From contig JAQWOM010000014.1 of the NCBI GenBank assembly GCA_029245865.1, positions 2,206-66,205 on the forward strand: a stretch of 64,000 nucleotides of DNA, in the 5' to 3' direction. Position numbers and translations under genes: made by a program. The notes below the pieces were generated by a model, which was not told where the DNA came from, did no database searches, and saw nothing but the letters and a program-made list of their open reading frames with translations. The first letter of the stretch is position 1. Every line of letters starts with the position of its first letter. The stretch is from Planctomycetota bacterium (lineage in GTDB: Bacteria > Planctomycetota > B15-G4). Positions 1 through 64,000 of this stretch are shown here, piece after piece.

Positions 1-870
1 TACGAGGCCGGCCGGCACGGTCCGCCCTTGGAGAGCTCCGTCGGACCACATCCAGGCGACAGAGCCGCTGGCGTAAGGCCGCTCGAGTTCGGCATCTCCG
101 CGCAACCAACCTTCGGACAAGTCCAGGGTCAGAGCGGTGGCATCCAGTGTGTTGATGTGCATCGCCTGGAGATCAGAAACGAGCTTGTTGAGAGCCGCGG
201 CTGCCGTGTTGCGAGCTGTCTCGGAGGCATCCGTCTGCGCCATCCAGGCCAGCGCAGCGGCGGCGCGTGTGTCGCCAAGCGACCCGAGCACCGAGGCAGC
301 GTTGCTTCGCGTCAACTCATCTTCTGCTTGCGTGGTCGCCATGAGCGCCGGAACTGCCGTGTCACCCAGACGGATCAATGCTTGGATGGCCATGACGCGA
401 TTGTCGGGCTGAGCGCGATCACCCAGTGGTCCCACCAACGCGGGCACAGCCCACGCTCCATACGTTGCCTGCAGATCAAGCAACGCAGCGCGACTTTCGT
501 TTGCATCACCTTCAAGGTAAAGGGCCACAACCTCTTCGGCGTTGCCCGGGTCGGAGACCACAACGAGCTGTCCGACCTTCGCGAGCGTAAGGAAGCGCTC
601 GGTGAGTGCACCCAGTTCGCCACTCTCGATGAGCATCTCGAGAAGCACTTGCTGTTCGGCACGCTGCCACAGCGCGAAGGCTGCGTCGTTGCCAGGGTTG
701 GTCGCCAGAGCAGACTTGAGTTGCTCGATCGCAGCGGTGTTGTCACCACGACGATAGGCATCCACACCGGACTCAAAGAGGCTCTCGGTATCCTGCGCTG
801 TCACGGAGGAAGAGAGGAACACGAGAAGGGCTAGGGCAGGCGTGATGCCGCGCGACGCGAGGCGGAGCAT
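1..870 (-). CDS. secreted TPR/HEAT-repeat protein (3' end cut by window edge)
   Basis: Absent from the ORF track because no stop lies inside the window. My translation of the minus strand from ATG 870..868 stays open to base 1 (290 codons): MLRLASRGITPALALLVFLSSSVTAQDTESLFESGVDAYRRGDNTAAIEQLKSAL... This gives a signal peptide, a TPR-like unit, then HEAT/PBS-lyase-like repeats (AVPALVGPLGDRAQPDNRVMAIQALIRLGDTAVPALM, SNAASVLGSLGD). The listed + ORF 28..834 is its shadow. Confidence 0.6.
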   Translation of the reverse strand, partial: MLRLASRGITPALALLVFLSSSVTAQDTESLFESGVDAYRRGDNTAAIEQLKSALATNPGNDAAFALWQRAEQQVLLEMLIESGELGALTERFLTLAKVGQLVVVSDPGNAEEVVALYLEGDANESRAALLDLQATYGAWAVPALVGPLGDRAQPDNRVMAIQALIRLGDTAVPALMATTQAEDELTRSNAASVLGSLGDTRAAAALAWMAQTDASETARNTAAAALNKLVSDLQAMHINTLDATALTLDLSEGWLRGDAELERPYASGSVAWMWSDGALQGRTVPAGLV

Positions 871-969
871 GGGCGGTCTCAAGATGGGGTTTCGGAGTCC
901 GAACCCGCTTTCAGACGGCGATTTGCCGCTTGAATCGGGGCCCGCAGTGTAGGCGGGTCCCTAGATTTA

Positions 970-2982
970 TCAAGGCCGATCGGAGGCGTGACGCGACAAG
1001 ACGGAAGGCTGCACCGCCAGGCCCAGCAAGCCCACCACCCCCACACCAATCCAGAGTCCCGTGTGCTTACCCCCTTCGAGCAGGAGATCGCCAGGAAGAA
1101 GGATGCAGGCCACCACGAAGGCGGTCGCCCCGATCCAGGCAATGATCACCCTCAGGCCCGCAAAACGCCCATGAGACTCCCCTGGGGTCCGCAGCGGCCC
1201 CCAGGCCCCCAGAGGCCGAATACGGTCATAAAATTCCTTCAGGGTGGCTCGGTCCACGGACGGAGTGAGCAAGGTCACCAGAATGGTCAACGGCAGGGCC
1301 ACGGCGATCACGATCAGGAGCGCCCCGGGAAAAACGGGCTGGCCCGCCTCGGTGAGCGGCTCGGGCAGCAGCGCCACGGCCCAATCAGGCCGCAATTCCA
1401 TGGTCCACGTCACCGCGGCTCCCACCACCAAAGCCGTGATCTCTGACCAGGCATTGATGCGCCACCAGAGCCAGCGCAACAGATACACCACGCCGACACC
1501 GCTGAAGAGCGCGGAGAAGACGTCGAACATCCCCCGCACGCTTTCTGCATTCAGTCCGAAGCCCAGGGCGATGAGCAGGACCGCAGGCCCCATGAAGCGA
1601 GCCACGCGAACGTAGTGAGCAGGCGGGGCGTCCGGTTTCACGAAACGCTTGTAGGCATCGTTGACCAGATAAGAGGACGCCAGATTCACATGCGTGTCGA
1701 TGGTCGACATGAAGGCCGCCAAGAAACTGGCAATCATCAAGCCCAAGAGGCCCGCGGGTAGGTAGCGCCGCATCATCTCGGGATACGCCTCCTCGTCATC
1801 GGTGGAGGCCACGACCTGCCCAGCTACCACCTGTGCACCCGAGGTCACCCGAGGCGAAGCAGCCCAGCCCTCAACACCTGTAGAAGGCACCGAAAGATTG
1901 ACGGCTGTGCCGTCGGAAGCCTGGACAAGAATTTCCTGGGCACTCACGGCCGTCACAACGCCATCGGTTGGAGTCGCCACCGACACCGGAGGCAAGACCA
2001 AAAGCGACGCCAACGCCACGATGATCCAAGGCCAAGGTCGCAAGGCGTTGTGCGCCAACGAATACCAGAGCGCGGCTCCCATGGCATGCTTCTCGTTCTT
2101 GCTGGCCAGCAACCTCTGCACCATGACACCGCTTCCATCGGTGTTCTTGGTGGCAAACCAGATCACGCCGATAAACACGGCAAATTGCCAGAATTCCCGA
2201 TTCCAGGTACTTGGATCTGACAACACAACGCCTGTCGTGTCAGGCGCGGCCGAGAGCTTCCCGGCGGCCACGGGAGCGGCCTTCAATGCGTCGACAAGCG
2301 GTCCGATGCCACCGAAATCGTCCACCACCATCCAGGCCAGAACGAGGGCGCCCGCAAGAGCCAGAAGGAACTGAACGAAGTCCGTAATCACCACGCCCCA
2401 CAGACCTGTGATCTCCGAGTAGACCAGGGCCAAGACGCAGCATCCCAACATGATCGCCACTGCAGGTGTGACCTCGAACAACCCGAGCGAAATCGTAGAA
2501 CCGGTTTCTAACTGGAACACGACCTCCATGACTTTCGTCATGCCGAGCATTACCCAGCCCATGACGAAGCAGTGCATGAAGATCACTTGGTAGATGCTCT
2601 TGAAGCCACGGAGCGCCCGCGCAGGTCGCCCCGAGTAGCGCAACTCCATGAACTCGATGTCTGTGAGCACACGAGATCGCTTCCAGAAACGCGAGAACAG
2701 CACGACGACGAGCAAAACGCTCACCACGTACCCCCACCAACGCCAGTTTCCGGCAACCCCTGCATCACGCGTCCAGCCCGTGATGACCAGGGGCGTATCA
2801 CTCGCGAACGACGTGGCCACCATCGAGGTGCCAGCCAACCACCAGGGGAGGTTGCGTCCGGAGAGAAAGAAGTTCTCCATGGAACCGCGGCTGCGCTCGC
2901 GGAACCACAGGCCCGCACCCAACGCGAGAGCCAAGTACACACCGATCACGAGCCAGTCGAGTCCGGCGAGTGTGCCGATCAC
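970..2982 (-). CDS. sodium:solute symporter family (SSF) transporter with a ~70-aa soluble insert
   Basis: 670-aa multi-TM ORF. The N-terminal motif 'FFLSGRNLPWWLAGTSMVATSFASDTPL' is typical of SSF/SLC5 transporters. The GTG start at 2982 overlaps the stop of the upstream secretin gene (GTGA). Confidence 0.85.
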   Translation of the reverse strand: MIGTLAGLDWLVIGVYLALALGAGLWFRERSRGSMENFFLSGRNLPWWLAGTSMVATSFASDTPLVITGWTRDAGVAGNWRWWGYVVSVLLVVVLFSRFWKRSRVLTDIEFMELRYSGRPARALRGFKSIYQVIFMHCFVMGWVMLGMTKVMEVVFQLETGSTISLGLFEVTPAVAIMLGCCVLALVYSEITGLWGVVITDFVQFLLALAGALVLAWMVVDDFGGIGPLVDALKAAPVAAGKLSAAPDTTGVVLSDPSTWNREFWQFAVFIGVIWFATKNTDGSGVMVQRLLASKNEKHAMGAALWYSLAHNALRPWPWIIVALASLLVLPPVSVATPTDGVVTAVSAQEILVQASDGTAVNLSVPSTGVEGWAASPRVTSGAQVVAGQVVASTDDEEAYPEMMRRYLPAGLLGLMIASFLAAFMSTIDTHVNLASSYLVNDAYKRFVKPDAPPAHYVRVARFMGPAVLLIALGFGLNAESVRGMFDVFSALFSGVGVVYLLRWLWWRINAWSEITALVVGAAVTWTMELRPDWAVALLPEPLTEAGQPVFPGALLIVIAVALPLTILVTLLTPSVDRATLKEFYDRIRPLGAWGPLRTPGESHGRFAGLRVIIAWIGATAFVVACILLPGDLLLEGGKHTGLWIGVGVVGLLGLAVQPSVLSRHASDRP

Positions 2983-4475
2983 AGGCCGAGTGGGTTCCGC
3001 AGGGTCTCACTCGGAATCTTGATGACCGGAGTGACCATCATGAGAATCTCTGTGTTCTTCTTCCTGGTGCTGCGGCTTTTGAACAACCAGCCAATGATCG
3101 GAATGTCGCCGAACAGCGGAACTTTCGTGATGGTCTCGATCTGCGTGGACTGGCGAAGCCCTCCCACCACGAGCACCTGACCGCTGTAAACATGCACCGT
3201 GGTGCCCGCTGCGCGCTGACTGATGATAGGTGACTCGACTTCGACGCCGCTGATGACAAAAGGGACCGAGCCCGTCTGAGCCGAGACATCAATCGAGACA
3301 TCGAGTCGCACCAGGTTTTCGCTCAGAATGAACGGAACCATATCGATGGTCACACCTGTCGGCTCGAAGCTTGTCGAGACATTGGGTTGATTGGCATTGC
3401 CGCTCGCAGTGAACACCGGCACTTTGTCGCCGGTCGTGAGTGCAGCCCTATGCCCATTCAAAACAGTCACGGTGGGCGAGCTGATCAACTCTCCTGCACC
3501 GATTGTTTGCAGCAAGCTGATGACACCGTCCACGCGAAGATTGTTGTGCACACCCTGCAAACTGAGCAAAAACCCGTTAAGGGTGACCGAGCTCGCAAAG
3601 CTGTTGAAGCCGGCTCCGATTCCGGAGGGTTCCGTGGGATCCAAAATCGGAACGCCAGCGCCGAAATTTCCTGAAGGCGGATTTGTGACCGCGTTGTACG
3701 GGAGGTCCGGGTCGGTGAGGGAGCGCCCAACCACCTTGGCATCCCAATCAACCAGGTCATCAAGGTTCACTTCGACAACACGCACCTGAAGTTCGACCTG
3801 TGGCAGGTCAGCAAGGAGCTTGTGCAGCAGTTCCGTGATAAAGAGCAACGTGTCCGGCGGCGCAGTGATATGCAGCACGTCTGCAATACTCGGCTCTCCC
3901 AGAGGCTTACGAAGCCCGAAGCTTTCTTGAACCTCATCCTGAATAAAACCGGCATGAAGCACATAGCGGATGGACTGCGTCGGCGGAAGCAGAGGGTCGT
4001 TCGGAACTCCAGGCTCTGTGGGGAAATCGGGCACATAGGCCCTCAGGAGTTCGATCACTTGCTCCCCACGTCCTGCATGGAGCATGAACATCTTGGTCCA
4101 ACTGCCATCCACGCCGCGGATGACATTCGGCCCCAGTCGATGGAAAGGAGAGGGCGGCTGATCCGCGAGGAAGTCGGGATCGAGATCCGCCGGGCTCGCC
4201 GGAACCGTCAGCAGCCCCAGCAAATCATCCGGATTGTCCACGGCAATGGGGTCAGGGACATCCTGAAGGCCTGCGAGAGGTGCATTCGAACCGAGAGTGA
4301 CCGGAATGGGATCCCCGACCAGTTCCCACCGATCCGGCTGCGACTTCAATTCCTCGGTTACGCAGGCTGGAAGGGTCAGCGACATGACAGCCGCGAAGCA
4401 GACACAACAACCGCGCACGAGCCTTAAAGCTGGGGCCATTCCGAGTTCGCGTGCTGCCCCAGCCATATCTGTCAT
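2979..4475 (-). CDS. secretin (GspD/PilQ/CpaC superfamily) outer-membrane channel, lipoprotein-type signal
   Basis: The C-terminal secretin signature is present: 'KVPLFGDIPIIGWLFKSRSTRKKNTEILMMVTPVIK'. The listed ORF extends to 4667, but ATG 4475 overlaps the upstream stop (ATGA) and gives MTDMAGAARELGMAPALRLVRGCCVCFAAVMSLTLPAC, a signal peptide with a lipobox-like Cys. Confidence 0.8.
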   Translation of the reverse strand: MTDMAGAARELGMAPALRLVRGCCVCFAAVMSLTLPACVTEELKSQPDRWELVGDPIPVTLGSNAPLAGLQDVPDPIAVDNPDDLLGLLTVPASPADLDPDFLADQPPSPFHRLGPNVIRGVDGSWTKMFMLHAGRGEQVIELLRAYVPDFPTEPGVPNDPLLPPTQSIRYVLHAGFIQDEVQESFGLRKPLGEPSIADVLHITAPPDTLLFITELLHKLLADLPQVELQVRVVEVNLDDLVDWDAKVVGRSLTDPDLPYNAVTNPPSGNFGAGVPILDPTEPSGIGAGFNSFASSVTLNGFLLSLQGVHNNLRVDGVISLLQTIGAGELISSPTVTVLNGHRAALTTGDKVPVFTASGNANQPNVSTSFEPTGVTIDMVPFILSENLVRLDVSIDVSAQTGSVPFVISGVEVESPIISQRAAGTTVHVYSGQVLVVGGLRQSTQIETITKVPLFGDIPIIGWLFKSRSTRKKNTEILMMVTPVIKIPSETLRNPLGL

Positions 4476-5230
4476 CCCGAAAGAGCCTGAATCACAGCAC
4501 GTGTGACATCCGGGACGGTTCCAAGCCGCGACGTGACATTCCCTTTCTCTGCGATCCCATCCAATCCCTGATCGCGAGCGACCTTCTTGACAGCCTTGCC
4601 AAACTGGTCGAGATAGCTCTTCTGAAGCAGATGGTATTGCGCGTCGTTCTCGCTCAGCGCTTTCCACTCAAGGTAGGCGGGGATTGATTCGAGTACGGCT
4701 TGCGAATCGAGTTCACCGACGCTTTGCATCCCACGCAGATTTTTCCCGTGGATCAGGTCCCCCTCCATGGAGAACAGCGGCAACTGATCGATGACTTCTC
4801 GTGTGTGGTCGGACACCTCGCCGTCGGAGGAGACGCCACCTGGAACTGTGATCACGTCAATTCCATGCCGACGAGCAATGGCCGCGAGCGCCTTGTTCGT
4901 GCTGGCGCGAGCTTCTTCGAACAGACCTTTGCCGCGCCCCCTCGTCTCTGACAAACCAAGCTGCTTGAGACGCACGTAGGCCGGGTTGTTGCTGTAGACC
5001 TCGACAATATCGACCGTCGCCGCCGTCTTGGCAGCGTTCGCAGTGCCGTAAAGCACCTGTCCGGTGACTTCGAGATCTTGCGCAACGGCAGACGCAGGAT
5101 AGGGATCGGGTGACTGGTACGGAGCCGGCGCCGAAAAGGGAGCGGCATCCGCACTGGCGAACAGAAGTCCGACCAGTCCCACGGATCGAATGAATAGAAA
5201 CTGTGCCCTGAACCGATTCATGTTCTTCAT
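4472..5230 (-). CDS. periplasmic Skp/OmpH-like chaperone, internally duplicated (putative)
   Basis: The internal start MKNMNRFRAQFLFIRSVGLVGLLFASADA gives a signal peptide. There are two copies of the Skp C-terminal-like motif: 'NKALAAIARRHGIDVITVPGG...SDHTREVIDQL' and 'GKAVKKVARDQGLDGIAEKGN...PDVTRAVIQAL'. Confidence 0.5.
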   Translation of the reverse strand: MKNMNRFRAQFLFIRSVGLVGLLFASADAAPFSAPAPYQSPDPYPASAVAQDLEVTGQVLYGTANAAKTAATVDIVEVYSNNPAYVRLKQLGLSETRGRGKGLFEEARASTNKALAAIARRHGIDVITVPGGVSSDGEVSDHTREVIDQLPLFSMEGDLIHGKNLRGMQSVGELDSQAVLESIPAYLEWKALSENDAQYHLLQKSYLDQFGKAVKKVARDQGLDGIAEKGNVTSRLGTVPDVTRAVIQALSG

Positions 5231-5438
5231 TAGGTCCCTCCTCGGAAACGGCTGGATCCGAACCGGGAGGCGCTGCGACCTGAAGAGTACACACCTGAAA
5301 GGCCCTAAAGCAGTAAAACCTGACAACACATGACACGCGACCTCGCCCTGAGCGAGGTCGGCATGTGCTCACGTTTCTTTAGTGAAATCCCGTCGGCCAG
5401 CAATTCGCCGACGAACTTCAGGAAACGGAGCGAGATCA

Positions 5439-5477
5439 GAGCCCCGGCACGTCGGGCAAACCCGCGCACCGGGGCTC
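5439..5477 (-). terminator. stem-loop immediately 3' of pnp (terminator or 3'-end stabiliser)
   Basis: Perfect 9-bp inverted repeat, gagccccgg (5439-5447) and ccggggctc (5469-5477), located 11 nt after the pnp stop. The trailing sequence is not U-rich, so it is not a canonical intrinsic terminator. Confidence 0.4.
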
Positions 5478-5487
5478 CAGGTGTCGA

Positions 5488-7947
5488 TCAGCTACCGACT
5501 GTCTCGGTGTCTTCAGTCTTCGCAGCCCGCATCGACAACTTGATGCGGCCCTGGTCATCGATCTGCAGCACTTTGACGGTGACCTTGTCGCCCATGGCAT
5601 AGGTGTCGAAGGGCTCCTTGATGTCGTTGGGGAGCATCTCCGAGATGTGGCACAGACCGTCTCGACCGGGCTGAACCTCGACGAAAACGCCGTAGGACTT
5701 CATGCCGGTGATCGAGCCTTCGTACACAGCATCGACATCGACCTGTGCTTCGGGCTTTTTCTCACGACGTCCGCCGCCGCTGCGGCCACCGCGATCTCCG
5801 CCACGGTCTCCGCCGCGACCACCGCCGCCTCCGCCGCCGCCTTCCTGAACCTCGGCATCCTTATGGCCCAGGCGCACGCGACCGAAATCGTCGATGTTGG
5901 TGCACTTCACTTCGATCTCTTGGCCGACGCTCAGAACGTCGTTCACGTTCTTCACGAACTGGTCGCCTTCGCCCATCTCGCTGATGTGCAGCAGGCCTTC
6001 CTTGCCGGGAAAAATCTCGATGAAGGCGCCGAAGTCTCGAATCGAGACCACCTTGCCCTTGTAGACGGTGCCAACCTCAGCATCGCCCGTGATGGCTTCG
6101 ACGGCTGCGACGGCGCCGTCCATGTCACCCTCAGGCCCCGCTGCGATGTTCACAACGCCATCGTCGTTCACCTCGATCTTGACGCAGTAGTCCGCCTGCA
6201 GAGCGCGAATGATCTTGCCGCCAGGACCGATGAGAGCACCGATCTTCTCGGGGTCGATAGAACGCGTGGTGATCTGCGGAGCCCAACTGCTGATCTTCTC
6301 GCGAGCCGAACTGATCGCCTCGTTCATCTTCCCGAGGATATGCAGTCGGCCTTCCTTTGCCTGCGCAAGAGCGCGACGCAACAGGTCAGCTGACAGACCC
6401 TGAATCTTCACATCCATCTGCAACGCGGTCACTCCCTCGGCGGTTCCGGTGACCTTGAAGTCCATGTCGCCGAAATGATCTTCGCTGCCGAGGATGTCAC
6501 TGAGGATGTAGTGGTCATTCCCGTCCTCGATGAGCCCCATGGCAATTCCTGCCACCGGCGTCCGAAGCGGACAGCCGGCGTCATAGAGCGCCAGAGAACC
6601 ACCGCAAACGGAGGCCATCGACGAGCTGCCGTTGGACTCGAGAATCTCGGAAACCACCCGCACGCTGTACGGGAAATCTTCCGGAGCAGGCATGACCATC
6701 TGAACCGAACGCTCGGCCAGGTTGCCGTGGCCCACCTCGCGGCGAGACGTGCCCGACATGCGGCGCACTTCACCCACGCAGAACGGCGGGAAATTGTAGT
6801 GCAGCATGAATCGCTTGCTGTACTCGTCCATCAACCCGTCGACGATTTGCTCGTCACGACCGGTTCCCAAGGTCACGCTCACGAGTGCCTGCGTCTCTCC
6901 ACGTGTGAAGAGCACAGAGCCGTGCGTACGTGCAAGGACACCGAGTTCGATCTCAATCTGTCGAATCTCATCGAGCGAGCGTCCGTCCGAACGCTTGCCA
7001 TCTTCGATGATCTTCTTCCGAGCGATGCTGCCTTCCAGATCGTGAAAAGCCTCTCCGATCTGCTTCTTCGCGGACATCTGATCGTTTTCAGCAAGCCCTG
7101 CGAGCAACGCGTCGGTTCCATCGTTCGCAACCGCCTTCATCGCCAACTTCTGTTCGAACTTGCCGGGCGTGGCCATGGCCGCCGCATAGGCGTCACGGTG
7201 AGCTTCAACCTTTTCAGTCCAAGGGTTCGCAACGATCTCGGGAACGACCTGCTTCGTCTTGCCAACTTTGGCCATGAGCTCTTCGCTCATCTCGCAGATC
7301 TGCTGAACACCCTCATGCCCGAAGAGGATGGCGCCGGCCATGACCTCCTCGTCAAGTTCGAGTGATCCCGCCTCCACCATCGTGACGGCTTCCTTGGTGC
7401 CGCTCACGACGAGATCCAGGGTGCTCTCCGCAAGCTGCTCCTGGGTGGGGTTGAGGACGTATTCGTTGTTAATCCATCCCACCTTCACGGTGGCACCAGG
7501 CCCCTGATACGGGATGGTGGAGATGCTCAGCGCTGCCATGGCGGCGCAACCGGCCAGGGTGCCCGGCTCGTTCACACGGTCATAGCTGAGAACCTGACAG
7601 ACGATCTGCAACTCGTTGCGGTAGTTCGCGGGGAACATGGGGCGCACGGGACGATCGATGGAACGCGCGATCAGAATCTCAGGATCCCGTGGGCGCATCT
7701 CTCGCTTGAAGAAGCCGCCAGGCACCTTGCCGGCTGCATAAGTCTTCTCGCGATACTCGACTGTGAGTGGGAAAAAGTCGAGATCGGCGCGACCCTTCGC
7801 GCTCTGTGTGGTGGCCAGCAAAGCTGTCTCGCCGTAAGTGGCGTAGATGGCTCCATCGGCCTGCTTGGCCATGCGGCCTGTTTCAAAAGTAAGAGTCCGG
7901 CCGCCAATCTCACGGCTCACGGATACTGGGTTGTTCAACTTGGTCAT
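5488..7947 (-). CDS. pnp: polynucleotide phosphorylase with an extra RGG-linker and second S1 domain
   Basis: 819 aa. Two RNase PH domains are visible ('FPLTVEYREKTYAAGKVPGGFFKREMRP', 'GETQALVSVTLG', 'SNGSSSMASVCGGSLALYDAGCP'), followed by KH ('IGALIGPGGKIIRAL') and S1 ('GKVVSIRDFGAFIEIFPGKEGLLHISE'). Confidence 0.95.
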   Translation of the reverse strand: MTKLNNPVSVSREIGGRTLTFETGRMAKQADGAIYATYGETALLATTQSAKGRADLDFFPLTVEYREKTYAAGKVPGGFFKREMRPRDPEILIARSIDRPVRPMFPANYRNELQIVCQVLSYDRVNEPGTLAGCAAMAALSISTIPYQGPGATVKVGWINNEYVLNPTQEQLAESTLDLVVSGTKEAVTMVEAGSLELDEEVMAGAILFGHEGVQQICEMSEELMAKVGKTKQVVPEIVANPWTEKVEAHRDAYAAAMATPGKFEQKLAMKAVANDGTDALLAGLAENDQMSAKKQIGEAFHDLEGSIARKKIIEDGKRSDGRSLDEIRQIEIELGVLARTHGSVLFTRGETQALVSVTLGTGRDEQIVDGLMDEYSKRFMLHYNFPPFCVGEVRRMSGTSRREVGHGNLAERSVQMVMPAPEDFPYSVRVVSEILESNGSSSMASVCGGSLALYDAGCPLRTPVAGIAMGLIEDGNDHYILSDILGSEDHFGDMDFKVTGTAEGVTALQMDVKIQGLSADLLRRALAQAKEGRLHILGKMNEAISSAREKISSWAPQITTRSIDPEKIGALIGPGGKIIRALQADYCVKIEVNDDGVVNIAAGPEGDMDGAVAAVEAITGDAEVGTVYKGKVVSIRDFGAFIEIFPGKEGLLHISEMGEGDQFVKNVNDVLSVGQEIEVKCTNIDDFGRVRLGHKDAEVQEGGGGGGGGRGGDRGGDRGGRSGGGRREKKPEAQVDVDAVYEGSITGMKSYGVFVEVQPGRDGLCHISEMLPNDIKEPFDTYAMGDKVTVKVLQIDDQGRIKLSMRAAKTEDTETVGS

Positions 7948-7967
7948 AATCTGCCTATCGCAGGAAA

Positions 7968-8011
7968 GCTGCGGGCTGGGTCACACCCCGAGTGGGCGTG
8001 ACATCCGCAGC
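7968..8011 (-). promoter_or_regulatory. long imperfect stem-loop in the pnp 5' leader
   Basis: The outer arms gctgcgg (7968-7974) and ccgcagc (8005-8011) enclose an inner hairpin, gtcacaccc/gggcgtgac (7980-8002). The structure lies about 20 nt upstream of the pnp ATG (7947). A second hairpin, ccgtcga-acg-tcgacgg, sits at 8029-8045. Confidence 0.45.
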
Positions 8012-8128
8012 GGGATAAAGAGGCCTGGCCGTCGAACGTCGACGGACCTTGGGCCGAAATACAGAACTCGGGCGTCGCCCGAAAACGGGACGCGACATGT
8101 CACGGAAAAAGCCGTCTGGCCCAAAGGC

Positions 8129-8413
8129 TCAGACGTTTGTCCGGACACCGCGAATCTCCAGGCTCTGGAGGATCTTCGCGTAGCCAGTCGCATCTTTGCT
8201 GCGGAGATACCGCAGGAGCCGGTTGCGACGCCCCACGAGCGTCAACAGCCCGCGTCGTGTGTGATTGTCCTTCTTGTGAATCTTCAGGTGCTCTGTGAGC
8301 CCCCGGATCCGAGAGGTGAGGACGGCAATCTGGACCTCTGTGGAGCCACAGTCCCGTTCGTGGGTCTGGTACTCCTGGATCACATCGGCCTTTCCGGCCA
8401 TTTTCGTGGTCAT
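8129..8413 (-). CDS. rpsO: 30S ribosomal protein S15
   Basis: '[48 protein letters not shown]' is the S15 signature. The internal start (ATG 8413 or 8401) gives 90-94 aa. The gene sits upstream of pnp, the classical arrangement. Confidence 0.9.
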
Positions 8414-8582
8414 GCTGATTTGCTCTTCGCTTCTACGCTTTTCTGGAGACCGCCGAGAAACAGTGTTCCACCAACGAAGGTTGGTCACCGTCGACAGCCT
8501 GAATTTTTCTTACGTCTGACAATTCGTGGCAGATCCTATCAGCAGCCCCGGACAGGGCGCAACGGGGCATTCCCCTCAGGAC

Positions 8583-9242
8583 TCAAACTTCGCCAGAAAG
8601 GGCCTTTTCAGCGCGTTCTCGGCGACAGCAAGATTCACAGCGGCCGCACGGGCTCTCTCCGCCACGATAGCAGGACCAGGCCAGGTCCACGGGAGCCCCC
8701 ACGGCCCGACCGGCCTGAAGAAGCTCTCGTTTGGTCATGTGCAGCGTGGGCGCCACGACAGACACCGCCCCCCGGGTCGAGAGTTCCAGGGCTCGGTTGA
8801 CCCGCTCCACGAAAACCGCTCCGTTGTCGGGAAAAGCCTGCGCCTCCTCGGCATTGAAGCCCACGAGGACATGCTCGTGCCCCTCTGCTTCGGCCAGAGC
8901 TGCGGCCAAATTGAGCAGAAGTCCGTTCCGGTTGGGCACCCAGACCGCATCTGCCGTGGCGAGAGCCGTCTCATCGAGTGTCGCTTCGTCGGGCTCCGGG
9001 AGCTCCAGATCGTCCGAAACGAGGGCCGTGCGGGTGATCGCCGCAAGAATCGGCAAATCGACGCGCTCGACAAGGATCCCGAGCGCCTCACCCACCGCAC
9101 GCGCGGCCCGCTCCTCGGATTCCGCTGCTTTTTGACCGTAATGGACGAACAGCGCTCGGCTGAGAATCCCCCCATCGGCAAGGTACAACGAGCTCGCAAC
9201 GGTGGAATCCAGTCCTCCGGAGAGCAGGGCAAGAGCAGACAT
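8583..9242 (-). CDS. queC: 7-cyano-7-deazaguanine synthase
   Basis: 'ALLSGGLDSTV' PP-loop near the N-terminus (start ATG 9242) and the C-terminal Zn cluster 'SCYRGGESPCGRCESCCRR'. Confidence 0.85.
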   Translation of the reverse strand: MSALALLSGGLDSTVASSLYLADGGILSRALFVHYGQKAAESEERAARAVGEALGILVERVDLPILAAITRTALVSDDLELPEPDEATLDETALATADAVWVPNRNGLLLNLAAALAEAEGHEHVLVGFNAEEAQAFPDNGAVFVERVNRALELSTRGAVSVVAPTLHMTKRELLQAGRAVGAPVDLAWSCYRGGESPCGRCESCCRRERAEKALSGEV

Positions 9243-9400
9243 GATGAGGGCCGGCGGGGCAGTCTCGAGAAAATCTGAGACGTCCTTGTAGCCCCTCGAG
9301 GGCGGCCATGGAAACGACGAGTTGCCCACCCCTCGGTTGCCGACCTGGGCGGACACGGCTACAAAGGCCCCCCACCCGAAGACCCCCTCGGAGGGCTGCT

Positions 9401-10957
9401 GTGCGCTCGCCTTTCTCCCTTCTGTGCTCCTTGCTGCCTTTTCTGGCTCTGGGAGCAGTCCTCGCTCTCACTCCCTCGACCACCGGCCAGGCGCTCCCCC
9501 AGGAGCCGGCGACCGCGGAGGCCTCCGGCCCAGAAAGCGGCTGGGCTCTGGTCGATCAGGCCCTCCAAGGTCTCGACCAGGCCTGCTTGTTGCAGCTTGA
9601 CCCTCAGCTCTGGGTGGACGTTCGAAGCACCGCTCTCGTGGCACAAGAACAGGTGCTCGCAGCGCGAACCGCTGGAGCCCCCGCCGAGATTTGCCTCGCC
9701 ATCGAACGCACGCTCTCGGCTCTCCTCGACCGGCAGGCGATCCTCGCCCCCCAGGCAAGTCCCGAAGGACGCGAGTCCACCCGTGACTTGCCCGGCATCG
9801 CAAACGATCTGCTTCTCATCGAAGGTCGCCTCCCGCAGACTTCGCTGCTGCTCATCGAGACGCTCTTCGAACTCGAGCGCGACGAAGAAGGGCAGAACGC
9901 TCTCTCGCGGAGCCTGATGCTCTGGCCTCGCGATGCGCGAGTTCATGACACGGCGCGTGCGTGGCGCGATGTCTTGCCGCGCCCAGAAGATTTGATCAAC
10001 CAGCTGAACGCCCGCGTGCTTGCCCTCGACAGTTCAGATCCTCAGGCATCGGGCCTGGCACTCGAAACCATCGGCATGCTTTTCGTGACCATGGGCAGAA
10101 CCGCGTACGAGAACCGCAAATTTAGCGTGGCCGGTCTTTGCTTCGACCAAGCAGCGAAAGCTCTTAACCGAAGTGCGAGCATGCCGCGCGCCTTCTCTGA
10201 CGACATCATTGCGGCACAGCGCGCTGACGCGGCTGTCAATGCCTCGATGGCCTATCTCGGCCATGCTCAGGAGCTTTGGTTCGCCGACCGTTCAGACAAA
10301 GAAGTGGCCGTCGCCTCTCTCATGGCTGCCGAAGATTCGATTGTCACCGCAATGCAGTTGCGGCCCGACCACGATCCGACGCTGAATGCCGTTCTCTTCA
10401 TCGGTGAGGCATGGAAAGACAAGGCCGACGTCAATCAGGTCAACACCGACGACCTTGCCGACGCACGAGAGTTCTTCCGGCGCATGGCGGAGCGTTTCGA
10501 CGTGGCTGCATGGTGGAACAACTACGCTTTCTGGTCTCGCGAGACCGCACTTGCAGCGGCTGTGGATGGAAAGATGCAGCAAGCCACCGAGCTCTTTCAG
10601 AAATCCTACGCCGCCTACGAAAAAACGATCGAACTCGAGCCAGACAACGCTCGCTACGTCAATGACGCGGGCCTGATTCAGCTTTACTACCTGCAAGAGG
10701 ATCTCGACCGAGCCGAGGAGCTCTTCTACCGCGCCTGGAAACTCGGCAAGGAAGTCTGCGACAACCCCTTTGTCGACGAAAACGTCGCAGCAGAAAACCT
10801 CTCAGCCTACGGTGACGCCATGCTGAATCTTGCGGAACTCAATCATCAACGTGGAGACCTGGAAACGGCCCAGGAGATCAACGACCAACTGCTGGCAATT
10901 TCGCCTGAGAGATTCGACGCCCAACAACTGCGCATCCAGATCGAAAAAGCGAAGTAA
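9401..10957 (+). CDS. secreted TPR-repeat protein
   Basis: The ORF is listed from 9308. GTG 9401 gives (M)RSPFSLLCSLLPFLALGAVLALTPSTTGQA, a signal peptide. The C-terminal half has TPR-like units ('ATELFQKSYAAYEKTIELEPDNARYVNDAGLIQLY', 'AEELFYRAWKLG'). Confidence 0.6.
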   Translation: MRSPFSLLCSLLPFLALGAVLALTPSTTGQALPQEPATAEASGPESGWALVDQALQGLDQACLLQLDPQLWVDVRSTALVAQEQVLAARTAGAPAEICLAIERTLSALLDRQAILAPQASPEGRESTRDLPGIANDLLLIEGRLPQTSLLLIETLFELERDEEGQNALSRSLMLWPRDARVHDTARAWRDVLPRPEDLINQLNARVLALDSSDPQASGLALETIGMLFVTMGRTAYENRKFSVAGLCFDQAAKALNRSASMPRAFSDDIIAAQRADAAVNASMAYLGHAQELWFADRSDKEVAVASLMAAEDSIVTAMQLRPDHDPTLNAVLFIGEAWKDKADVNQVNTDDLADAREFFRRMAERFDVAAWWNNYAFWSRETALAAAVDGKMQQATELFQKSYAAYEKTIELEPDNARYVNDAGLIQLYYLQEDLDRAEELFYRAWKLGKEVCDNPFVDENVAAENLSAYGDAMLNLAELNHQRGDLETAQEINDQLLAISPERFDAQQLRIQIEKAK

Positions 10958-12238
10958 TCAGCGGCCTGACCGGCCACCATTCGTCGGGAGATTCGGTAGC
11001 TGGCTCCGAGAACCTCCTCGCCCATCCTTACTGGAAGGCGCGTACTCGGAAGACACCCACTCAGCCCATCCGATCTCAAAGCCGATGGTGCTGATACCCC
11101 AGCACTCTTTCAAAATGTCGCGCGTTGAAGCCTCCATCTTGGTCATCTTGAGTGCCTTCCCCATGGCCGAGGCATCGCGAGCCATCAGGTAATCGACCCA
11201 CGACCAGACGAACTGGTGTTCGCGTGCGCTGAGCGCCGGTGTCGGTTTGGAGATCACCTCGGGGAAAGAAGCCGCCTCTTCCGCCATCACCGCCTTCCAG
11301 ATGTTCTTGCGCCAGTCCCCGCCCCGCCAGCGAGCTTTCGCGTCGTGCTCGCGAATGCAAAAGGTGCTGCACTGCTGGTCAAAGTCCATTTCGAACCAAT
11401 GCGCAAGGCCAGCATCCAGCCATCCGTACTTGTCATTGAGCCACGGCGGAGAGAGCCCCTTCTGTCCCGTCTTGAACCAGTTGATGTCGTAGAACACAGA
11501 CGTGAACTGATGGACAGCGCTGTGAATCCAATGACGGTGAAAATCATCGTCACCAGGGTGCTCGGATTTGTCGCGCCACATGACCGCAACAGATTCCTGG
11601 CTTGCGCCCCCCGCTCTCTTGACGGTTCCGCTGCCTTGCAATCCAGCAAAGACGGGTCCGGCCTCCAGGGCCTGGCGCTCTTTCTCAAGGACATAGAACC
11701 AGTGCTTATTACGCATATTCTGGCGGTCTTCGATGCCGAACAAAGCTTGAAACTTTGCGTAGAGCTCTTCCATGCGGCGTGCATACAGATGCGCCGCATC
11801 GTGCATCTTGACTGACTTTCGGTTAACCGAGATCTTCGGAACGTTCCAACTCACAACGAAGTGCGTCGTCTCGACGTGAGAGAACTTCGAGTCGAGCATC
11901 TCGTCTACCGAACGCCGTGCTCCAAGCCACGTTTGATTGGCGGCTTCAATCGCATCCCATTCCTGCTGGGCCTTCTCTTTCACCGAAGGCGTCTTGCACC
12001 GAGCGCATGGCTTCCAATCCATCGCCATGTCATCGGCTTCGATGGCGTCTGAACAGTGCAACACTTGCCACGTCTCTCCGTGAGCGTGGTCAGCCGCAAA
12101 TTTTTTCGAAACCGGTACAACCACCTTGCCACTTGTCTTGCAGGTTCCACACAGACGTTCGCCCACTTCCTGCCCCGCAACACTTACGCACAAGGCGAGC
12201 AGGACTCCCAAGCGGACAATCAACCGATACGGAAACAA
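10958..12238 (-). CDS. hypothetical secreted protein with an N-terminal double CxxC (DnaJ-type zinc-finger-like) module
   Basis: The listed ORF start (12379) would overlap hutI by 79 nt. TTG 12238 gives (M)FPYRLIVRLGVLLALCVSVAGQ, a signal peptide. It is followed by 'CGTCKTSGKV' and 'CARCKTPSV'. The histidine-rich 'HRHWIHSAVHQF' could belong to a metallopeptidase-like fold. No family is recognised with confidence. Confidence 0.45.
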   Translation of the reverse strand: MFPYRLIVRLGVLLALCVSVAGQEVGERLCGTCKTSGKVVVPVSKKFAADHAHGETWQVLHCSDAIEADDMAMDWKPCARCKTPSVKEKAQQEWDAIEAANQTWLGARRSVDEMLDSKFSHVETTHFVVSWNVPKISVNRKSVKMHDAAHLYARRMEELYAKFQALFGIEDRQNMRNKHWFYVLEKERQALEAGPVFAGLQGSGTVKRAGGASQESVAVMWRDKSEHPGDDDFHRHWIHSAVHQFTSVFYDINWFKTGQKGLSPPWLNDKYGWLDAGLAHWFEMDFDQQCSTFCIREHDAKARWRGGDWRKNIWKAVMAEEAASFPEVISKPTPALSAREHQFVWSWVDYLMARDASAMGKALKMTKMEASTRDILKECWGISTIGFEIGWAEWVSSEYAPSSKDGRGGSRSQLPNLPTNGGRSGR

Positions 12239-12300
12239 AGTGCGTCTCCCTGGGTGCGAAATCTTCTCGTGAGTTGCAGCAAGTGAGGGCAAGCTGAAAA

Positions 12301-13581
12301 CTATAGCAGCGTGGGTCGGTTGTCGTGACGCTGCCACACCAGGGCACCAGACTTGACCACCGCCGTCACGGCGTGCCAACCCATCTGATAACCAAGAAAC
12401 AAGTGATTGGGCACGTCGAGAAGAACCAGGTCAGCAACCGCTCCGACTTCGATTCGACCGCGCACACCCGGCAAACCCAGGGTCTCCGCGGCGTTTCGAG
12501 TCGCAGCCACAATGGACTCGGCAACTGTCATGCCGAGCAACCCACAGGCAAGCGCAATGATCTCCACCATCGAAGGAATGTAAGACGTCCCCGGATTGAA
12601 GTCGGTGGCCAAGGCAACAGGCAGCCCGGCCTCGATCATTCGACGGGCGGGCGCAACATCCTTCAGGCGCAACGAAAAGCACGTACCGGGCAAAAGCACA
12701 GGCGTCGTCTCGGCACCAAGCATCGCCTCAATGCCCGCATCAGAAATGCGCACCAAGTGGTCCGCCGTCTGCGCGCCCATCTCGGCAGCCAATTCTGCTG
12801 CGCCAACTGGCGCAAGTTCGTCAGCATGCACGCGAAGAGCCATTCCTAATGACCGAGCAGACTCCAGAACGGTGCGTGCTTCATCGACAGTGAATGCGCC
12901 CTCATCACAAAACACATCAGCAGATCGCGCCAGCTTTCGACTCGCAACCTCTGGAAGGATCTTCTCGGCGACCAATGCCACGTAGGCTTCACGGTGCTCG
13001 GCAAACTCTGGTGGCACCTGATGTGCAGCCAAACACGTCGCGTCGATATCGATGGGGTGGTTGGCACCGCAGTCAGCAAGAAGCTCCAACGCCAGCAGTT
13101 CAGATTCCAGGTCGAGGCCGTAGCCACTCTTTGCCTCGACGGATGTCGTACCGCACATCACGAATCGGTCGAGACGCTCCCTGAGCTGTTTTTCCAGAGA
13201 CTCACGGGACGCACTTCGAAAGGCCCGTACGGAGGAGAAGATTCCGCCCCCCGACCGTGTGATGTCCTGATAGGAGCCACCCCGCGCCCGGAGGTCGAAC
13301 TCGCCTTCGCGCGTTGCCGCGAAGACAGGATGGGTGTGCGCATCGCAAAACCCGGGCAACACAATCCCACCTCGCGCGGACACCTCTCGCTCACCTTCGT
13401 AGGTCGCGTGAATGGCGCTGCTTGCATCCACCGCCACGATCAAGCCATCGCGCACGGCCACCGCACCCTCTCGAACGATTTGCAACTCGTCCATGGCATC
13501 GCCACGGAGGGAGCCACGGCCCCCTCCCACGGTGACGACCTCCTGGGCCTCATCGACGATGAGATCGACCTGCTCCTTCAT
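12301..13581 (-). CDS. hutI: imidazolonepropionase (amidohydrolase superfamily)
   Basis: 'LPGFCDAHTHPVFA', 'GGGIFSSVRAFRSAS', 'VEAKSGYGL', 'RVHADEL' and 'ATDFNPG' match the HutI pattern. Length is 426 aa. Confidence 0.8.
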   Translation of the reverse strand: MKEQVDLIVDEAQEVVTVGGGRGSLRGDAMDELQIVREGAVAVRDGLIVAVDASSAIHATYEGEREVSARGGIVLPGFCDAHTHPVFAATREGEFDLRARGGSYQDITRSGGGIFSSVRAFRSASRESLEKQLRERLDRFVMCGTTSVEAKSGYGLDLESELLALELLADCGANHPIDIDATCLAAHQVPPEFAEHREAYVALVAEKILPEVASRKLARSADVFCDEGAFTVDEARTVLESARSLGMALRVHADELAPVGAAELAAEMGAQTADHLVRISDAGIEAMLGAETTPVLLPGTCFSLRLKDVAPARRMIEAGLPVALATDFNPGTSYIPSMVEIIALACGLLGMTVAESIVAATRNAAETLGLPGVRGRIEVGAVADLVLLDVPNHLFLGYQMGWHAVTAVVKSGALVWQRHDNRPTLL

Positions 13582-13816
13582 AGATCCACTCTTCCAAGCT
13601 CAGCGGGAAGCCATTTTGCGTGAGCCTATCGTACCGGGAACCCGCAAACGCCCCCTCGTGGCGCCCACCCCATCCACCCGAAGCGCGGCAAGCGTTATAC
13701 TTAAACGTGCGGCGCGGGGTGCTTCCGGGCCGCCGCCTGGGGCGGGCGACGCTCGGCCCCGACCCCCCGCGGACACCCTGGCTCTCTTCCCACCTCCCTT
13801 CTCGGTTCTTGGCAGC

Positions 13817-15082
13817 TTGGCCCCCGGTTCTTCCCTTCTGTGGTGGGCGGTGGGCGTAGGAGCGCTGACCCTGGTGCTTGCAGCCGTGGAACATGGCTGG
13901 ACCCGCCTGTCTCGTACGCGCCTGGCAGACACGGCCGCGGGCCCCGAATCGCGCACGCGCCTCGAAAGAATGCTTGCGCAGGGTGATCGTGTAGAGGACG
14001 CCCTGATCGTCATGCGTGTCGGCTCTCAGGTCACCCTCGTTGCGCTTCTGGTCGCCCTCGCCTTTGGAATGCTCGCCGAGGGCGAAACTCCCCCCTCGCT
14101 AACCACCGCCATCACCACGGCAGGAGTGGTTGCTTTCATCTGGATTACCTTGTTCTGTCGCGTGCTGCCGGCAGAAATGAGCGCGCACCGCCTCGAAGGC
14201 TTTGTCCGCACGACCATGCCCGTCCTGGTGGCCTGTTCGTATGTGCTCGGGCCGCCCATCGATCTCTGCCGACAACTCGCACGACGCATGACCGGCCACA
14301 CACCGGAAATTGATGCCGAGCTCTATCAAGATGAGATTCGTAGCCAACTCGAAGAAGGTGAGCGCGAGGGACACCTCGGTGGCGAGCAAGCAGACATGAT
14401 CGAGGCGGTCCTGGAGTTACGGACCACAGAAGTTCACCACCTCATGACACCTCGAACCGAGATCGACGTGGTGGACATTGACTGCACTGTTGAGAAAGCC
14501 CGCCTTCTCACGCAAAAAAGCGGGCGCTCCCGCTATCCATTGGTCGAGGGTGCCGTCGACAAGGTGGTTGGCATCCTGCATGTCAAAGACCTGCTCTGCA
14601 AAGAGGGAAGTGAGCCCCTCACGGCCCTCGCACGCGAGCCCTGGTTCGTCCCAGAGAGCAAATACTGCACAGAGTTGCTCAGCGAATTCCGCCTCAAGCA
14701 TCAGCACCTTGCCGTGGTTCTCGACGAGTACGGCGGCACCGCCGGCATCATCACGATTGAGGACGTCCTCGAGGAAATCGTGGGCGAAATCGACGACGAG
14801 TTTGATGAAGAAGAAGAGGTGCCCGAATTGGAGATCCTCGACCCACGAAATGCCGTCGCGCAAGGAGCCATGCACGTCGACGAGCTCAACGAGAAACTTT
14901 CTATCAACCTCCCTGAGAACGACGACTGGTCGACACTCGGAGGCCTGATCTTTCACACGTTGGGCCGCCTTCCCAGCGAGGGCGAAGAACTTCGCCAGGG
15001 CAACGTACTCCTGCGCATCGACCTGGTGATCGACCGACGCATAGACAGGGTCGCCATCAAGATTCTTGAAGAAGCCGTCTGA
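13817..15082 (+). CDS. CNNM/CorC/HlyC-family transporter (DUF21 + CBS pair + CorC_HlyC)
   Basis: The listed ORF (13412) overlaps hutI, and there is no ATG before the first TM helix. TTG 13817 gives a ~421-aa protein. The CBS region includes '[18 protein letters not shown]' and '[20 protein letters not shown]'. '[32 protein letters not shown]' and the C-terminal transporter-associated domain are also present. Confidence 0.8.
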
Positions 15083-15100
15083 CGTCGACTGCAGGAACGA

Positions 15101-16186
15101 CTAAAGGAAGCGGTCCAGCCCCCGTGCCTCGAGCTCTTTAACCAACGCTTTCACGCCTTGGTCATCGTCACGCCGGCACACCAAAGTTGCATCTGCGGTG
15201 TGCACAACGATCAATCCGTCGACACCCTTCACGGCAACAACGCAGCCTTCGTCTGAAGCCAATAAGTTGTTTTGCGCGTCCAGGACGACAGCTCGCCCGT
15301 CCACGACATTGCCGGCCTTGTCCGCCTCGCGCAATCGCTCCAAGGCCGACCAGGAACCCACATCATCCCAGTCCAGGGGAAGTGGCAGCATGAGCGTGCC
15401 CCGTAGTTTCTCCATGACGCCCTTGTCGATGGAGATCTTCGGCAGGCGCGGAAACTCGCGGGCCAACTCCGCAGCAAAATCCGGCGTATTCCAATCTGCT
15501 GTGATGCGCTTCAAGCCAGCCCAAACATCTGGCAAATGTTCCTGGAAAGCCGCGCGCATGGCTTGCAGGCGAAAAGCGAACATGCCGGCATTCCATGCGT
15601 AGCCACCCGCCTTCAGCATCTTTTCCGCGTCAGCCGCTCCGGGCTTTTCTACAAAAGCGTCCAGTTCGAAGACGGGCCTATCTCTGTAATCTCCGAGTTG
15701 CGCTCCCCTGCGCAACCATCCGTAGCCCTGTTCGGCTCGCGTGGGCTCTACCCCAAAGACCAACACACGTTCGGGATGAGCTGCGAGCGCTTCCTCTGCG
15801 GCGAGAAGATGCTCGCGGAAAGAATCTTCAGGTGTGATGAGCTGATCGGCGGGCATCGCGATCACCGTCGCTTCGGGGTCGATCTGCTCGACAAGGCACG
15901 TCGCCAACCCAACACATGCGGACGTGTCACGTGCTTCGGGCTCACCGACGATCTGCTCTGGAGGCACGTCTTTCAGAAGAGCACGGGTGGCCTCCACGGT
16001 GTGCGCTGCAGTGATGACCAGTTGTCGCTGCGGTGGAATCGTCTCACCCAGCCGAGCACTCGTGCGTTGAAGGAGCGCCGTCTCGCCACCAATCGGCAAG
16101 AATTGCTTGGGCCGACTCTTGCGACTCGCAGGCCAGAAACGCGTTCCCGAACCACCGGCCATGAGCACTGCGAAGAGCGTGCTCAC
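15101..16186 (-). CDS. manC: mannose-1-phosphate guanylyltransferase (nucleotidyltransferase-only form)
   Basis: 'AVLMAGGSGTRFWPASRKSRPKQFL' N-terminal NTP-transferase motif. Length is 361 aa. The GTG start overlaps the alr stop. Confidence 0.8.
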   Translation of the reverse strand: MSTLFAVLMAGGSGTRFWPASRKSRPKQFLPIGGETALLQRTSARLGETIPPQRQLVITAAHTVEATRALLKDVPPEQIVGEPEARDTSACVGLATCLVEQIDPEATVIAMPADQLITPEDSFREHLLAAEEALAAHPERVLVFGVEPTRAEQGYGWLRRGAQLGDYRDRPVFELDAFVEKPGAADAEKMLKAGGYAWNAGMFAFRLQAMRAAFQEHLPDVWAGLKRITADWNTPDFAAELAREFPRLPKISIDKGVMEKLRGTLMLPLPLDWDDVGSWSALERLREADKAGNVVDGRAVVLDAQNNLLASDEGCVVAVKGVDGLIVVHTADATLVCRRDDDQGVKALVKELEARGLDRFL

Positions 16187-17391
16187 GAGTTGGTCACATC
16201 CACGGAGGGCGGGTCAGCGCGGTCGAATCGAGTGTGCGCCATATCGCCAGCCTTGCCTTCGGCTTCAGGCCGCGTGTAAACACGCCGTACCCGCTTGCCG
16301 ACTGCGCATGCCACCTCGTACGGAATGGTCCCAATCAAGCTCGCAAGTTCAGGGATATCAATCCGCTGTGCACCATCTTCGCCAATAAGCGTGACGACAT
16401 CGCCCACACAAACGCCTGGTATGTGGCCGACATCCAACATCGTGTAGTCCATTGAGATCGCCCCTACGATGGGCGCCAAGGCGCCCCGCACGAGCGCACG
16501 CCCTTTGTTGCTCAATCGATAAGCCAGTCCGTCGTTGTAGCCCACAGGCAACGTGGCAATACGTGTCTGCTGACTGGTGACGTGTGTTCCGTTGTAGCCC
16601 ACAGGCGTTCCTGGAGGGACGTCCTTCAGATAGACCACTTGCGTTCGCAACGACATCACCGGTTCCATCCCGGCTGCGAGAGGTGCCATTTCTGCTGCCA
16701 TCACGCCATACAACGAAATGCCCGGCCGCACGAGTTCCAACCCGGTGCCGACTTTTCCCAGGATGGCCGCCGTGTTGGCAAAGTGGACCAGCGGCGGCCG
16801 AATACCTTCCGCCTCCAACTCGTTGAGTAAGCCCTCAAGCTTCTGATGCTGCAACTCAGAAAACGGATGCCCCGGGCGCGTCGAAGACACATGACTCGCC
16901 AAGCCTTCCAGGATCAGCGAATCGTTTCCCGCGATCACATGAGCAAGTTCGGAGGCGCGCGGCGGCTGAGCCCCCAGGCGCCCCATGCCCGTATCAACCA
17001 TCAGGTGCACGTGCAGGCGCTTGCTTTGACGGCGCGCCTCATCCGCCAGGCTCTGAATACGATCCATCGAATGGATACAGACCCGCAAATCGTGACGGAC
17101 AACTTGCGGCACCTCATCTTCGATGATGGTTCCAAGGATGAGGACCGGAGCCTCGATCCCCGCCGCACGCAATTCGAGCGCCTCGGCTGAATCTCCGACT
17201 CCGAACCCCCACAGGCCCGGCTCCGCCTCCAGCGCGCGCGCCACCGGCACCGCGCCGTGCCCGTAGGCATCCGCCTTCACGACAGCCAAGATAGACGAAC
17301 CTTCAGCTACGCGAGCGCCCACCCGGCGAAAGTTACGGCACAGAGCGGCAAGGTCGATCTCTGCCCAAACTCTGTGACGCTGTGACATCAT
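16183..17391 (-). CDS. alr: alanine racemase
   Basis: 'AVVKADAYGHGAVPVARAL' PLP-lysine motif and 'VGYNDGLAY'. Length is 402 aa. Confidence 0.9.
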   Translation of the reverse strand: MMSQRHRVWAEIDLAALCRNFRRVGARVAEGSSILAVVKADAYGHGAVPVARALEAEPGLWGFGVGDSAEALELRAAGIEAPVLILGTIIEDEVPQVVRHDLRVCIHSMDRIQSLADEARRQSKRLHVHLMVDTGMGRLGAQPPRASELAHVIAGNDSLILEGLASHVSSTRPGHPFSELQHQKLEGLLNELEAEGIRPPLVHFANTAAILGKVGTGLELVRPGISLYGVMAAEMAPLAAGMEPVMSLRTQVVYLKDVPPGTPVGYNGTHVTSQQTRIATLPVGYNDGLAYRLSNKGRALVRGALAPIVGAISMDYTMLDVGHIPGVCVGDVVTLIGEDGAQRIDIPELASLIGTIPYEVACAVGKRVRRVYTRPEAEGKAGDMAHTRFDRADPPSVDVTNS

Positions 17392-18041
17392 CGTCGGCGT
17401 GTTCTTTCCTCGAGCGCGATTTCAGCATGTGAGCGCTTGAGGTAGAGCGGCAGCACCGCGGCAGGGGCATCACCCCCGGCCATGAGCCGTCGCCTCCCCA
17501 AGGCCCCCACATCGTAGCCGTCCGGGTCCGGCTCCCGAACGATGATCTGTGAAGCTGTTGAATCACCGAGCGCATCGACCTCAGAGGAGGGAACCAGCCG
17601 GGGCGCCCCCGTTTCCTCGAACCAGGCACCCTTTCGGCGATAGTCCGCTCGATAGCACTCATCGCGACGAGCATCGAGAACTACTGTGACGGCCTCAACT
17701 GCCGGATCCGTGCGCAAGATGCCCCATGCTGCAGCTTCCACCGAAGCAACGCCGGCCAGCGGGAGCTTACTTGGCCGGGTGAGGCCGACCGCGAACGCAA
17801 TGGCCGCGCGCAATCCCGTATAGGAGCCAGGGCCGATCCCCACAGCCACGCCTCCCAGATCCCCCACGGCCAGTTCCCGAGCCTGAAGCAGCTCGCTGGC
17901 TCGCACCGCCAACTCACGGGTGCCCCGTAGACCAGCCTTCTGAACCCAGTGCCCCCAGGCCTCGTCAGCTGGCCCCAGCAGAGCCACTGTCGGCTGAACA
18001 CTCGAGGCGTCCATGGCGAGAATCGGACCGGAGCCCTTCAC
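17388..18041 (-). CDS. tsaB: tRNA t6A biosynthesis protein TsaB (YeaZ)
   Basis: 'ILAMDAS' N-terminus and 'GIGPGSYTGLRAAIAFAVGL'. GTG 18041 forms a GTGA overlap with the glmM stop. The listed start (18086) would overlap glmM by 49 nt. Confidence 0.8.
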   Translation of the reverse strand: MKGSGPILAMDASSVQPTVALLGPADEAWGHWVQKAGLRGTRELAVRASELLQARELAVGDLGGVAVGIGPGSYTGLRAAIAFAVGLTRPSKLPLAGVASVEAAAWGILRTDPAVEAVTVVLDARRDECYRADYRRKGAWFEETGAPRLVPSSEVDALGDSTASQIIVREPDPDGYDVGALGRRRLMAGGDAPAAVLPLYLKRSHAEIALEERTRRR

Positions 18042-19441
18042 GCCGAGAAGCCTTGCGGACCGTAGAGTGCCACCTGCTCCTCCCACAGTTGCGCCAGTTC
18101 CTCGCTCAAACTCTTCACGAGTTCGGCATCAAGGCCCTCAACCATGACACGAGCCAAATTCTCGGTGCCGGAATAACGCAGCACGATCCGGATGTCAGAT
18201 CCGTAAGCCGACTCGGCTTCGCTAACCCGTGCCGTCAGCAAGGGCAAGCGTTCGATGGGCGGACGCGCCTCAAGTGGCACGTTCAAGAGCACCTGAGGAA
18301 TCGAAGGGACCGCATCCACAACATCTTCCAGAGTCTTCTCTGTGGTCACCAATCCCTCGAGAACTCGCAAGGCCGTGTAAAGCCCGTCTCCCGTGAAATC
18401 ATTTTCCGCGCCAAAGAGCAGGTGGCCTGAAGCTTCGCCTCCTAATCCATAACCTTCTTCACGCATGCGGGCGTGCACATAACGATCACCTACGGCGGTG
18501 CGTATCAACCGGATGTCTCGTTCCGAGAGCATGCGCTCTAAACCAAGGTTGCTCATCACGGTCGCCACCACAGCATCACCAATCAGGCTTCCTTGCTCGT
18601 GAAACCAGCTCCCGAGAAAGCCCAGCATGTGGTCACCGGTGCAGGTGCGGCCTCGACTGTCCACCATGAGCACTCGGTCTGCATCTCCATCGAAGGCCAG
18701 TCCCAGGTGATGAGGGCTTTCAGCCGTTGTTTTTGAGATCAAGCCCAGATGCGTCGAGCCACACTCGTCGTTGATGTTGCGGCCGTTTGGATGGCAACAC
18801 AAGACGGTCAGGTCCGCGCCAAGCTCCTTGAGCACGAAAGGGGCTGTGGCACTCGCCGCACCATGGGCGCAGTCCACGGCAATCTTGAGCCCACCGAGGT
18901 CGACGTGAGCGAAACGCTCGGCCATGGCACCCACATATCCAAGCGAACCATCTTCCACTTGAGGTGCAGGAGCAACTCGACCCAGTTCCAACTCGGCAGG
19001 GACTTCGCTCTCCCCCTCGCCGCCCAGCGCCGCGACGCGCGCCTCCAGAGCCTGCTCCTGTGCGTCGGTGAGCTTATGCCCGCCAGCGCCGAACACTTTC
19101 AGTCCGTTGTCGCGCCAAGGGTTGTGCGATGCAGAGACCACAACACCGCGCGCGGCACCGCGCTCCCGCATCGCCATCGGCAGGCCGGGAGTGGGGAGAA
19201 CACCCAGATCCACGACCTCCAAGCCTCCCAGGGCCAAGCCTTCGCCCAAGGAAGTGACAATCGCCGGCCCGGACTCCCGAGTGTCTCGCCCCAGCAAAAC
19301 CTGAACGGGATCAGGCCCTTCGTGCTCTTCGAGGGCTTGTTCCGCCACAGCTCGCCCGAGCCGCACCAGAAAGGGCGCCGTCAGTGGACCTTCTGCTGCA
19401 CGACCGCGGATGCCGTCAGTCCCAAACCACTGACGAGTCAA
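18038..19441 (-). CDS. glmM: phosphoglucosamine mutase
   Basis: 'FGTDGIRG' and the active-site loop 'VVSASHNPWRDNGLKVFG'. Length is 467 aa. Confidence 0.9.
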   Translation of the reverse strand: MTRQWFGTDGIRGRAAEGPLTAPFLVRLGRAVAEQALEEHEGPDPVQVLLGRDTRESGPAIVTSLGEGLALGGLEVVDLGVLPTPGLPMAMRERGAARGVVVSASHNPWRDNGLKVFGAGGHKLTDAQEQALEARVAALGGEGESEVPAELELGRVAPAPQVEDGSLGYVGAMAERFAHVDLGGLKIAVDCAHGAASATAPFVLKELGADLTVLCCHPNGRNINDECGSTHLGLISKTTAESPHHLGLAFDGDADRVLMVDSRGRTCTGDHMLGFLGSWFHEQGSLIGDAVVATVMSNLGLERMLSERDIRLIRTAVGDRYVHARMREEGYGLGGEASGHLLFGAENDFTGDGLYTALRVLEGLVTTEKTLEDVVDAVPSIPQVLLNVPLEARPPIERLPLLTARVSEAESAYGSDIRIVLRYSGTENLARVMVEGLDAELVKSLSEELAQLWEEQVALYGPQGFSA

Positions 19442-20592
19442 GGAGCCTCCCCATCGGAGGGCATTCTCAAATCAGAGTCGGCACTCTCGAGGCTGTAGTG
19501 GATTTCAGCGGGGCGGCCATCCCCATCGGTCACGCGTACCGAATCGGGCAGATTGTCTCTGTAGATGCGCACGGGTTCATCCCCCAGAGTCAACGTCACC
19601 TGCCCCCAGTCGAAAACAGGGCGAATGCGCTCTGCAAGTTGCTCACTCGTGAGGCTCTCCAGCACAGACCTTGGCCCGGTCACGAGCAAATCAATGGTCT
19701 CGGTGGCTGAAACCACACGCCGCTTGTCCATGCGCAAGGCATCTTCGTTTTCGTAGCTCACACGAATCGAGAGCAGTTCCTTCGTGATTTCTTTTGGTCG
19801 AACGGGAATGGACACTTCCACGAGACCGCCAGTGGTCAAGAGCGTCACGCTACGATCGACCTTCTCGACATCAATGCCCACCTGCTGACTCACTTCCAAG
19901 ATGCGGCCGTCGACATCGATAGGGACCAACTTCAGTTGGTTTGAGTTGCGGCCCAATGCTTCTACCTGGGAAATCGGGCCGCTGATGCGGACGCGATTGG
20001 GTACCACGCGAATACTGTTTTCATCGAAGGCATATCCTTCTCGCGGCCGCCCTACGACAACAACATTCTCTGGCCCGAGGATTATCTCGGCCTCACGTCG
20101 ACGCGCCAGCCTGATGTCAAGGGCAGATGGTTTGACATCGAAGTCTGTCAAACCGAATTCACCTCCTTGCACCTTGAAGAGACTCTGCACCAAGGGCACT
20201 TGAATGACCGCCTCGTCCTGACTCCCCAAGGCGTCTGGCTCGATCTCGAGGACTGCAGAAAGTTCCAGATTTCGGACCTCGTCCTTATGGCCTCGGACAT
20301 CAACTCGAATCGTCTTGCGAGACACATGACTCACAATCAACTCAGGCGGCACAACGAGATACATCGCTGGCGCTGTGCTGCGGAGTTGGTCTGCCTCGAC
20401 GCGCGAAGCGACTTCACGCACCTGGAGCTGAATGCGTCGATCGAGTGTCAGCCGGTTAGCCAACGAATACCAGAGCGCCACCGCCACGATCAGGGCCATT
20501 AACTTGCGACCAATGTCGTGGCGAAAGAGCATCCAGACGCGCATCCAGAAGGAACGGCTTCGCTCCTTATTTTTTTCGACCCGGGTGCTCAT
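19438..20592 (-). CDS. cdaR: YbbR-domain protein (CdaR-like regulator of diadenylate cyclase)
   Basis: An N-terminal TM helix is followed by repeated beta-rich ~80-aa units. The gene lies between cdaA and glmM with 4-nt overlaps on both sides, which is the conserved cdaA-cdaR-glmM context. Confidence 0.65.
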   Translation of the reverse strand: MSTRVEKNKERSRSFWMRVWMLFRHDIGRKLMALIVAVALWYSLANRLTLDRRIQLQVREVASRVEADQLRSTAPAMYLVVPPELIVSHVSRKTIRVDVRGHKDEVRNLELSAVLEIEPDALGSQDEAVIQVPLVQSLFKVQGGEFGLTDFDVKPSALDIRLARRREAEIILGPENVVVVGRPREGYAFDENSIRVVPNRVRISGPISQVEALGRNSNQLKLVPIDVDGRILEVSQQVGIDVEKVDRSVTLLTTGGLVEVSIPVRPKEITKELLSIRVSYENEDALRMDKRRVVSATETIDLLVTGPRSVLESLTSEQLAERIRPVFDWGQVTLTLGDEPVRIYRDNLPDSVRVTDGDGRPAEIHYSLESADSDLRMPSDGEAP

Positions 20593-21434
20593 GTGGACTG
20601 CGCCTCAGCGTCATAGCCCTCGAGGTGGTCCGTGAGTCGGTCGCTCAGACTCTCCGCGCTCGCCAGCGGCATGAGCATGCCTCGATGCGCGACGCTCACG
20701 CGCCCCGTTTCTTCGGAAACCACCACTGCGATCGCATCTGACTCCTCGGTCACGCCAAGTGCCGCACGGTGACGTGTTCCCATCTCGCGCGTCACTGCCA
20801 GGGAGTCACTGAGGGGAAGCATGCACGACGCGGCCACGATGCGACCAGATCGAACAACCACAGCCCCGTCATGCAGAGGGCTCTTCGGGAAGAAGATGGC
20901 CTGAATGAGTGGCCCAGAGAGTTCGGAGTCGAGGGGTACACCCGTCGCTTCAATCGTTTTCAGGCCCGTACGCTGTTCGAAAACGACGAGCGCCCCCGTC
21001 TGCTGTTCCGCAAGTGCTTGGATAGCTGCCGTGAACTCTGCAAGTTGCGCAGGGACTTCTCCCCGGAGCAGGCGAGCTCGCTCACTGAGACGCGTGAAAC
21101 CCGTGCGCAGTTCTGGCTGGAAGAGGATGACAAGCACCACGCCGATGATGGGCAGCAAGACGCCCCCCGCGGCTTCAAGCCGAGGAAACCTCAAGCCAAA
21201 GAACTCCACCATCAAAGTCAGCGCAAAGAACACACCCAAGATGATGATGGCCACGCCCTTCATGACCGCAAGGCCACGAGTGCCGTGCAAAAACTTCAAC
21301 ACCACATAAAACAGCCAAGTCAGCAGAGCGATCTCGATGACAGCCGAGACCAGATCCTTGGCCTGGAGTGGTTCAAGATGTGGAATAAAAGGGATGTCCA
21401 CGAGAGCCAACGGCAGAAAGTCTACGCCGATCAC
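20589..21434 (-). CDS. cdaA: membrane-anchored diadenylate cyclase (DisA_N/DAC domain)
   Basis: Three N-terminal TM helices, then 'GALVVFEQ', 'LHDGAVVV' and 'MGTRHRAALGVTEESDAIAVVVSEETGRVSVA', which are the DGA and RHR motifs of the DAC domain. Confidence 0.9.
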   Translation of the reverse strand: MIGVDFLPLALVDIPFIPHLEPLQAKDLVSAVIEIALLTWLFYVVLKFLHGTRGLAVMKGVAIIILGVFFALTLMVEFFGLRFPRLEAAGGVLLPIIGVVLVILFQPELRTGFTRLSERARLLRGEVPAQLAEFTAAIQALAEQQTGALVVFEQRTGLKTIEATGVPLDSELSGPLIQAIFFPKSPLHDGAVVVRSGRIVAASCMLPLSDSLAVTREMGTRHRAALGVTEESDAIAVVVSEETGRVSVAHRGMLMPLASAESLSDRLTDHLEGYDAEAQST

Positions 21435-22645
21435 GAGCCGACGACCGTGCCCATGGGGAGATCTGCGGCGTCAAGAACAGCTCGCACCGTATCGCCCAGC
21501 AAGGTGTCTGGCGTGGAAGCACCCGCGGTAAAGCCCACGGTAAATGGGCGCGCAGGCAACCAGCCCTCGGTGAGGACGATCTCTCCCGTCTCAGGCGATC
21601 GATGCCTGATGGTGCCACCCTCGATGGCGTCAGGGCCCAACACGTGATAGCTGGGAAACTGGCCTCCTCCAACACGCGTCAAATTCTTCGTGTTGCTTGA
21701 GTCATAACCGCCCACCACCACCAACAGGTCCAGGGGACCTCGCTCGGCCATCTCGGCCACGGAATCCTGGTTCTCTTGCGTTGCCCTGCAGATGGTGTTG
21801 AGCTCGCGGAAACGTTCCTGAGCTTCATCCGCTCCATAACGACCCTGGAGAGCGTCGCGAACCATCGCCTCGATCTCCCGAGTCTCTGAGGCCAGCATCG
21901 TCGTCTGGTTGATCGTGCCGACTCGTTCAAGATGTTGGTCCGGATCGAAGCCATCCGAATACGCATTCTGCGGCAATCCGGAGAGGAACTCCGTCCGACT
22001 CATCCCACCGCTGATGACATCGCAGAGGCGTTGAGCTTCTAGCTGGTCAGCCACCACCAGATAGTGCCCACCCTGGGAAGCGATCAAGCTGCATGATGCC
22101 CGCGTCTCTTCATGCTGAACCAAACCGTGAATCACGGTTGTGAACTGATCCTCGACATACTTGAGCGTGCGGCGATGGGGTCGAATCACCCATGGACACG
22201 TCGTGTCGATGACGGTGCACCCCAACTCATTGAGCATGTTGATGTCTTCCACCGTCGCTGAGAAAGCCGGAATGACGACCACGCTTTCTTCATCAGGCGA
22301 CTCATTCTTCTCGGACTCGGAAAAGGGGCCTCGCAAGAAACGCACCCCCATCTCTTTGAAGTCCGCATTCACCTGAGGGTTGTGAATGATCTGATCGAGC
22401 AACCAGATGGCGCGGCCCGGATGCTCTTCCAACGCATCACGAACCATGGCCACGGCGCGATCCACCCCCCAGCAAAACCCGAAGGTCCGCGCAGTCAACA
22501 CGCGCACATGCCCCACATTCAGCTCGCCACCGCCAGAACGAAGCTGCTCGATGAGTGTACTGCGATACGAATACCGCTGATGGGGATCCTCGTAGCGGTC
22601 GACGGGCGTCTCGGTCATAGAAGGCCTTCCGATGGTCCGCACCAC
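21431..22645 (-). CDS. ispH: 4-hydroxy-3-methylbut-2-enyl diphosphate reductase (long form)
   Basis: 'FGFCWGVDRAV', 'IDTTCPWV' and 'SSNTKNL' are the three Cys/FeS-ligand regions of IspH/LytB. The N-terminal extension resembles cyanobacterial-type enzymes. Confidence 0.9.
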   Translation of the reverse strand: MVRTIGRPSMTETPVDRYEDPHQRYSYRSTLIEQLRSGGGELNVGHVRVLTARTFGFCWGVDRAVAMVRDALEEHPGRAIWLLDQIIHNPQVNADFKEMGVRFLRGPFSESEKNESPDEESVVVIPAFSATVEDINMLNELGCTVIDTTCPWVIRPHRRTLKYVEDQFTTVIHGLVQHEETRASCSLIASQGGHYLVVADQLEAQRLCDVISGGMSRTEFLSGLPQNAYSDGFDPDQHLERVGTINQTTMLASETREIEAMVRDALQGRYGADEAQERFRELNTICRATQENQDSVAEMAERGPLDLLVVVGGYDSSNTKNLTRVGGGQFPSYHVLGPDAIEGGTIRHRSPETGEIVLTEGWLPARPFTVGFTAGASTPDTLLGDTVRAVLDAADLPMGTVVGS

Positions 22646-22646
22646 T

Positions 22647-23486
22647 TTATCGACGGCTGCTTTCCGAAGCCACCGAGACCGCTTCCACGATCTTCAGCGA
22701 ATCTGCTGCAGCACGGCAATCATGGACCCGGACGAAGTCCACCCCCGCCAGGGACGCCATCACGGTCGTGGCGGTCGTGGCGTGCTCTCGATGCTCTACG
22801 GACTGCCCTGTAAGGCTCCCCAGCATGGCTTTCCTCGAACAACCCAGCACCGTGCGGAAGCCAGAACCCGTGAAATGGCCCAACGCCCCCAGCAAAGCGA
22901 CATTGTCTTCCAGCCGCTTGCCAAATCCGATGCCTGGGTCCAGCAAGAGGCGCTCCGCTGGAATGCCGGCCTCGATCGCACGTCTTGCGGATGCCATCAA
23001 CTCTCCGAGCACCTCACGCGGCGCATCCTTGTAGTGAGGTGCAACCTGCATGTCTTCCGGTGTCCCGCGACGATGCATCAGGACAACCGGAAGTTCTGCG
23101 TCCCTGGCGACCTCAGCAAGCCCGGGATCTTCCCCGAGCGCAGAAACATCGTTGAGCAGATCCACTCCGATCCCGAGAGCGCGCTCCAAAACAACCGAAC
23201 TGGTTGTATCGAGAGACAGGGGCACCTCGACCGCTTCACGCAATGCGCGAAGTGCAGGCTCGAGGCGAGCCCACTCTTCATCAGACGAAACAGATGGTGC
23301 GCCCGGGCGAGTGGAGACCGCCCCCACATCCAGAACTTCAGCCCCATCTCCCACCATGTCGACGGCCGCGGCCACTGCTTCAGAGGTCGAGCTGAAGCGC
23401 CCACCATCGCTGAAGCTGTCCGGGGTGAGATTGAGGATGCCCATGACGCACGTGCGTCCGGGCGAGGGTAGTGGACGCAGAGTCAC
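22647..23486 (-). CDS. folP: dihydropteroate synthase
   Basis: 'VMGILNLTPDSFSDGG', 'DVGAVSTRPG' and 'LDPGIGFGK'. Confidence 0.9.
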   Translation of the reverse strand: MTLRPLPSPGRTCVMGILNLTPDSFSDGGRFSSTSEAVAAAVDMVGDGAEVLDVGAVSTRPGAPSVSSDEEWARLEPALRALREAVEVPLSLDTTSSVVLERALGIGVDLLNDVSALGEDPGLAEVARDAELPVVLMHRRGTPEDMQVAPHYKDAPREVLGELMASARRAIEAGIPAERLLLDPGIGFGKRLEDNVALLGALGHFTGSGFRTVLGCSRKAMLGSLTGQSVEHREHATTATTVMASLAGVDFVRVHDCRAAADSLKIVEAVSVASESSRR

Positions 23487-25741
23487 GCCGGTCCGGGCAC
23501 GGGCACCGACGTTCCATCGAAGCCCTCATTCTCATCGGTATCGGGCTGTGAAGAATCCTGACCGCTGACTTCGGGAGTGCCCTCATCGGTATCGATGGGT
23601 GGCGGGTCAGGTTCCGGAGGCCTCAACTCTTCCACTGTTGCGCCCTCGAGGATGCGGTTGACGTCATCTCCCGAGATTGTCTCGTAGCGCATAAGGGCGT
23701 CAGCCATGCGCTCAACTTCGTCACGACTCGCCTCCAGGAGATCGACAGCCGTCTTGTGGGACACCTCAAGGATCTGGCGCACTTCCTCATCAATCGCACG
23801 CGAAGTGTGTTCGGAATAGTTGCGGTTCCGGATCATTTCATCGCCAAGGAAGACCTCGTTGCGCTGATCTCCGTAGGACACAGGCCCGAGGGCATCACTC
23901 ATGCCCCAGGAGCAGACCATATTGCGCGCAATCTCTGTCGCCCGTTCGATGTCGTTGGACGCCCCCCCTGAGATGTCGTCGCAGAAGAGTTCCTCTGCAA
24001 CTCGGCCTCCATAGAGCATGGCCAACATGCCCATGAGTTCACGGCGGCGATGGTGGTATTTGTCGCGTTCAGGTAGCTGCATGGTCGCGCCCAGCGCCAT
24101 GCCACGAGGAATAATCGTGACCTTGTGCACCGGCTCGACGACACCCTTCAGGCGGGCCGCAACCAACGCGTGGCCCGACTCGTGGTAAGCGGTGAGCTTG
24201 CGATCCTCTTCGATAAGAACTCGGCTCTTCTTCTGTCGACCAAAGCGGACCTTGTCGCGAGCTTCTTCGAGATCGGCCTGCTCGACGGACTCCTTCTGTT
24301 GAAGGGTCGCAATCAGTGCCGCCTCGTTGATCAGTGCCTCCAACTCTGCTCCGGAAAACATCGGCGTCCCGCGCGCGACTTCGGCCAGGTCGACTGAAGG
24401 GTCCAACACCACCCTCTGAGAATGCACGACGAGAATCGCTTCTCGGCCGCGAATGTCGGGCAGGTCCAGAGCAACTTGCCGGTCAAAGCGCCCCGGACGT
24501 AGTAGTGCAGCATCTAGAACGTCAGGCCGGTTCGTCGCGGCGATCAGAATCACCCCAGAATCCGTCTCGAAACCATCCATCTCGACAAGGATGGCGTTCA
24601 ATGTCTGTTCGCGCTCATCGTGCCCACCACCAAGGCCCGCGCCACGCTTACGACCCACAGCATCGATTTCGTCCAGAAAAATGACGCAAGGTGCGTTTTC
24701 ACGAGCCTGCTTGAACAAGTCACGCACTCGAGAGGCTCCGACGCCAACAAACATCTCCACAAAGTCGCTGCCACTGATCGCAAAGAAAGGGACGCTGGCT
24801 TCACCGGCGATGGCTTTCGCGAGGAGCGTTTTGCCGGTTCCAGGCGGCCCCAGCAACAGCACGCCGCGTGGGACACGACCGCCCAACCTGCTGAATGACT
24901 TGGGGTCTTTCAGGAACGAGATGATCTCCTGAACTTCCTCTTTGGCTTCCTCTGCACCGGCGACCTGGTCGAAGGTCACTTTGGTCTGGTCAGGCGGAAT
25001 CATTTTCACGCGGCTGCGGCCGAAGGACATCACCCCGCCCTGGCCCCCGCCTCCACGCATCTGGCGAGTGAAAAGGAAAAGGAAGAAGCCGATGAAAAGG
25101 AGCCACGGCACCATCGTCAGCAACAGGCCTCCCCAGAGGTCGCTGTCCGGCTCGTAACTGACCTTCAGTTCGTCACCCACCGGCGCGGCGCTGATCTCAA
25201 CGCCCGTCGCGCCGACCTCGCTGATGAAGTCGCCCACTTTCCCTGAGCTAGGCTCTCCTTTGAGATGCGCCCAGTGCGAACGACCGTTCATCATGTAGTT
25301 GATGAAGAGCCCGGTGTAGCCATCACGAATAGCCGCGTTAACCGTGTAACCGCCCAGCACGCGCCAAGCGCCATCAGCAACGCGCTTCGATGCCATATCC
25401 AAGCTCACGCCATACTCGACGTAGCGGTTCGTGAGAGTTTCGATTTCTTCGAGCTTGTCCGTCGCGTACTCGGGGACCTGCACGCCTTCCCAGCGCTGCG
25501 TCTTGCCGTCCCAGATCACGTCGGCATCGATCAACCTCTCTCCTCGGATCACGAGGCGTTCGACATCCCCCATGTACACCAAGGTGCGAAGGTTCTGGAA
25601 GGTGCGGTGGTCACCATCCGCAGCGGAGCTGTTCACGCTCTTCCAGATAAGGAACATCATCGTGAGCACGAGGATGAGCGTCATCGCGCTCCCCATGCGA
25701 CCGGGTTCGCGGCGCGGCGGCTTGGGCGTTGGCGTCGTCAT
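23483..25741 (-). CDS. ftsH: ATP-dependent zinc metalloprotease FtsH with an enlarged periplasmic domain
   Basis: Walker A '[13 protein letters not shown]', Walker B 'IIFLDEIDA', SRH '[19 protein letters not shown]' and the zinc motif 'HESGHAL'. Length is 752 aa. Confidence 0.95.
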
Positions 25742-25745
25742 GCGA

Positions 25746-26261
25746 TTAAAACTCCTTCTCCAATTCCCGGACGATGTCTCTCGCGAGATAGCTGAACGCT
25801 TGGCTGCGAGCAGCGTCCAAGTCTACAGCGTTCAGCACAGCCGAGTCAGTGCTGACAAACTCGCCTCTCTGAGAGAGCCTCTTCTTCTTGATCAGATCCC
25901 CTGTCCGGGCATCCCGGATTTCAATGACTGCCGTCACGCTTGTCGAACGTGAGGTGACGGTCTGTTGAGGATCTTCGGACAATACAGTCTGCCTTACGCT
26001 GACGACACGCCCCGTCAGGAACACCTCGGCGCCCTCTTTGCTCGAAAGGTAGAGACCAGGCGTCGACAAGATTTCCTGCGTGATCTGCTCCGTGAGTTCG
26101 AATTCCACATCCCTGTAAAAAGTCTCGTTGCTGAAGTACGAGAGGAAGATCTGGTTGCGGTCCTCGGCGAAGATCCCGCCTCGGCTGAGCTGGACGCAAC
26201 TCAGCGCACTCATCAAGAGCAAGGCAGCCGCAACGATTCGAAATCCTGCGATTTGCTTCAT
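25746..26261 (-). CDS. LptE-like LPS-assembly lipoprotein (putative)
   Basis: 171 aa. The signal peptide ends 'LMSALSC'. The pattern 'FSNETFYRDVEFELTEQITQEIL...GRVVSV...' and the C-terminal amphipathic helix resemble LptE-family lipoproteins. The gene is adjacent to a BamD-like gene. Confidence 0.5.
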   Translation of the reverse strand: MKQIAGFRIVAAALLLMSALSCVQLSRGGIFAEDRNQIFLSYFSNETFYRDVEFELTEQITQEILSTPGLYLSSKEGAEVFLTGRVVSVRQTVLSEDPQQTVTSRSTSVTAVIEIRDARTGDLIKKKRLSQRGEFVSTDSAVLNAVDLDAARSQAFSYLARDIVRELEKEF

Positions 26262-27217
26262 GGATCAGGGTCCAGCGGGACCTCAAACGTATCGAGGGAT
26301 GAAAGCCGAGGCTCGGCAGCAATGTCCTCGAGATCGATACCCAGACCTTCCAGGCGAGCGAGTGCTGCTTCACCAGCAGCGGTCGTCGGAAACAGGATGG
26401 CCGCGTTGGCGAGGCGAAGGCGCTCACCAGTCATGTTGCCTCGAGCACGATAAAAGTTAGCCACCAGCACCTCACCCTCAGCCAGCAAATCCTTGACCTT
26501 CACGAGATCCTCAGCCGACTCGCGAGCCTTTGCCCCGAAAGGGAATGTCTCCAACGAGAGCTCGAGGAGCTCCTCTGCTCTCAGCATTTCGTCTCGATTG
26601 TACTCGGGGCCATAGACCAGCATGAGGCGGTAGTGTCCGGCGAGCCAAAGACTCCTCTCGGCCCACTCGCTTTCGGGGTACTCCAAGAAGAGTTTCTCGT
26701 TGGTAATCGCCGCTTCGAGCCATTCCCGAACATCTTCTCGACCGAAGTAGTCCGCAACCAGCCGCAAGGCATCGTCGGCGAGTTCGCTCCGACGGTAATG
26801 AGCCTGCAGGGTTTCGAGAGCCTCCACGCCGCGACCGCGCGAGTCGAACCAGCCCCCAAATTGGGGCAGCGTCAGGAAAGCCACACCGATCTCATACAGC
26901 CGGAATTCGATATTCGCGACATGGGGTGACCAGGGCGCCTGCTCCAGCACTTTGCGGTAGAGCCGCAAAGCCTTCAGGTAGCGGCCAAGCGCGAGAGCTG
27001 AATCCGCCGCGAGGTTGTTTGCATCCGCTTCCTGCTCTGGGCTCAAATCTCCCTGAGAGACGGCTTTCTCGGCCAGCTCAAGGGCGTCTTCATACTGGCC
27101 CCACTCGGCATAGGTTTCCGCCGACTCAAAGTCGTCCATCCCTTCCAGGCGACGAGCCGAGCTGCAGCTGGCCATGCCGGCGCACAGCAAGAGACAGGTC
27201 AAAAGGCGAAAGCTCAT
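26258..27217 (-). CDS. BamD/YfiO-like TPR outer-membrane lipoprotein (putative)
   Basis: Lipobox 'LLLCAGMASCSS', TPR-like helices, and a C-terminal 'EVLVANFYRARGNMTGERLRLANAAILFPTTAAGEAAL' that resembles the BamD C-terminal motif. Confidence 0.55.
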   Translation of the reverse strand: MSFRLLTCLLLCAGMASCSSARRLEGMDDFESAETYAEWGQYEDALELAEKAVSQGDLSPEQEADANNLAADSALALGRYLKALRLYRKVLEQAPWSPHVANIEFRLYEIGVAFLTLPQFGGWFDSRGRGVEALETLQAHYRRSELADDALRLVADYFGREDVREWLEAAITNEKLFLEYPESEWAERSLWLAGHYRLMLVYGPEYNRDEMLRAEELLELSLETFPFGAKARESAEDLVKVKDLLAEGEVLVANFYRARGNMTGERLRLANAAILFPTTAAGEAALARLEGLGIDLEDIAAEPRLSSLDTFEVPLDPDP

Positions 27218-27247
27218 TTTGGAGAAAAACCCAGGGGCAAGGCAGGA

Positions 27248-28009
27248 TCAGACAGATCCGGGTAACACATGACAGCGGACGGGGCGCTCCATGACGTGCA
27301 GCAAGGCCCGATCGTAGTAGCGCTTCATCTGATGTGCGATTTCAGAGGGAATGGAGATCTCTTCCGCCCTTCGGGGGTCGAGAGACCGGAACGAAAGAAT
27401 AGCCTCGGCTGCGGACGTCGTCAGCCCAATGGAGTGGTCTTCGCCGGTTCGGCATGCCATGCAAACCACCCCACCGCGTTCCGGGTCGCAACGCAGCGTC
27501 CGGCGTCCCGAAGGGCGCTGGTCACAGGACACGCAGCGGTCCAGTACGAGCTCGAATCCCGTGAGTCTAAGCATCCCTCCCTGCAGCGCAAACACCACGC
27601 AGGGCAGGCTCTCAGGGGATGGATTGGCCTCCAAGGCTTCCAGATAAGCCTGAGCATGGTGATAGATCCCCAGCACCCTCTGGCCCTCTGGAGCCAGGGC
27701 GCGGAGAAGCTCCACGAGATACTCTCCAGCAAGCAGCAAGTCCGTCCGACGGCGCATGACCGGGTGATGAGAGAGAACTCGGCGCTCGGCAAGCTGGGCC
27801 AGTGAACGGCTTCCCCGGCGGCTGAAGTAGGTGATGACCGAGTGATCGAGAAGGTCCACGGCCCCGCCTTTGCGCGCTTTGGGCCTGTGAACGCCCTTCA
27901 ATATGATCGACACGCGCCCCCGATCCTTGGTCAGAAACTCCACGATCTGGCTCGTATCGCCAAATGGCGTTCGCCGGAGTGCAAGAGCCTCTGTGGTTGC
28001 TCGACCCAT
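27248..28009 (-). CDS. recO: DNA repair protein RecO
   Basis: The N-terminal OB-fold pattern 'ALALRRTPFGDTSQIVEFLTKDRGRVSIILKGV' and the zinc-finger region 'CVSCDQ...VVCMAC'. Confidence 0.85.
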   Translation of the reverse strand: MGRATTEALALRRTPFGDTSQIVEFLTKDRGRVSIILKGVHRPKARKGGAVDLLDHSVITYFSRRGSRSLAQLAERRVLSHHPVMRRRTDLLLAGEYLVELLRALAPEGQRVLGIYHHAQAYLEALEANPSPESLPCVVFALQGGMLRLTGFELVLDRCVSCDQRPSGRRTLRCDPERGGVVCMACRTGEDHSIGLTTSAAEAILSFRSLDPRRAEEISIPSEIAHQMKRYYDRALLHVMERPVRCHVLPGSV

Positions 28010-28168
28010 CGGTTGCTAGCCTACCGTCCTTGTCGGTCAAACCGGGGTCGAACCGGGACCGAGTTGTCCGGGAGAGCCGAAATCGAGGTTCCCACGAAGA
28101 CTCCAGACCAGCCGCCTCTTCCTCGCTCGGCAGACCCTCCCAAGGGTGATGGTGGCGATCCAGAGACC

Positions 28169-30178
28169 GTGAACCCCAAGAAGAGGCCTTCTGCTCGACG
28201 CTCTTCGAATCCAAACGTGATTCTGGAAGACCTCGACCAGCTTGAAGACCGGCGCCACGGCCGCAAGGCCGACAAAGTGCCGGAGGGCGACCGTGGCACG
28301 ATTCGTGATCCGAAGATCACACGCCAACTCACGTCCTACGTGAAGCCGCACCTGCCTGCGATGAGCGTGGCCTTGCTGATGTCGCTCTTCTCGGCGTTCG
28401 CAAAGGTCAGCTACCTCTACCTGATGATGGGCATCCTCAAGCCCTTGTTCGAAGGTCGCGCGGCGGCGCTGGCCGAGACCTACCAGCGGGTTGCCCTCGA
28501 CCTTCTCCCAGCCATACGGCCCGAGCCCACACAGCTGCAAATGCTCGAGTCAATTCGCTCGATGGTCGCCGGCCTCTTTCATCTTGGCTGGAACACTCTG
28601 GAGCCGCTCTCGCAGCTCAAGACGGCGGCCTTCCTGGTTGTCGTCTTGGTCATTCTTGAACAAGGCAACAAATACGGGCAACGGCTGCTGATGCGCGCCG
28701 TGGCATTGAATGTCGTACGCGACATGCGCATCGATCTGTTCAGCAAGGTGATGAACTTATCGATGCGGTTTTTTCATGCGAACAACTCCAGCAAGCTGCT
28801 TTCGCGCATCACGAGCGACCTGAACAAGCTCGGCAATCTACTCGTGGACATCATGGTTCACTGGTTCACCGACTTGTTCACAGTCACCGCATCCATGCTC
28901 TTCATCTGGACCGAAGGCGGCCCCGCCGTTCTACTCGGCATGCTGTTAGCGGCTGTTTCATTTGCGCCCGTCCAACAACTCGGGCGGCGCATCCGAAGTC
29001 GTGAGCAGAAGAACAACCGCAAGATGGCGGAGCTGTTTCATTCCGTTTCCGAGTCCTTCGGTGCCCAGAAGATTGTGAAAGCCTTTGGCGCGCAAGGTCA
29101 CGAGAAGACTCGCTTCGTTGAAGTGAACAGGCAGTACACCGTGGGGCGCATGAAATCGGCTGAACTCTCGGCACGAACCGAGCCCATGGTCGAGATCTTG
29201 GGCGCCATTGGCATCGCAGCCTTCCTCTTTCTCGGTGGACGCAGCGTCCTCGACGGCAGTTGGAGCGGCCCTGCCTTTTTCACCGTGGTCCTTGCCCTCT
29301 CCCAAAGCGTCGCCTCTATCCGCCGACTCGGTGACACAAGCACCAAGTTCCAAAGAGGCATGTCCTCTGCGGACCGCGTGGCAACACTGCTCTACTGCTC
29401 GCCCGAGATTGTGGATGCGCCAGAGGCTCGCGTCTTAGATCGATTCGAGCAGTCCATCAACTTCAAAAACGTCACCTATTCGCACGATCCGGGACGGCCC
29501 GTGCTGCGCAACATCGACATCCACCTCCCGAAAGGGCAGACACTCGCTCTGGTCGGACACACGGGATCTGGAAAATCGACTGTCGGCGACTTGCTGATGC
29601 GCTTCTACGACGTCGACGAAGGCGCAGTTCAAATCGATGGCACCGATGTGCGCCAGCTCTCTGTAGCGTCCATGCGCAACCAAATGGCGATGGTCACTCA
29701 GGAGACCGTGCTTTTCGAAGGCACGATCGCATCCAACATTGCCTACGCCATGCCCGATGCGACACCTGAAGATATCGAGCGCGTTGCCATCGCCGCTCAC
29801 GCGCATGACTTCATTGTCACGCAATCGGATGGCTACAACACGCGAGTCGGTGAAAGAGGGGCAACCTTGTCCGGCGGCGAGCGCCAGCGCATTGCAATCG
29901 CACGTGCGCTACTCCGTGACAAACCCATCCTGATTCTTGACGAGGCGACATCTGCACTGGACACCAAGTCCGAGCAAATCGTTCAAGAAGCCATCGAGTT
30001 GCTCAAGAAAGGCCGCACAACTCTGATTATCGCGCACCGCCTTTCGACCATCCGAGAGGCAGATCAGATCCTTGTTCTTAATCAGGGCAAAATCGTTGAG
30101 CGCGGCACTCACCGGGAACTCATGGCCCTCGACAACGTTTACGCAGGCATGGTGCAGATTCAGAGCAGCGAACACTGA
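28169..30178 (+). CDS. ABC exporter, fused permease-ATPase (MsbA/lipid A export-like)
   Basis: A six-TM ABC_membrane domain, then Walker A 'GHTGSGKST', signature 'LSGGERQRIAIARAL' and Walker B 'ILILDEATSALD'. The listed ORF start 27842 overlaps recO. The in-frame candidates after recO are TTG 28064 and GTG 28169, so the start is uncertain. Confidence 0.85.
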   Translation: MNPKKRPSARRSSNPNVILEDLDQLEDRRHGRKADKVPEGDRGTIRDPKITRQLTSYVKPHLPAMSVALLMSLFSAFAKVSYLYLMMGILKPLFEGRAAALAETYQRVALDLLPAIRPEPTQLQMLESIRSMVAGLFHLGWNTLEPLSQLKTAAFLVVVLVILEQGNKYGQRLLMRAVALNVVRDMRIDLFSKVMNLSMRFFHANNSSKLLSRITSDLNKLGNLLVDIMVHWFTDLFTVTASMLFIWTEGGPAVLLGMLLAAVSFAPVQQLGRRIRSREQKNNRKMAELFHSVSESFGAQKIVKAFGAQGHEKTRFVEVNRQYTVGRMKSAELSARTEPMVEILGAIGIAAFLFLGGRSVLDGSWSGPAFFTVVLALSQSVASIRRLGDTSTKFQRGMSSADRVATLLYCSPEIVDAPEARVLDRFEQSINFKNVTYSHDPGRPVLRNIDIHLPKGQTLALVGHTGSGKSTVGDLLMRFYDVDEGAVQIDGTDVRQLSVASMRNQMAMVTQETVLFEGTIASNIAYAMPDATPEDIERVAIAAHAHDFIVTQSDGYNTRVGERGATLSGGERQRIAIARALLRDKPILILDEATSALDTKSEQIVQEAIELLKKGRTTLIIAHRLSTIREADQILVLNQGKIVERGTHRELMALDNVYAGMVQIQSSEH

Positions 30179-30186
30179 GAAAAGCT

Positions 30187-30501
30187 CAGTGCAGAGACCC
30201 CAGTTCCTGCAGCCGCTTCCGCACCTCATCGTCGATTTGAACGTCCGACGGTTTGATCTCTGAGGCCAACTCGGCGTTGTGTTTTTCTGCCCGGCTGAGC
30301 CACTTCTGGAGACGCTCCACGATCTCGGGACGGGTCTCACTCAGATCGCGACGCGAGGTCTCCGAAAGCCAGCGAGATCAGCACCAGATTGGGCGGCCGT
30401 TTGGGGTCTTCGGAGCGACACCCGAACGAGCCGAAGCTCACCAGGGCGAGCAAGAGCAAAGCCGCCTGCACGTGCGGAGCTCCAAACACACCGCGATTCA
30501 T
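30187..30501 (-). pseudogene. remnant of a sulfatase/alkaline-phosphatase-family gene (N- and C-termini only, frameshifted)
   Basis: My translation of 30501..30337 gives MNRGVFGAPHVQAALLLLALVSFGSFGCRSEDPKRPPNLVLISLAFGDLASRSE*. This is a lipoprotein signal followed by a 'PNxVLIS' sulfatase N-terminal strand. In the adjacent frame down to 30187 it reads ...RDLSETRPEIVERLQKWLSRAEKHNAELASEIKPSDVQIDDEVRKRLQELGSLH*, which looks like a sulfatase C-terminus. The ~400-aa catalytic core is absent. Confidence 0.45.
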
Positions 30502-30516
30502 TCGAGCGAGCACTCG

Positions 30517-31275
30517 CTACGGCTTCGTCGCCTTGAAGATCTGAACGTCTCCCTTGACGTTGCGCAGCAAGCTGCGCAACCCGGGGAGGTTGAGCACGAC
30601 GTCGCGCGCGGGCACTGCAATGTAGGGGTAAGTATCGAATGCCGTGATCTGAAACCCGACGCTCGACAGCAAACGACCTAGCTCGCGGACCGTGTAGATT
30701 TTGATGTGCAGCGTAGGTGCCGTGTAGGTCTGCTTAATTTTTGCGAGCGCCTTTCGCTGCACGGAACCTCGTTCAAGCCATTCGTTCAGACGCTTGAACC
30801 CCTTGCGCTGCATGAGGAATGCATCGTTGTCGGTATCAACGATGAGTTGTCCGCCAGGTCGCAGGACGCGAAAGATCTCCTGAATCATTCGCCGTCCGGG
30901 AACTTCTGCGAGATGCTCGATGATGTCGTTGAGAAGAACTCTGTCAAAGCATCCGTCGGGAAAGGGGACGCATGTCGCATCGCCTCGAATCAACGGCATG
31001 CCAATCTGCTCCTTGCGCGCGATGCGCAGCGCAGCTTCTGAAAAATCGAGGCCGACCACTCGAGCGCCGCGCTTGGCTGCCAGGCCCCCGAAGAAACCCA
31101 CACCACAGCCTAGATCGAGAACATCCAGGCCGGTGACATCGCCCATGAATCGCTCAACATTGGCGATGCGCTGGCTGTAAACGGGGCTGTTGTAACGGGC
31201 CAAGTGCCCTTCAAAGTAATGAGAGTCGTAATGACTCTCATCGAAGAGGTCCTTGTCTTGCTCTAGTATGGTCAT
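30517..31275 (-). CDS. class I SAM-dependent methyltransferase
   Basis: Motif I 'VLDLGCGVGFFGG', plus 'VVGLDFS' and 'RVLRPGGQLIV'. Length is 252 aa. Confidence 0.85.
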   Translation of the reverse strand: MTILEQDKDLFDESHYDSHYFEGHLARYNSPVYSQRIANVERFMGDVTGLDVLDLGCGVGFFGGLAAKRGARVVGLDFSEAALRIARKEQIGMPLIRGDATCVPFPDGCFDRVLLNDIIEHLAEVPGRRMIQEIFRVLRPGGQLIVDTDNDAFLMQRKGFKRLNEWLERGSVQRKALAKIKQTYTAPTLHIKIYTVRELGRLLSSVGFQITAFDTYPYIAVPARDVVLNLPGLRSLLRNVKGDVQIFKATKP

Positions 31276-31337
31276 GGGGCTGTGAAGAGGAGTGAAGCGA
31301 CAGGGAAGATTACCCCAGCGAGCGGCACGTGCGCGAG

Positions 31338-32735
31338 TTAACCGGAGAGCCGGCCGAGCAGGCGCCGAACGGCTTCGATGTCCGGGGCCTCGCCAGGCGG
31401 CTCGACAGGACAGAGCCCGGCCGCAGAGGCCAAGGCATGGGCCACCAGAGCTGCCTGCCGCCGTTCCTTTCGACTTGCATGCGGCGAAATCCAGCTCTCC
31501 AGCAATGAGAGGTCGCGCTGAACAGCGGAGGCCACGCTGCGATCGCCGAGCCTCAGCAGCATGGCAGCCGCCAGCAACCGGGTCGCACCGTCCTCACTGA
31601 AGAGTTCGGCTCGGTAGCGCGCCTCGAGACCATCGAGGACGTCCATGTCGTCGAAGGTGAGGTTGCGTGGAGACTCCAGCCTCCAGGTGGGATCGCCATA
31701 CAGCAGATGATCCGCCCAGAACAATCGATCTTCTCCATACTTGCCTGCAATGGCATGCCGCGCACGCTCCATGGCGACGCCTACCGTCTCACTGGCACCC
31801 AAACTTCTGTAGAAGCTTCGGGCAAAGTGTCGCGCCACTTCGTCGCGCACCTCCCAAAGAGTTCCCACCACGTGTCTCACACCTGCTAGCAACAGTGAGG
31901 ACGCCACGCCTGCGGGGCCCAACGCATGACTACCCGCGGGCCCGGCTCCCATCTCGTCGGCTGAGCGACAGGCATTCAGAAAGACCAACCCCGGAAAATC
32001 TACACGTCCCGAAACCTGGTCGATCAACTTGGTAGAAAGCGCACCATCTGACAAGCGCAGTTGAGCCTCACCTGAACGGTCATCGAAATCTGCGTGACCT
32101 GCGTAATGCAAGATGTCGTGCTTGGGCAACTCATCGCGAAGCGTACGCAAGGCAACCCGCCCCGTGAGAGTGGTCACAGAACCGATAACCGGCGAATCCT
32201 CCAGAAGGCTCTCGACTTCATGCGCCTCATGTTGCGCAGCCGGCAGATCCCCCGACGGATCTGCCACGATGAGCACGGAGAGGGGCGGCGCCATACGCCG
32301 TTGCATGGGCGGCGCACTCTCCTCATCGACTGTCACCAGGCGCCCCAGGCGGAACCGTCTCCCCAGGAAGTCATCTCCATCGTGGAGCAATTCCCATGGA
32401 ATACCCACCAGAGGCTTGTCCAGATGCAGCACAAGGTTGGGAGCGCGTGCCTCTTGCAGCTTCTCCTTGAGGAAACTGGGCAGCAGATCGACATAGATCG
32501 CACGACCTGCCTCGACCAGTTCCTTCATGAGCCCGTCTTGCCCCGCGTTGGCACGCGTCAGAATGGCCAAGATCTCCCTCGCACGCTCTGCAACAAGCTC
32601 CGAATGGAACGAGCAAGTTCGTGATGTTTTGAGCGTGCTTTCAAGCGCGGTCCCTTCTTTGAAGGGAGTGACACGGATGCTGTCCTCGGACTGCCACAGC
32701 ACTTGCAACGTGAACTTCGGCTCGGCGGAGGCCAT
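31338..32735 (-). CDS. CHAT-domain (caspase-like clan CD) protease
   Basis: The catalytic dyad context 'ILHYAGHADFD' (His) and 'GLVFLNACRSA' (Cys) has the spacing typical of CHAT domains. A ~130-aa N-terminal domain and a ~110-aa helical C-terminal domain belong to no family I recognise. Confidence 0.8.
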   Translation of the reverse strand: MASAEPKFTLQVLWQSEDSIRVTPFKEGTALESTLKTSRTCSFHSELVAERAREILAILTRANAGQDGLMKELVEAGRAIYVDLLPSFLKEKLQEARAPNLVLHLDKPLVGIPWELLHDGDDFLGRRFRLGRLVTVDEESAPPMQRRMAPPLSVLIVADPSGDLPAAQHEAHEVESLLEDSPVIGSVTTLTGRVALRTLRDELPKHDILHYAGHADFDDRSGEAQLRLSDGALSTKLIDQVSGRVDFPGLVFLNACRSADEMGAGPAGSHALGPAGVASSLLLAGVRHVVGTLWEVRDEVARHFARSFYRSLGASETVGVAMERARHAIAGKYGEDRLFWADHLLYGDPTWRLESPRNLTFDDMDVLDGLEARYRAELFSEDGATRLLAAAMLLRLGDRSVASAVQRDLSLLESWISPHASRKERRQAALVAHALASAAGLCPVEPPGEAPDIEAVRRLLGRLSG

Positions 32736-32769
32736 CAGCTGGCGACGATCGACCGCCGCGGATCTTGAC

Positions 32770-34257
32770 TCAAGGAATCACGGCGAAGAGCGGCAGTCCA
32801 GAGGTTGTCACGCCCTCGAGTTGTTCGATCGTGCCCGTCTCAACAGACAGCCGATGAACCGCTCCGTTGCTCGCGCCCAAGAGCAACACGGCGTCCGGGC
32901 CCGCGGCGATGAGTCGCGACGCCTGGGGAACAACCGGCAACCAGGCACTCAAACCGTATCCCGCATCCCAGGATTCAAGGCGGTAGCTGTCTTCGGAACG
33001 TACCAGGACCAAAGCTCCACCTGGGACCGGCGCGACGTCCAAGATTCGTCCGGGGCGAGTCAGACTGTCGGAGACAGTCGGAATGCCCTCCTCGACGAGG
33101 ACTAAAGAGTTCGCAACCTCCGCGGCATCGACTGCGGGGACAACCAACAGCCGCCCATCGCCGAGCGCCACGAGCCGTTGAGGGTCGATGGTCAGTTCAA
33201 AGGGGCTCAGCCAACCCGTATCAAGATGCAGGACCGACAGCGAGCCAGCTCGCCCGTCCGCACGCCGCGACGCGATATACAGTCGCCGCCCTTCAAGCAT
33301 CAGGTCGGCAATCACCTGATCACCGGGCAAGCCCGCCGTGAACATGCTGCGCGCCGTCCCCGTGAGCACATCGATCTCACGAACCAACAGTTCGTCCTCG
33401 GCCACGAAGGCCGTCGTGCCATCTTCTGCAATGGCCCAGCGCCGACCACTCATCTCCCGCGCCATGGGATCCAGCACGAGATCTTCGCGCCCGTCAAGGA
33501 AGCTCAAGCGGCCGGGAGGCGTGAAAGGTGCGCCCTGAGGCCTCGTCACCGTGAAGGCGGGCCCCGTCAAGCCGGTGTGCGCCAAATCATCACTGGCTGG
33601 ATCAATGTAAGTCACCAAGGAGGGCTGGCCATCCCAGTGACGCGTCGGCCATGTCTCCAGGCGCCCACCCGAACGCAGCAAGTACCTGAAGAAACCGTCG
33701 GTCGAATAGGCGGCGGCCAACAAACCGCCCGCACCCGGAATGGGTGGATGCATCACAGAGCCATCACGCAGATCGATCCGCACAACATGGTCGCGAGCCG
33801 GCAGCAACAGAGTGGGAGGCTGAACCATGAGCCGCGTCGGCGGAGAACGCCGGCCTTCGGCATCCTGGAAAACCAAGTCAAAGGACCGCTCGACATCTTC
33901 AGGGTCATCAAGCGCGATGGCCAGCGTCACCCTGCCGTAGCTATCTGCCACAGTTCCACGGTGCAACATCTCCACGGTTTCATCCGGGAAGTGGAAGAAA
34001 GTGCCCGGGTCATCAAGTGCTTTCAGAACGGAGGGCGGTGCTGTCGCAGGCGAACTCAGCAACACCTCGACCGGCGACTCGGGCCAGAAGCCTTCCACGA
34101 CGAGACGCAACACACCACCGGCCTCCGGAAAGGAGTGGTGAACCGTCAGCATGGGGCCAAGCGCAGGCTCTGCTCGTGCCACTCCCCGCTGAGCCGTCAT
34201 GTCTCCGGCGAGTCCGCACACCAAGCCCAACACCAGTCCAAGGACGGGTGCCTTCAT
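32770..34257 (-). CDS. secreted hypothetical protein, probable Ig-like domain + beta-propeller
   Basis: ATG 34257 gives MKAPVLGLVLGLVCGLAGDMTAQ, a signal peptide. The rest is beta-rich with repeated 'G..L.V....DG.L.V' blade-like units. No family assignment is possible by eye. Confidence 0.45.
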   Translation of the reverse strand: MKAPVLGLVLGLVCGLAGDMTAQRGVARAEPALGPMLTVHHSFPEAGGVLRLVVEGFWPESPVEVLLSSPATAPPSVLKALDDPGTFFHFPDETVEMLHRGTVADSYGRVTLAIALDDPEDVERSFDLVFQDAEGRRSPPTRLMVQPPTLLLPARDHVVRIDLRDGSVMHPPIPGAGGLLAAAYSTDGFFRYLLRSGGRLETWPTRHWDGQPSLVTYIDPASDDLAHTGLTGPAFTVTRPQGAPFTPPGRLSFLDGREDLVLDPMAREMSGRRWAIAEDGTTAFVAEDELLVREIDVLTGTARSMFTAGLPGDQVIADLMLEGRRLYIASRRADGRAGSLSVLHLDTGWLSPFELTIDPQRLVALGDGRLLVVPAVDAAEVANSLVLVEEGIPTVSDSLTRPGRILDVAPVPGGALVLVRSEDSYRLESWDAGYGLSAWLPVVPQASRLIAAGPDAVLLLGASNGAVHRLSVETGTIEQLEGVTTSGLPLFAVIP

Positions 34258-34384
34258 CGAGCTCGGTCTCGGGGAATCAGCATGGGGCCGGTTCAACATG
34301 CCTGAAGGATAACCTCCTCGGGAGTCTGCTGTGAGATCGGGGACGAGGTCATCAAGATGTCACCTAACCTGCCCTCAAACGGCC

Positions 34385-36049
34385 TCATCGGCTCTCAGAG
34401 CCCTCTGACTTGGAGAATCTCGTGGGACGCTCCGAATCCCGGGAAACCGCCTGAGCCAGCAGGGCCACCAGATTGGAGACCCTCAGGACCTTTTGCGCAT
34501 CAATCTTCTCTACGGTGTCCGTGGGCTTGTGATAGTCCTCGTGCTCCCCGGCAAAGAAGAAAACCACGGGAATCCCGGCCTTCGAGAAATTCACGTGGTC
34601 TGAGCGGTAGTAGTACTCGTCCACGCGGCGCTTGAACTCACCTTCTCCCGCAGTCCACTCGACCTCGAGCCCGGCCGCCGGCCCCAACAGCAGGGACTTC
34701 GAGACAAGCGTGTTGTGCTCCGAATGTTCGGGGGATGGCGTCACGCCAATCGAGTCCGGCTGATTGCGCCCAATCATGTCGATGTTGATGTTCGCCACGA
34801 CCTTGTCGATATCGACCGTGGGATTCGCGACCCACCACTCCGAGCCCAACAGCCCCTTCTCTTCTCCGCTGACTGCGAGAATCACAACGCTGCGTCCGAG
34901 ACTCGAACGGTTTTTGGCCAGCGCCTGCGCCACCATCAGCAAGCCCGTCGTTCCCGTCGCATTGTCGTCGGCCCCGTTAAAGATCGAACCGTCATCACCG
35001 ACACCGACGTGATCCATGTGCGCAGAGATCACGATCATTTCATCGGCAAGCTCTGCATCTGAACCTCGGAGCAACGCCACGGTGTTCTCACTGGTCAACT
35101 CCTGTGTGTAGACAGGTACGTCGAGAGCGAGGCGAATACCTTCGAGAAGAAAACTGCTGGCGCCCGGGTCAGGGCTCCACTGACCGGCCGCTTCGGTCAA
35201 ATCGCGACCCGCGGCTTTGAAAATCTTTTCCGCGGCAGCGTGCTGCACGTAAACCCTCGGAAACGGCTGCGTCTCGTCCTCCCCACTGGGCAAGCCCATC
35301 GACTCGCCGCCCATCCGAGCCTTCGAGTAACGAAACGAGGTGTTCGCCCGAACATCATCGGGCAAAACGATCGTGATCAACCCCGCGGCACCACGTGCGT
35401 TCGCTTGCCGCCTCTTCGCTCGCCCTCTGGAGGCAGAGGAAAGTCCCGGAATGTTCTCGTCGCCCTGGGGGGTCCCGCTCAAGACCATCACGAACTTGCC
35501 CTCCACGTCGAGTCCGGCGTAGTCATCGACTCCGCTGGCCTCGTGAACGAGCCCATGGCCAGCAAACACAACCGGTGCATCCACTTCGCAACCCGCGCCT
35601 CCAAAGCCGCTGACCGCGTAGTCGTCCTCCGGCACGAAAGACTCACGCCGTTCTTCATCTGCCAGGACATCAAAACGAAGGCCGCTCATGTCGAGACCGG
35701 AAACCACGAGCGGATACGTCTGCTGAAAGCTTCCGTCATCACCAGCTGGCTCAAGCCCAAGTGCGTACAGCTGCGAGGCCATGTACTGCGCGGTGATAGC
35801 ACCTTGCACAGTGGCAGTGTCCCGCCCTCCCATGGCATCCGACGCAAGGAACGCCAGGTGTCCCTCAACCTGCCTCAGTGCTGCCTGCTCATCGGTGGCG
35901 ACCTGCGAATCACCCGAGGACTCGGACAAAGAGTCTCGATCATCTAACTGCGCCGAGAGCTGCAAAGGCGTGACAAGACAAGAGATGAAGAAGGCCAGAG
36001 TGATGGCGCGCACGGTTTGCTCCAAGTTGGACATATCAGTCGTCGGCAA
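34385..36049 (-). CDS. M28-family metallopeptidase with PA domain
   Basis: 'VISAHMDHVGVGDDGSIFNGADDNATGTTGLLMVAQAL', 'ILAVSGEEKGLLGSEWW' and 'YHKPTDT' are the M28 zinc-ligand motifs. A signal peptide is present. Confidence 0.85.
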   Translation of the reverse strand: MPTTDMSNLEQTVRAITLAFFISCLVTPLQLSAQLDDRDSLSESSGDSQVATDEQAALRQVEGHLAFLASDAMGGRDTATVQGAITAQYMASQLYALGLEPAGDDGSFQQTYPLVVSGLDMSGLRFDVLADEERRESFVPEDDYAVSGFGGAGCEVDAPVVFAGHGLVHEASGVDDYAGLDVEGKFVMVLSGTPQGDENIPGLSSASRGRAKRRQANARGAAGLITIVLPDDVRANTSFRYSKARMGGESMGLPSGEDETQPFPRVYVQHAAAEKIFKAAGRDLTEAAGQWSPDPGASSFLLEGIRLALDVPVYTQELTSENTVALLRGSDAELADEMIVISAHMDHVGVGDDGSIFNGADDNATGTTGLLMVAQALAKNRSSLGRSVVILAVSGEEKGLLGSEWWVANPTVDIDKVVANINIDMIGRNQPDSIGVTPSPEHSEHNTLVSKSLLLGPAAGLEVEWTAGEGEFKRRVDEYYYRSDHVNFSKAGIPVVFFFAGEHEDYHKPTDTVEKIDAQKVLRVSNLVALLAQAVSRDSERPTRFSKSEGSESR

Positions 36050-37235
36050 GTTTGACCTCTTTCACTCGCCCCCCAGCAATGTAGACGAGTGCATGGCCAT
36101 CGCCCACGAAGACGGGGCCCTGCCCTGGACGCCCCCCTCGACGACTGGCCAGGTGCATTGCACCGCGCTGAGGCGCCGCAAGGTTCATGAGGTAGATGTC
36201 TTCAAAGGGCGCATCGGAACTGCTGTCATCAAAGTCCGCCTGGACATAAGACAGCAGGCTTCCATCCACGGAAAAGGCTGGCGCGTAGTGGTGCACAGCC
36301 CCCCCGCCAAGACTCCACCGTCCTCCTCCCGAAAGGTGTGTCTGAAAAATCTGGAGGTAGCCGTGCAAATCACGCTGAGGGGCGGCCATGACGACGCTGG
36401 ATTCCTTCCCGGGCTCCAACTCTCGGAACGCCACGCTGAATGGAATCCTGTCGTGGTGCCCAAGGTTTCCCTCGGCCATGAATCGCAGCGTCTCTTCCTC
36501 CAGTTCGAGCCTCCAAAGGCCCTTCACCTTCCCATCGACGATGAGTGCGTCTCCCGTGGGAGAGAAAGCAGCTTGCAACCCACGGCATTCCTCGGCGACG
36601 CGACGCGTCACCGTCCCCGAGCCATACACCCACGCCTCCCAACCGTCGCTTCCTGGAAAGGCCACGGCACGCCGTCCGGGCGCCAGCAACAGTTGGTCAC
36701 GCTTGAGACCTGGAGCCGGCTGCGCTTCGTCATCACCCACGGCAAGCAGTTGCCAGGTTTCCTTCTCGACGTCGCGCACAAACAAACGCGGGCCCTCGGG
36801 AGATAACCACATGAGAACGGGTTGGTCAGCCGCATCCACCCCGGCCAACTTCATGTCTTCGGCGTCGATAGACCACAGCCTGCCCGAGCCCTCCTCTTTC
36901 GATTTCTTCGGAAGCTCGACGCTCTTCAAGAAGGCGCCATCCCTCAGGCAGATAATTTTCTCTTCATGAAGTGCGTAGATATCGCCCTTGGAATCGAGAG
37001 CTGGCCACCCGCGCAATCCAGGGGGAAGTGCGAAGCCGTCGGCTCCGGAATCACCTTCCCGGGACACAACACGCCACTCACCTGCAGCGTTCCCGACAAG
37101 CACGAACTCAAGATTCGGTCGAGTCACCAGGTGCGTACCAGGCCCAAGGTCAGCGACCACGAACGGAGCGCGAGCGAGCCACCAGACAACGGCCACCAGA
37201 ATGCCGAGGGCGAGACACGTCAGAAACCGGCGCAT
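36036..37235 (-). CDS. membrane-anchored TolB-like (PD40/WD40-like) beta-propeller protein
   Basis: ATG 37235 gives MRRFLTCLALGILVAVVWWLA, a signal anchor. PD40-like repeats include 'AAFSPTGDALIV' and 'PAFSVDGSLLSYV'. The stop overlaps the start of the downstream M28 gene by 14 nt. Confidence 0.5.
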   Translation of the reverse strand: MRRFLTCLALGILVAVVWWLARAPFVVADLGPGTHLVTRPNLEFVLVGNAAGEWRVVSREGDSGADGFALPPGLRGWPALDSKGDIYALHEEKIICLRDGAFLKSVELPKKSKEEGSGRLWSIDAEDMKLAGVDAADQPVLMWLSPEGPRLFVRDVEKETWQLLAVGDDEAQPAPGLKRDQLLLAPGRRAVAFPGSDGWEAWVYGSGTVTRRVAEECRGLQAAFSPTGDALIVDGKVKGLWRLELEEETLRFMAEGNLGHHDRIPFSVAFRELEPGKESSVVMAAPQRDLHGYLQIFQTHLSGGGRWSLGGGAVHHYAPAFSVDGSLLSYVQADFDDSSSDAPFEDIYLMNLAAPQRGAMHLASRRGGRPGQGPVFVGDGHALVYIAGGRVKEVKLADD

Positions 37236-37321
37236 GGCATTCTTTCCGGGTTGATTGTCGTGCACCTCCATCGACTCATGATCGCCAACCCCACAACCTA
37301 GCGTTTGCTAGCCTCTGGTGG

Positions 37322-38932
37322 ATGTCTCTCCGGATCGTGCTCTTCTTTGTCTTCGCTCACGTGCTTGTGGGCTATGCCTTCCTGAAGGACGTGGGACCTG
37401 GATTCCCGCTCGACGACACCTGGCTCCACATGGTCTACGCCCGGTCTTTCGGAACGGGCCAAGGGTTCGCCTTCAATGAGGGCCAGCTCGAAACCGGCGT
37501 CACGGCCCCCCTCTGGACGGCAATTCTCGCGGTACCCGTGACCATCTCGGACCTCCTGGGCAACAACCCTGGCTGGATCCGCATCCTACCGGGCCTGACC
37601 GACGTCACTTTCGAAGGTCGCCCCGATCTCGCCGTCCGCCTGCTCGAAGGCCTGATTGGACTCTTACTCGCTCTGGCGGGGTTCAAGCTGGCTTCTCGTG
37701 CGGGACGTTGGCCAGCTTACTTCACGGGCCTGCTGCTGACCTGTGACACCACATTGATGTTCGACCGCTTCTCGGGCATGGAAACCCCTCTCTTCGGCCT
37801 GGGAACGATCCTCCTTGTCGACGCGCTGCTGGACGAAAAGATAGGCCGCTCCGGCATACTCACGGGATTGCTGGCCCTGATCCGCCCCGAGGGTCTCGTG
37901 CTTGGACTTCTCGGGTTCTGTTGGTTCAAGGCCCACAAGAAGGGCCTCTACCGATACCTCGGCACCGTCTTCCTCTGCATTCTTCCCTGGATGGCGTACT
38001 GCTTCGTCCTCTCAGGCCGCCCCTGGCCGGCGACCTTTGACGTGAAAGCCGCCATGGTGCTGGAACCACGCGCACTCTACGAATCCGTGACCGCCATGCT
38101 GAGCGGAACCGGCTGGGGTTGGGCGCTGCCTCTCCTCTGCCTCGTCGGTGTCTTCTCTCTGGAGGGCGGTCGACACTCGCTCGGGCTACTCACCGCCAGT
38201 GCCACAGCCCTTCTCTTCGGCAGCGTGTTCCTCACGCGCCCCCTCGAAACCGCCGGGGACCCTCTCTACCTCCCTTACTACTGGGCACGCTACGCACACA
38301 TTGCCTGGCCGCTCATGCTGCTGATCGGAGCAACGGGCCTCTCGGCACTTATACGCACCGCCTATGCAGGTGTGCGCTGCCGACCTCACTACGCCATTCT
38401 CCTCATCTCACCGATGCTGCTCGTCGGTTGGCTCGGGCGCGACCTGTTTGCTCGCAGCGTCGATCTGCAACACCGCTTCGCAGCGGAATGTCAGCACGTC
38501 GAAGCGCTCAACGTTGAAGCTGGCCTCTGGATTGCAGAAAACACCGAGCGGGGCGCCACGGTCGCCGCCCACGACACCGGTGCCATCCGGTATTTCGGCG
38601 ACCGCAAGGTCATCGACATCTACGGACACCAGAACTTCGCCTTTCTGCAGGCAGAGCGACTGGGGGAAGAAGCAGCCATGCAGTGGCTCGCAGACACCCA
38701 ACCTGATGTCTTGGCCGTGTTCCCTGCCCTCTGGGGAGGCCCGGAGACGGACGAGTTCAAAAAAATCTGGGCCCAGTTGCCACCTCAGCAGGGCGCCGCG
38801 TTGCTCGAAGCCTCGCAACCCTATGCTGAGTTCTTTGGGCTCACGAAACGTGTCCAGACCTTCCACGTGGACCAACCCGCGACTGTCCCCGACCCGACTC
38901 ACGCGGACCTGGCAATCTTCGTCGCCCCATGA
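37322..38932 (+). CDS. polytopic membrane protein, GT-C-like glycosyltransferase fold (putative)
   Basis: ATG 37322 gives MSLRIVLFFVFAHVLVGYAFL. The acidic first-loop motif 'FPLDDTWLHMVYARS' is followed by at least 10 predicted TM helices and a ~170-aa soluble C-terminal domain. The ORF upstream of 37322 overlaps the divergent gene. Confidence 0.5.
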   Translation: MSLRIVLFFVFAHVLVGYAFLKDVGPGFPLDDTWLHMVYARSFGTGQGFAFNEGQLETGVTAPLWTAILAVPVTISDLLGNNPGWIRILPGLTDVTFEGRPDLAVRLLEGLIGLLLALAGFKLASRAGRWPAYFTGLLLTCDTTLMFDRFSGMETPLFGLGTILLVDALLDEKIGRSGILTGLLALIRPEGLVLGLLGFCWFKAHKKGLYRYLGTVFLCILPWMAYCFVLSGRPWPATFDVKAAMVLEPRALYESVTAMLSGTGWGWALPLLCLVGVFSLEGGRHSLGLLTASATALLFGSVFLTRPLETAGDPLYLPYYWARYAHIAWPLMLLIGATGLSALIRTAYAGVRCRPHYAILLISPMLLVGWLGRDLFARSVDLQHRFAAECQHVEALNVEAGLWIAENTERGATVAAHDTGAIRYFGDRKVIDIYGHQNFAFLQAERLGEEAAMQWLADTQPDVLAVFPALWGGPETDEFKKIWAQLPPQQGAALLEASQPYAEFFGLTKRVQTFHVDQPATVPDPTHADLAIFVAP

Positions 38933-41154
38933 GCCAACCCAGCGAGCATGCGCAACACATGACGCCGCCTGCTGACCAAGACGAGAGTCGACTCAAACCC
39001 ATCCAGGTACTGGTCATCTTGCTGTTGGGGCTGTTGGCACGCGCGGGCTACGAGGTGGCCGTGCGCACCGACGAAGGCCCTGTCGGGGCGCTGACCCATC
39101 ATCTTCTCGGAGATGAACGCGCCTACGATGAGTTCGCGCGAGCGAGTGCGGAGGGGGCCCTGGATCGCGAACGCGCGTTCTACCAGGAGCCCATGTACCC
39201 CTGGCTGCTTGGGGTGGTGTATCGACTATGGCCCCCCATGCCTGTCGCGGCAGACGCCGCGAGCATTCCCCGAGAAGGTGTTCGTGACGCCGTACTCTGG
39301 GTGCAGCATCTTCTCGGCTTGCTGGTCGCATGGGGCACGGCACGCCTGGGCGCTCGAGCACTCGGGAACCACGTCGGCTTTCTGGCCGGTGTGTTCATGG
39401 CCGTCTCGGGCCCTGCTGTCTTTCACGAGAGCATGCTGCTCAAGGCGACGCTCTCACTTCTTCTCGTCGTGATCAGTCTCAACTTATGGCTCGATCTCCT
39501 CGAGAGCGCAGGCAAAAAACGCGCCGTCGTCTTAGGCCTGTGCCTGGGAATTGGCGTCCTCTTGCGCGGCAACCTGTACCTGCTGCTGGCTCTCGTCACA
39601 GCCTCGCTTGTGCTCCGGCGAGCCTCGCGACGACCTGCTGAAGCCCTTCTCGTTCTGGGCACCGCGCTGCTCGTCATGGCGCCGGCCACCCTGCACAACA
39701 TCCAGCGCGGTGACTTTGTTCTGACCACCTACCAGGCGGGCTCCAACGCCGCCATCGGGCAGCCAATCGGCGCAGACCCCAATGCGGGCATCATGTACAC
39801 CCCACTACGCGCAGGGCGTGGCGATGCGCGCTTCGAAGAGAAAGATGCGGTGCGCCTTGCAGAGGCCGGCGCTGGCCGACGACTCACCGGACGCGAGATC
39901 TCAGCTTGGTGGTGGACACAGGTGGGAGAGCAGCTGAAAAGTCACCCGCTCGTTGCTCTGCAACGCACAGGCTGGAAACTGCTTCATCTCTTCCACGGGC
40001 TTGAGGTTGTGGACGTCAAAGACTGGACCTTCATCTCCCGACGGGTCCCCTGGCTGAACACGCCCCTCTCCAACCTCTGGCTGCTCGGGCCATGGGCCCT
40101 GCTGGGCTTCCTCTTTCTACCCTGGCGAAAACACCCTGGATTGCTCGTGGTGCGAGGTGGACTGGTCGTCTTCGCGATGTCACTCGCGCTGTTCTATGTC
40201 ATGGGCCGCTACCGACTGACAGCCCTCCCCATGTTGTTCATCCTGGCGGCGGGCGCCGCCTCGGCCGGCTGGCACACACTTCGCTCCAATGCACCCTTGG
40301 CCCGAAAAGGGCTCGTGCTGCTCGGAGCTCTCGGCCTGCCACTGGCCCTCGCGGCCCTTCCGATGCCCACGGAATCTCATGGGCACCATGTGTCCTGGGC
40401 CAATGCATCCAGCGTCGAGCGAAGGATGGCAGAAGAGGCAGAAGAGCCCGGCGAAGCCCTGCTCAGACGAGAGCGGGCCCGGCTCTGGGCCAGCAAGGCC
40501 ATCGAGATCGCCCCCCTTTTCCCCTCGGCTCGCACGGCTCTGCTCTTCGCGTGCTCTTCCCGTGGACCAGCTCTCGAGCCACTTCCCTCCGAAGCCCGAG
40601 ACGCTGCGTGGCGGCTCGCCCTTTTGATGGAGGGGCTGCGGACGGGACGCCCCGTACGCAATCAACTCGATGCGGATGAACCCGAGGTCGCGAGGACTGT
40701 CATCGAACTCCTGGACTGGCCGTCACTTCCAGGTCAGAAAGAGTTCACAGATCCGCTGAGAGCCACCGCGATGCGGAGCCTGAATCCCTGGTTCAAGCCA
40801 GGGCAGATGCCGTACATCGAGAGTTCCGAGCTCTTTCCACTGGCCCTTCGCCTGGCGAATCTGTCGCTGGACCTCGATCCCGGCGACCCCATGGGCTACG
40901 CCCAGCGGGGATTGGTTCTCCGGCGTATGCATCGCCTGCCTGAAGCTGAAAAAGATTACCGCACGGCAATCCAGGAGGGGGCGGTGAGCGCCACTCTGCA
41001 CAACAACCTGGGGACCCTTCTGCTCGATACGGGCAGGCCGGCAGAAGCACAGGAGAGCTTCCTCCGAGCCCTCGAACTGTCTCCCGACAACCCGATCATC
41101 CAACTCAATCTGGGCCGATCGCAAGCCGCTCTCAAATCGTCAAGGGACCCTTGA
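38929..41154 (+). CDS. GT-C (ArnT/PMT, GT39/83-like) membrane glycosyltransferase fused to C-terminal TPR repeats (putative)
   Basis: ATGA overlap with the preceding gene. The first-loop acidic motif 'LLGDERAYDEFA' is followed by multiple TM helices. C-terminal TPR units include 'AEKDYRTAIQEGAVSATLHNNLGTLLLDTGRPAEAQESFLRALELSPDNPIIQLNLG'. Confidence 0.55.
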   Translation: MSQPSEHAQHMTPPADQDESRLKPIQVLVILLLGLLARAGYEVAVRTDEGPVGALTHHLLGDERAYDEFARASAEGALDRERAFYQEPMYPWLLGVVYRLWPPMPVAADAASIPREGVRDAVLWVQHLLGLLVAWGTARLGARALGNHVGFLAGVFMAVSGPAVFHESMLLKATLSLLLVVISLNLWLDLLESAGKKRAVVLGLCLGIGVLLRGNLYLLLALVTASLVLRRASRRPAEALLVLGTALLVMAPATLHNIQRGDFVLTTYQAGSNAAIGQPIGADPNAGIMYTPLRAGRGDARFEEKDAVRLAEAGAGRRLTGREISAWWWTQVGEQLKSHPLVALQRTGWKLLHLFHGLEVVDVKDWTFISRRVPWLNTPLSNLWLLGPWALLGFLFLPWRKHPGLLVVRGGLVVFAMSLALFYVMGRYRLTALPMLFILAAGAASAGWHTLRSNAPLARKGLVLLGALGLPLALAALPMPTESHGHHVSWANASSVERRMAEEAEEPGEALLRRERARLWASKAIEIAPLFPSARTALLFACSSRGPALEPLPSEARDAAWRLALLMEGLRTGRPVRNQLDADEPEVARTVIELLDWPSLPGQKEFTDPLRATAMRSLNPWFKPGQMPYIESSELFPLALRLANLSLDLDPGDPMGYAQRGLVLRRMHRLPEAEKDYRTAIQEGAVSATLHNNLGTLLLDTGRPAEAQESFLRALELSPDNPIIQLNLGRSQAALKSSRDP

Positions 41155-41214
41155 GTTCCCCTATGTCCAACGGGGACACTTGATCCGGACTCACTGACTT
41201 GGGACACAAGCAAC

Positions 41215-41661
41215 ATGACCACCCTCGCTGAATCACCCATGACCAACCCATTCGCCAACACCAAGTGCGGCGGCTGCACAGCCCTGTGCTGCAGCTACTT
41301 CGCGTTGGAGATTGACACTCCAGATGAGCCAGAAGACTTCGAAAATCTGCGCTGGTACATCATTCACGAAGATGTGCAGATCTTCGTGGACGACGGCGAT
41401 TGGTACCTCCAGATCAATCGGAAATGCAGTTGGCTAGACGGCAACAAGTGCGGCAACTACGAAAACCGTCCGCAGATCTGCCGCGACTATTCCGACACAC
41501 TTTGCGATCTCGATGGGCCTCAGTCAGACCACACCTTCCGCAACATCGAAGAGCTCGAAGCCTACCGCGACACCTGGGTGGCCGAGTTTGAAGAGAAGAA
41601 ACGGAAGAAAGCCAAAAAGGCGCGCAAGAAAAACGGGAAGCGCAGGAAGCACGGCCGGTAA
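41215..41661 (+). CDS. YkgJ/UPF0153-family cysteine-cluster protein with Lys/Arg-rich tail
   Basis: 'CGGCTALCCSYF' (CxxCxxxCC), 'KCSWLD.NKCGNYENRPQICRDY', and a C-terminal 'EEKKRKKAKKARKKNGKRRKHGR'. Confidence 0.75.
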   Translation: MTTLAESPMTNPFANTKCGGCTALCCSYFALEIDTPDEPEDFENLRWYIIHEDVQIFVDDGDWYLQINRKCSWLDGNKCGNYENRPQICRDYSDTLCDLDGPQSDHTFRNIEELEAYRDTWVAEFEEKKRKKAKKARKKNGKRRKHGR

Positions 41662-41695
41662 GCGGCCGCTCTCTGACCTGCGTACAGACGCAAGG

Positions 41696-43513
41696 TTAAC
41701 CCTCCTGATCGTCGATCACCGCCAGGGCTTGACGCTCTAACTTACGCAGTTCGGTGAGCGCTTGATCGATGTTTGCTTCCAGAATGCGGCGCGGCTCACT
41801 GCTCTGAAACCCCGGCTCGAAGTGCTCAATCGAGAGAACCGCTTCGCGATACCAGTGACTCCAGGCCACGATGATTGTTCTCTCTCGGTCACTGACCAAG
41901 GCGAGTTGCACCGGATCATCCTTCACCGCCTGCACGGACAGCCGGGTACGCGCCGTCTTCGCCTCCGTTCCCAGCCGCACACGAGCCGCCTCCATCACGA
42001 GCCTCAACACTTCATCGGCTCGCTCCAAACCGGCTGAACCAAAATGGTTCACCAGGGCCAATGTCCCCATGGCCATATTCTCCATCTCGTCCAGGCTCAC
42101 CTTGTCGAGCCGATCCAAGTTGGTGTGATAGTAGGGGTCCGTGAAGTGCCAGAGGAGTACGGCAGGGATACCCCGCTCCAGAAAGGACTCGTGGTCCGAA
42201 CCGCCTTCATAAGGGTTGCTGCGGACCGGCCAATCGACTCTCTTTTGCCGCTCATGCATGGCGGCCATGACGTAGTCATTCAGGAAATTGCCCGAGAGTT
42301 GGCCCACCCGCACGTCGCCACGCCCCCACTCCGAATGAACGTCCAGCGGGGGGCGATCCCAGATCGCTCCGGGATCGGGCATGCGCTCGACAAGCGGCAA
42401 AGCTCCATTCTCTTCCGGATCCTCTCCGACCATGTCGATCACAATGGCGAGATCCACCTTGTCGGAGTTCGCGCGCAACCACTCCCGCGAGCACTCAAAC
42501 TCGGTCCCGATCAAGAACACGATATTTCGCCGTGGTCGCGGCAAGCGACCTTCGCGAATGGCTTTGAGATACCCCGTAGCCATTCCAACCGTTGCAGCGA
42601 CACCGGATCCATTGTCGTTGGTCCCCGGTTCATCGAGATGAGCCACAAGAACCACGGTTCCTGCGTGCGAATCGGATCCATCGATTTTCGCAATCAGCGT
42701 TCGGCTGCGGGCCTCGGTGAAGCGCGCGCCGATGATGACCCGCACGTAGACCATGCCCCCGCTCAGCAAGCGCTCAAGAACACGGCGCTTGGCAGGTGAC
42801 ACGTTGAGCCCGAAACCTTCACGCTCGGCGTCGTAGGGCACCTTCGAAAAGTGGATCGCGTCGGTGTAAGTGGAGGGTTCGTTGTATTCCGGCAAGTACG
42901 AGGAAATCACACCCAGCGCACCGCCCTGAACCACGGCTTGCTCAAAGAGCGCTGCCGAGGGCAACGTGCCGTAAACGATCGTTCCGGCATAGCTCTCCGG
43001 TGGCTTGCTGTGATCGAAACGCACAAGAGGCGCGACAACGCCATCGGGCGCAGTTGGAAAAGAGTTCGCACAGACAAAGGTCCGGTCCAGTCCAGACTCG
43101 TCCTCGAAGGAATGCAGCAGGCCGACGTCTGGTGAAATCACGGAAAGGCTCGCCGAGGACGGTGTCCAGGCAGGCTTCACGGGGCCGAAGTCACGGAAGC
43201 GCACCGTGTCGCCATGACTGTCCGGCGAAGAAGGGTCGGAGAACCCTCCCTTCTCGAGGGCTTCCATGGCCAGTTCCAGGCTGCGCAGATACCCATGGTT
43301 CCCGCGAAGTCGGTAGAACGGGTCCATCCCTTCCAGGAGTTTGCCCGCGACATCCTTCTCGAAGGCCGACTGCACGGCCTCCATCGAGGCTGAAAGACTC
43401 GTACCGTCCGCCTGACCCACTGCCGAGGCAGGGACCACGCCGCCGAGAACCAGAATGGCACCCAGAAAAAAACTTCTGGCTGTCCTCGAGGGCACAGCGC
43501 GCCCAGTTCGCAT
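41696..43513 (-). CDS. M28-family metallopeptidase-like protein with PA domain
   Basis: 'VVLVAHLDEPGTNDNGSGVAATVGMATG', 'FLIGTEFECSREW' and 'GGSDHESF'. ATG 43513 gives MRTGRAVPSRTARSFFLGAILVLGGVVPASAVGQ, a signal peptide. Confidence 0.8.
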   Translation of the reverse strand: MRTGRAVPSRTARSFFLGAILVLGGVVPASAVGQADGTSLSASMEAVQSAFEKDVAGKLLEGMDPFYRLRGNHGYLRSLELAMEALEKGGFSDPSSPDSHGDTVRFRDFGPVKPAWTPSSASLSVISPDVGLLHSFEDESGLDRTFVCANSFPTAPDGVVAPLVRFDHSKPPESYAGTIVYGTLPSAALFEQAVVQGGALGVISSYLPEYNEPSTYTDAIHFSKVPYDAEREGFGLNVSPAKRRVLERLLSGGMVYVRVIIGARFTEARSRTLIAKIDGSDSHAGTVVLVAHLDEPGTNDNGSGVAATVGMATGYLKAIREGRLPRPRRNIVFLIGTEFECSREWLRANSDKVDLAIVIDMVGEDPEENGALPLVERMPDPGAIWDRPPLDVHSEWGRGDVRVGQLSGNFLNDYVMAAMHERQKRVDWPVRSNPYEGGSDHESFLERGIPAVLLWHFTDPYYHTNLDRLDKVSLDEMENMAMGTLALVNHFGSAGLERADEVLRLVMEAARVRLGTEAKTARTRLSVQAVKDDPVQLALVSDRERTIIVAWSHWYREAVLSIEHFEPGFQSSEPRRILEANIDQALTELRKLERQALAVIDDQEG

Positions 43514-43653
43514 TCGACAACACACGCTCACGACAGATCTCCAGGGGTTCCTGCTGGGCCCTGACATCGACTCAGGCCACAGAAGATACCTGGGTTTGCT
43601 GCGGAGGTCGAAACACGCCATTCTGGCCAGCTCAAATCCTTCGGAGATGCCTT

Positions 43654-44085
43654 ATCCATCAGCGCATTCTTGCCATCGATTATGGACGTGTCCGGCATGG
43701 ACTGGCCGTGAGCGATGGATTGGGCCTGGCGGCTCACCCCCTGCCCGTTCTGGTGAGAGGCGCGGCCGAGGCCGACCTCGCGACGCTCCGCACCGTCATC
43801 GAGGAGCGGGATATCCATCGAATCGTCCTCGGCCTTCCCCTCGACATGACCGGAGACGAGGGGGCCATGGCCAAGGAGGTCCGCCTCTACGGGACCGCAC
43901 TCCAGGCCCAGATCGGACTTCCTGTGGCCTATGAGGATGAGCGACTGACCACCGATGAGGCGGAGGCAAGGCTGAAAGAACAGGGCCTCCGGCCCAGCGA
44001 TCGAAAGCGACGACGAGATTCGTTGGCTGCCGCGATCATTCTCGAGGGCGTTCTCGCCCGACAACAGGGCTCAGACGGCACTTGA
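43654..44085 (+). CDS. ruvX: Holliday-junction-resolvase-like pre-16S rRNA nuclease RuvX/YqgF (start codon unresolved)
   Basis: 'RILAIDYGRVRHGLAVSD', 'IVLGLPLDMTGDEG' and 'DERLTTDEA' are RuvX motifs. The listed ORF (43000) is an artefactual upstream extension. See the finding on the missing canonical start. Confidence 0.8.
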   Translation: MHQRILAIDYGRVRHGLAVSDGLGLAAHPLPVLVRGAAEADLATLRTVIEERDIHRIVLGLPLDMTGDEGAMAKEVRLYGTALQAQIGLPVAYEDERLTTDEAEARLKEQGLRPSDRKRRRDSLAAAIILEGVLARQQGSDGT

Positions 44086-44094
44086 TCGAGCTTT

Positions 44095-44112
44095 GCACAC
44101 GTTGTCGTGTGC
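44095..44112. terminator. hairpin between convergent ruvX and a small membrane-protein gene
   Basis: Perfect 7-bp stem gcacacg/cgtgtgc with a ttgt loop, 10 nt after the ruvX stop. The flanks are only weakly T-rich. Confidence 0.35.
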
Positions 44113-44172
44113 GACTTCGCTTTCCGGCGCCCGCATGCCGAGAACCGCCCCTGACTTTCTGCCAGTTCGCTG

Positions 44173-44382
44173 TCAGCGCTGGATCTGGGCAGCCACTCTC
44201 TGAGCCGCGCTCTTGCGGTTCCGGCGCGTCACGGCGCCAGCAACCATGAGCAATCCCAGCGCGACAAGCACGACAGGAGGCGGCGCCTGAAGGACAGGGC
44301 CTGCCAATTGCTGGCTGTTCTCCGGGCTAAACATGGCAGCACCTGCCGTGAACGCCAGAGCAGGGACGGCGAGCGTCCCCAT
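44173..44382 (-). CDS. small secreted/membrane protein with a PEP-CTERM-like C-terminal anchor (hypothetical)
   Basis: ATG 44382 gives MGTLAVPALAFTAGAAMFSPENSQQLAGPVLQAPPPVVLVALGLLMVAGAVTRRNRKSAAQRVAAQIQR. This reads as a signal peptide, a short linker, Pro-Pro-Pro, a TM helix and a basic cluster. Coding status is uncertain. Confidence 0.3.
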   Translation of the reverse strand: MGTLAVPALAFTAGAAMFSPENSQQLAGPVLQAPPPVVLVALGLLMVAGAVTRRNRKSAAQRVAAQIQR

Positions 44383-44689
44383 CACGATGAACGTGAGAAA
44401 AGAAATACGAGACTTCTGTGGTGCCGTCACGATGTGCTGTCCCGATACAACAAATGCGGTGAATGACTCAGAAGGTGTGCAGGCGACGACCTCGCAAAAG
44501 AGCAGAGCCCGAATCACTCCGCTCGCCTACGTACGAATGCCCGATCTAGGTCGAACGCTCAACTGAAGCTGACCCTATACCGGGTTTCTCTGGCCGTCAA
44601 GTTGACCCACCCCCTCAGCCAATCGCTTGGACTTCCACGCTGGAGGCCCTTTCCATGGCTCAATCGGCAATCGGAGAACAAAATCTGAA

Positions 44690-44704
44690 GGCCTCTTTGA
44701 GGCC
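44690..44704 (-). terminator. candidate terminator downstream of rnpB
   Basis: ggcctctttgaggcc is a 6-bp stem. On the minus strand it is followed by UUCAGAUUUUGUU, about 20 nt after the predicted rnpB 3' end. Confidence 0.35.
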
Positions 44705-44725
44705 AAAAGAAGACAAAAGAGGGAT

Positions 44726-45120
<395 letters not shown>

Positions 45121-45254
45121 AGATCCCAAGCTGTCTGTCAATGAGCGGTTGGGCCGCATGGCATCCGAGGACCCCGAGCCCGAGCGGCGTATGATACGCC
45201 CTAACCCCGGAGGACGTCTCCCCGGCGCCCCATATCCACATCTTCGACGGCTCT

Positions 45255-45884
45255 TTGCCCATCATGGAATTCGTCTACGTCACGAAACGTTACGACCTCT
45301 TTGACCTCTCCTTCCCTCACGGCTTTCTGGCCGCCAAACAGGATGATCGGGTCGCCCTCTGGACCCAGCGCATCCGCGACAAGGGCTTCTTCGTGGAACG
45401 CCGCTGGGCCGAGCAAGATTCTTCGCTCAAACAGGTCATTCCGTACACGCTGGTCGTCCACAACCAGAAAGTCTTGCTGCTGAAGCGCCTGAATGCAGGC
45501 GGCGAATCGCGGCTGCACGGAAAACTCTCCATCGGCGTGGGCGGCCACATCAATCCAATCGATGAAGTCACCGAAGCCGATGGAGTGCTCGAGGCAGGCT
45601 GTCGGCGAGAACTGGACGAAGAGCTGGTGATCGAATCCCCCTACACCCTTGAGCCCGTTGGGGTCATCAACGACGAATCGGGAGACGTGGGCTCGGTGCA
45701 CTTCGGTCTTGTTCAGATCGCACGCTGTGAGACGCCGGATGTCCGCGTACGGGAGACGGATATTCTGGAAGGCTCCTTCACCAGCCTGGAGACACTCCGG
45801 GAGCTTGCGGGCCCCGAGAGGGACCGACTGGAAACCTGGTCTGCGCTGATCATTGATCAACTCGAGGCCGCACTGGGTTCGTAA
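45255..45884 (+). CDS. NUDIX-family hydrolase
   Basis: Nudix box-like 'GVGGHINPIDEV...GCRRELDEELVIE' (Gx5Ex7REUxEE pattern). Length is 209 aa. The gene lies upstream of manA. Confidence 0.65.
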   Translation: MPIMEFVYVTKRYDLFDLSFPHGFLAAKQDDRVALWTQRIRDKGFFVERRWAEQDSSLKQVIPYTLVVHNQKVLLLKRLNAGGESRLHGKLSIGVGGHINPIDEVTEADGVLEAGCRRELDEELVIESPYTLEPVGVINDESGDVGSVHFGLVQIARCETPDVRVRETDILEGSFTSLETLRELAGPERDRLETWSALIIDQLEAALGS

Positions 45885-45920
45885 GCAACCCCGACTTCTA
45901 TCGGAGCGACCACACTGACC

Positions 45921-46847
45921 TTGCGTGAGCCACCCTTCCTGCAGTTGACACCACGCGCTGTGCTACGCCCCTGGGGCGGCAGCCGGGTGGCTCGGCGCTT
46001 TGGTTGGGATGCTGGCAGTGCGGTCGGCGAGTGGTGGCTCGCCAGCTGTTACCCCGGAATGGAAACGGCCCTGCACGAGACCGCGGGCAACCTTGCCACC
46101 TGGCTGGAGACAGAGGGCCGGGCCCTCAACTGTCCAGAAGCGATCGACTTCCCCATCCTGCTGAAGTTTCTAGATGCGGAAGAGACCCTCTCACTTCAAG
46201 TCCATCCGAACGATGACGTGGCCGCCCGGCACGGGCTGCCCGGGGGCAAGACAGAGGCATGGCACATTCTGGATGCCGATGCGAACGCTTGTGTCTACCT
46301 CGGCACGGCCCCGGGCACCACGTGTGCGGAGATCATGAGCCGCATCGAAGCGGGCGCCTCCAACGAAGACGTGCTCTCCATGATGAACCGACTTGCGGTT
46401 CGCGCCGGTGACACCTTGTTCGTAAAAGCCGGCACTCTGCATGCCATTGCCGGAGGCGTGTCTCTCTTCGAGGTTCAGCAGAACTCGGACGCCACCTACC
46501 GGATGCACGACTGGGGTCGAGGCCGCGCCTTGCACCTTGAGCAGGCCCGTGACGCCATGATCGATGGACCACCCAGCCAAATCATCCGTCCGGAAGTGGG
46601 TCAAGACTGGACGACCTTGGTGGATTGCTCAGCATTTCAGCTCTCTCGAGCGAAACCTAACGCACCCATCAAGATCGCGCCCACCGACGGATACGCCCTG
46701 CTCACCCTGCTCGCAGGAACTGGCGAACTTCAGGGTAAGCAGGGAACGCAAGCAACACTCTCAGCAGGTGACACGCTGCTCGTTCTTGACGAAGTCGAAC
46801 TCGCCGGGGCGGACCTTGACCTGCTGCTGGTTCAACCGGGTCTTTGA
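45921..46847 (+). CDS. manA: class I mannose-6-phosphate isomerase
   Basis: TTG start. 'FPILLKFLDAEETLSLQVHPND', 'GKTEAWHIL' and 'GTLHAI' are the type I PMI cupin/zinc motifs. Confidence 0.85.
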   Translation: MREPPFLQLTPRAVLRPWGGSRVARRFGWDAGSAVGEWWLASCYPGMETALHETAGNLATWLETEGRALNCPEAIDFPILLKFLDAEETLSLQVHPNDDVAARHGLPGGKTEAWHILDADANACVYLGTAPGTTCAEIMSRIEAGASNEDVLSMMNRLAVRAGDTLFVKAGTLHAIAGGVSLFEVQQNSDATYRMHDWGRGRALHLEQARDAMIDGPPSQIIRPEVGQDWTTLVDCSAFQLSRAKPNAPIKIAPTDGYALLTLLAGTGELQGKQGTQATLSAGDTLLVLDEVELAGADLDLLLVQPGL

Positions 46848-46883
46848 CCGCCCGTCACTCCTGCTGCAAGGCGCTGACCAAGA

Positions 46884-48158
46884 TCAGCTCTTCAGCAAGC
46901 GCTCATACTCTGCGGCAAGCTGCCGTGCGACAAGCCGCGCGTCATGCCGGGTTTCGGCGAGTTGCCGCCCGGCTGCACTCATCTGCTCACGACAGTTCGC
47001 GTCTAACAGGAGCGGTTTGAAGCCCTCCGAGAGAGCGACCCCATCCGAGGAGGCCAGGAGAATGCCGGCATCGCCGAGAACCTCCGAAACGGGAGCGCTC
47101 TCTGTTGCCAGCACCGGCAAGCCCGTAGCCAAGACCTCGGGCAGCACATAGGGAGAACTCTCTCCCCAGCTTGACTGCACCGCACCGGTCCACGCAAAGA
47201 CATCGGCCGCACGGTAGACGAGAGCACGATCTTCTTCTTCGAAGTTTGTCACCGTCAGCGCCCCCTGAATGCCAGCGCGCTGCGCGCTCCGCTTCAGGGC
47301 CTTTCGCATGGAGCGGGGACTTATAAGCACGAGGCGGACGCGTTGGCTGGAACATGCTGGATCCTTCGACAGGCGAGCCACCGCGCGCACCAGATCCTGC
47401 GCATCTTGGCGCCGGCGCGGATCCGCCACACCAAGAATCACAAACTCGTCGTCGGCGATCCCCAGGCGAGCACGAACTCCCCCATCTCCGCCGGAAGGTG
47501 TGAAGCGACCCACATCCACTCCCGTTGGAATCACCTTCACCTGAGCGGGCTTCGCGCCCTCACAGAGCAACTGCTGGCGACGAGATTCCGTCAGAGTGAT
47601 GTGAAGATCGGCCTCCTTCAACACAGCAGAACTCATGTCCCGCATGGTCTTGAATCGTTTGCTCGCAGAGGAGTGCCTCTCGCGCACTGTCGTGACAAGC
47701 TTGCAACCAGAAGCCCGCTTGGCTTGCAGCGCTTGCCAGGAGAAAGGGCGAAAGGTCTCGGATGTATGAACGATGTCAAACTCGCGAAGTTCGCTCAGCA
47801 GTCCCGTGTTAAGGGGCCCCCACCCGCATGCTGCCTGAAAGAAGAGGTTCACGTAGAAACCGATCTTCCCACTCGCCCGCGACATGGCATGGGCAAACGA
47901 ATCCGCGATGAGGTCTGCCTGGAATGGATGATCGAGGAGGTCGAAGTTCACCAGATCGACCCACTCGCGAAGATTGGCATCCATTGCCTTCTCGAACTGG
48001 GCAAAGGGCCTGCTGCGCAGCACAGCAACATGGGGACGTGCACAGCCCTCTGCCTCTCGAACCCATACGTCGGCGCTGCGCTCGAAAAGAGAGCCGCGCC
48101 GGCGATCAGATCGATCGACAACGAAAGAGATCGGAGAACTTGAACGTTTCATCTTCAT
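46884..48158 (-). CDS. GT4-family (GT-B) glycosyltransferase
   Basis: The C-terminal 'SSWGESSPYVLPEVLATGLPVLATESAPVSEVLGDAGILL' matches the E-x7-E region of retaining GT4 enzymes. Confidence 0.8.
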   Translation of the reverse strand: MKMKRSSSPISFVVDRSDRRRGSLFERSADVWVREAEGCARPHVAVLRSRPFAQFEKAMDANLREWVDLVNFDLLDHPFQADLIADSFAHAMSRASGKIGFYVNLFFQAACGWGPLNTGLLSELREFDIVHTSETFRPFSWQALQAKRASGCKLVTTVRERHSSASKRFKTMRDMSSAVLKEADLHITLTESRRQQLLCEGAKPAQVKVIPTGVDVGRFTPSGGDGGVRARLGIADDEFVILGVADPRRRQDAQDLVRAVARLSKDPACSSQRVRLVLISPRSMRKALKRSAQRAGIQGALTVTNFEEEDRALVYRAADVFAWTGAVQSSWGESSPYVLPEVLATGLPVLATESAPVSEVLGDAGILLASSDGVALSEGFKPLLLDANCREQMSAAGRQLAETRHDARLVARQLAAEYERLLKS

Positions 48159-48294
48159 GAATCTGATTCAGGTCATGCTTGACCGTTACGCCCTCTGAGA
48201 ACACTTGAAGGCCGGGTAGAAGCAGAGCTTCGTGAGACTCATCGACTGTCTGCACACCTCTCCTTTGCAAGAAATGGCGTGAAAGACCGGCACT

Positions 48295-49098
48295 TTGTGT
48301 CATGTCTGCCGAGGAGCGTGCCGATGCAAGGCATCCATGCCTTCGACAACTCAGATCCAACCCGCATCCGATCACCGCCTACCCACGGTGGTCCTTGGCG
48401 GTGTGCCCGTAGCCCGCCTCGGCCTCAGGCCCACCCTCGATGTCTTCATCGAGTGGCTTCAGGATGGCAGCGGCCCCCGCCGTGCAGCCACGGCAAACCT
48501 CTCCTGCCTTGAACTGGCCGGCCAGGACGACGAACTCCGTCGCTGCCTCTCAACAGCCGACATTGTCACAGCTGATGATGAACCCGTCGTCTGGCTGTCA
48601 AAACTTCGTGGCCAACCCATTGCCGAACGTGTTGCTGGCGCAGATTTTGTCTCACTGCTCGTGGGCGAGGCATCTCGCCTCGGGAAACGAATCTATTTCA
48701 TTGGCAGCAAGGAAAGCACAACTCTGGAGGCCATCAACGTTCTCCGCGAGCGCTACCCCAAGCTCATTGTGGTCGGCCATGCGTCCTCAACAGGAGACAT
48801 CCAGGAAGCTCGTGCTGGCCATGCCATGGCCGAGGCTGTCGCCAAGACGCAGGCAGACCTGGTCCTCGTGGACGTGAGTTGCCCTGAGCAAAACCTCTTC
48901 ATCGAACAGAACCTGCACACGCTGAACTGCCAACTCGCCATTGGCGTCAGTGAAGCCTTTCACTTCATCGCTGGTCACAACCCTTCCACACCTGCCTTCA
49001 TGCGACGCCTCTGGGACCGGTCTGTGCGTCACGGCATGTGCTTCATGCGGCTGCTCATCACCATCATTCTCAGCCGAAGTTTCAGCGCCTCATTCTGA
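48295..49098 (+). CDS. WecG/TagA/CpsF-family (GT26) glycosyltransferase
   Basis: 'TANLSCLELA', 'ADIVTADDEPVVW', 'RVAGADF', 'IYFIGSKE', 'LVLVDVSCPEQNLFI' and 'AIGVSEAFHFIAG' follow the GT26 family pattern. The start may instead be ATG 48337. Confidence 0.8.
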   Translation: MCHVCRGACRCKASMPSTTQIQPASDHRLPTVVLGGVPVARLGLRPTLDVFIEWLQDGSGPRRAATANLSCLELAGQDDELRRCLSTADIVTADDEPVVWLSKLRGQPIAERVAGADFVSLLVGEASRLGKRIYFIGSKESTTLEAINVLRERYPKLIVVGHASSTGDIQEARAGHAMAEAVAKTQADLVLVDVSCPEQNLFIEQNLHTLNCQLAIGVSEAFHFIAGHNPSTPAFMRRLWDRSVRHGMCFMRLLITIILSRSFSASF

Positions 49099-49142
49099 CT
49101 GAAACCAAATGATGGTTTGCTGAACGGCCCTGGAGCGAATGC

Positions 49143-49760
49143 TCAGTAAGCCGTTTTCTGCTGATGCCCGAAGCAGTCTTCTCGACCATCGACTCGAACG
49201 CCTCGGCCGAAGAACAGCTCTCTCTTCGTGAGGTCGTCACCATAAACATGCAGTGAGATGGCACGCTCAGTGCCGACGTTCCGAACGCGATGCACCTCGC
49301 TGTCTGCGCCCAGATTGTCGCCAGTGAGACCGGCCGACAGGATCTCACGGCGCACTTCGTTGACGACGAAGGGAGAGCTGCCGTCATCTTCGGCGACCGC
49401 ATAATCTGTCACTTCGAGTCCACCTTCCAGGATTCCGAAGACACACCAGGTGTCATGATCGTGAATGGGCGTCACTGCCCCCGGCTCCCAGAGCAACACA
49501 ACGACCGTGAACCCGAGAGCTTCGTCGGAAACAACTTGATGACGACGGTAGCCGCCGGGCAAACGCTTCTCCGGATCCGACTCACGCCACATGGCGTCAA
49601 GGTCGCAACCCATGACCACGGCTTCTGAAATGGCGTGACGGCCCGCCACAATCAATTCGGAGAACTGCTTCGCCGAAGGGCAAGTTTCACGCAATGATTC
49701 GGCGACGGCCGTCGTCAGGCTGGGGCTTTGCTGTTCGGGCATAAGTGACCAGTCTAGCAT
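49143..49760 (-). CDS. cysteine dioxygenase type I-like cupin (thiol dioxygenase family)
   Basis: 'WEPGAVTPIHDHDTWCVFGILEGGLEVTDY' and '...VHRVRN...' fit the CDO_I cupin metal-binding pattern. Length is 205 aa. The gene lies 28 nt downstream of the radical SAM gene. Confidence 0.55.
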   Translation of the reverse strand: MLDWSLMPEQQSPSLTTAVAESLRETCPSAKQFSELIVAGRHAISEAVVMGCDLDAMWRESDPEKRLPGGYRRHQVVSDEALGFTVVVLLWEPGAVTPIHDHDTWCVFGILEGGLEVTDYAVAEDDGSSPFVVNEVRREILSAGLTGDNLGADSEVHRVRNVGTERAISLHVYGDDLTKRELFFGRGVRVDGREDCFGHQQKTAY

Positions 49761-49787
49761 CGAATCCAGATGTGAACAGTCGACGCG

Positions 49788-51317
49788 CTAACTCCGCGCT
49801 CCGACATGTCTTCGCAGGAAATGAGACACATCAAGGCCTGCCACAACAAGCGCCTTGAGATGCTCGAAGCTGCGTACTTTCTTCAGAGACTTCCACGCAA
49901 AGCTCGGTCGCAGGTAGAACGCTTGCAGAAAGCGCTTCTGTGTATCGACCATCTGCTGGCTTGTGAAATGCGTGAAGCGCCAGGGTGGAACACGTGGGTA
50001 GTAGCCATACTGCGCCCAGTCAGGCCGGCCGCTCGGGAGCAAGTCCAGAAAGCCGCGCTCTTTGCACTCATTCCATAGCTCTGTACCTGGGTACGGACAG
50101 GCAATGGTGAATGTCAGGAAGTCTGGCTCGATTTCTTTCGCAAGCTGGCGAGTGAGTTGCACTTCCTCCGGGGTCTCGTCGACATGGCTACCGAGCATGA
50201 GATAGGCCGTGCGCAAGATCCCGGCACGCTTTGCTTCTTCAAAGACAGTCACCACGCGGCTTCGCGTCACGAGCTTTTGATTCAGTTCAAGAATCCGCTC
50301 AGATCCGCTCTCGACGCCAAAGTCGATCTTCTTGCAACCAGAGGCAGCCATCAGCTCGAAATGCTCACGCTGCAATCCATCGACACGTGCGTTGCAGCTC
50401 CAGGTGATCTCACGCCGAATGAGCTCTTCGGCCAACTCTTCTAAAAATCGAAGTGTTGGCGGAAAAATGTCGTCCTCAAAGTTGAGGTGATTGACACCAC
50501 GACCCACGAGCTCGTCGATCTCTTCCAGAACCCGTTCAACCGAACGTCGACGAATGCCGGGCCGTGCACGTTCTCCCCACACCAGATTGGTACTGCAGAA
50601 AACACAACGTGCGTAACAGCCACGAGAGAGGTGAACCTGCGCAGCGCGTATTCCTTTGCGCACAATTCCTGGGCTGGCCACGCCTTTGGAACCCGCCATG
50701 CGTTCGTAAGCACTCCAATCCAAGAGGCTTCGGTCGAGTGGTGCGAGGCTATCGAGATCTTCCAGCGGATCACGCCACCCGGTAAACCCTCCCTGGCGTA
50801 AATGCAGTCCGGAAATAGACGTCAGATCGGAACGCCCCCGAGCGGTCTCAAGCGCATCGCAGAGTTCAACGATCGAAACATCACCCTCGCCAATACAGAT
50901 GGCGTCAAGTTCAGGAATCTCATCCAACAGATCTTCGGGAAGCGCCGTCGCGTGCGGACCGCCAGCGATCGTGAAAACATCGGGCAACTGGGCGCGAACC
51001 TTCGACAACAACACGCCCGCCCCTGGGACGTGGGGCGTGACCACCGAGACTCCCACCACCGCGGGCTGTTGGCTTGCCAGCGCCTCGTGAAGTGAATCGA
51101 GCCCTCCGGATGCGACTTCGAGATCCAGCACCGAGGCGTGGTGCCCACATCGATTTAACTCACTCGCAAGCCCGATCAAGTTCGTGGGGTGCTGCAGATT
51201 CTGACGACTCATACGCCCCAAAATTGACGGCGGTCGAACGAGCAGGACATTCACGTCAGTTTGTTCCGGCAGCGGGCACGATGAACCTATCAATCGGGGA
51301 GAAAGCGCTGTCCCCAC
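49788..51317 (-). CDS. B12-binding-domain radical SAM enzyme
   Basis: The N-terminal Rossmann-like cobalamin-binding region is 'VLLVRPP...PTNLIGLASEL...VGVSVVTP'. It is followed by 'SRGCYARCVFCS' (CxxxCxxC). Length is 509 aa. Confidence 0.85.
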   Translation of the reverse strand: MGTALSPRLIGSSCPLPEQTDVNVLLVRPPSILGRMSRQNLQHPTNLIGLASELNRCGHHASVLDLEVASGGLDSLHEALASQQPAVVGVSVVTPHVPGAGVLLSKVRAQLPDVFTIAGGPHATALPEDLLDEIPELDAICIGEGDVSIVELCDALETARGRSDLTSISGLHLRQGGFTGWRDPLEDLDSLAPLDRSLLDWSAYERMAGSKGVASPGIVRKGIRAAQVHLSRGCYARCVFCSTNLVWGERARPGIRRRSVERVLEEIDELVGRGVNHLNFEDDIFPPTLRFLEELAEELIRREITWSCNARVDGLQREHFELMAASGCKKIDFGVESGSERILELNQKLVTRSRVVTVFEEAKRAGILRTAYLMLGSHVDETPEEVQLTRQLAKEIEPDFLTFTIACPYPGTELWNECKERGFLDLLPSGRPDWAQYGYYPRVPPWRFTHFTSQQMVDTQKRFLQAFYLRPSFAWKSLKKVRSFEHLKALVVAGLDVSHFLRRHVGARS

Positions 51318-51478
51318 AGAGAGGGTAGCAAGCCGCCGAGTTGGCAGCGCCCGCCCCTTCTCTCTACAAGCCTCTCTTCAGACGCCCAGGATCTGGCGGA
51401 CTGACATCGTGAATACGGCGGAATCTCTCTGAGCACGACCCAAGACAGTGCCCGGCTTCCCCGGTAAACTCGCTGCCC

Positions 51479-53203
51479 ATGAGCCTTCCTCCGCCACGAC
51501 ACGACCGCCTGGTCTCTCACCTCCTCCGGGATCAGGCTGCTGAACGCCCGGACAAGGAAGCGCTGGCCTACCCGGCCTTCACGCAAAACGGAACGGCTGT
51601 TCGTCTCAACTTCTCCCAGCTAGACGCCGAGGTCGACCGTCTCGCACGCGGGCTCATTGCGCTCGGTATTCGGAAGGGCGAACACGTCGCTGTCTGGGCC
51701 GGCAATGTCTCAAGCTGGATCCCCCTGGAGTTTGCACTGGCCCGCGTCGGAGCCGTGCTGGTCACAGTGAACACCTCGCTGCAACCAGATGAAGTGGCTT
51801 ACATTTTAAGTCAGAGCCACGCTGTCGCTGTCATCCACACGACGTGCAATGGAAGCACGCAGGCCAGCGCCACACTGGACAACTTGTTGGCCGCGGAAAC
51901 CACAGGCCAACCTTCTTCAACTTCTGATCATCCGGTCTTGCCCGATCGCTTGCGCCTTCGCATCTGGCTGCCTTCACTTGCAGACGAAGCGCCCCCAAGC
52001 ATGCGAGCACCAAGAACGGGCGAGGCCGTCACGGTGCAACAGTTGTACGAACGTGGCAACAAGGTCTCTCTAGACGAGGTTCGCTTGCGCGAAAACTCGT
52101 TGGACTCTGGCGACGTCATCAACATTCAATACACCTCGGGGACAACGGGCTTTCCAAAGGGCGTCATGCTGAGTCACGTCAACATGATGACCAGTGCCTA
52201 CGCCCTCGGCGATGAGCTCGAACTGACTCCGGAAGACCGTGTCGTTCTCATGGTGCCGCTCTTCCATTGCTTCGGTTGCGTCGTGGCCGTCCTGGGCACC
52301 TTTACCTACGGCGCCAGCCTGCACGCCCTACCCGCATTTGAGCCCGGAGATGCCTTAAGGCTCATCCACGAAGAACGCTGTACGGTCATTCATGGCGTAC
52401 CCACCATGTACAGCGCGATGATCGCTCACGACGATCTCAAGAAATACGACACGAGCTCACTACGTACGGGCTTGGCAGCTGGAGCTCCCTGCCCTGTGCC
52501 GCTCATGGCAGCCATCCGAGACGAGCTGAAATGTGAGGGGATTCTCGTCGCATTCGGCCTCACCGAAGCCGCGCCTGGCGTTTCGGGGTGTCGACCTGGC
52601 GACACGTTCGAAGCGCGCAGTGAAACCATCGGTCGACCTATTTATGCCGTGGAAATGCGCATCGCAGATCCCGCCACGCTCGAACCGGTCCCGGATGGCA
52701 CCGAAGGAGAGATCCAGGTCCGCGGCCCGAACGTGATGGTGGGTTATCACAACGACCCACAAGCCACTGCCGCAAGCATGACTCCAGACGGCTGGTTGAA
52801 AACGGGTGATCTCGGAACCTGCGGGCCCGACGGACTTTTCCGAGTCGTTGGCCGCATCAAGAACATCATCATTCGCGGTGGCGAAAACATTGCCCCCGCC
52901 GAAATCGAGAATCTTCTCCGTGCACACCCAGACATCCTCGATGCAGCCGTTGTCGGCATCCGAGATGAAAAGTTTGGCGAAGAAGTGGCGGCTGCCTTGC
53001 GGCTCTCTCCAGGTAAATCCGTCGACATCGACAGCTACAAGGCGGCTCTCGAGGGTCGCATTGGAAGCTTCAAGCAGCCCAAAACTTTTCACGTCTTCGA
53101 GGCCTTCCCGTTAACAGGCTCCGGCAAAGTGAAGAAGTTCTTGCTCTCAAAGTGGATTGAAGGCGAACTCGGCATCCACTCAGAAGAACCCGCGCAGAGA
53201 TAA
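51479..53203 (+). CDS. acyl-CoA synthetase / fatty-acid--CoA ligase (ANL superfamily)
   Basis: AMP-binding motif 'IQYTSGTTGFPKGVMLSH', plus 'FGLTEA', 'GWLKTGDLG' and 'IIRGGENI', with a C-terminal 'GKVKK'. Confidence 0.9.
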   Translation: MSLPPPRHDRLVSHLLRDQAAERPDKEALAYPAFTQNGTAVRLNFSQLDAEVDRLARGLIALGIRKGEHVAVWAGNVSSWIPLEFALARVGAVLVTVNTSLQPDEVAYILSQSHAVAVIHTTCNGSTQASATLDNLLAAETTGQPSSTSDHPVLPDRLRLRIWLPSLADEAPPSMRAPRTGEAVTVQQLYERGNKVSLDEVRLRENSLDSGDVINIQYTSGTTGFPKGVMLSHVNMMTSAYALGDELELTPEDRVVLMVPLFHCFGCVVAVLGTFTYGASLHALPAFEPGDALRLIHEERCTVIHGVPTMYSAMIAHDDLKKYDTSSLRTGLAAGAPCPVPLMAAIRDELKCEGILVAFGLTEAAPGVSGCRPGDTFEARSETIGRPIYAVEMRIADPATLEPVPDGTEGEIQVRGPNVMVGYHNDPQATAASMTPDGWLKTGDLGTCGPDGLFRVVGRIKNIIIRGGENIAPAEIENLLRAHPDILDAAVVGIRDEKFGEEVAAALRLSPGKSVDIDSYKAALEGRIGSFKQPKTFHVFEAFPLTGSGKVKKFLLSKWIEGELGIHSEEPAQR

Positions 53204-53247
53204 CGCGGTTCCTCCGAGGGGCGTGCTGAAGGGCCCGGACACCCCAC

Positions 53248-53267
53248 AGAGGCAAAATCGCCTCTTT
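53248..53267 (+). terminator. weak hairpin after the acyl-CoA ligase gene
   Basis: agaggc-aaaatc-gcctct followed by ttg. The stem is short and the T-tract is poor. Confidence 0.25.
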
Positions 53268-53483
53268 GCTCTGCAGGCCCCTCAGTGCATCGATCCCACG
53301 TCTCTCGAAAGGCACCCTCTGACTGGCCTTGCTGGCTTGAAGGGGCCAATCTGGTAAACCGTGCATTGTTAACAACGACCGGGCTACCGCTGGGGTTCAC
53401 GGAGGGCGTCAAGCGACACGATGATTGGCTCATTCTGAATCTGGGTCTGCCGACACATCGCCGCCTCAAAAACGTTTCGAACC

Positions 53484-54374
53484 ATGAGCCACCCCTTCAC
53501 GCCAGAGCCTGAGAACTCAAGACGCGACGAGACCGCGCCTTTCCAATCTGCTGCACTGGATGCGGAAGGTCTTGCGCCTGCGGCACACTCGTCACCGGGT
53601 CAACCACACCCGCTCCCTGGAGCTCCTACTCTCGTCATTCGCGAAGGCGCCTACCTGATTCGCTTCGCACAAAACGAGAAGGATCTTTCCGCGGCCTTGC
53701 GACTCCGTTACGAGGTCTTCAACCTCGAGCTAGGTGAAGGTCTCGAACAAAGCCACGCGAGTGGGCGCGATGAAGACACCTTCGACGCCGGTTGCCACCA
53801 TCTGATTGTCGAGCATGAACCGACGGGCCAGATCATTGGCACCTACCGCATGCAGACCCAAGAGATGGCCGAAGCAAACGGGGGCTTCTATTCAGATGGG
53901 GAGTTCGACCTCTCAGGGTTTCCTCACGCGGTACTGAAACAGTCAGTCGAGCTCGGCCGTGCCTGCGTCGCACAGGAACACCGTCGACAGCGAGTCTTGT
54001 TCGGGCTGTGGAAAGGCCTCGCGGCCTACGTCACGTTCATGAACAAGCGGTACCTCTTTGGCTGCTGCTCGCTGACCAGCCAGGACCCTCAGCAGGGGCG
54101 TATGGTGCTTGAGAAGCTCCGGCTCGACGGGCTCATTCACCCTGACTACATCGTGAAGCCACGCCCCGACATGCTGTGCGAAGACTCGAACTCGCCAATC
54201 GCTGACCCAAGCTCCGTCAAACTGCCAACTTTGTTCGGCACTTACCTGCGCTTCGGCGCCTTGGTCTGCAGCCCGCCTGCCATCGACCGAGAGTTCAAGA
54301 CCATCGACTATCTGGTTCTCATGGACTCGGCCACACTGCCCGCCCGAACTCGGGCGACTTTTTTCGGCGATTGA
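53484..54374 (+). CDS. OlsB/GlsB-like N-acyltransferase (GNAT Acetyltransf_5; lyso-aminolipid synthase)
   Basis: The core 'YLIRFAQNEKDLSAALRLRYEVFNLELGEGL...DEDTFDAGCHHLIVEH..TGQIIGTYRM' and '...ELGRACVAQEHR' resemble the N-acyl amino acid synthase/OlsB family. A PlsC-family acyltransferase follows immediately, as in olsBA and glsBA pairs. Confidence 0.65.
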   Translation: MSHPFTPEPENSRRDETAPFQSAALDAEGLAPAAHSSPGQPHPLPGAPTLVIREGAYLIRFAQNEKDLSAALRLRYEVFNLELGEGLEQSHASGRDEDTFDAGCHHLIVEHEPTGQIIGTYRMQTQEMAEANGGFYSDGEFDLSGFPHAVLKQSVELGRACVAQEHRRQRVLFGLWKGLAAYVTFMNKRYLFGCCSLTSQDPQQGRMVLEKLRLDGLIHPDYIVKPRPDMLCEDSNSPIADPSSVKLPTLFGTYLRFGALVCSPPAIDREFKTIDYLVLMDSATLPARTRATFFGD

Positions 54375-54399
54375 GGTCGATCGCCGACTCGGAGACCTC

Positions 54400-55203
54400 G
54401 TGAATCAGTTGCGAGCCACTCTGCGCCTCGGCGCCTTCTTTATCTGGTGCGGCGGTGCATTCGCCGCCTCATTGCTCGCTCAGTTGATGATCGTGCTCAT
54501 GCCTTCCGTCGGCGTGTCGGCGAAACGCATCACAGCAAAGGTCTGGGCACGTGGAGTTTGCCTGATCATTGGCTTGCAAGTCGACGTGCAGGGCTCGCCA
54601 CCAGAACCTCCGTTCATCCTGGTTTCAAATCACCTGAGCTACATCGACATCGTCACGCTCATGTCCGTGATCCCTGGTGTGTTCGTCGCCAAGTCCGAAG
54701 TGGCCAATTGGCCTCTTCTTGGTCCGCTGTCCCGCGTGGCCAGCACCATTTTTGTCGACAGACAGAGCAAAAAAGACGTGGTTCGAGTCAATGCCGAGAT
54801 TGATCGCATCCTGGCACGCGGTGAAGGCTTGATCATGTTCCCTGAAGGAACGTCCTCGCAGGGAAGGAGCGTGTTGCCCTTCCGTTCATCGCTCTTGCAG
54901 CCAGCATGTAGCGCCGGGCATCCCGTGAACTACGCAAGTCTCAGCTATCACACCCCCTCCGGAGCCCCCCCTGCAGAGATGTCGGTGTGCTGGTGGGGAG
55001 ACATGACATTCGGAGATCACTTCTGGGGGCTCCTCCAACTTCCGAGCATCGAGGGCTCGATCTCTTTCGGCGATCAATCTGTCGCCGCAGGCTCGCGCCA
55101 TGAACTCGCACATGCGTTGCAAATCGCTGTCATCGAGAATTTCAGGCCGGTTTCTGACACCCCGGAGGGCGAACCAGAAACCAAGTGCATGGATCTCAAC
55201 TAA
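54400..55203 (+). CDS. PlsC-family lysolipid O-acyltransferase (OlsA/GlsA-like)
   Basis: The acyltransferase motifs 'VSNHLSYIDI' (HX4D), 'VFVAKSE', 'MFPEGTSS' and 'P...' are present, with an N-terminal TM helix. Confidence 0.8.
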   Translation: MNQLRATLRLGAFFIWCGGAFAASLLAQLMIVLMPSVGVSAKRITAKVWARGVCLIIGLQVDVQGSPPEPPFILVSNHLSYIDIVTLMSVIPGVFVAKSEVANWPLLGPLSRVASTIFVDRQSKKDVVRVNAEIDRILARGEGLIMFPEGTSSQGRSVLPFRSSLLQPACSAGHPVNYASLSYHTPSGAPPAEMSVCWWGDMTFGDHFWGLLQLPSIEGSISFGDQSVAAGSRHELAHALQIAVIENFRPVSDTPEGEPETKCMDLN

Positions 55204-57917
55204 ACGTGTGGCGCCGAGTCGGGTGGATTCTTCTCACGCTGTATCTTGCCGCTCTGACTGCGTCGAGCCTGGCATGGGCTCTCCGCACGACCGAGAAGCC
55301 TCAAGCACGAGAAGGTGTTTTATCTGTCACGCTGCCGGCGGCAGACAATGCCCTGCCGGTGCGCATCGCCTACCAACTCTTTGAACCGGCAGGCACCGAG
55401 AATCGCGCCGATCTGCCTGTCGTCGTGCTCATCCACGGCAGCCCCGGGCGCGGAGAGAACTTCACGTCTGCCAGCCGCGACCCTGGCATGGCACGTGCCC
55501 TGGCCCAACGCCACCTGGTGATTGTCCCGGACCTCCCAGGCTTCGGCGACTCGACGATCGACGCCCCCGAACTCTCCATCGCAGCACATGCCACCCACTT
55601 GCGCGGATTGCTCGATGCACTGGATATCCAGCGGGCACATCTCGTTGGCTACAGCATGGGTGGAGGTCCAGGCCTGCTTCTCTGGGATCAAGATCCTGGT
55701 CGCGTCGCCTCCCTCACCCTTCTTTCTTCGATCGGCGTCCAGGAGATGGAACTTCTGGGCGACTACACGCTCAATCACGCCATCCATGGTCTTCAGCTGA
55801 GTGCTTTTCAATCCGCTCGCATGCTCGTGCCCCACTTTGGAAACACCGAGTTCTTCGATTCGGCCATTGCCTATGCGCGAAACTTCTACGAGACAGACCA
55901 GCGCCCTTTGCGCGAGATTCTCCAGCGATTCGAACCTCCGTTACTGATTCTTCACGGCGAGCGCGACTTCCTCGTGCCCGTGCAGGCCGCCTACGAACAC
56001 CATCGCATTGCTCCTCACAGTGAATTGTGGGTGAACAATCAGAGCCATTTCATGGTGTTCGAGGATCGACCGGCACTTCTTGACCCTCTGATGAACTTCA
56101 TCGATCGAGTTGAATCCGGAAAAGCGAAGCACCTCGGTGAAGCGACCCCCGAACGCATCGCGCAAGCTGCTGAGAGCTTTGACCCTTCAACCATCCCACC
56201 TGCCACAGGCGTGTTCCTTGCGGTGCTCATGGCACTGCTCGCGCTTTCGACTTTGGTCAGTGAAGATCTCACGTGCATCGGAGCTGGCCTCATGGTGGCC
56301 AGCGGCCGGCTGAGTTTCCTCTCTGCTTCCGCCGCTTGCTTGGCGGGCATCTTCGTAGGCGACATCATGTTGTTTCTTGCGGGACGCATTCTGGGTCGAC
56401 CCGCCGTGCAACGCGCACCGCTCAAGTGGTTCGTGTCCTCTGCAGCTCTTGAACGCAGCCGTCGGTGGTTTGACGCACGTGGCCCCGTGGTCATCCTCAT
56501 GAGCCGCTTCATGCCCGGCATGCGTCTCCCGACCTACGTCGCTGCCGGCGTGTTGGGAACGAGCTTGCTGAAGTTCTGCCTTTGGTTTCTGCTGGCCGGA
56601 GTGCTCTGGACGCCTGCACTGGTAGGCCTCTCGATGGTGGCCGGTGAAGAGATCATGAACAGCTTTGGATGGCTTCAGGAGCATCCCATGCTGGGCATTG
56701 GCCTGGTGTTCGCCAGCTTGCTCGCTCTCCTGAAAATCTGCATCCCGATGTTCAGCCACCGCGGCCGTCGATTGCTGTATGGCCGCTGGCTACGGCTGAC
56801 ACGCTGGGAGTACTGGCCCACGTGGCTTCTGTATCCGCCCATCGTGCTCTACATCTTGTGGCTGGGCCTGAAGCACAGAAGCCTGACGGTGGTCACTGCG
56901 GTGAACCCGTGTATGCCAGCCGGTGGAATCATTGGTGAGTCGAAAACGGAAATCCTCGAACATATTCGTGCGTGCCTCGAAGAGCGCTCAGGAGAAGGGG
57001 CGGCACATCGTGTGTTACCTGCCAGCTGCTCAATCCCTGGCGACCTTTCGAGCGCCGCGCGTCTTGAGCGCGTGCACTCTTTCATGAAGGAGCATGCACT
57101 CGAATACCCCCTCGTACTCAAACCTGACGCAGGACAGCGCGGTTCAGGCGTTGAGATCGTGCGCGTGGCAGGCGAAGTGCCCGAGGCCCTGAACCGGCTC
57201 CCTGTCGATGTCACCGCACAGGAGTTCGTGGACGGACTCGAGTTCGGCATCTTCTACGCGCGAGATCCCGATGACATGGCGAGCGGGGATGTTTTCTCCA
57301 TCACCGCAAAGAAATTCCCCACGGTCACCGGCGATGGCTCGCGAACTCTCGAAGAACTGCTTCTCGACGACACGCGTGCCCCGGCCATGGTCCAGGCTTA
57401 CACGGCCAATCTCGGCGAACGCATCAACGATGTCCCGAAGGTCGGAGAAACCGTCAAGCTCACCGAGGTAGGCGCGCACGCTCGCGGAGCTATTTTTCTC
57501 GATGCCCGCGATCTACTCACCCCTCAACTCCAGGAGGCCGTGGACTCCATCAGTCGCCGCATTTCTGGTTTCTACTTCGGCCGATACGACATCATCGTGC
57601 CTACGGTTGAAGACTTGCAACTCGGCAAGAACTTGCGCGTCATCGAATTGAACGGCCTCACTTCCGAAGCCACCCACATTTACGATGCTCGCACACCACT
57701 TTTCAGAGCGCTGGGCACTCTGGCCAGCCAGTGGAGACGCGCATTTCGCATTGGCGTGGCCAATCGGGCACGCGGTGTCAAAACCACATCGGCCTGGGCA
57801 TTGGTGCGTCTCTCGATTGGCTTTTTGAAAACAGCAGCCAAACGCACGCGGTCTCGAAGTCAGCCTTGCTCGGCACCAGGCTCGAAGAAATCGACAAGTC
57901 CAGACTCCACATCGTAG
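55185..57917 (+). CDS. tri-domain fusion: alpha/beta-hydrolase + DedA/VTT membrane domain + ATP-grasp ligase
   Basis: Hydrolase module: 'VVLIHGSPG', 'GYSMGGG', 'GERDFLVP', 'QSHFM'. DedA module: 'SEDLTCIGAGLMVASG', 'SRFMPGMRLPTYVAAG'. ATP-grasp module: 'LVLKPDAGQRGSGVEIV', 'VIELNGLTSE'. It is one open frame of 910 codons. GTG 55185 overlaps the previous gene by 19 nt, and an alternative GTG lies at 55206. Confidence 0.75.
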   Translation: MHGSQLNVWRRVGWILLTLYLAALTASSLAWALRTTEKPQAREGVLSVTLPAADNALPVRIAYQLFEPAGTENRADLPVVVLIHGSPGRGENFTSASRDPGMARALAQRHLVIVPDLPGFGDSTIDAPELSIAAHATHLRGLLDALDIQRAHLVGYSMGGGPGLLLWDQDPGRVASLTLLSSIGVQEMELLGDYTLNHAIHGLQLSAFQSARMLVPHFGNTEFFDSAIAYARNFYETDQRPLREILQRFEPPLLILHGERDFLVPVQAAYEHHRIAPHSELWVNNQSHFMVFEDRPALLDPLMNFIDRVESGKAKHLGEATPERIAQAAESFDPSTIPPATGVFLAVLMALLALSTLVSEDLTCIGAGLMVASGRLSFLSASAACLAGIFVGDIMLFLAGRILGRPAVQRAPLKWFVSSAALERSRRWFDARGPVVILMSRFMPGMRLPTYVAAGVLGTSLLKFCLWFLLAGVLWTPALVGLSMVAGEEIMNSFGWLQEHPMLGIGLVFASLLALLKICIPMFSHRGRRLLYGRWLRLTRWEYWPTWLLYPPIVLYILWLGLKHRSLTVVTAVNPCMPAGGIIGESKTEILEHIRACLEERSGEGAAHRVLPASCSIPGDLSSAARLERVHSFMKEHALEYPLVLKPDAGQRGSGVEIVRVAGEVPEALNRLPVDVTAQEFVDGLEFGIFYARDPDDMASGDVFSITAKKFPTVTGDGSRTLEELLLDDTRAPAMVQAYTANLGERINDVPKVGETVKLTEVGAHARGAIFLDARDLLTPQLQEAVDSISRRISGFYFGRYDIIVPTVEDLQLGKNLRVIELNGLTSEATHIYDARTPLFRALGTLASQWRRAFRIGVANRARGVKTTSAWALVRLSIGFLKTAAKRTRSRSQPCSAPGSKKSTSPDSTS

Positions 57918-58507
57918 GTCGCACCCACGATCCGCAGGCCCGAACCTCGCGCGCATTCGGACAGGACGCTCGAGTCATTTCGAAGACTTGTCACCGAATT
58001 GATCACGTTCGAGCGCACGGCCGCATCCATCCAGAGGTCAGTTGCCATGGGCTCACTTGCATCGGCAGCCAACTGCACCGAGGGTGCAATGTGATCCAGG
58101 ATCGATTGCAGTTCTGGCGACGGCCTTCCGCTTGGCTTCCTGAGCTCTTCATAACTTGCCCAGACTGCAGCACACATCGAATGACCCAATACGACAACGA
58201 GTTGCGTGCCAAAAGCTTCCGCGGCCAATTCAACGCTGCCCACGACGTGCTGAGACGCGATGTTTCCGGCCACACGCAACACCAGAAGATCGCCCAATCC
58301 CTGTCCAAAAATGATCTCGGGCGGCACGCGTGAATCGAGACATCCCAACACAATGGCGAAAGGCTTCTGTACGGCCGCCACTTCACGTCGCCTCTCCGTA
58401 CCGCAATCCTGCGCGGCAAGGCCTTCGCCGGCCGCAAAGCGCCGGTTGCCCTCGCGCAAGCGATCGAGAGCCTCCTCTGCTGTGACCTCGGACTTGTTCT
58501 CTTTCAT
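57860..58507 (-). CDS. beta-class carbonic anhydrase
   Basis: 'LGCLDSRVPPE', 'GDLLVLRVAGN' and 'VVVLGHSMCAAV' are the Cys/Asp-Arg/His-x-x-Cys zinc-site motifs. Confidence 0.9.
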   Translation of the reverse strand: MKENKSEVTAEEALDRLREGNRRFAAGEGLAAQDCGTERRREVAAVQKPFAIVLGCLDSRVPPEIIFGQGLGDLLVLRVAGNIASQHVVGSVELAAEAFGTQLVVVLGHSMCAAVWASYEELRKPSGRPSPELQSILDHIAPSVQLAADASEPMATDLWMDAAVRSNVINSVTSLRNDSSVLSECARGSGLRIVGATYDVESGLVDFFEPGAEQG

Positions 58508-58573
58508 TTGGATCTGCCGTGCATGTCGGTTCGCTTCAGCCCAACGATTGATTCACTCGACGTTCTTTGGGGT

Positions 58574-60031
58574 TCATTCGGAATTCGGATTGCCGCCGGG
58601 TAGCCATGCGGGATCAAGTGCACCGCTCACGACCGGGACAAGTGCTTGGTAAGACACTTCTGCACAGATCTCCATGTGAGGCCAGTTCAAAGTGTCGGTT
58701 TCATCCGTGACCTCATGATAATGCTCCACCATCCCACCCGTGCTGATGGAGTGCCCGGGAATACCTTGCCTCACGAAAGCCAGGTTGTCCGAGCGAAAGA
58801 AAAGCTGTAGCTGCGGATAAGGGTCCGCCTGAATGGGGAGCTCCATCGCCGCCCAACTCGGTCCCAGATTGCTGCGCTCGAAGCCCGTCAGGAACATTTT
58901 CCCGAAACCACCGGCCCCTTCGTCTGGCTGACCGAGCATCTCGAAGTTGACGTTGCAAACGATGTCTTCCAGCGGCACTGGTGGGTTTTGAACGAAGTAC
59001 GTGCTCCCCAGAAGGCCTTGCTCTTCGGCCGTCACAAGAGCGAACACCAGCGTACGCGCGGGGGCCTCGCCCTCACCGAAGAGCCGTGCAAGTTCGAGGA
59101 CTACGGCCACTCCACTCGCATCGTCATTCGCACCGTTAAAAATGCGGTCTTCAGCAGACTTGTCAGGGCTCACACCTACGTGATCGTAATGCGCTGTGAG
59201 GACAACGACCTCGTCAGCCAGGTCAGGGCGGTCAGGCGTCCCGACCCCAGGGATCTTGCCGACAACATTGAGGGCTGCGACCGGCTCTTCGCCCGCAAGT
59301 TCAAAGCTGACACGGTCCAGCTCTCCTGAGCGCACACGCTCCAGCGCAGGCCCGTTCAGCATGATCGAAGCGGGCGCCTCGGGCCGTCCGACGAGATGCT
59401 CAGGCAGCGGCCGCGTCTTTCCCACTCCGGGTCGACCCGCAAACAACACGATGTCAGCAATCGCCGCCAGTTCGTCTCTTCGATCCCGAGCAAGTCGGAA
59501 ACCTGCAGCAGGATCATCCAGATCGATGAACAACGCGACCGGGCCAGAGCCATGGACCTCAGGCAGCACGCTCGGATCGTTCATCGTGACGAGAGTCGCG
59601 TTCTGCACGCCGCCAATGCCGGACATGAGTCGGTAATCAGCGCCGTGAACACACTCCAAAGACTCGGCCGCTTCTCCCGCAAGTGTCAGCTTCGGTGGGC
59701 GCGTCAGGTCGACACCCTGCAAATCCATGACCTGATACCAGCCACCGCCATCGCCCGCCGGCTCGGCTCCTGCTTTCCGCAAGACTTCCGCGAGATAGCC
59801 CGCAGCGCGTAGAGACTCCTGAGTTCCCGTGTCACGGCCGCGCAGTGCGTCTGAAGCCAAAAAGCGCACGTGGGACTCGAGATTCTCCGAGAGGCTCCCG
59901 GCGGGTGGGCTCGGCGTGCCTTGGGGAGCGAGTCGCGTCGACTGGCATGCAACAGAAACCATGAGCAGGCCGCTCGCAAGCAGCCAGGTCGTACACCGAG
60001 AAACCGAATCAAGGCGATCTTGGTGGAACAT
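58574..60031 (-). CDS. M28-family metallopeptidase with PA domain (lipoprotein)
   Basis: 'VVLTAHYDHVGV...IFNGANDDASGVAVVLELARLF', 'FALVTAEEQGLLGSTYF' and 'YHEVTDE'. ATG 60031 gives MFHQDRLDSVSRCTTWLLASGLLMVSVACQS and avoids overlap with the upstream gene. Confidence 0.85.
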   Translation of the reverse strand: MFHQDRLDSVSRCTTWLLASGLLMVSVACQSTRLAPQGTPSPPAGSLSENLESHVRFLASDALRGRDTGTQESLRAAGYLAEVLRKAGAEPAGDGGGWYQVMDLQGVDLTRPPKLTLAGEAAESLECVHGADYRLMSGIGGVQNATLVTMNDPSVLPEVHGSGPVALFIDLDDPAAGFRLARDRRDELAAIADIVLFAGRPGVGKTRPLPEHLVGRPEAPASIMLNGPALERVRSGELDRVSFELAGEEPVAALNVVGKIPGVGTPDRPDLADEVVVLTAHYDHVGVSPDKSAEDRIFNGANDDASGVAVVLELARLFGEGEAPARTLVFALVTAEEQGLLGSTYFVQNPPVPLEDIVCNVNFEMLGQPDEGAGGFGKMFLTGFERSNLGPSWAAMELPIQADPYPQLQLFFRSDNLAFVRQGIPGHSISTGGMVEHYHEVTDETDTLNWPHMEICAEVSYQALVPVVSGALDPAWLPGGNPNSE

Positions 60032-60041
60032 ACGGCGCAGG

Positions 60042-61043
60042 TTAGCAGTCCAGCTCGAAACGTCGAAAGCCAGCTGCATGCCTATCGGCGAAATCACCGA
60101 AAACTGAGGGATGAATGCAGGCGGCCAAGATCTCCAGTGACTCCACGATGCGTGGCCCAGGGCGATTGAAATAAGCATTCCCATCGGCCACCCAGACAGC
60201 CCCCTTGGCGACAGCTGGCCACGGCATATCGCGCAGCAAGGCGCGTAATTCATCGCCCTCATCGATTGTCTGTCGAAGTGGGAAACCGCAGGGTTTCACG
60301 AGCACAACGTCTGGAGCTGGATCCAGTGCGGCGAGGGCAGCCGAGTCCAAAGTCGGTGCGTACTCGCCTGCCTGTGTCACCAAAGGCTCACCGCCCGCCC
60401 GTGTCACAAGTTCAGGCATCCACATGCCACCCACCATCACCGGATCAATCCACTCGATGGTGAGCACGCGCGGTCGATGACCGAGCCCCCCACTCTTGTC
60501 CGGCGCCCGTGCGTCTTTCGCACGAGCTTCAACAGCGTTGATCCGCGCGTCCATGTCAGCAACGACCGCTTGAGCTTCTGCCTCGCGACCGAGTGCCTGC
60601 CCCACACGCAGCATGTCTTGCCTGATATCGCTCAGAACCTTCGGGTGAAGGTTGACGAGCTGAACTTCAGGATTCGTAAGACTTTGTGCTGCCGCGACAA
60701 CGTCGTCGTAAGCCACGGCACAAACTTCGCACAGGTCCTGCGTGACAATGACATCCGGACGAACCTGTTCGAGTTCGTCAGCATCGACTTGGTAGACCGC
60801 CATGGCATCTTGAAGTACCGATCGCAGATCGCGATCGATGACCCCCGAACTCTTGCTCGTTGTCAGCCTGCTTGCGGTCATGACTGGCCTGCCGACCACG
60901 GACGCTGGGAAATCACACTCATGAGAGACGCCAACGAGATGAGCCTCCATGCCGAGTGCGCACACCATTTCAGTGGCAGATGGCAGCAAGCTCACGATTC
61001 GAGGGAACTCAACGTGCGTTGTAGAAACTGTTTCAGAGGGCAT
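60042..61043 (-). CDS. BtuF/FhuD-like (Peripla_BP_2) cobalamin/iron-complex binding protein without an evident signal peptide
   Basis: 'RIVSLLPSATEMVCALGMEAHLVGVSHECDFP', 'PDVIVTQ' and 'NRPGPRIVESLEILA' fit the class III SBP pattern. The N-terminus has no hydrophobic signal. Confidence 0.75.
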   Translation of the reverse strand: MPSETVSTTHVEFPRIVSLLPSATEMVCALGMEAHLVGVSHECDFPASVVGRPVMTASRLTTSKSSGVIDRDLRSVLQDAMAVYQVDADELEQVRPDVIVTQDLCEVCAVAYDDVVAAAQSLTNPEVQLVNLHPKVLSDIRQDMLRVGQALGREAEAQAVVADMDARINAVEARAKDARAPDKSGGLGHRPRVLTIEWIDPVMVGGMWMPELVTRAGGEPLVTQAGEYAPTLDSAALAALDPAPDVVLVKPCGFPLRQTIDEGDELRALLRDMPWPAVAKGAVWVADGNAYFNRPGPRIVESLEILAACIHPSVFGDFADRHAAGFRRFELDC

Positions 61044-61120
61044 GGCGGCGCAGTTTAATCACAAGGGGTCACCACGGCGAATCGAGCAACCCATCATGCC
61101 TGACGCTGCAGCGCGCCGCG

Positions 61121-61945
61121 TCAGGAACCCGCCGCCTCTGCCGTGCGCGCCTCGGCAATCTCCCTCGCGACCTGATCCCAGAGAAGCGCGCGGGCTCGCA
61201 GCGCTTTTTCTGCGGTCTCCTTGGCTTCAGACCAAAGCTTTTCGTCATTGCCGCAAAGCCTCTTGACCAGCAACTCGGCTTGGGGGCCATGTTCTTCGGA
61301 ATCCTTCTGGATGTGTCGGTCCAGGTAGTGCCGCAAGAGACTCCATGAGTCCGGAGAAGTCGCGGAGAGCTGTTCAACAAAACGGCGGAACATGGCGGGA
61401 ATGACATTTTCGCGGCCATAAGTGAAAGCTGCGGCAACACGATGCGCTTGGCCTGACAGCGCGATCTTCATGGTTTCCCTCACGAAAGGGCGGGCACCAG
61501 CAGGAAGCGCCGGCACGTCCATCGCTTCTTCGACCGAAAAGCCCCGTCGCAAACCTTCGACAAATGCTTCGATCGGCTGCGTGTTCGCACCGCACTGCTT
61601 CATGGCAGAGAAATACATCTCGAAGTGTGAAAGGTGCCCTCCTCCTGGAACTTCATCGCTCTCTTCGTCGAGAACGATTTCGTTAATCAAGCGCCGCGCC
61701 TCAGGATCCGCAGTCGGGATCCACGGCACCTCGACACAGGTCACCAACCGCTGCAAAGCAGTTAAGAGTGATTGGAAATCCCAGACCGCAAAGACATGCG
61801 TCTCCATGAAGATCCGAACGCTCCGGTCATCATGAAGGCAGCCGTAAAGTGGATGCCTCATCAAACCTTCACGCAACGGGCTCAAAACGACCTCAAGAAC
61901 TGTCTGAGGGGAAGTGCCCAGCGGGTGATTTGTCTTCGCGTTCAT
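61121..61945 (-). CDS. DUF3050-family (heme-oxygenase-like fold) protein
   Basis: 'HPLYGCL...IFMETHVFAVWDFQSLLTALQRLVTCVEVPWIPTADPEARRLINEIVLDEESDE...SHFEMYFSAMKQCGA' matches my memory of the DUF3050 conserved core. The start is ATG 61945. Confidence 0.65.
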   Translation of the reverse strand: MNAKTNHPLGTSPQTVLEVVLSPLREGLMRHPLYGCLHDDRSVRIFMETHVFAVWDFQSLLTALQRLVTCVEVPWIPTADPEARRLINEIVLDEESDEVPGGGHLSHFEMYFSAMKQCGANTQPIEAFVEGLRRGFSVEEAMDVPALPAGARPFVRETMKIALSGQAHRVAAAFTYGRENVIPAMFRRFVEQLSATSPDSWSLLRHYLDRHIQKDSEEHGPQAELLVKRLCGNDEKLWSEAKETAEKALRARALLWDQVAREIAEARTAEAAGS

Positions 61946-62155
61946 GGAGAGCCTTGCGCTGGAGAGGCAGGCAGGATCATACGGCCCAACGAGTCGCATA
62001 GTCACAAGATCCCCACTCCAGGGGCTCTTGAGCAAGAACGAACTGAGCGCAAATGCTACGCATGCGGGGGCATCACTGATGGACAGATCAACATGTCACG
62101 CCACAGTTGGAGCGGCCTGGATAGCCTGAATAGCACCGGGAATCGAGGCGCAGCC

Positions 62156-63847
62156 TCAATCCGCAGAGAAACGCCGGTGCGTTCCTGGGCTCTCCTCTGC
62201 CGAAAGCCCGGCGGCCTCGCGCAACTCGGACCGCTTCTCGCGCCAACTCTCGTAATTCCCAGGATGGAAATGCACCCCCAGGTCCTGGTCAAAGGCGAGG
62301 ATGTGCGTCGCGATGCGATCGAGGAACCAACGGTCGTGCGTCACCACAATGCAGCAGCCGGGGAAACGCAACAGGGCCTCTTCAAGATGTCGAAGAGTAG
62401 GTAAGTCGAGGTCGTTGGTGGGCTCGTCAAGCAACACCAGGTTGCCCCCTTTGGCAAGCATCTTGGCCATCTGCACCCGGTTGCGCTCACCGCCAGAGAG
62501 CGTGCCCATCAGCTTGCTTTGCTCGGCACCTCGGAAGTTGAAACGCGAAACGTAGGCTCGCCCGTTGATCTCCATGTCACCGACTCGAATCACCTCGGTG
62601 CCACCCGTCACCTCGTCGTAAACATCGTTCTTCGGATTCAACTCGTCGCGGCTCTGGTCCAGGTAGCAAAGATCGACCGTCTCACCCAATTCAATAGAAC
62701 CCGCATCGGGTGTCTCCTGGCCGACAATCATCTTCATGAGTGTTGTCTTGCCGGTCCCATTCGGGCCCACCACGCCCAAGATGCAACCCGGAGGCATTTC
62801 AAAGGACAGGCCATCGAAAAGAAGGCGGTCGCCAAAACCTTTCTTCAAGTCCTTCACGACCATGACCTTGTCGCCCAATCGCTTGGTGAATGGAATGTTT
62901 AGACGCACTTCGTCCTTGGAAGTCTTTCGCGCCTCAGCAACCAGGTCGTCGTAACGCTGCACACGAGCCTTGCTCTTGGTCGTACGCCCTTTGGGGTTCT
63001 TTCGGATCCAGTCCAACTCACGGGTGATGAGCTTCGCACGCTCGTCGTCCTGCTTGTTCCGCGTCCGGTAGAACTCCTCACGCTGCTCCAGGTAGCTGCT
63101 GTAGTTGCCCTCGTACGGGCGCGCAGTGCCTCGGTCAATCTCGAGCATCCAGTTCACGACGTTGTCCAGAAAGTAGCGATCGTGGGTGATCAGGATGACA
63201 GTCCCGTTGTAATTCTGCAGGTGGCGCTCAAGCCAGGTCACCGTCGAAGCATCAAGATGGTTGGTGGGCTCATCCAACAACAGAAGATCCGGGTGTTCCA
63301 TGAGCGTGCGACACAAGGCGACGCGACGTTTCTCGCCACCCGACAGGTTCGTCACGGGATCGTCTGCTGGGGGTAAGCGCAACGCCATCATGGCTTGCTC
63401 GACATGCCGGTCGAGTTCCCAGGCGTCCTTGTCCTCGATCTCCTCTTGCAACTTGGACATCTTCTCGAGCAACTCGTTCATCTCGGCTTCCGGCATTTCC
63501 TCGCCAAGACGCTCGCTGATCTGCTCGTACTCCTTCACCATGGCGCGAATGGGCGCAATGGCTTTCTCCACGTTCTCGATCACCGTCAGTTCAGGATCGA
63601 GCTGTGGCTCCTGGTGCACGTACCCGATCGTGACGCCGGGCGTCGCTTGCGCCGTACCCTCGTACTCGTTGTCTTCACCGGCGATGATGCGCAAAAGTGT
63701 CGACTTGCCCATGCCATTGGGTCCAATGACACCAATGCGCGCGCCCTTGATGAAAGAGAGGGTGAATCCCTCGAACAGGACGCGCGAGCCAAAGGACTTG
63801 CCGACCTCGTGGAGGGTGAAAGAGATGTCTGAGGTACTGACGCCCAT
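62156..63847 (-). CDS. ettA: ABC-F translational throttle protein EttA
   Basis: There are two ABC ATPase cassettes and no TM domain: 'GVIGPNGMGKSTLLRI', 'LSGGEKRRVALCRTL', 'GVVGPNGTGKTTLMKM' and 'LSGGERNRVQMAKML'. The N-terminus and the ~560-aa length are EttA-like. The start is ATG 63847. Confidence 0.9.
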   Translation of the reverse strand: MGVSTSDISFTLHEVGKSFGSRVLFEGFTLSFIKGARIGVIGPNGMGKSTLLRIIAGEDNEYEGTAQATPGVTIGYVHQEPQLDPELTVIENVEKAIAPIRAMVKEYEQISERLGEEMPEAEMNELLEKMSKLQEEIEDKDAWELDRHVEQAMMALRLPPADDPVTNLSGGEKRRVALCRTLMEHPDLLLLDEPTNHLDASTVTWLERHLQNYNGTVILITHDRYFLDNVVNWMLEIDRGTARPYEGNYSSYLEQREEFYRTRNKQDDERAKLITRELDWIRKNPKGRTTKSKARVQRYDDLVAEARKTSKDEVRLNIPFTKRLGDKVMVVKDLKKGFGDRLLFDGLSFEMPPGCILGVVGPNGTGKTTLMKMIVGQETPDAGSIELGETVDLCYLDQSRDELNPKNDVYDEVTGGTEVIRVGDMEINGRAYVSRFNFRGAEQSKLMGTLSGGERNRVQMAKMLAKGGNLVLLDEPTNDLDLPTLRHLEEALLRFPGCCIVVTHDRWFLDRIATHILAFDQDLGVHFHPGNYESWREKRSELREAAGLSAEESPGTHRRFSAD

Positions 63848-63928
63848 GGCAGGCCATCTTCCAACAGCGTGGGAAACACGAGATTGTAACGGACCGGACA
63901 TGTTTTGGCCCAGACCGAGCGAAAGGCA

Positions 63929-64000
63929 ATGAAACTCGAGCGTCTCAAGTTGGCGCGCCTTCAGCTCATCGTGGCGGCCATCCTGTTCTCCACCGGCGGT
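63929..64000 (+). CDS. 5' fragment of a membrane protein, possibly a DMT/EamA transporter (runs off the window)
   Basis: ATG 63929 gives MKLERLKLARLQLIVAAILFSTGG, open to the window end. Only 24 codons are visible. Confidence 0.3.
   Translation, partial: MKLERLKLARLQLIVAAILFSTGG

Follow-up and report, generated by a model that had tools for sequence, protein, structure and literature searches.

A hydrolase-DedA-ATP-grasp fusion protein encoded behind OlsB/OlsA-like genes: a candidate aminolipid-modifying membrane enzyme in a Planctomycetota bacterium

Closest described systems

The closest described pathway is the OlsB/OlsA(/OlsF) ornithine-lipid system. Two adjacent genes of the 64,000-nucleotide stretch of Planctomycetota DNA analyzed here (the window) belong to the same Pfam families as OlsB and OlsA and score best against the OlsB and OlsA models. 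The known head-group modifiers of ornithine lipids are the hydroxylases OlsC, OlsD and OlsE, the methylase OlsG and an unidentified taurine transferase; none of the known aminolipid-modifying enzymes is an ATP-grasp enzyme, a DedA protein or a PlaF-like hydrolase. Transfer of taurine is ATP-dependent and targets the carboxyl of preformed ornithine lipid, and the responsible gene was still unknown according to a 2026 review. Glycine lipid has been reported as an intermediate en route to the serine-glycine lipid, and OlsI, an alpha/beta-hydrolase, can serve as an O-acyltransferase in ornithine-lipid synthesis.

The last gene of the operon encodes a fusion protein whose modules resemble three sets of described proteins. 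PlaF (PA2949, PDB 6i8w), a phospholipase A1 of Pseudomonas aeruginosa with a membrane anchor, and Lip1 share with it a single transmembrane (TM) helix at the N-terminus and, behind it, an alpha/beta-hydrolase carrying a Ser-Asp-His triad. However, PlaF is a stand-alone enzyme acting on glycerophospholipids, whereas the hydrolase described here continues into DedA and ATP-grasp domains. YqjA/YghB and UptA of the DedA family (COG0586-type) share two re-entrant hairpins, three spanning helices and a cytoplasmic amphipathic helix with the second module. A hairpin-2 arginine pair is a DedA feature linked to undecaprenyl-phosphate flippases, and a published survey of DedA fusions contains only rhodanese, PAP2 and pyridine-nucleotide-disulfide oxidoreductase partners. 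The third set comprises the G domain of cyanophycin synthetases CphA1 and CphA2, the ATP-grasp domain of GshF, and Ddl, which have in common with the fusion protein the ATP-grasp fold, the ATP-binding Lys, the Gly-rich loop and the E-x-N metal site; a 'GDG..T...LI.D' insertion is additionally shared with CphA2. In the reactions of the CphA G domain, GshF and Ddl, the alpha-carboxylate of an N-substituted amino acid is first converted to an acyl-phosphate and then joined to an amine. Identity to CphA1/CphA2, GshF and Ddl is only 12-18%, the N and M domains of CphA are absent from the fusion protein and, unlike in these enzymes, its ATP-grasp module is joined to DedA and lipase-like domains and encoded in an aminolipid operon.

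Architecture and distribution of the fusion protein

The features of the fusion gene are as follows.

55185 to 57917, + strand: fusion ORF, 910 aa, GTG start, no internal stops
55227 to 55283, + strand: N-terminal TM anchor (aa 15-33), hydropathy 1.84, predicted N-in
55407 to 56114, + strand: PlaF-like alpha/beta-hydrolase domain (aa 75-310; Pfam), triad S157/D261/H288, predicted to be periplasmic
56202 to 56750, + strand: DedA/VTT domain (aa 340-522), supported by the VTT_dom match, AF2 secondary structure, hydropathy, charge and the YqjA topology paper
56805 to 56873, + strand: Trp/Tyr/Pro-rich membrane anchor F (aa 541-563, RWEYWPTWLLYPPIVLYILWLGL), predicted to be non-spanning
56874 to 57857, + strand: ATP-grasp carboxylate-amine ligase module (aa 564-891; profile, AF2 and Foldseek), predicted to be cytoplasmic

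Read from the N-terminus, the ORF thus encodes a TM anchor with an alpha/beta-hydrolase of the PlaF type (Ser-Asp-His triad), then a DedA/VTT domain, a short membrane anchor rich in Trp, Tyr and Pro, and finally an ATP-grasp ligase, all in the uninterrupted 910-codon frame that the earlier note had described. The probability of such an open frame arising by chance is negligible, and GC content is flat over the region at ~59%. A second in-frame GTG at 55206 would yield a 903-aa product, and a 100% identical one is encoded on two other contigs in public assemblies. Another homologue is 86% identical. Altogether we found more than 2000 homologues of the fusion, and among the best 120 listed nearly all are full length (825-929 aa) with an identical Pfam set; a relative is encoded in at least 588 species genomes from many phyla. 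Frame continuity is upheld by these independent assemblies and by the thousands of homologues. In an alignment of 32 sequences (47-86% identity) conservation extends through the linkers between modules. The fusion is therefore widespread and real. Our literature search found no paper describing the hydrolase-DedA-ATP-grasp family and no experiment on any of its members, in agreement with the earlier impression that this architecture was not a characterized one.

Pfam assigns Abhydrolase_1 to aa 78-182 (1.7e-25) and Abhydrolase_6 to aa 80-297. The best PDB matches of this domain, both by sequence and by fold, are PlaF and A. baumannii Lip1 (4opm), with 25% identity and a Foldseek value of 1e-11. 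The HG motif (H84/G85), nucleophile S157, D261 and H288, all recognized previously from motifs, are invariant in the 32 sequences. Since OlsI acts as an O-acyltransferase, 'hydrolase' may nevertheless be the wrong activity for this domain.

The DedA assignment also holds: VTT_dom (aa 367-482) matches at 4e-13 and 50.3 bits, above the cutoff of 33.9, and the named DedA motifs are invariant (E360/D361, R441, G445 and R447). The domain consists of re-entrant hairpin 1, a TM helix, a cytoplasmic helix, re-entrant hairpin 2 (R441-x5-R447) and two further TM helices. The arginine pair has the same spacing as R130/R136 of YqjA, whereas the acidic residues of hairpin 1 are adjacent here and spaced in YqjA (E39/D51). 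The best NCBIfam DedA match is UptA (5.5e-15), whose 55.9 bits lie far under the equivalog cutoff of 250. Both segments noted earlier as 'two extra TM helices' are present; however, the first (aa 501-522) is the third spanning helix of the DedA family itself, and the second (aa 544-563) more probably anchors the protein without spanning the membrane.

For the ATP-grasp module, Pfam gave no ATP-grasp match and the NCBIfam matches were weak (cyanophycin synthetase at 3.7e-5, 21.9 bits against a cutoff of 850; archaeal Ddl at 2.4e-4). Its identity was nonetheless upheld by three other results. A family profile compared with PDB sequences matched CphA2, CphA1, GshAB and Ddl (2e-7 to 8e-5). Foldseek searches with the AF2 model (pLDDT 89.6) retrieved GshF, CphA1 and Ddl at 7e-10 to 1e-7 with probability 1.00, and also CphA2; the same approach led from the hydrolase to PlaF and Lip1. 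Finally, K646, G650/R652/G653 of the G-loop, E821 and N823 are invariant in the alignment. In sequence and model comparisons the nearest relatives of the module are the G domain of cyanophycin synthetase, GshF and Ddl. Its canonical Rossmann-like N-domain is absent and is replaced by membrane anchor F, in which W541, E542, W544, Y550 and P552 are invariant.

The membrane side of each domain, a question outside the earlier note, was predicted from charge distribution, YqjA accessibility data and homologue architectures. Homologues in the alignment have K/R-rich N-tails, and in the homologue P0267 a TANGO2 domain of ~250 aa lacking a signal precedes the N-terminal anchor helix, which suggests a cytoplasmic location for that domain. 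Stand-alone ATP-grasp homologues consist of a K/R-rich tail, anchor F and the ATP-grasp domain; hence anchor F must stay on one side of the membrane for the ATP-grasp domain to have access to ATP. The probable order is a cytoplasmic N-tail, the TM anchor, a periplasmic hydrolase (as in PlaF), DedA in the YqjA orientation, and a cytoplasmic K/R-rich linker, followed by the monotopic anchor F, which would hold a cytoplasmic ATP-grasp module at the inner face of the membrane.

Conserved linkage to aminolipid genes

Three genes lie upstream of the fusion on the same strand.

51479 to 53203, + strand: fatty-acyl-CoA ligase, FadD-like (AMP-binding 8e-94), 280 nt upstream of the OlsB/OlsA-like module
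53484 to 54374, + strand: OlsB-like N-acyltransferase, 296 aa, first gene of the module (Pfam Acetyltransf_5, 2.8e-31)
54400 to 55203, + strand: OlsA-like lyso-aminolipid O-acyltransferase, 267 aa (Pfam Acyltransferase, 1.6e-23)

The OlsB-like protein scores 151 and 142 bits against the NCBIfam OlsB models (cutoffs 350 and 320), and the OlsA-like protein 148 and 129 bits against the OlsA models (cutoff 300). As these values are well below the equivalog cutoffs, the two genes do not fix the head-group amino acid. The spacing reported earlier is correct: 25 nt separate the two genes, and the fusion either overlaps the OlsA-like gene by 19 nt (start at 55185) or begins 2 nt downstream of its stop codon at 55201-55203 (start at 55206).

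Gene linkage was surveyed by tblastn and ORF clustering at 80 loci from many phyla, where the order is OlsB-OlsA-(DinB)-(TANGO2)-fusion on one strand. Among the 58 loci with at least 3 kb of upstream flank, 49 (84%, more than ten phyla) carry, on the same strand and no more than 5 kb away, a gene of the OlsB/OlsA or OlsF type, and the remaining nine have no OlsB/OlsA-like gene within that distance. OlsB-like orthologues (46-59% identity) precede the fusion in 48 of the 58 and an OlsA-like gene is found in 42. The FadD-like gene, with a homologue near the fusion at only one of 80 loci, is a possible operon member specific to this window and lies outside the conserved module.

The linkage extends to split and enlarged versions, as the earlier note had anticipated. 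For instance, gammaproteobacteria encode the stand-alone ATP-grasp as DinB-ATP-grasp-OlsF and DinB-ATP-grasp-OlsB-OlsA, Blastocatellia have OlsB-OlsA followed by a DedA+ATP-grasp protein, in Variovorax the ATP-grasp gene is directly followed by an OlsB-like gene, and a four-domain TANGO2 fusion is also linked to OlsB/OlsA-like genes. All three modules occur as adjacent separate genes in Paracoccus denitrificans PD1222, and DedA, ATP-grasp, DinB and NRDE genes are neighbors in Vibrionaceae. For homologues at 33-37% identity (Paracoccus, Azospirillum, Komagataeibacter and Salinivibrio) no OlsBA-like gene was found within 6 kb. DinB-family and NRDE/TANGO2 genes, which were missed earlier, are frequent partners across loci, with none in this window.

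Proposed function and alternative readings

We propose, with a probability of about one half, that the fusion is a three-module inner-membrane enzyme acting on the aminolipid of its own operon. The OlsB-like and OlsA-like enzymes would produce a lipid of the N-(3-acyloxyacyl) amino acid type whose alpha-carboxylate is left free. The membrane-tethered ATP-grasp module would phosphorylate this carboxylate and couple it to ammonia, to a taurine-like amine or to another amino acid, thereby altering head-group charge and size. The DedA domain, whose first hairpin carries the conserved acidic E360/D361 and whose second carries an arginine pair, may shift the lipid between leaflets, and the periplasmic hydrolase may strip an ester-linked acyl chain or otherwise turn over the outer-leaflet lipid. 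Carboxylate extension fits because the nearest ATP-grasp relatives couple an amine to the activated alpha-carboxylate of N-substituted amino acids, and a lipid substrate fits because the membrane anchor stands in place of the canonical N-domain. The proposed reaction matches taurine transfer to ornithine lipid, and the fusion is a strong candidate for the missing enzyme that extends aminolipid head groups at the expense of ATP. The computational checks set out in the earlier note, on the ATP-grasp and DedA identities, the continuity of the frame and the linkage to OlsB/OlsA-like genes, all favored it; taken as a whole, the earlier interpretation along these lines is partly supported.

A functional analogy is offered by MprF, an aminoacyl-phosphatidylglycerol synthase fused to a flippase, which has periplasmic hydrolase partners and uses aminoacyl-tRNA and phosphatidylglycerol. 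Both would combine a cytoplasmic head-group-modifying domain with a lipid translocator and a periplasmic hydrolase for reversing or tuning the modification. The MprF domains have no sequence or fold relationship to those of the fusion; unlike MprF, the fusion would draw energy from ATP via an acyl-phosphate, and its likely substrate is a phosphorus-free aminolipid.

A reading of reverse polarity draws on the same linkage and domain evidence. Here the ATP-grasp would activate a soluble acid, either an amino acid or a dicarboxylate, and link it to the aminolipid through a free amine or hydroxyl group, for example the delta-amino group in ornithine or lysine lipids, while the other domains would act as proposed above. 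Ddl, VanA and L-amino-acid ligases do activate small soluble acids, and the OlsB-like protein scores best against OlsB models of ornithine lipids, which have a free amine. We nevertheless consider this rather unlikely, as the missing soluble-substrate N-domain and the anchor in its place suggest the membrane as the source of the activated carboxylate, and it is the lipid carboxylate that is extended in both biochemical precedents.

Quite improbable is a role on another envelope lipid, either a polyprenyl-phosphate-linked intermediate or a glycerophospholipid, with the aminolipid genes merely co-regulated, for example in an envelope stress response. The R-x5-R motif and the UptA match recall undecaprenyl-phosphate flippases, PlaF is a phospholipase A, and the loci from the four genera listed above lack nearby OlsBA-like genes. 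However, the UptA score is far below its cutoff, the same-strand adjacency is found in over ten phyla, with genes that overlap or abut at their start and stop codons, and ATP-grasp genes without DedA still adjoin OlsF or OlsB/OlsA-like genes.

Synthesis of a soluble dipeptide or amide by the ATP-grasp, followed by N-acylation by the OlsB-like enzyme with the tether merely co-localizing the steps, is very doubtful. L-amino-acid ligases and Ddl-type enzymes make free dipeptides, and the OlsB-like proteins of these clusters form a divergent subgroup, below OlsB cutoffs, that could take an unusual head group. Yet in the precedents glycine lipid precedes the serine-glycine lipid and taurine is added to preformed ornithine lipid, the lipid-transporter fusion points to a lipid substrate, and a soluble reaction would hardly explain why the N-domain has been lost while the interfacial anchor is conserved and kept even in stand-alone forms.

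An assembly or frameshift artefact joining separate genes, for which we found no supporting point, is refuted for practical purposes by the identical 903-aa products on two other contigs, the 86% identical homologue, the numerous relatives (nearly all full length among the best 120 listed), their spread over hundreds of species genomes, the conserved linkers and the flat GC profile.

Reading frame and gene spacing

The fusion of alpha/beta-hydrolase, DedA and ATP-grasp modules is encoded by a single 910-codon frame (55185-57917, plus strand) with a GTG start, and both the ORF listing and the translation confirmed that it is uninterrupted, as the earlier note had claimed. The close packing proposed for the genes ahead of it is also borne out by their coordinates. 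The OlsB-like gene (53484-54374, plus strand) and the OlsA-like gene (54400-55203, plus strand) are separated by 25 nt, and the OlsA-like stop codon lies at 55201-55203, so that translation of the fusion could begin either at GTG 55185, with a 19-nt overlap, or at GTG 55206, 2 nt past that stop. The junction DNA contains ...ccaaGTGcATGgatctcaacTAAacGTGtgg..., and the start at 55206 yields a 903-aa product with a 100% identity match in public assemblies. GC content is flat at ~59% throughout the fusion region. The protein search found more than 2000 homologues; of the best 120 listed, almost every one spans the full length (825-929 aa), with the Pfam set in common. Judged from these sequence comparisons, the fusion is a widespread protein and not an artefact.

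At its 3' end the fusion gene overlaps, by its final 58 nt, a convergent gene for a beta-class carbonic anhydrase (57860-58507, minus strand; Pro_CA, 6e-35). These nucleotides encode the C-terminal tail (aa 892-910), which is unconserved in the 32-sequence alignment of fusion homologues and of low confidence in the AF2 model. Antisense ORFs of 111-190 aa also cover the fusion (55320-57956, minus strand), and their equivalents form two clusters (1 and 2) spanning 64-74 related loci; we interpret them as shadow ORFs, cast by a conserved gene of high GC content, rather than as genes.

Domain identity and membrane topology

The first two modules were recovered by Pfam above cutoff, as predicted: Abhydrolase_1 (90.6 bits, cutoff 25.8) and Abhydrolase_6 (59.7 bits, cutoff 26.3) at aa 78-297, and VTT_dom PF09335 (50.3 bits, cutoff 33.9) at aa 367-482. 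All catalytic and signature residues named earlier proved invariant in the 32 sequences, which share 47-86% identity. These include the hydrolase triad S157/D261/H288, its S157 in the G-x-S-x-G nucleophile elbow, the HG oxyanion motif (H84/G85), the DedA residues E360/D361, R441, G445 and R447, and the ATP-grasp residues K646, G650/R652/G653 of the G-loop, E821 and N823. Among the best sequence matches to the hydrolase module are PlaF of P. aeruginosa (6i8w) and A. baumannii Lip1 (4opm), which also take the first two places by fold. PlaF is the type of a membrane phospholipase A whose catalytic domain is periplasmic and has PLA1 activity on glycerophospholipids. PlaF matched aa 77-309 at 1.1e-10 in sequence and ranked second in Foldseek (1e-11, 25% identity), and the fusion shares with it an N-terminal TM helix and a structurally close catalytic domain. 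In the DedA module, R441/R447 of the second hairpin have YqjA-like spacing, while the first hairpin carries the adjacent E360/D361 without a spaced E...D pair. In a published survey, the fusion partners recorded for DedA are limited to rhodanese, PAP2 and pyridine-nucleotide-disulfide oxidoreductase.

The ATP-grasp assignment of the third module stood, although the Pfam match expected for it did not appear: no Pfam ATP-grasp family matched the fusion even at E 0.1, a direct scan of the C-terminal 345 aa likewise gave none, and the module came to light only through a family profile and structure modelling. Some fusion homologues reach the RimK Pfam cutoff of 21 (21.8-25.7 bits), and weak NCBIfam matches were obtained to cyanophycin synthetase (3.7e-5) and archaeal Ddl (2.4e-4). 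A profile of 20 sequences of this region (A2) found CphA2 (7ta5, 2e-7), CphA1, GshAB and Ddl among PDB sequences. In Foldseek, the AF2 model built on A2 (pLDDT 89.6, pTM 0.86) matched GshF best (3ln6, 7e-10), then the CphA1 G domain (~2e-9), CphA2 and many Ddl/VanA, with the GshF/CphA/Ddl matches spanning 7e-10 to 1e-7 at probability 1.00. Profile, model, fold matches and invariant nucleotide- and metal-binding residues together identify an ATP-grasp module. From the Trp/Tyr/Pro-rich segment (aa 544-563) up to the K646 strand, the model is mainly helical with one short strand, so that the usual Rossmann-like N-domain is missing. The fusion thus belongs to three superfamilies, alpha/beta-hydrolase, DedA and ATP-grasp, but falls outside two characterised types, scoring 55.9 bits against the NCBIfam equivalog of the undecaprenyl-phosphate transporter UptA (cutoff 250) and 21.9 bits against that of cyanophycin synthetase (cutoff 850), of whose N/G/M three-domain architecture it has only a G-like module.

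Hydropathy and charge, together with AF2 secondary structure, predict the topology of the whole protein from the following segments.

Segments of the 910-aa fusion
aa 15-33: TM helix
aa 342-358 and 360-372: helix-break-helix hairpin
aa 378-408: helix
aa 409-440: loop with 8 K/R
aa 441-460: hairpin with R441/R447
aa 461-482 and 501-522: two helices, connecting loop without K/R
aa 523-543: linker with 6 K/R
aa 544-563: Trp/Tyr/Pro-rich segment, weakly hydrophobic

Residues 340-522 match the experimentally probed plan of YqjA, which consists of a periplasm-entering hairpin, a spanning helix, a cytoplasmic helix, a cytoplasm-entering hairpin and two spanning helices. Since the residue immediately ahead of the first hairpin is periplasmic in YqjA, the hydrolase of the fusion would by analogy lie in the periplasm. 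Two independent sequence observations agree with a periplasmic hydrolase: the N-tails of the homologues are K/R-rich, and a signal-less TANGO2 domain precedes the first TM helix in the 1121-aa relative P0267, which would make this helix run inside-to-outside. An inverted DedA was rejected because it would place 14 K/R in the periplasm, and a cytoplasmic hydrolase because it requires a 13-residue 'hairpin' and export of the K/R-rich N-tail. The Trp/Tyr/Pro segment is read as a non-spanning, monotopic anchor, since stand-alone relatives consist of a K/R-rich tail, this segment and an ATP-grasp module that must reach ATP.

Distribution, gene neighbourhood and split forms

Relatives of the fusion were found in at least 588 genomes in a scan of one genome per species. 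They occur in Acidobacteriota, Planctomycetota, Gemmatimonadota, Calditrichota, Rhodothermia/Balneolaceae, Desulfobacterales, Verrucomicrobiota, KSB1, Latescibacterota and Proteobacteria. One carrier is a cultured bacterium, Saltatorellus ferox Poly30, with the locus at about 3.39-3.42 Mb of NZ_CP036434 (L043). When a profile of the ATP-grasp module was searched exhaustively, 1634 clusters (50% identity) matched at E<=1e-30.

Clustering covered every ORF of the window and of 80 related loci, and neighbours were counted in 58 loci whose upstream flank measures 3 kb or more. The recurrent same-strand order is [small TM proteins, ferric-reductase-TM/Rieske], OlsB-like, OlsA-like, DinB_2, NRDE/TANGO2, fusion and (M48/SprT-like).

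Neighbours of the fusion in 58 loci
OlsB-like: 48
OlsA-like: 42
OlsB-like or OlsA-like: 49
DinB: 39
TANGO2: 23

In some loci a long OlsF-like ORF (~620 aa) replaces the OlsB/OlsA-like pair. The window has the minimal form, OlsB-OlsA-fusion, with no DinB or TANGO2 homologue anywhere in it. Its OlsB-like gene belongs to PF13444 and its OlsA-like gene to PF01553; against the NCBIfam equivalogs the former scores 151 and 142 bits (OlsB cutoffs 350 and 320) and the latter 148 and 129 bits (OlsA cutoff 300), all below cutoff. The closest genomic relative (L081, 67% identity) is arranged as Rieske-OlsB-OlsA-fusion and is followed by the same M28 peptidase. This peptidase was rejected as a conserved partner since it is shared with L081 alone, as was the FadD-like upstream gene, found near the fusion in 1 of the 80 loci.

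The DinB_2-family (~180 aa) and NRDE/TANGO2 (~265 aa) partners are found, for instance, at 8707-9953 of related locus L004 and 7108-8423 of L090. The NRDE/TANGO2 partner begins Met-Cys, as in N-terminal-nucleophile hydrolases; our guesses at the role of the two proteins are thiol chemistry or ammonia supply. Ahead of the OlsB-like gene in 13 of the 58 loci (among them L017, L037, L059, L063, L065 and L080) and in L081 (5670-8349) lies a block of two small proteins without a Pfam match and one or two ferric-reductase-type TM/Rieske [2Fe-2S] proteins, which may be a lipid hydroxylase or desaturase. The window lacks this block.

Length classes were derived from the top 150 representatives of the ATP-grasp module and comprise tri-domain proteins (~830-900 aa), DedA+ATP-grasp proteins (~520-620 aa) and anchor plus ATP-grasp proteins (~350-390 aa), while P0267 joins TANGO2, hydrolase, DedA and ATP-grasp in one protein of 1121 aa. 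The shorter forms occur in orders such as DinB-ATP-grasp-OlsF (a gammaproteobacterial contig), DinB-ATP-grasp-OlsB-OlsA (Candidatus Endobugula) and OlsB-OlsA-[DedA+ATP-grasp] (Blastocatellia). A tblastn search of plasmids and chromids added 29 records from cultured bacteria at 33-37% identity. In the genetically tractable model organism Paracoccus denitrificans (strain PD1222, plasmid 1, NC_008688 426820-429511; L088), the three modules are adjacent genes annotated only as hypothetical or generic proteins: ATP-grasp (PDEN_RS24485), alpha/beta-hydrolase (PDEN_RS25810; 32% identity to the fusion hydrolase, E 2e-11) and VTT (PDEN_RS24475). In Variovorax an OlsB-like gene directly follows ATP-grasp.

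Other copies stand apart from such genes. Azospirillum has DedA+ATP-grasp didomains with no OlsBA-like genes nearby, and the same absence was noted around the stand-alone ATP-grasp copies on large plasmids of Komagataeibacter (K. xylinus E25 pGX5, L087, and five others). These acetic acid bacteria are Acetobacteraceae, as is the cerilipin producer Gluconobacter cerinus. The K. xylinus E25 gene is mis-annotated as D-alanine--D-alanine ligase and adjoins a Haem_oxygenas_2 iron enzyme and a methyltransferase. Across all these architectures ATP-grasp stays constant, with DedA, hydrolase, DinB and NRDE/TANGO2 as recurrent partners, fused or adjacent; aminolipid synthase genes are dominant, not universal, neighbours. 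The suggestion that the fusion or its split versions co-occur with olsB/olsA-like genes is thus upheld by the 49 of 58 loci and by Endobugula and Blastocatellia (pair) and Variovorax (OlsB-like).

Salinivibrio, Vibrio sp. THAF191d and Photobacterium have the order DedA, ATP-grasp, DinB, NRDE, and in Photobacterium an OlsB/OlsF-like ORF lies ~1 kb further downstream. In V. cholerae the salt-regulated ornithine-lipid synthase VCA0646 (OlsF, 581 aa) is described as the last gene of a four-gene operon, VCA0649-VCA0646, the rest of which is uncharacterised (PMC12186959). By analogy with the other Vibrionaceae, the genes upstream of VCA0646 may be the same DedA/ATP-grasp/DinB/NRDE set.

Proposed role in aminolipid capping

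In many bacteria amino-acid lipids take the place of phospholipids, with effects on stress tolerance, susceptibility to polymyxin and host recognition. We know of no enzyme by which their head groups are extended or capped, and the cerilipin-type taurine/amine transferase, known from 1970s biochemistry on taurine-ornithine lipid, is an activity without a sequence family. The earlier note did not recognise the fusion architecture as a characterised enzyme, and likewise no description of it or of its family was found in the literature searched. We rate the fusion as belonging with aminolipid biosynthesis and modification clusters; its family is large and unstudied, and lends itself to direct testing.

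In the nearest ATP-grasp relatives, an N-substituted amino acid is phosphorylated on its alpha-carboxylate and then receives an amine, and an acyloxyacyl aminolipid presents just such a carboxylate at the membrane surface. A 2026 review of aminolipids records Ser-Gly and Orn-Ser-Gly head groups, places glycine lipid as an intermediate on the route to Ser-Gly lipid without naming an enzyme for the step, and gives the enzyme of ATP-dependent taurine transfer to ornithine lipid as unidentified. Taken together, these points lead to a model in which the OlsB/OlsA-like pair would make an aminolipid, ATP-grasp would cap its carboxylate at the cytoplasmic leaflet, DedA would move the lipid, and the PlaF-like hydrolase would trim it or turn it over at the periplasmic leaflet. 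This is the best-supported model; the domain identities, intact catalytic residues, fusion and linkage are observed, and the substrate, amine, transport direction, hydrolase reaction and topology are inferred.

Among the rivals considered, action on another lipid such as undecaprenyl phosphate draws on the arginine pair of DedA hairpin 2, typical of UndP flippases; against it stands the frequent OlsB/OlsA-like neighbourhood. The alpha/beta domain may act as an acyltransferase, for which OlsI is a precedent, and not as a hydrolase. Reverse polarity, with the lipid's side-chain amine being acylated, and synthesis of a soluble dipeptide precursor were also considered; the membrane anchor in place of the usual N-domain speaks against both.

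For capping of the lipid carboxylate, the case that the family is a head-group ligase of the cerilipin type is circumstantial and consists of ATP-grasp chemistry, a membrane anchor and OlsBA/OlsF-like linkage. We give a probability of roughly 0.3 to the tentative reading that it is the missing ATP-dependent aminolipid head-group ligase (for taurine-ornithine lipid and, as implied, Ser-Gly and Orn-Ser-Gly lipids), the tri-domain form being a 'cap, flip and trim' machine, complete in itself, by which the outer-leaflet charge of phosphorus-free lipids would be set. MprF works with periplasmic hydrolase partners, a design that the fusion resembles without homology; if the reading is true, the fusion would be a non-homologous counterpart in hundreds of species of more than ten phyla. 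It would also be the first case in which a DedA protein has a non-phosphate lipid as its defined partner, and the first of an ATP-grasp enzyme working on a membrane lipid. The proposal singles out one concrete gene family that is widespread, tethered to the membrane, suited in its chemistry and very strongly linked to aminolipid synthases, and cultured carriers exist (Saltatorellus ferox, Paracoccus denitrificans, and Vibrio, Salinivibrio and Photobacterium strains).

Divergent from the FadD/OlsB/OlsA/fusion strand, the window encodes a cysteine dioxygenase type I homologue (49143-49760, minus strand; CDO_I, 4.8e-11) and a B12-binding radical-SAM enzyme (49788-51317, minus strand). A sulfinate- or taurine-type amine donor from this pair would fit an amide-capped aminolipid; as a conserved partner the pair was rejected, since it lies beside the fusion in none of the related loci.

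Further features of the window
44724-45120, minus strand: full-length bacterial class A RNase P RNA (275.6 bits), the sole Rfam match in the window
45921-49098, minus strand: envelope-polysaccharide group upstream of the fusion, with a type I phosphomannose isomerase-like protein, a GT4 glycosyltransferase and a WecG/TagA-family glycosyltransferase
61121-62035, minus strand: DUF3050 protein downstream of the fusion (Pfam 1.2e-89), a family label without function
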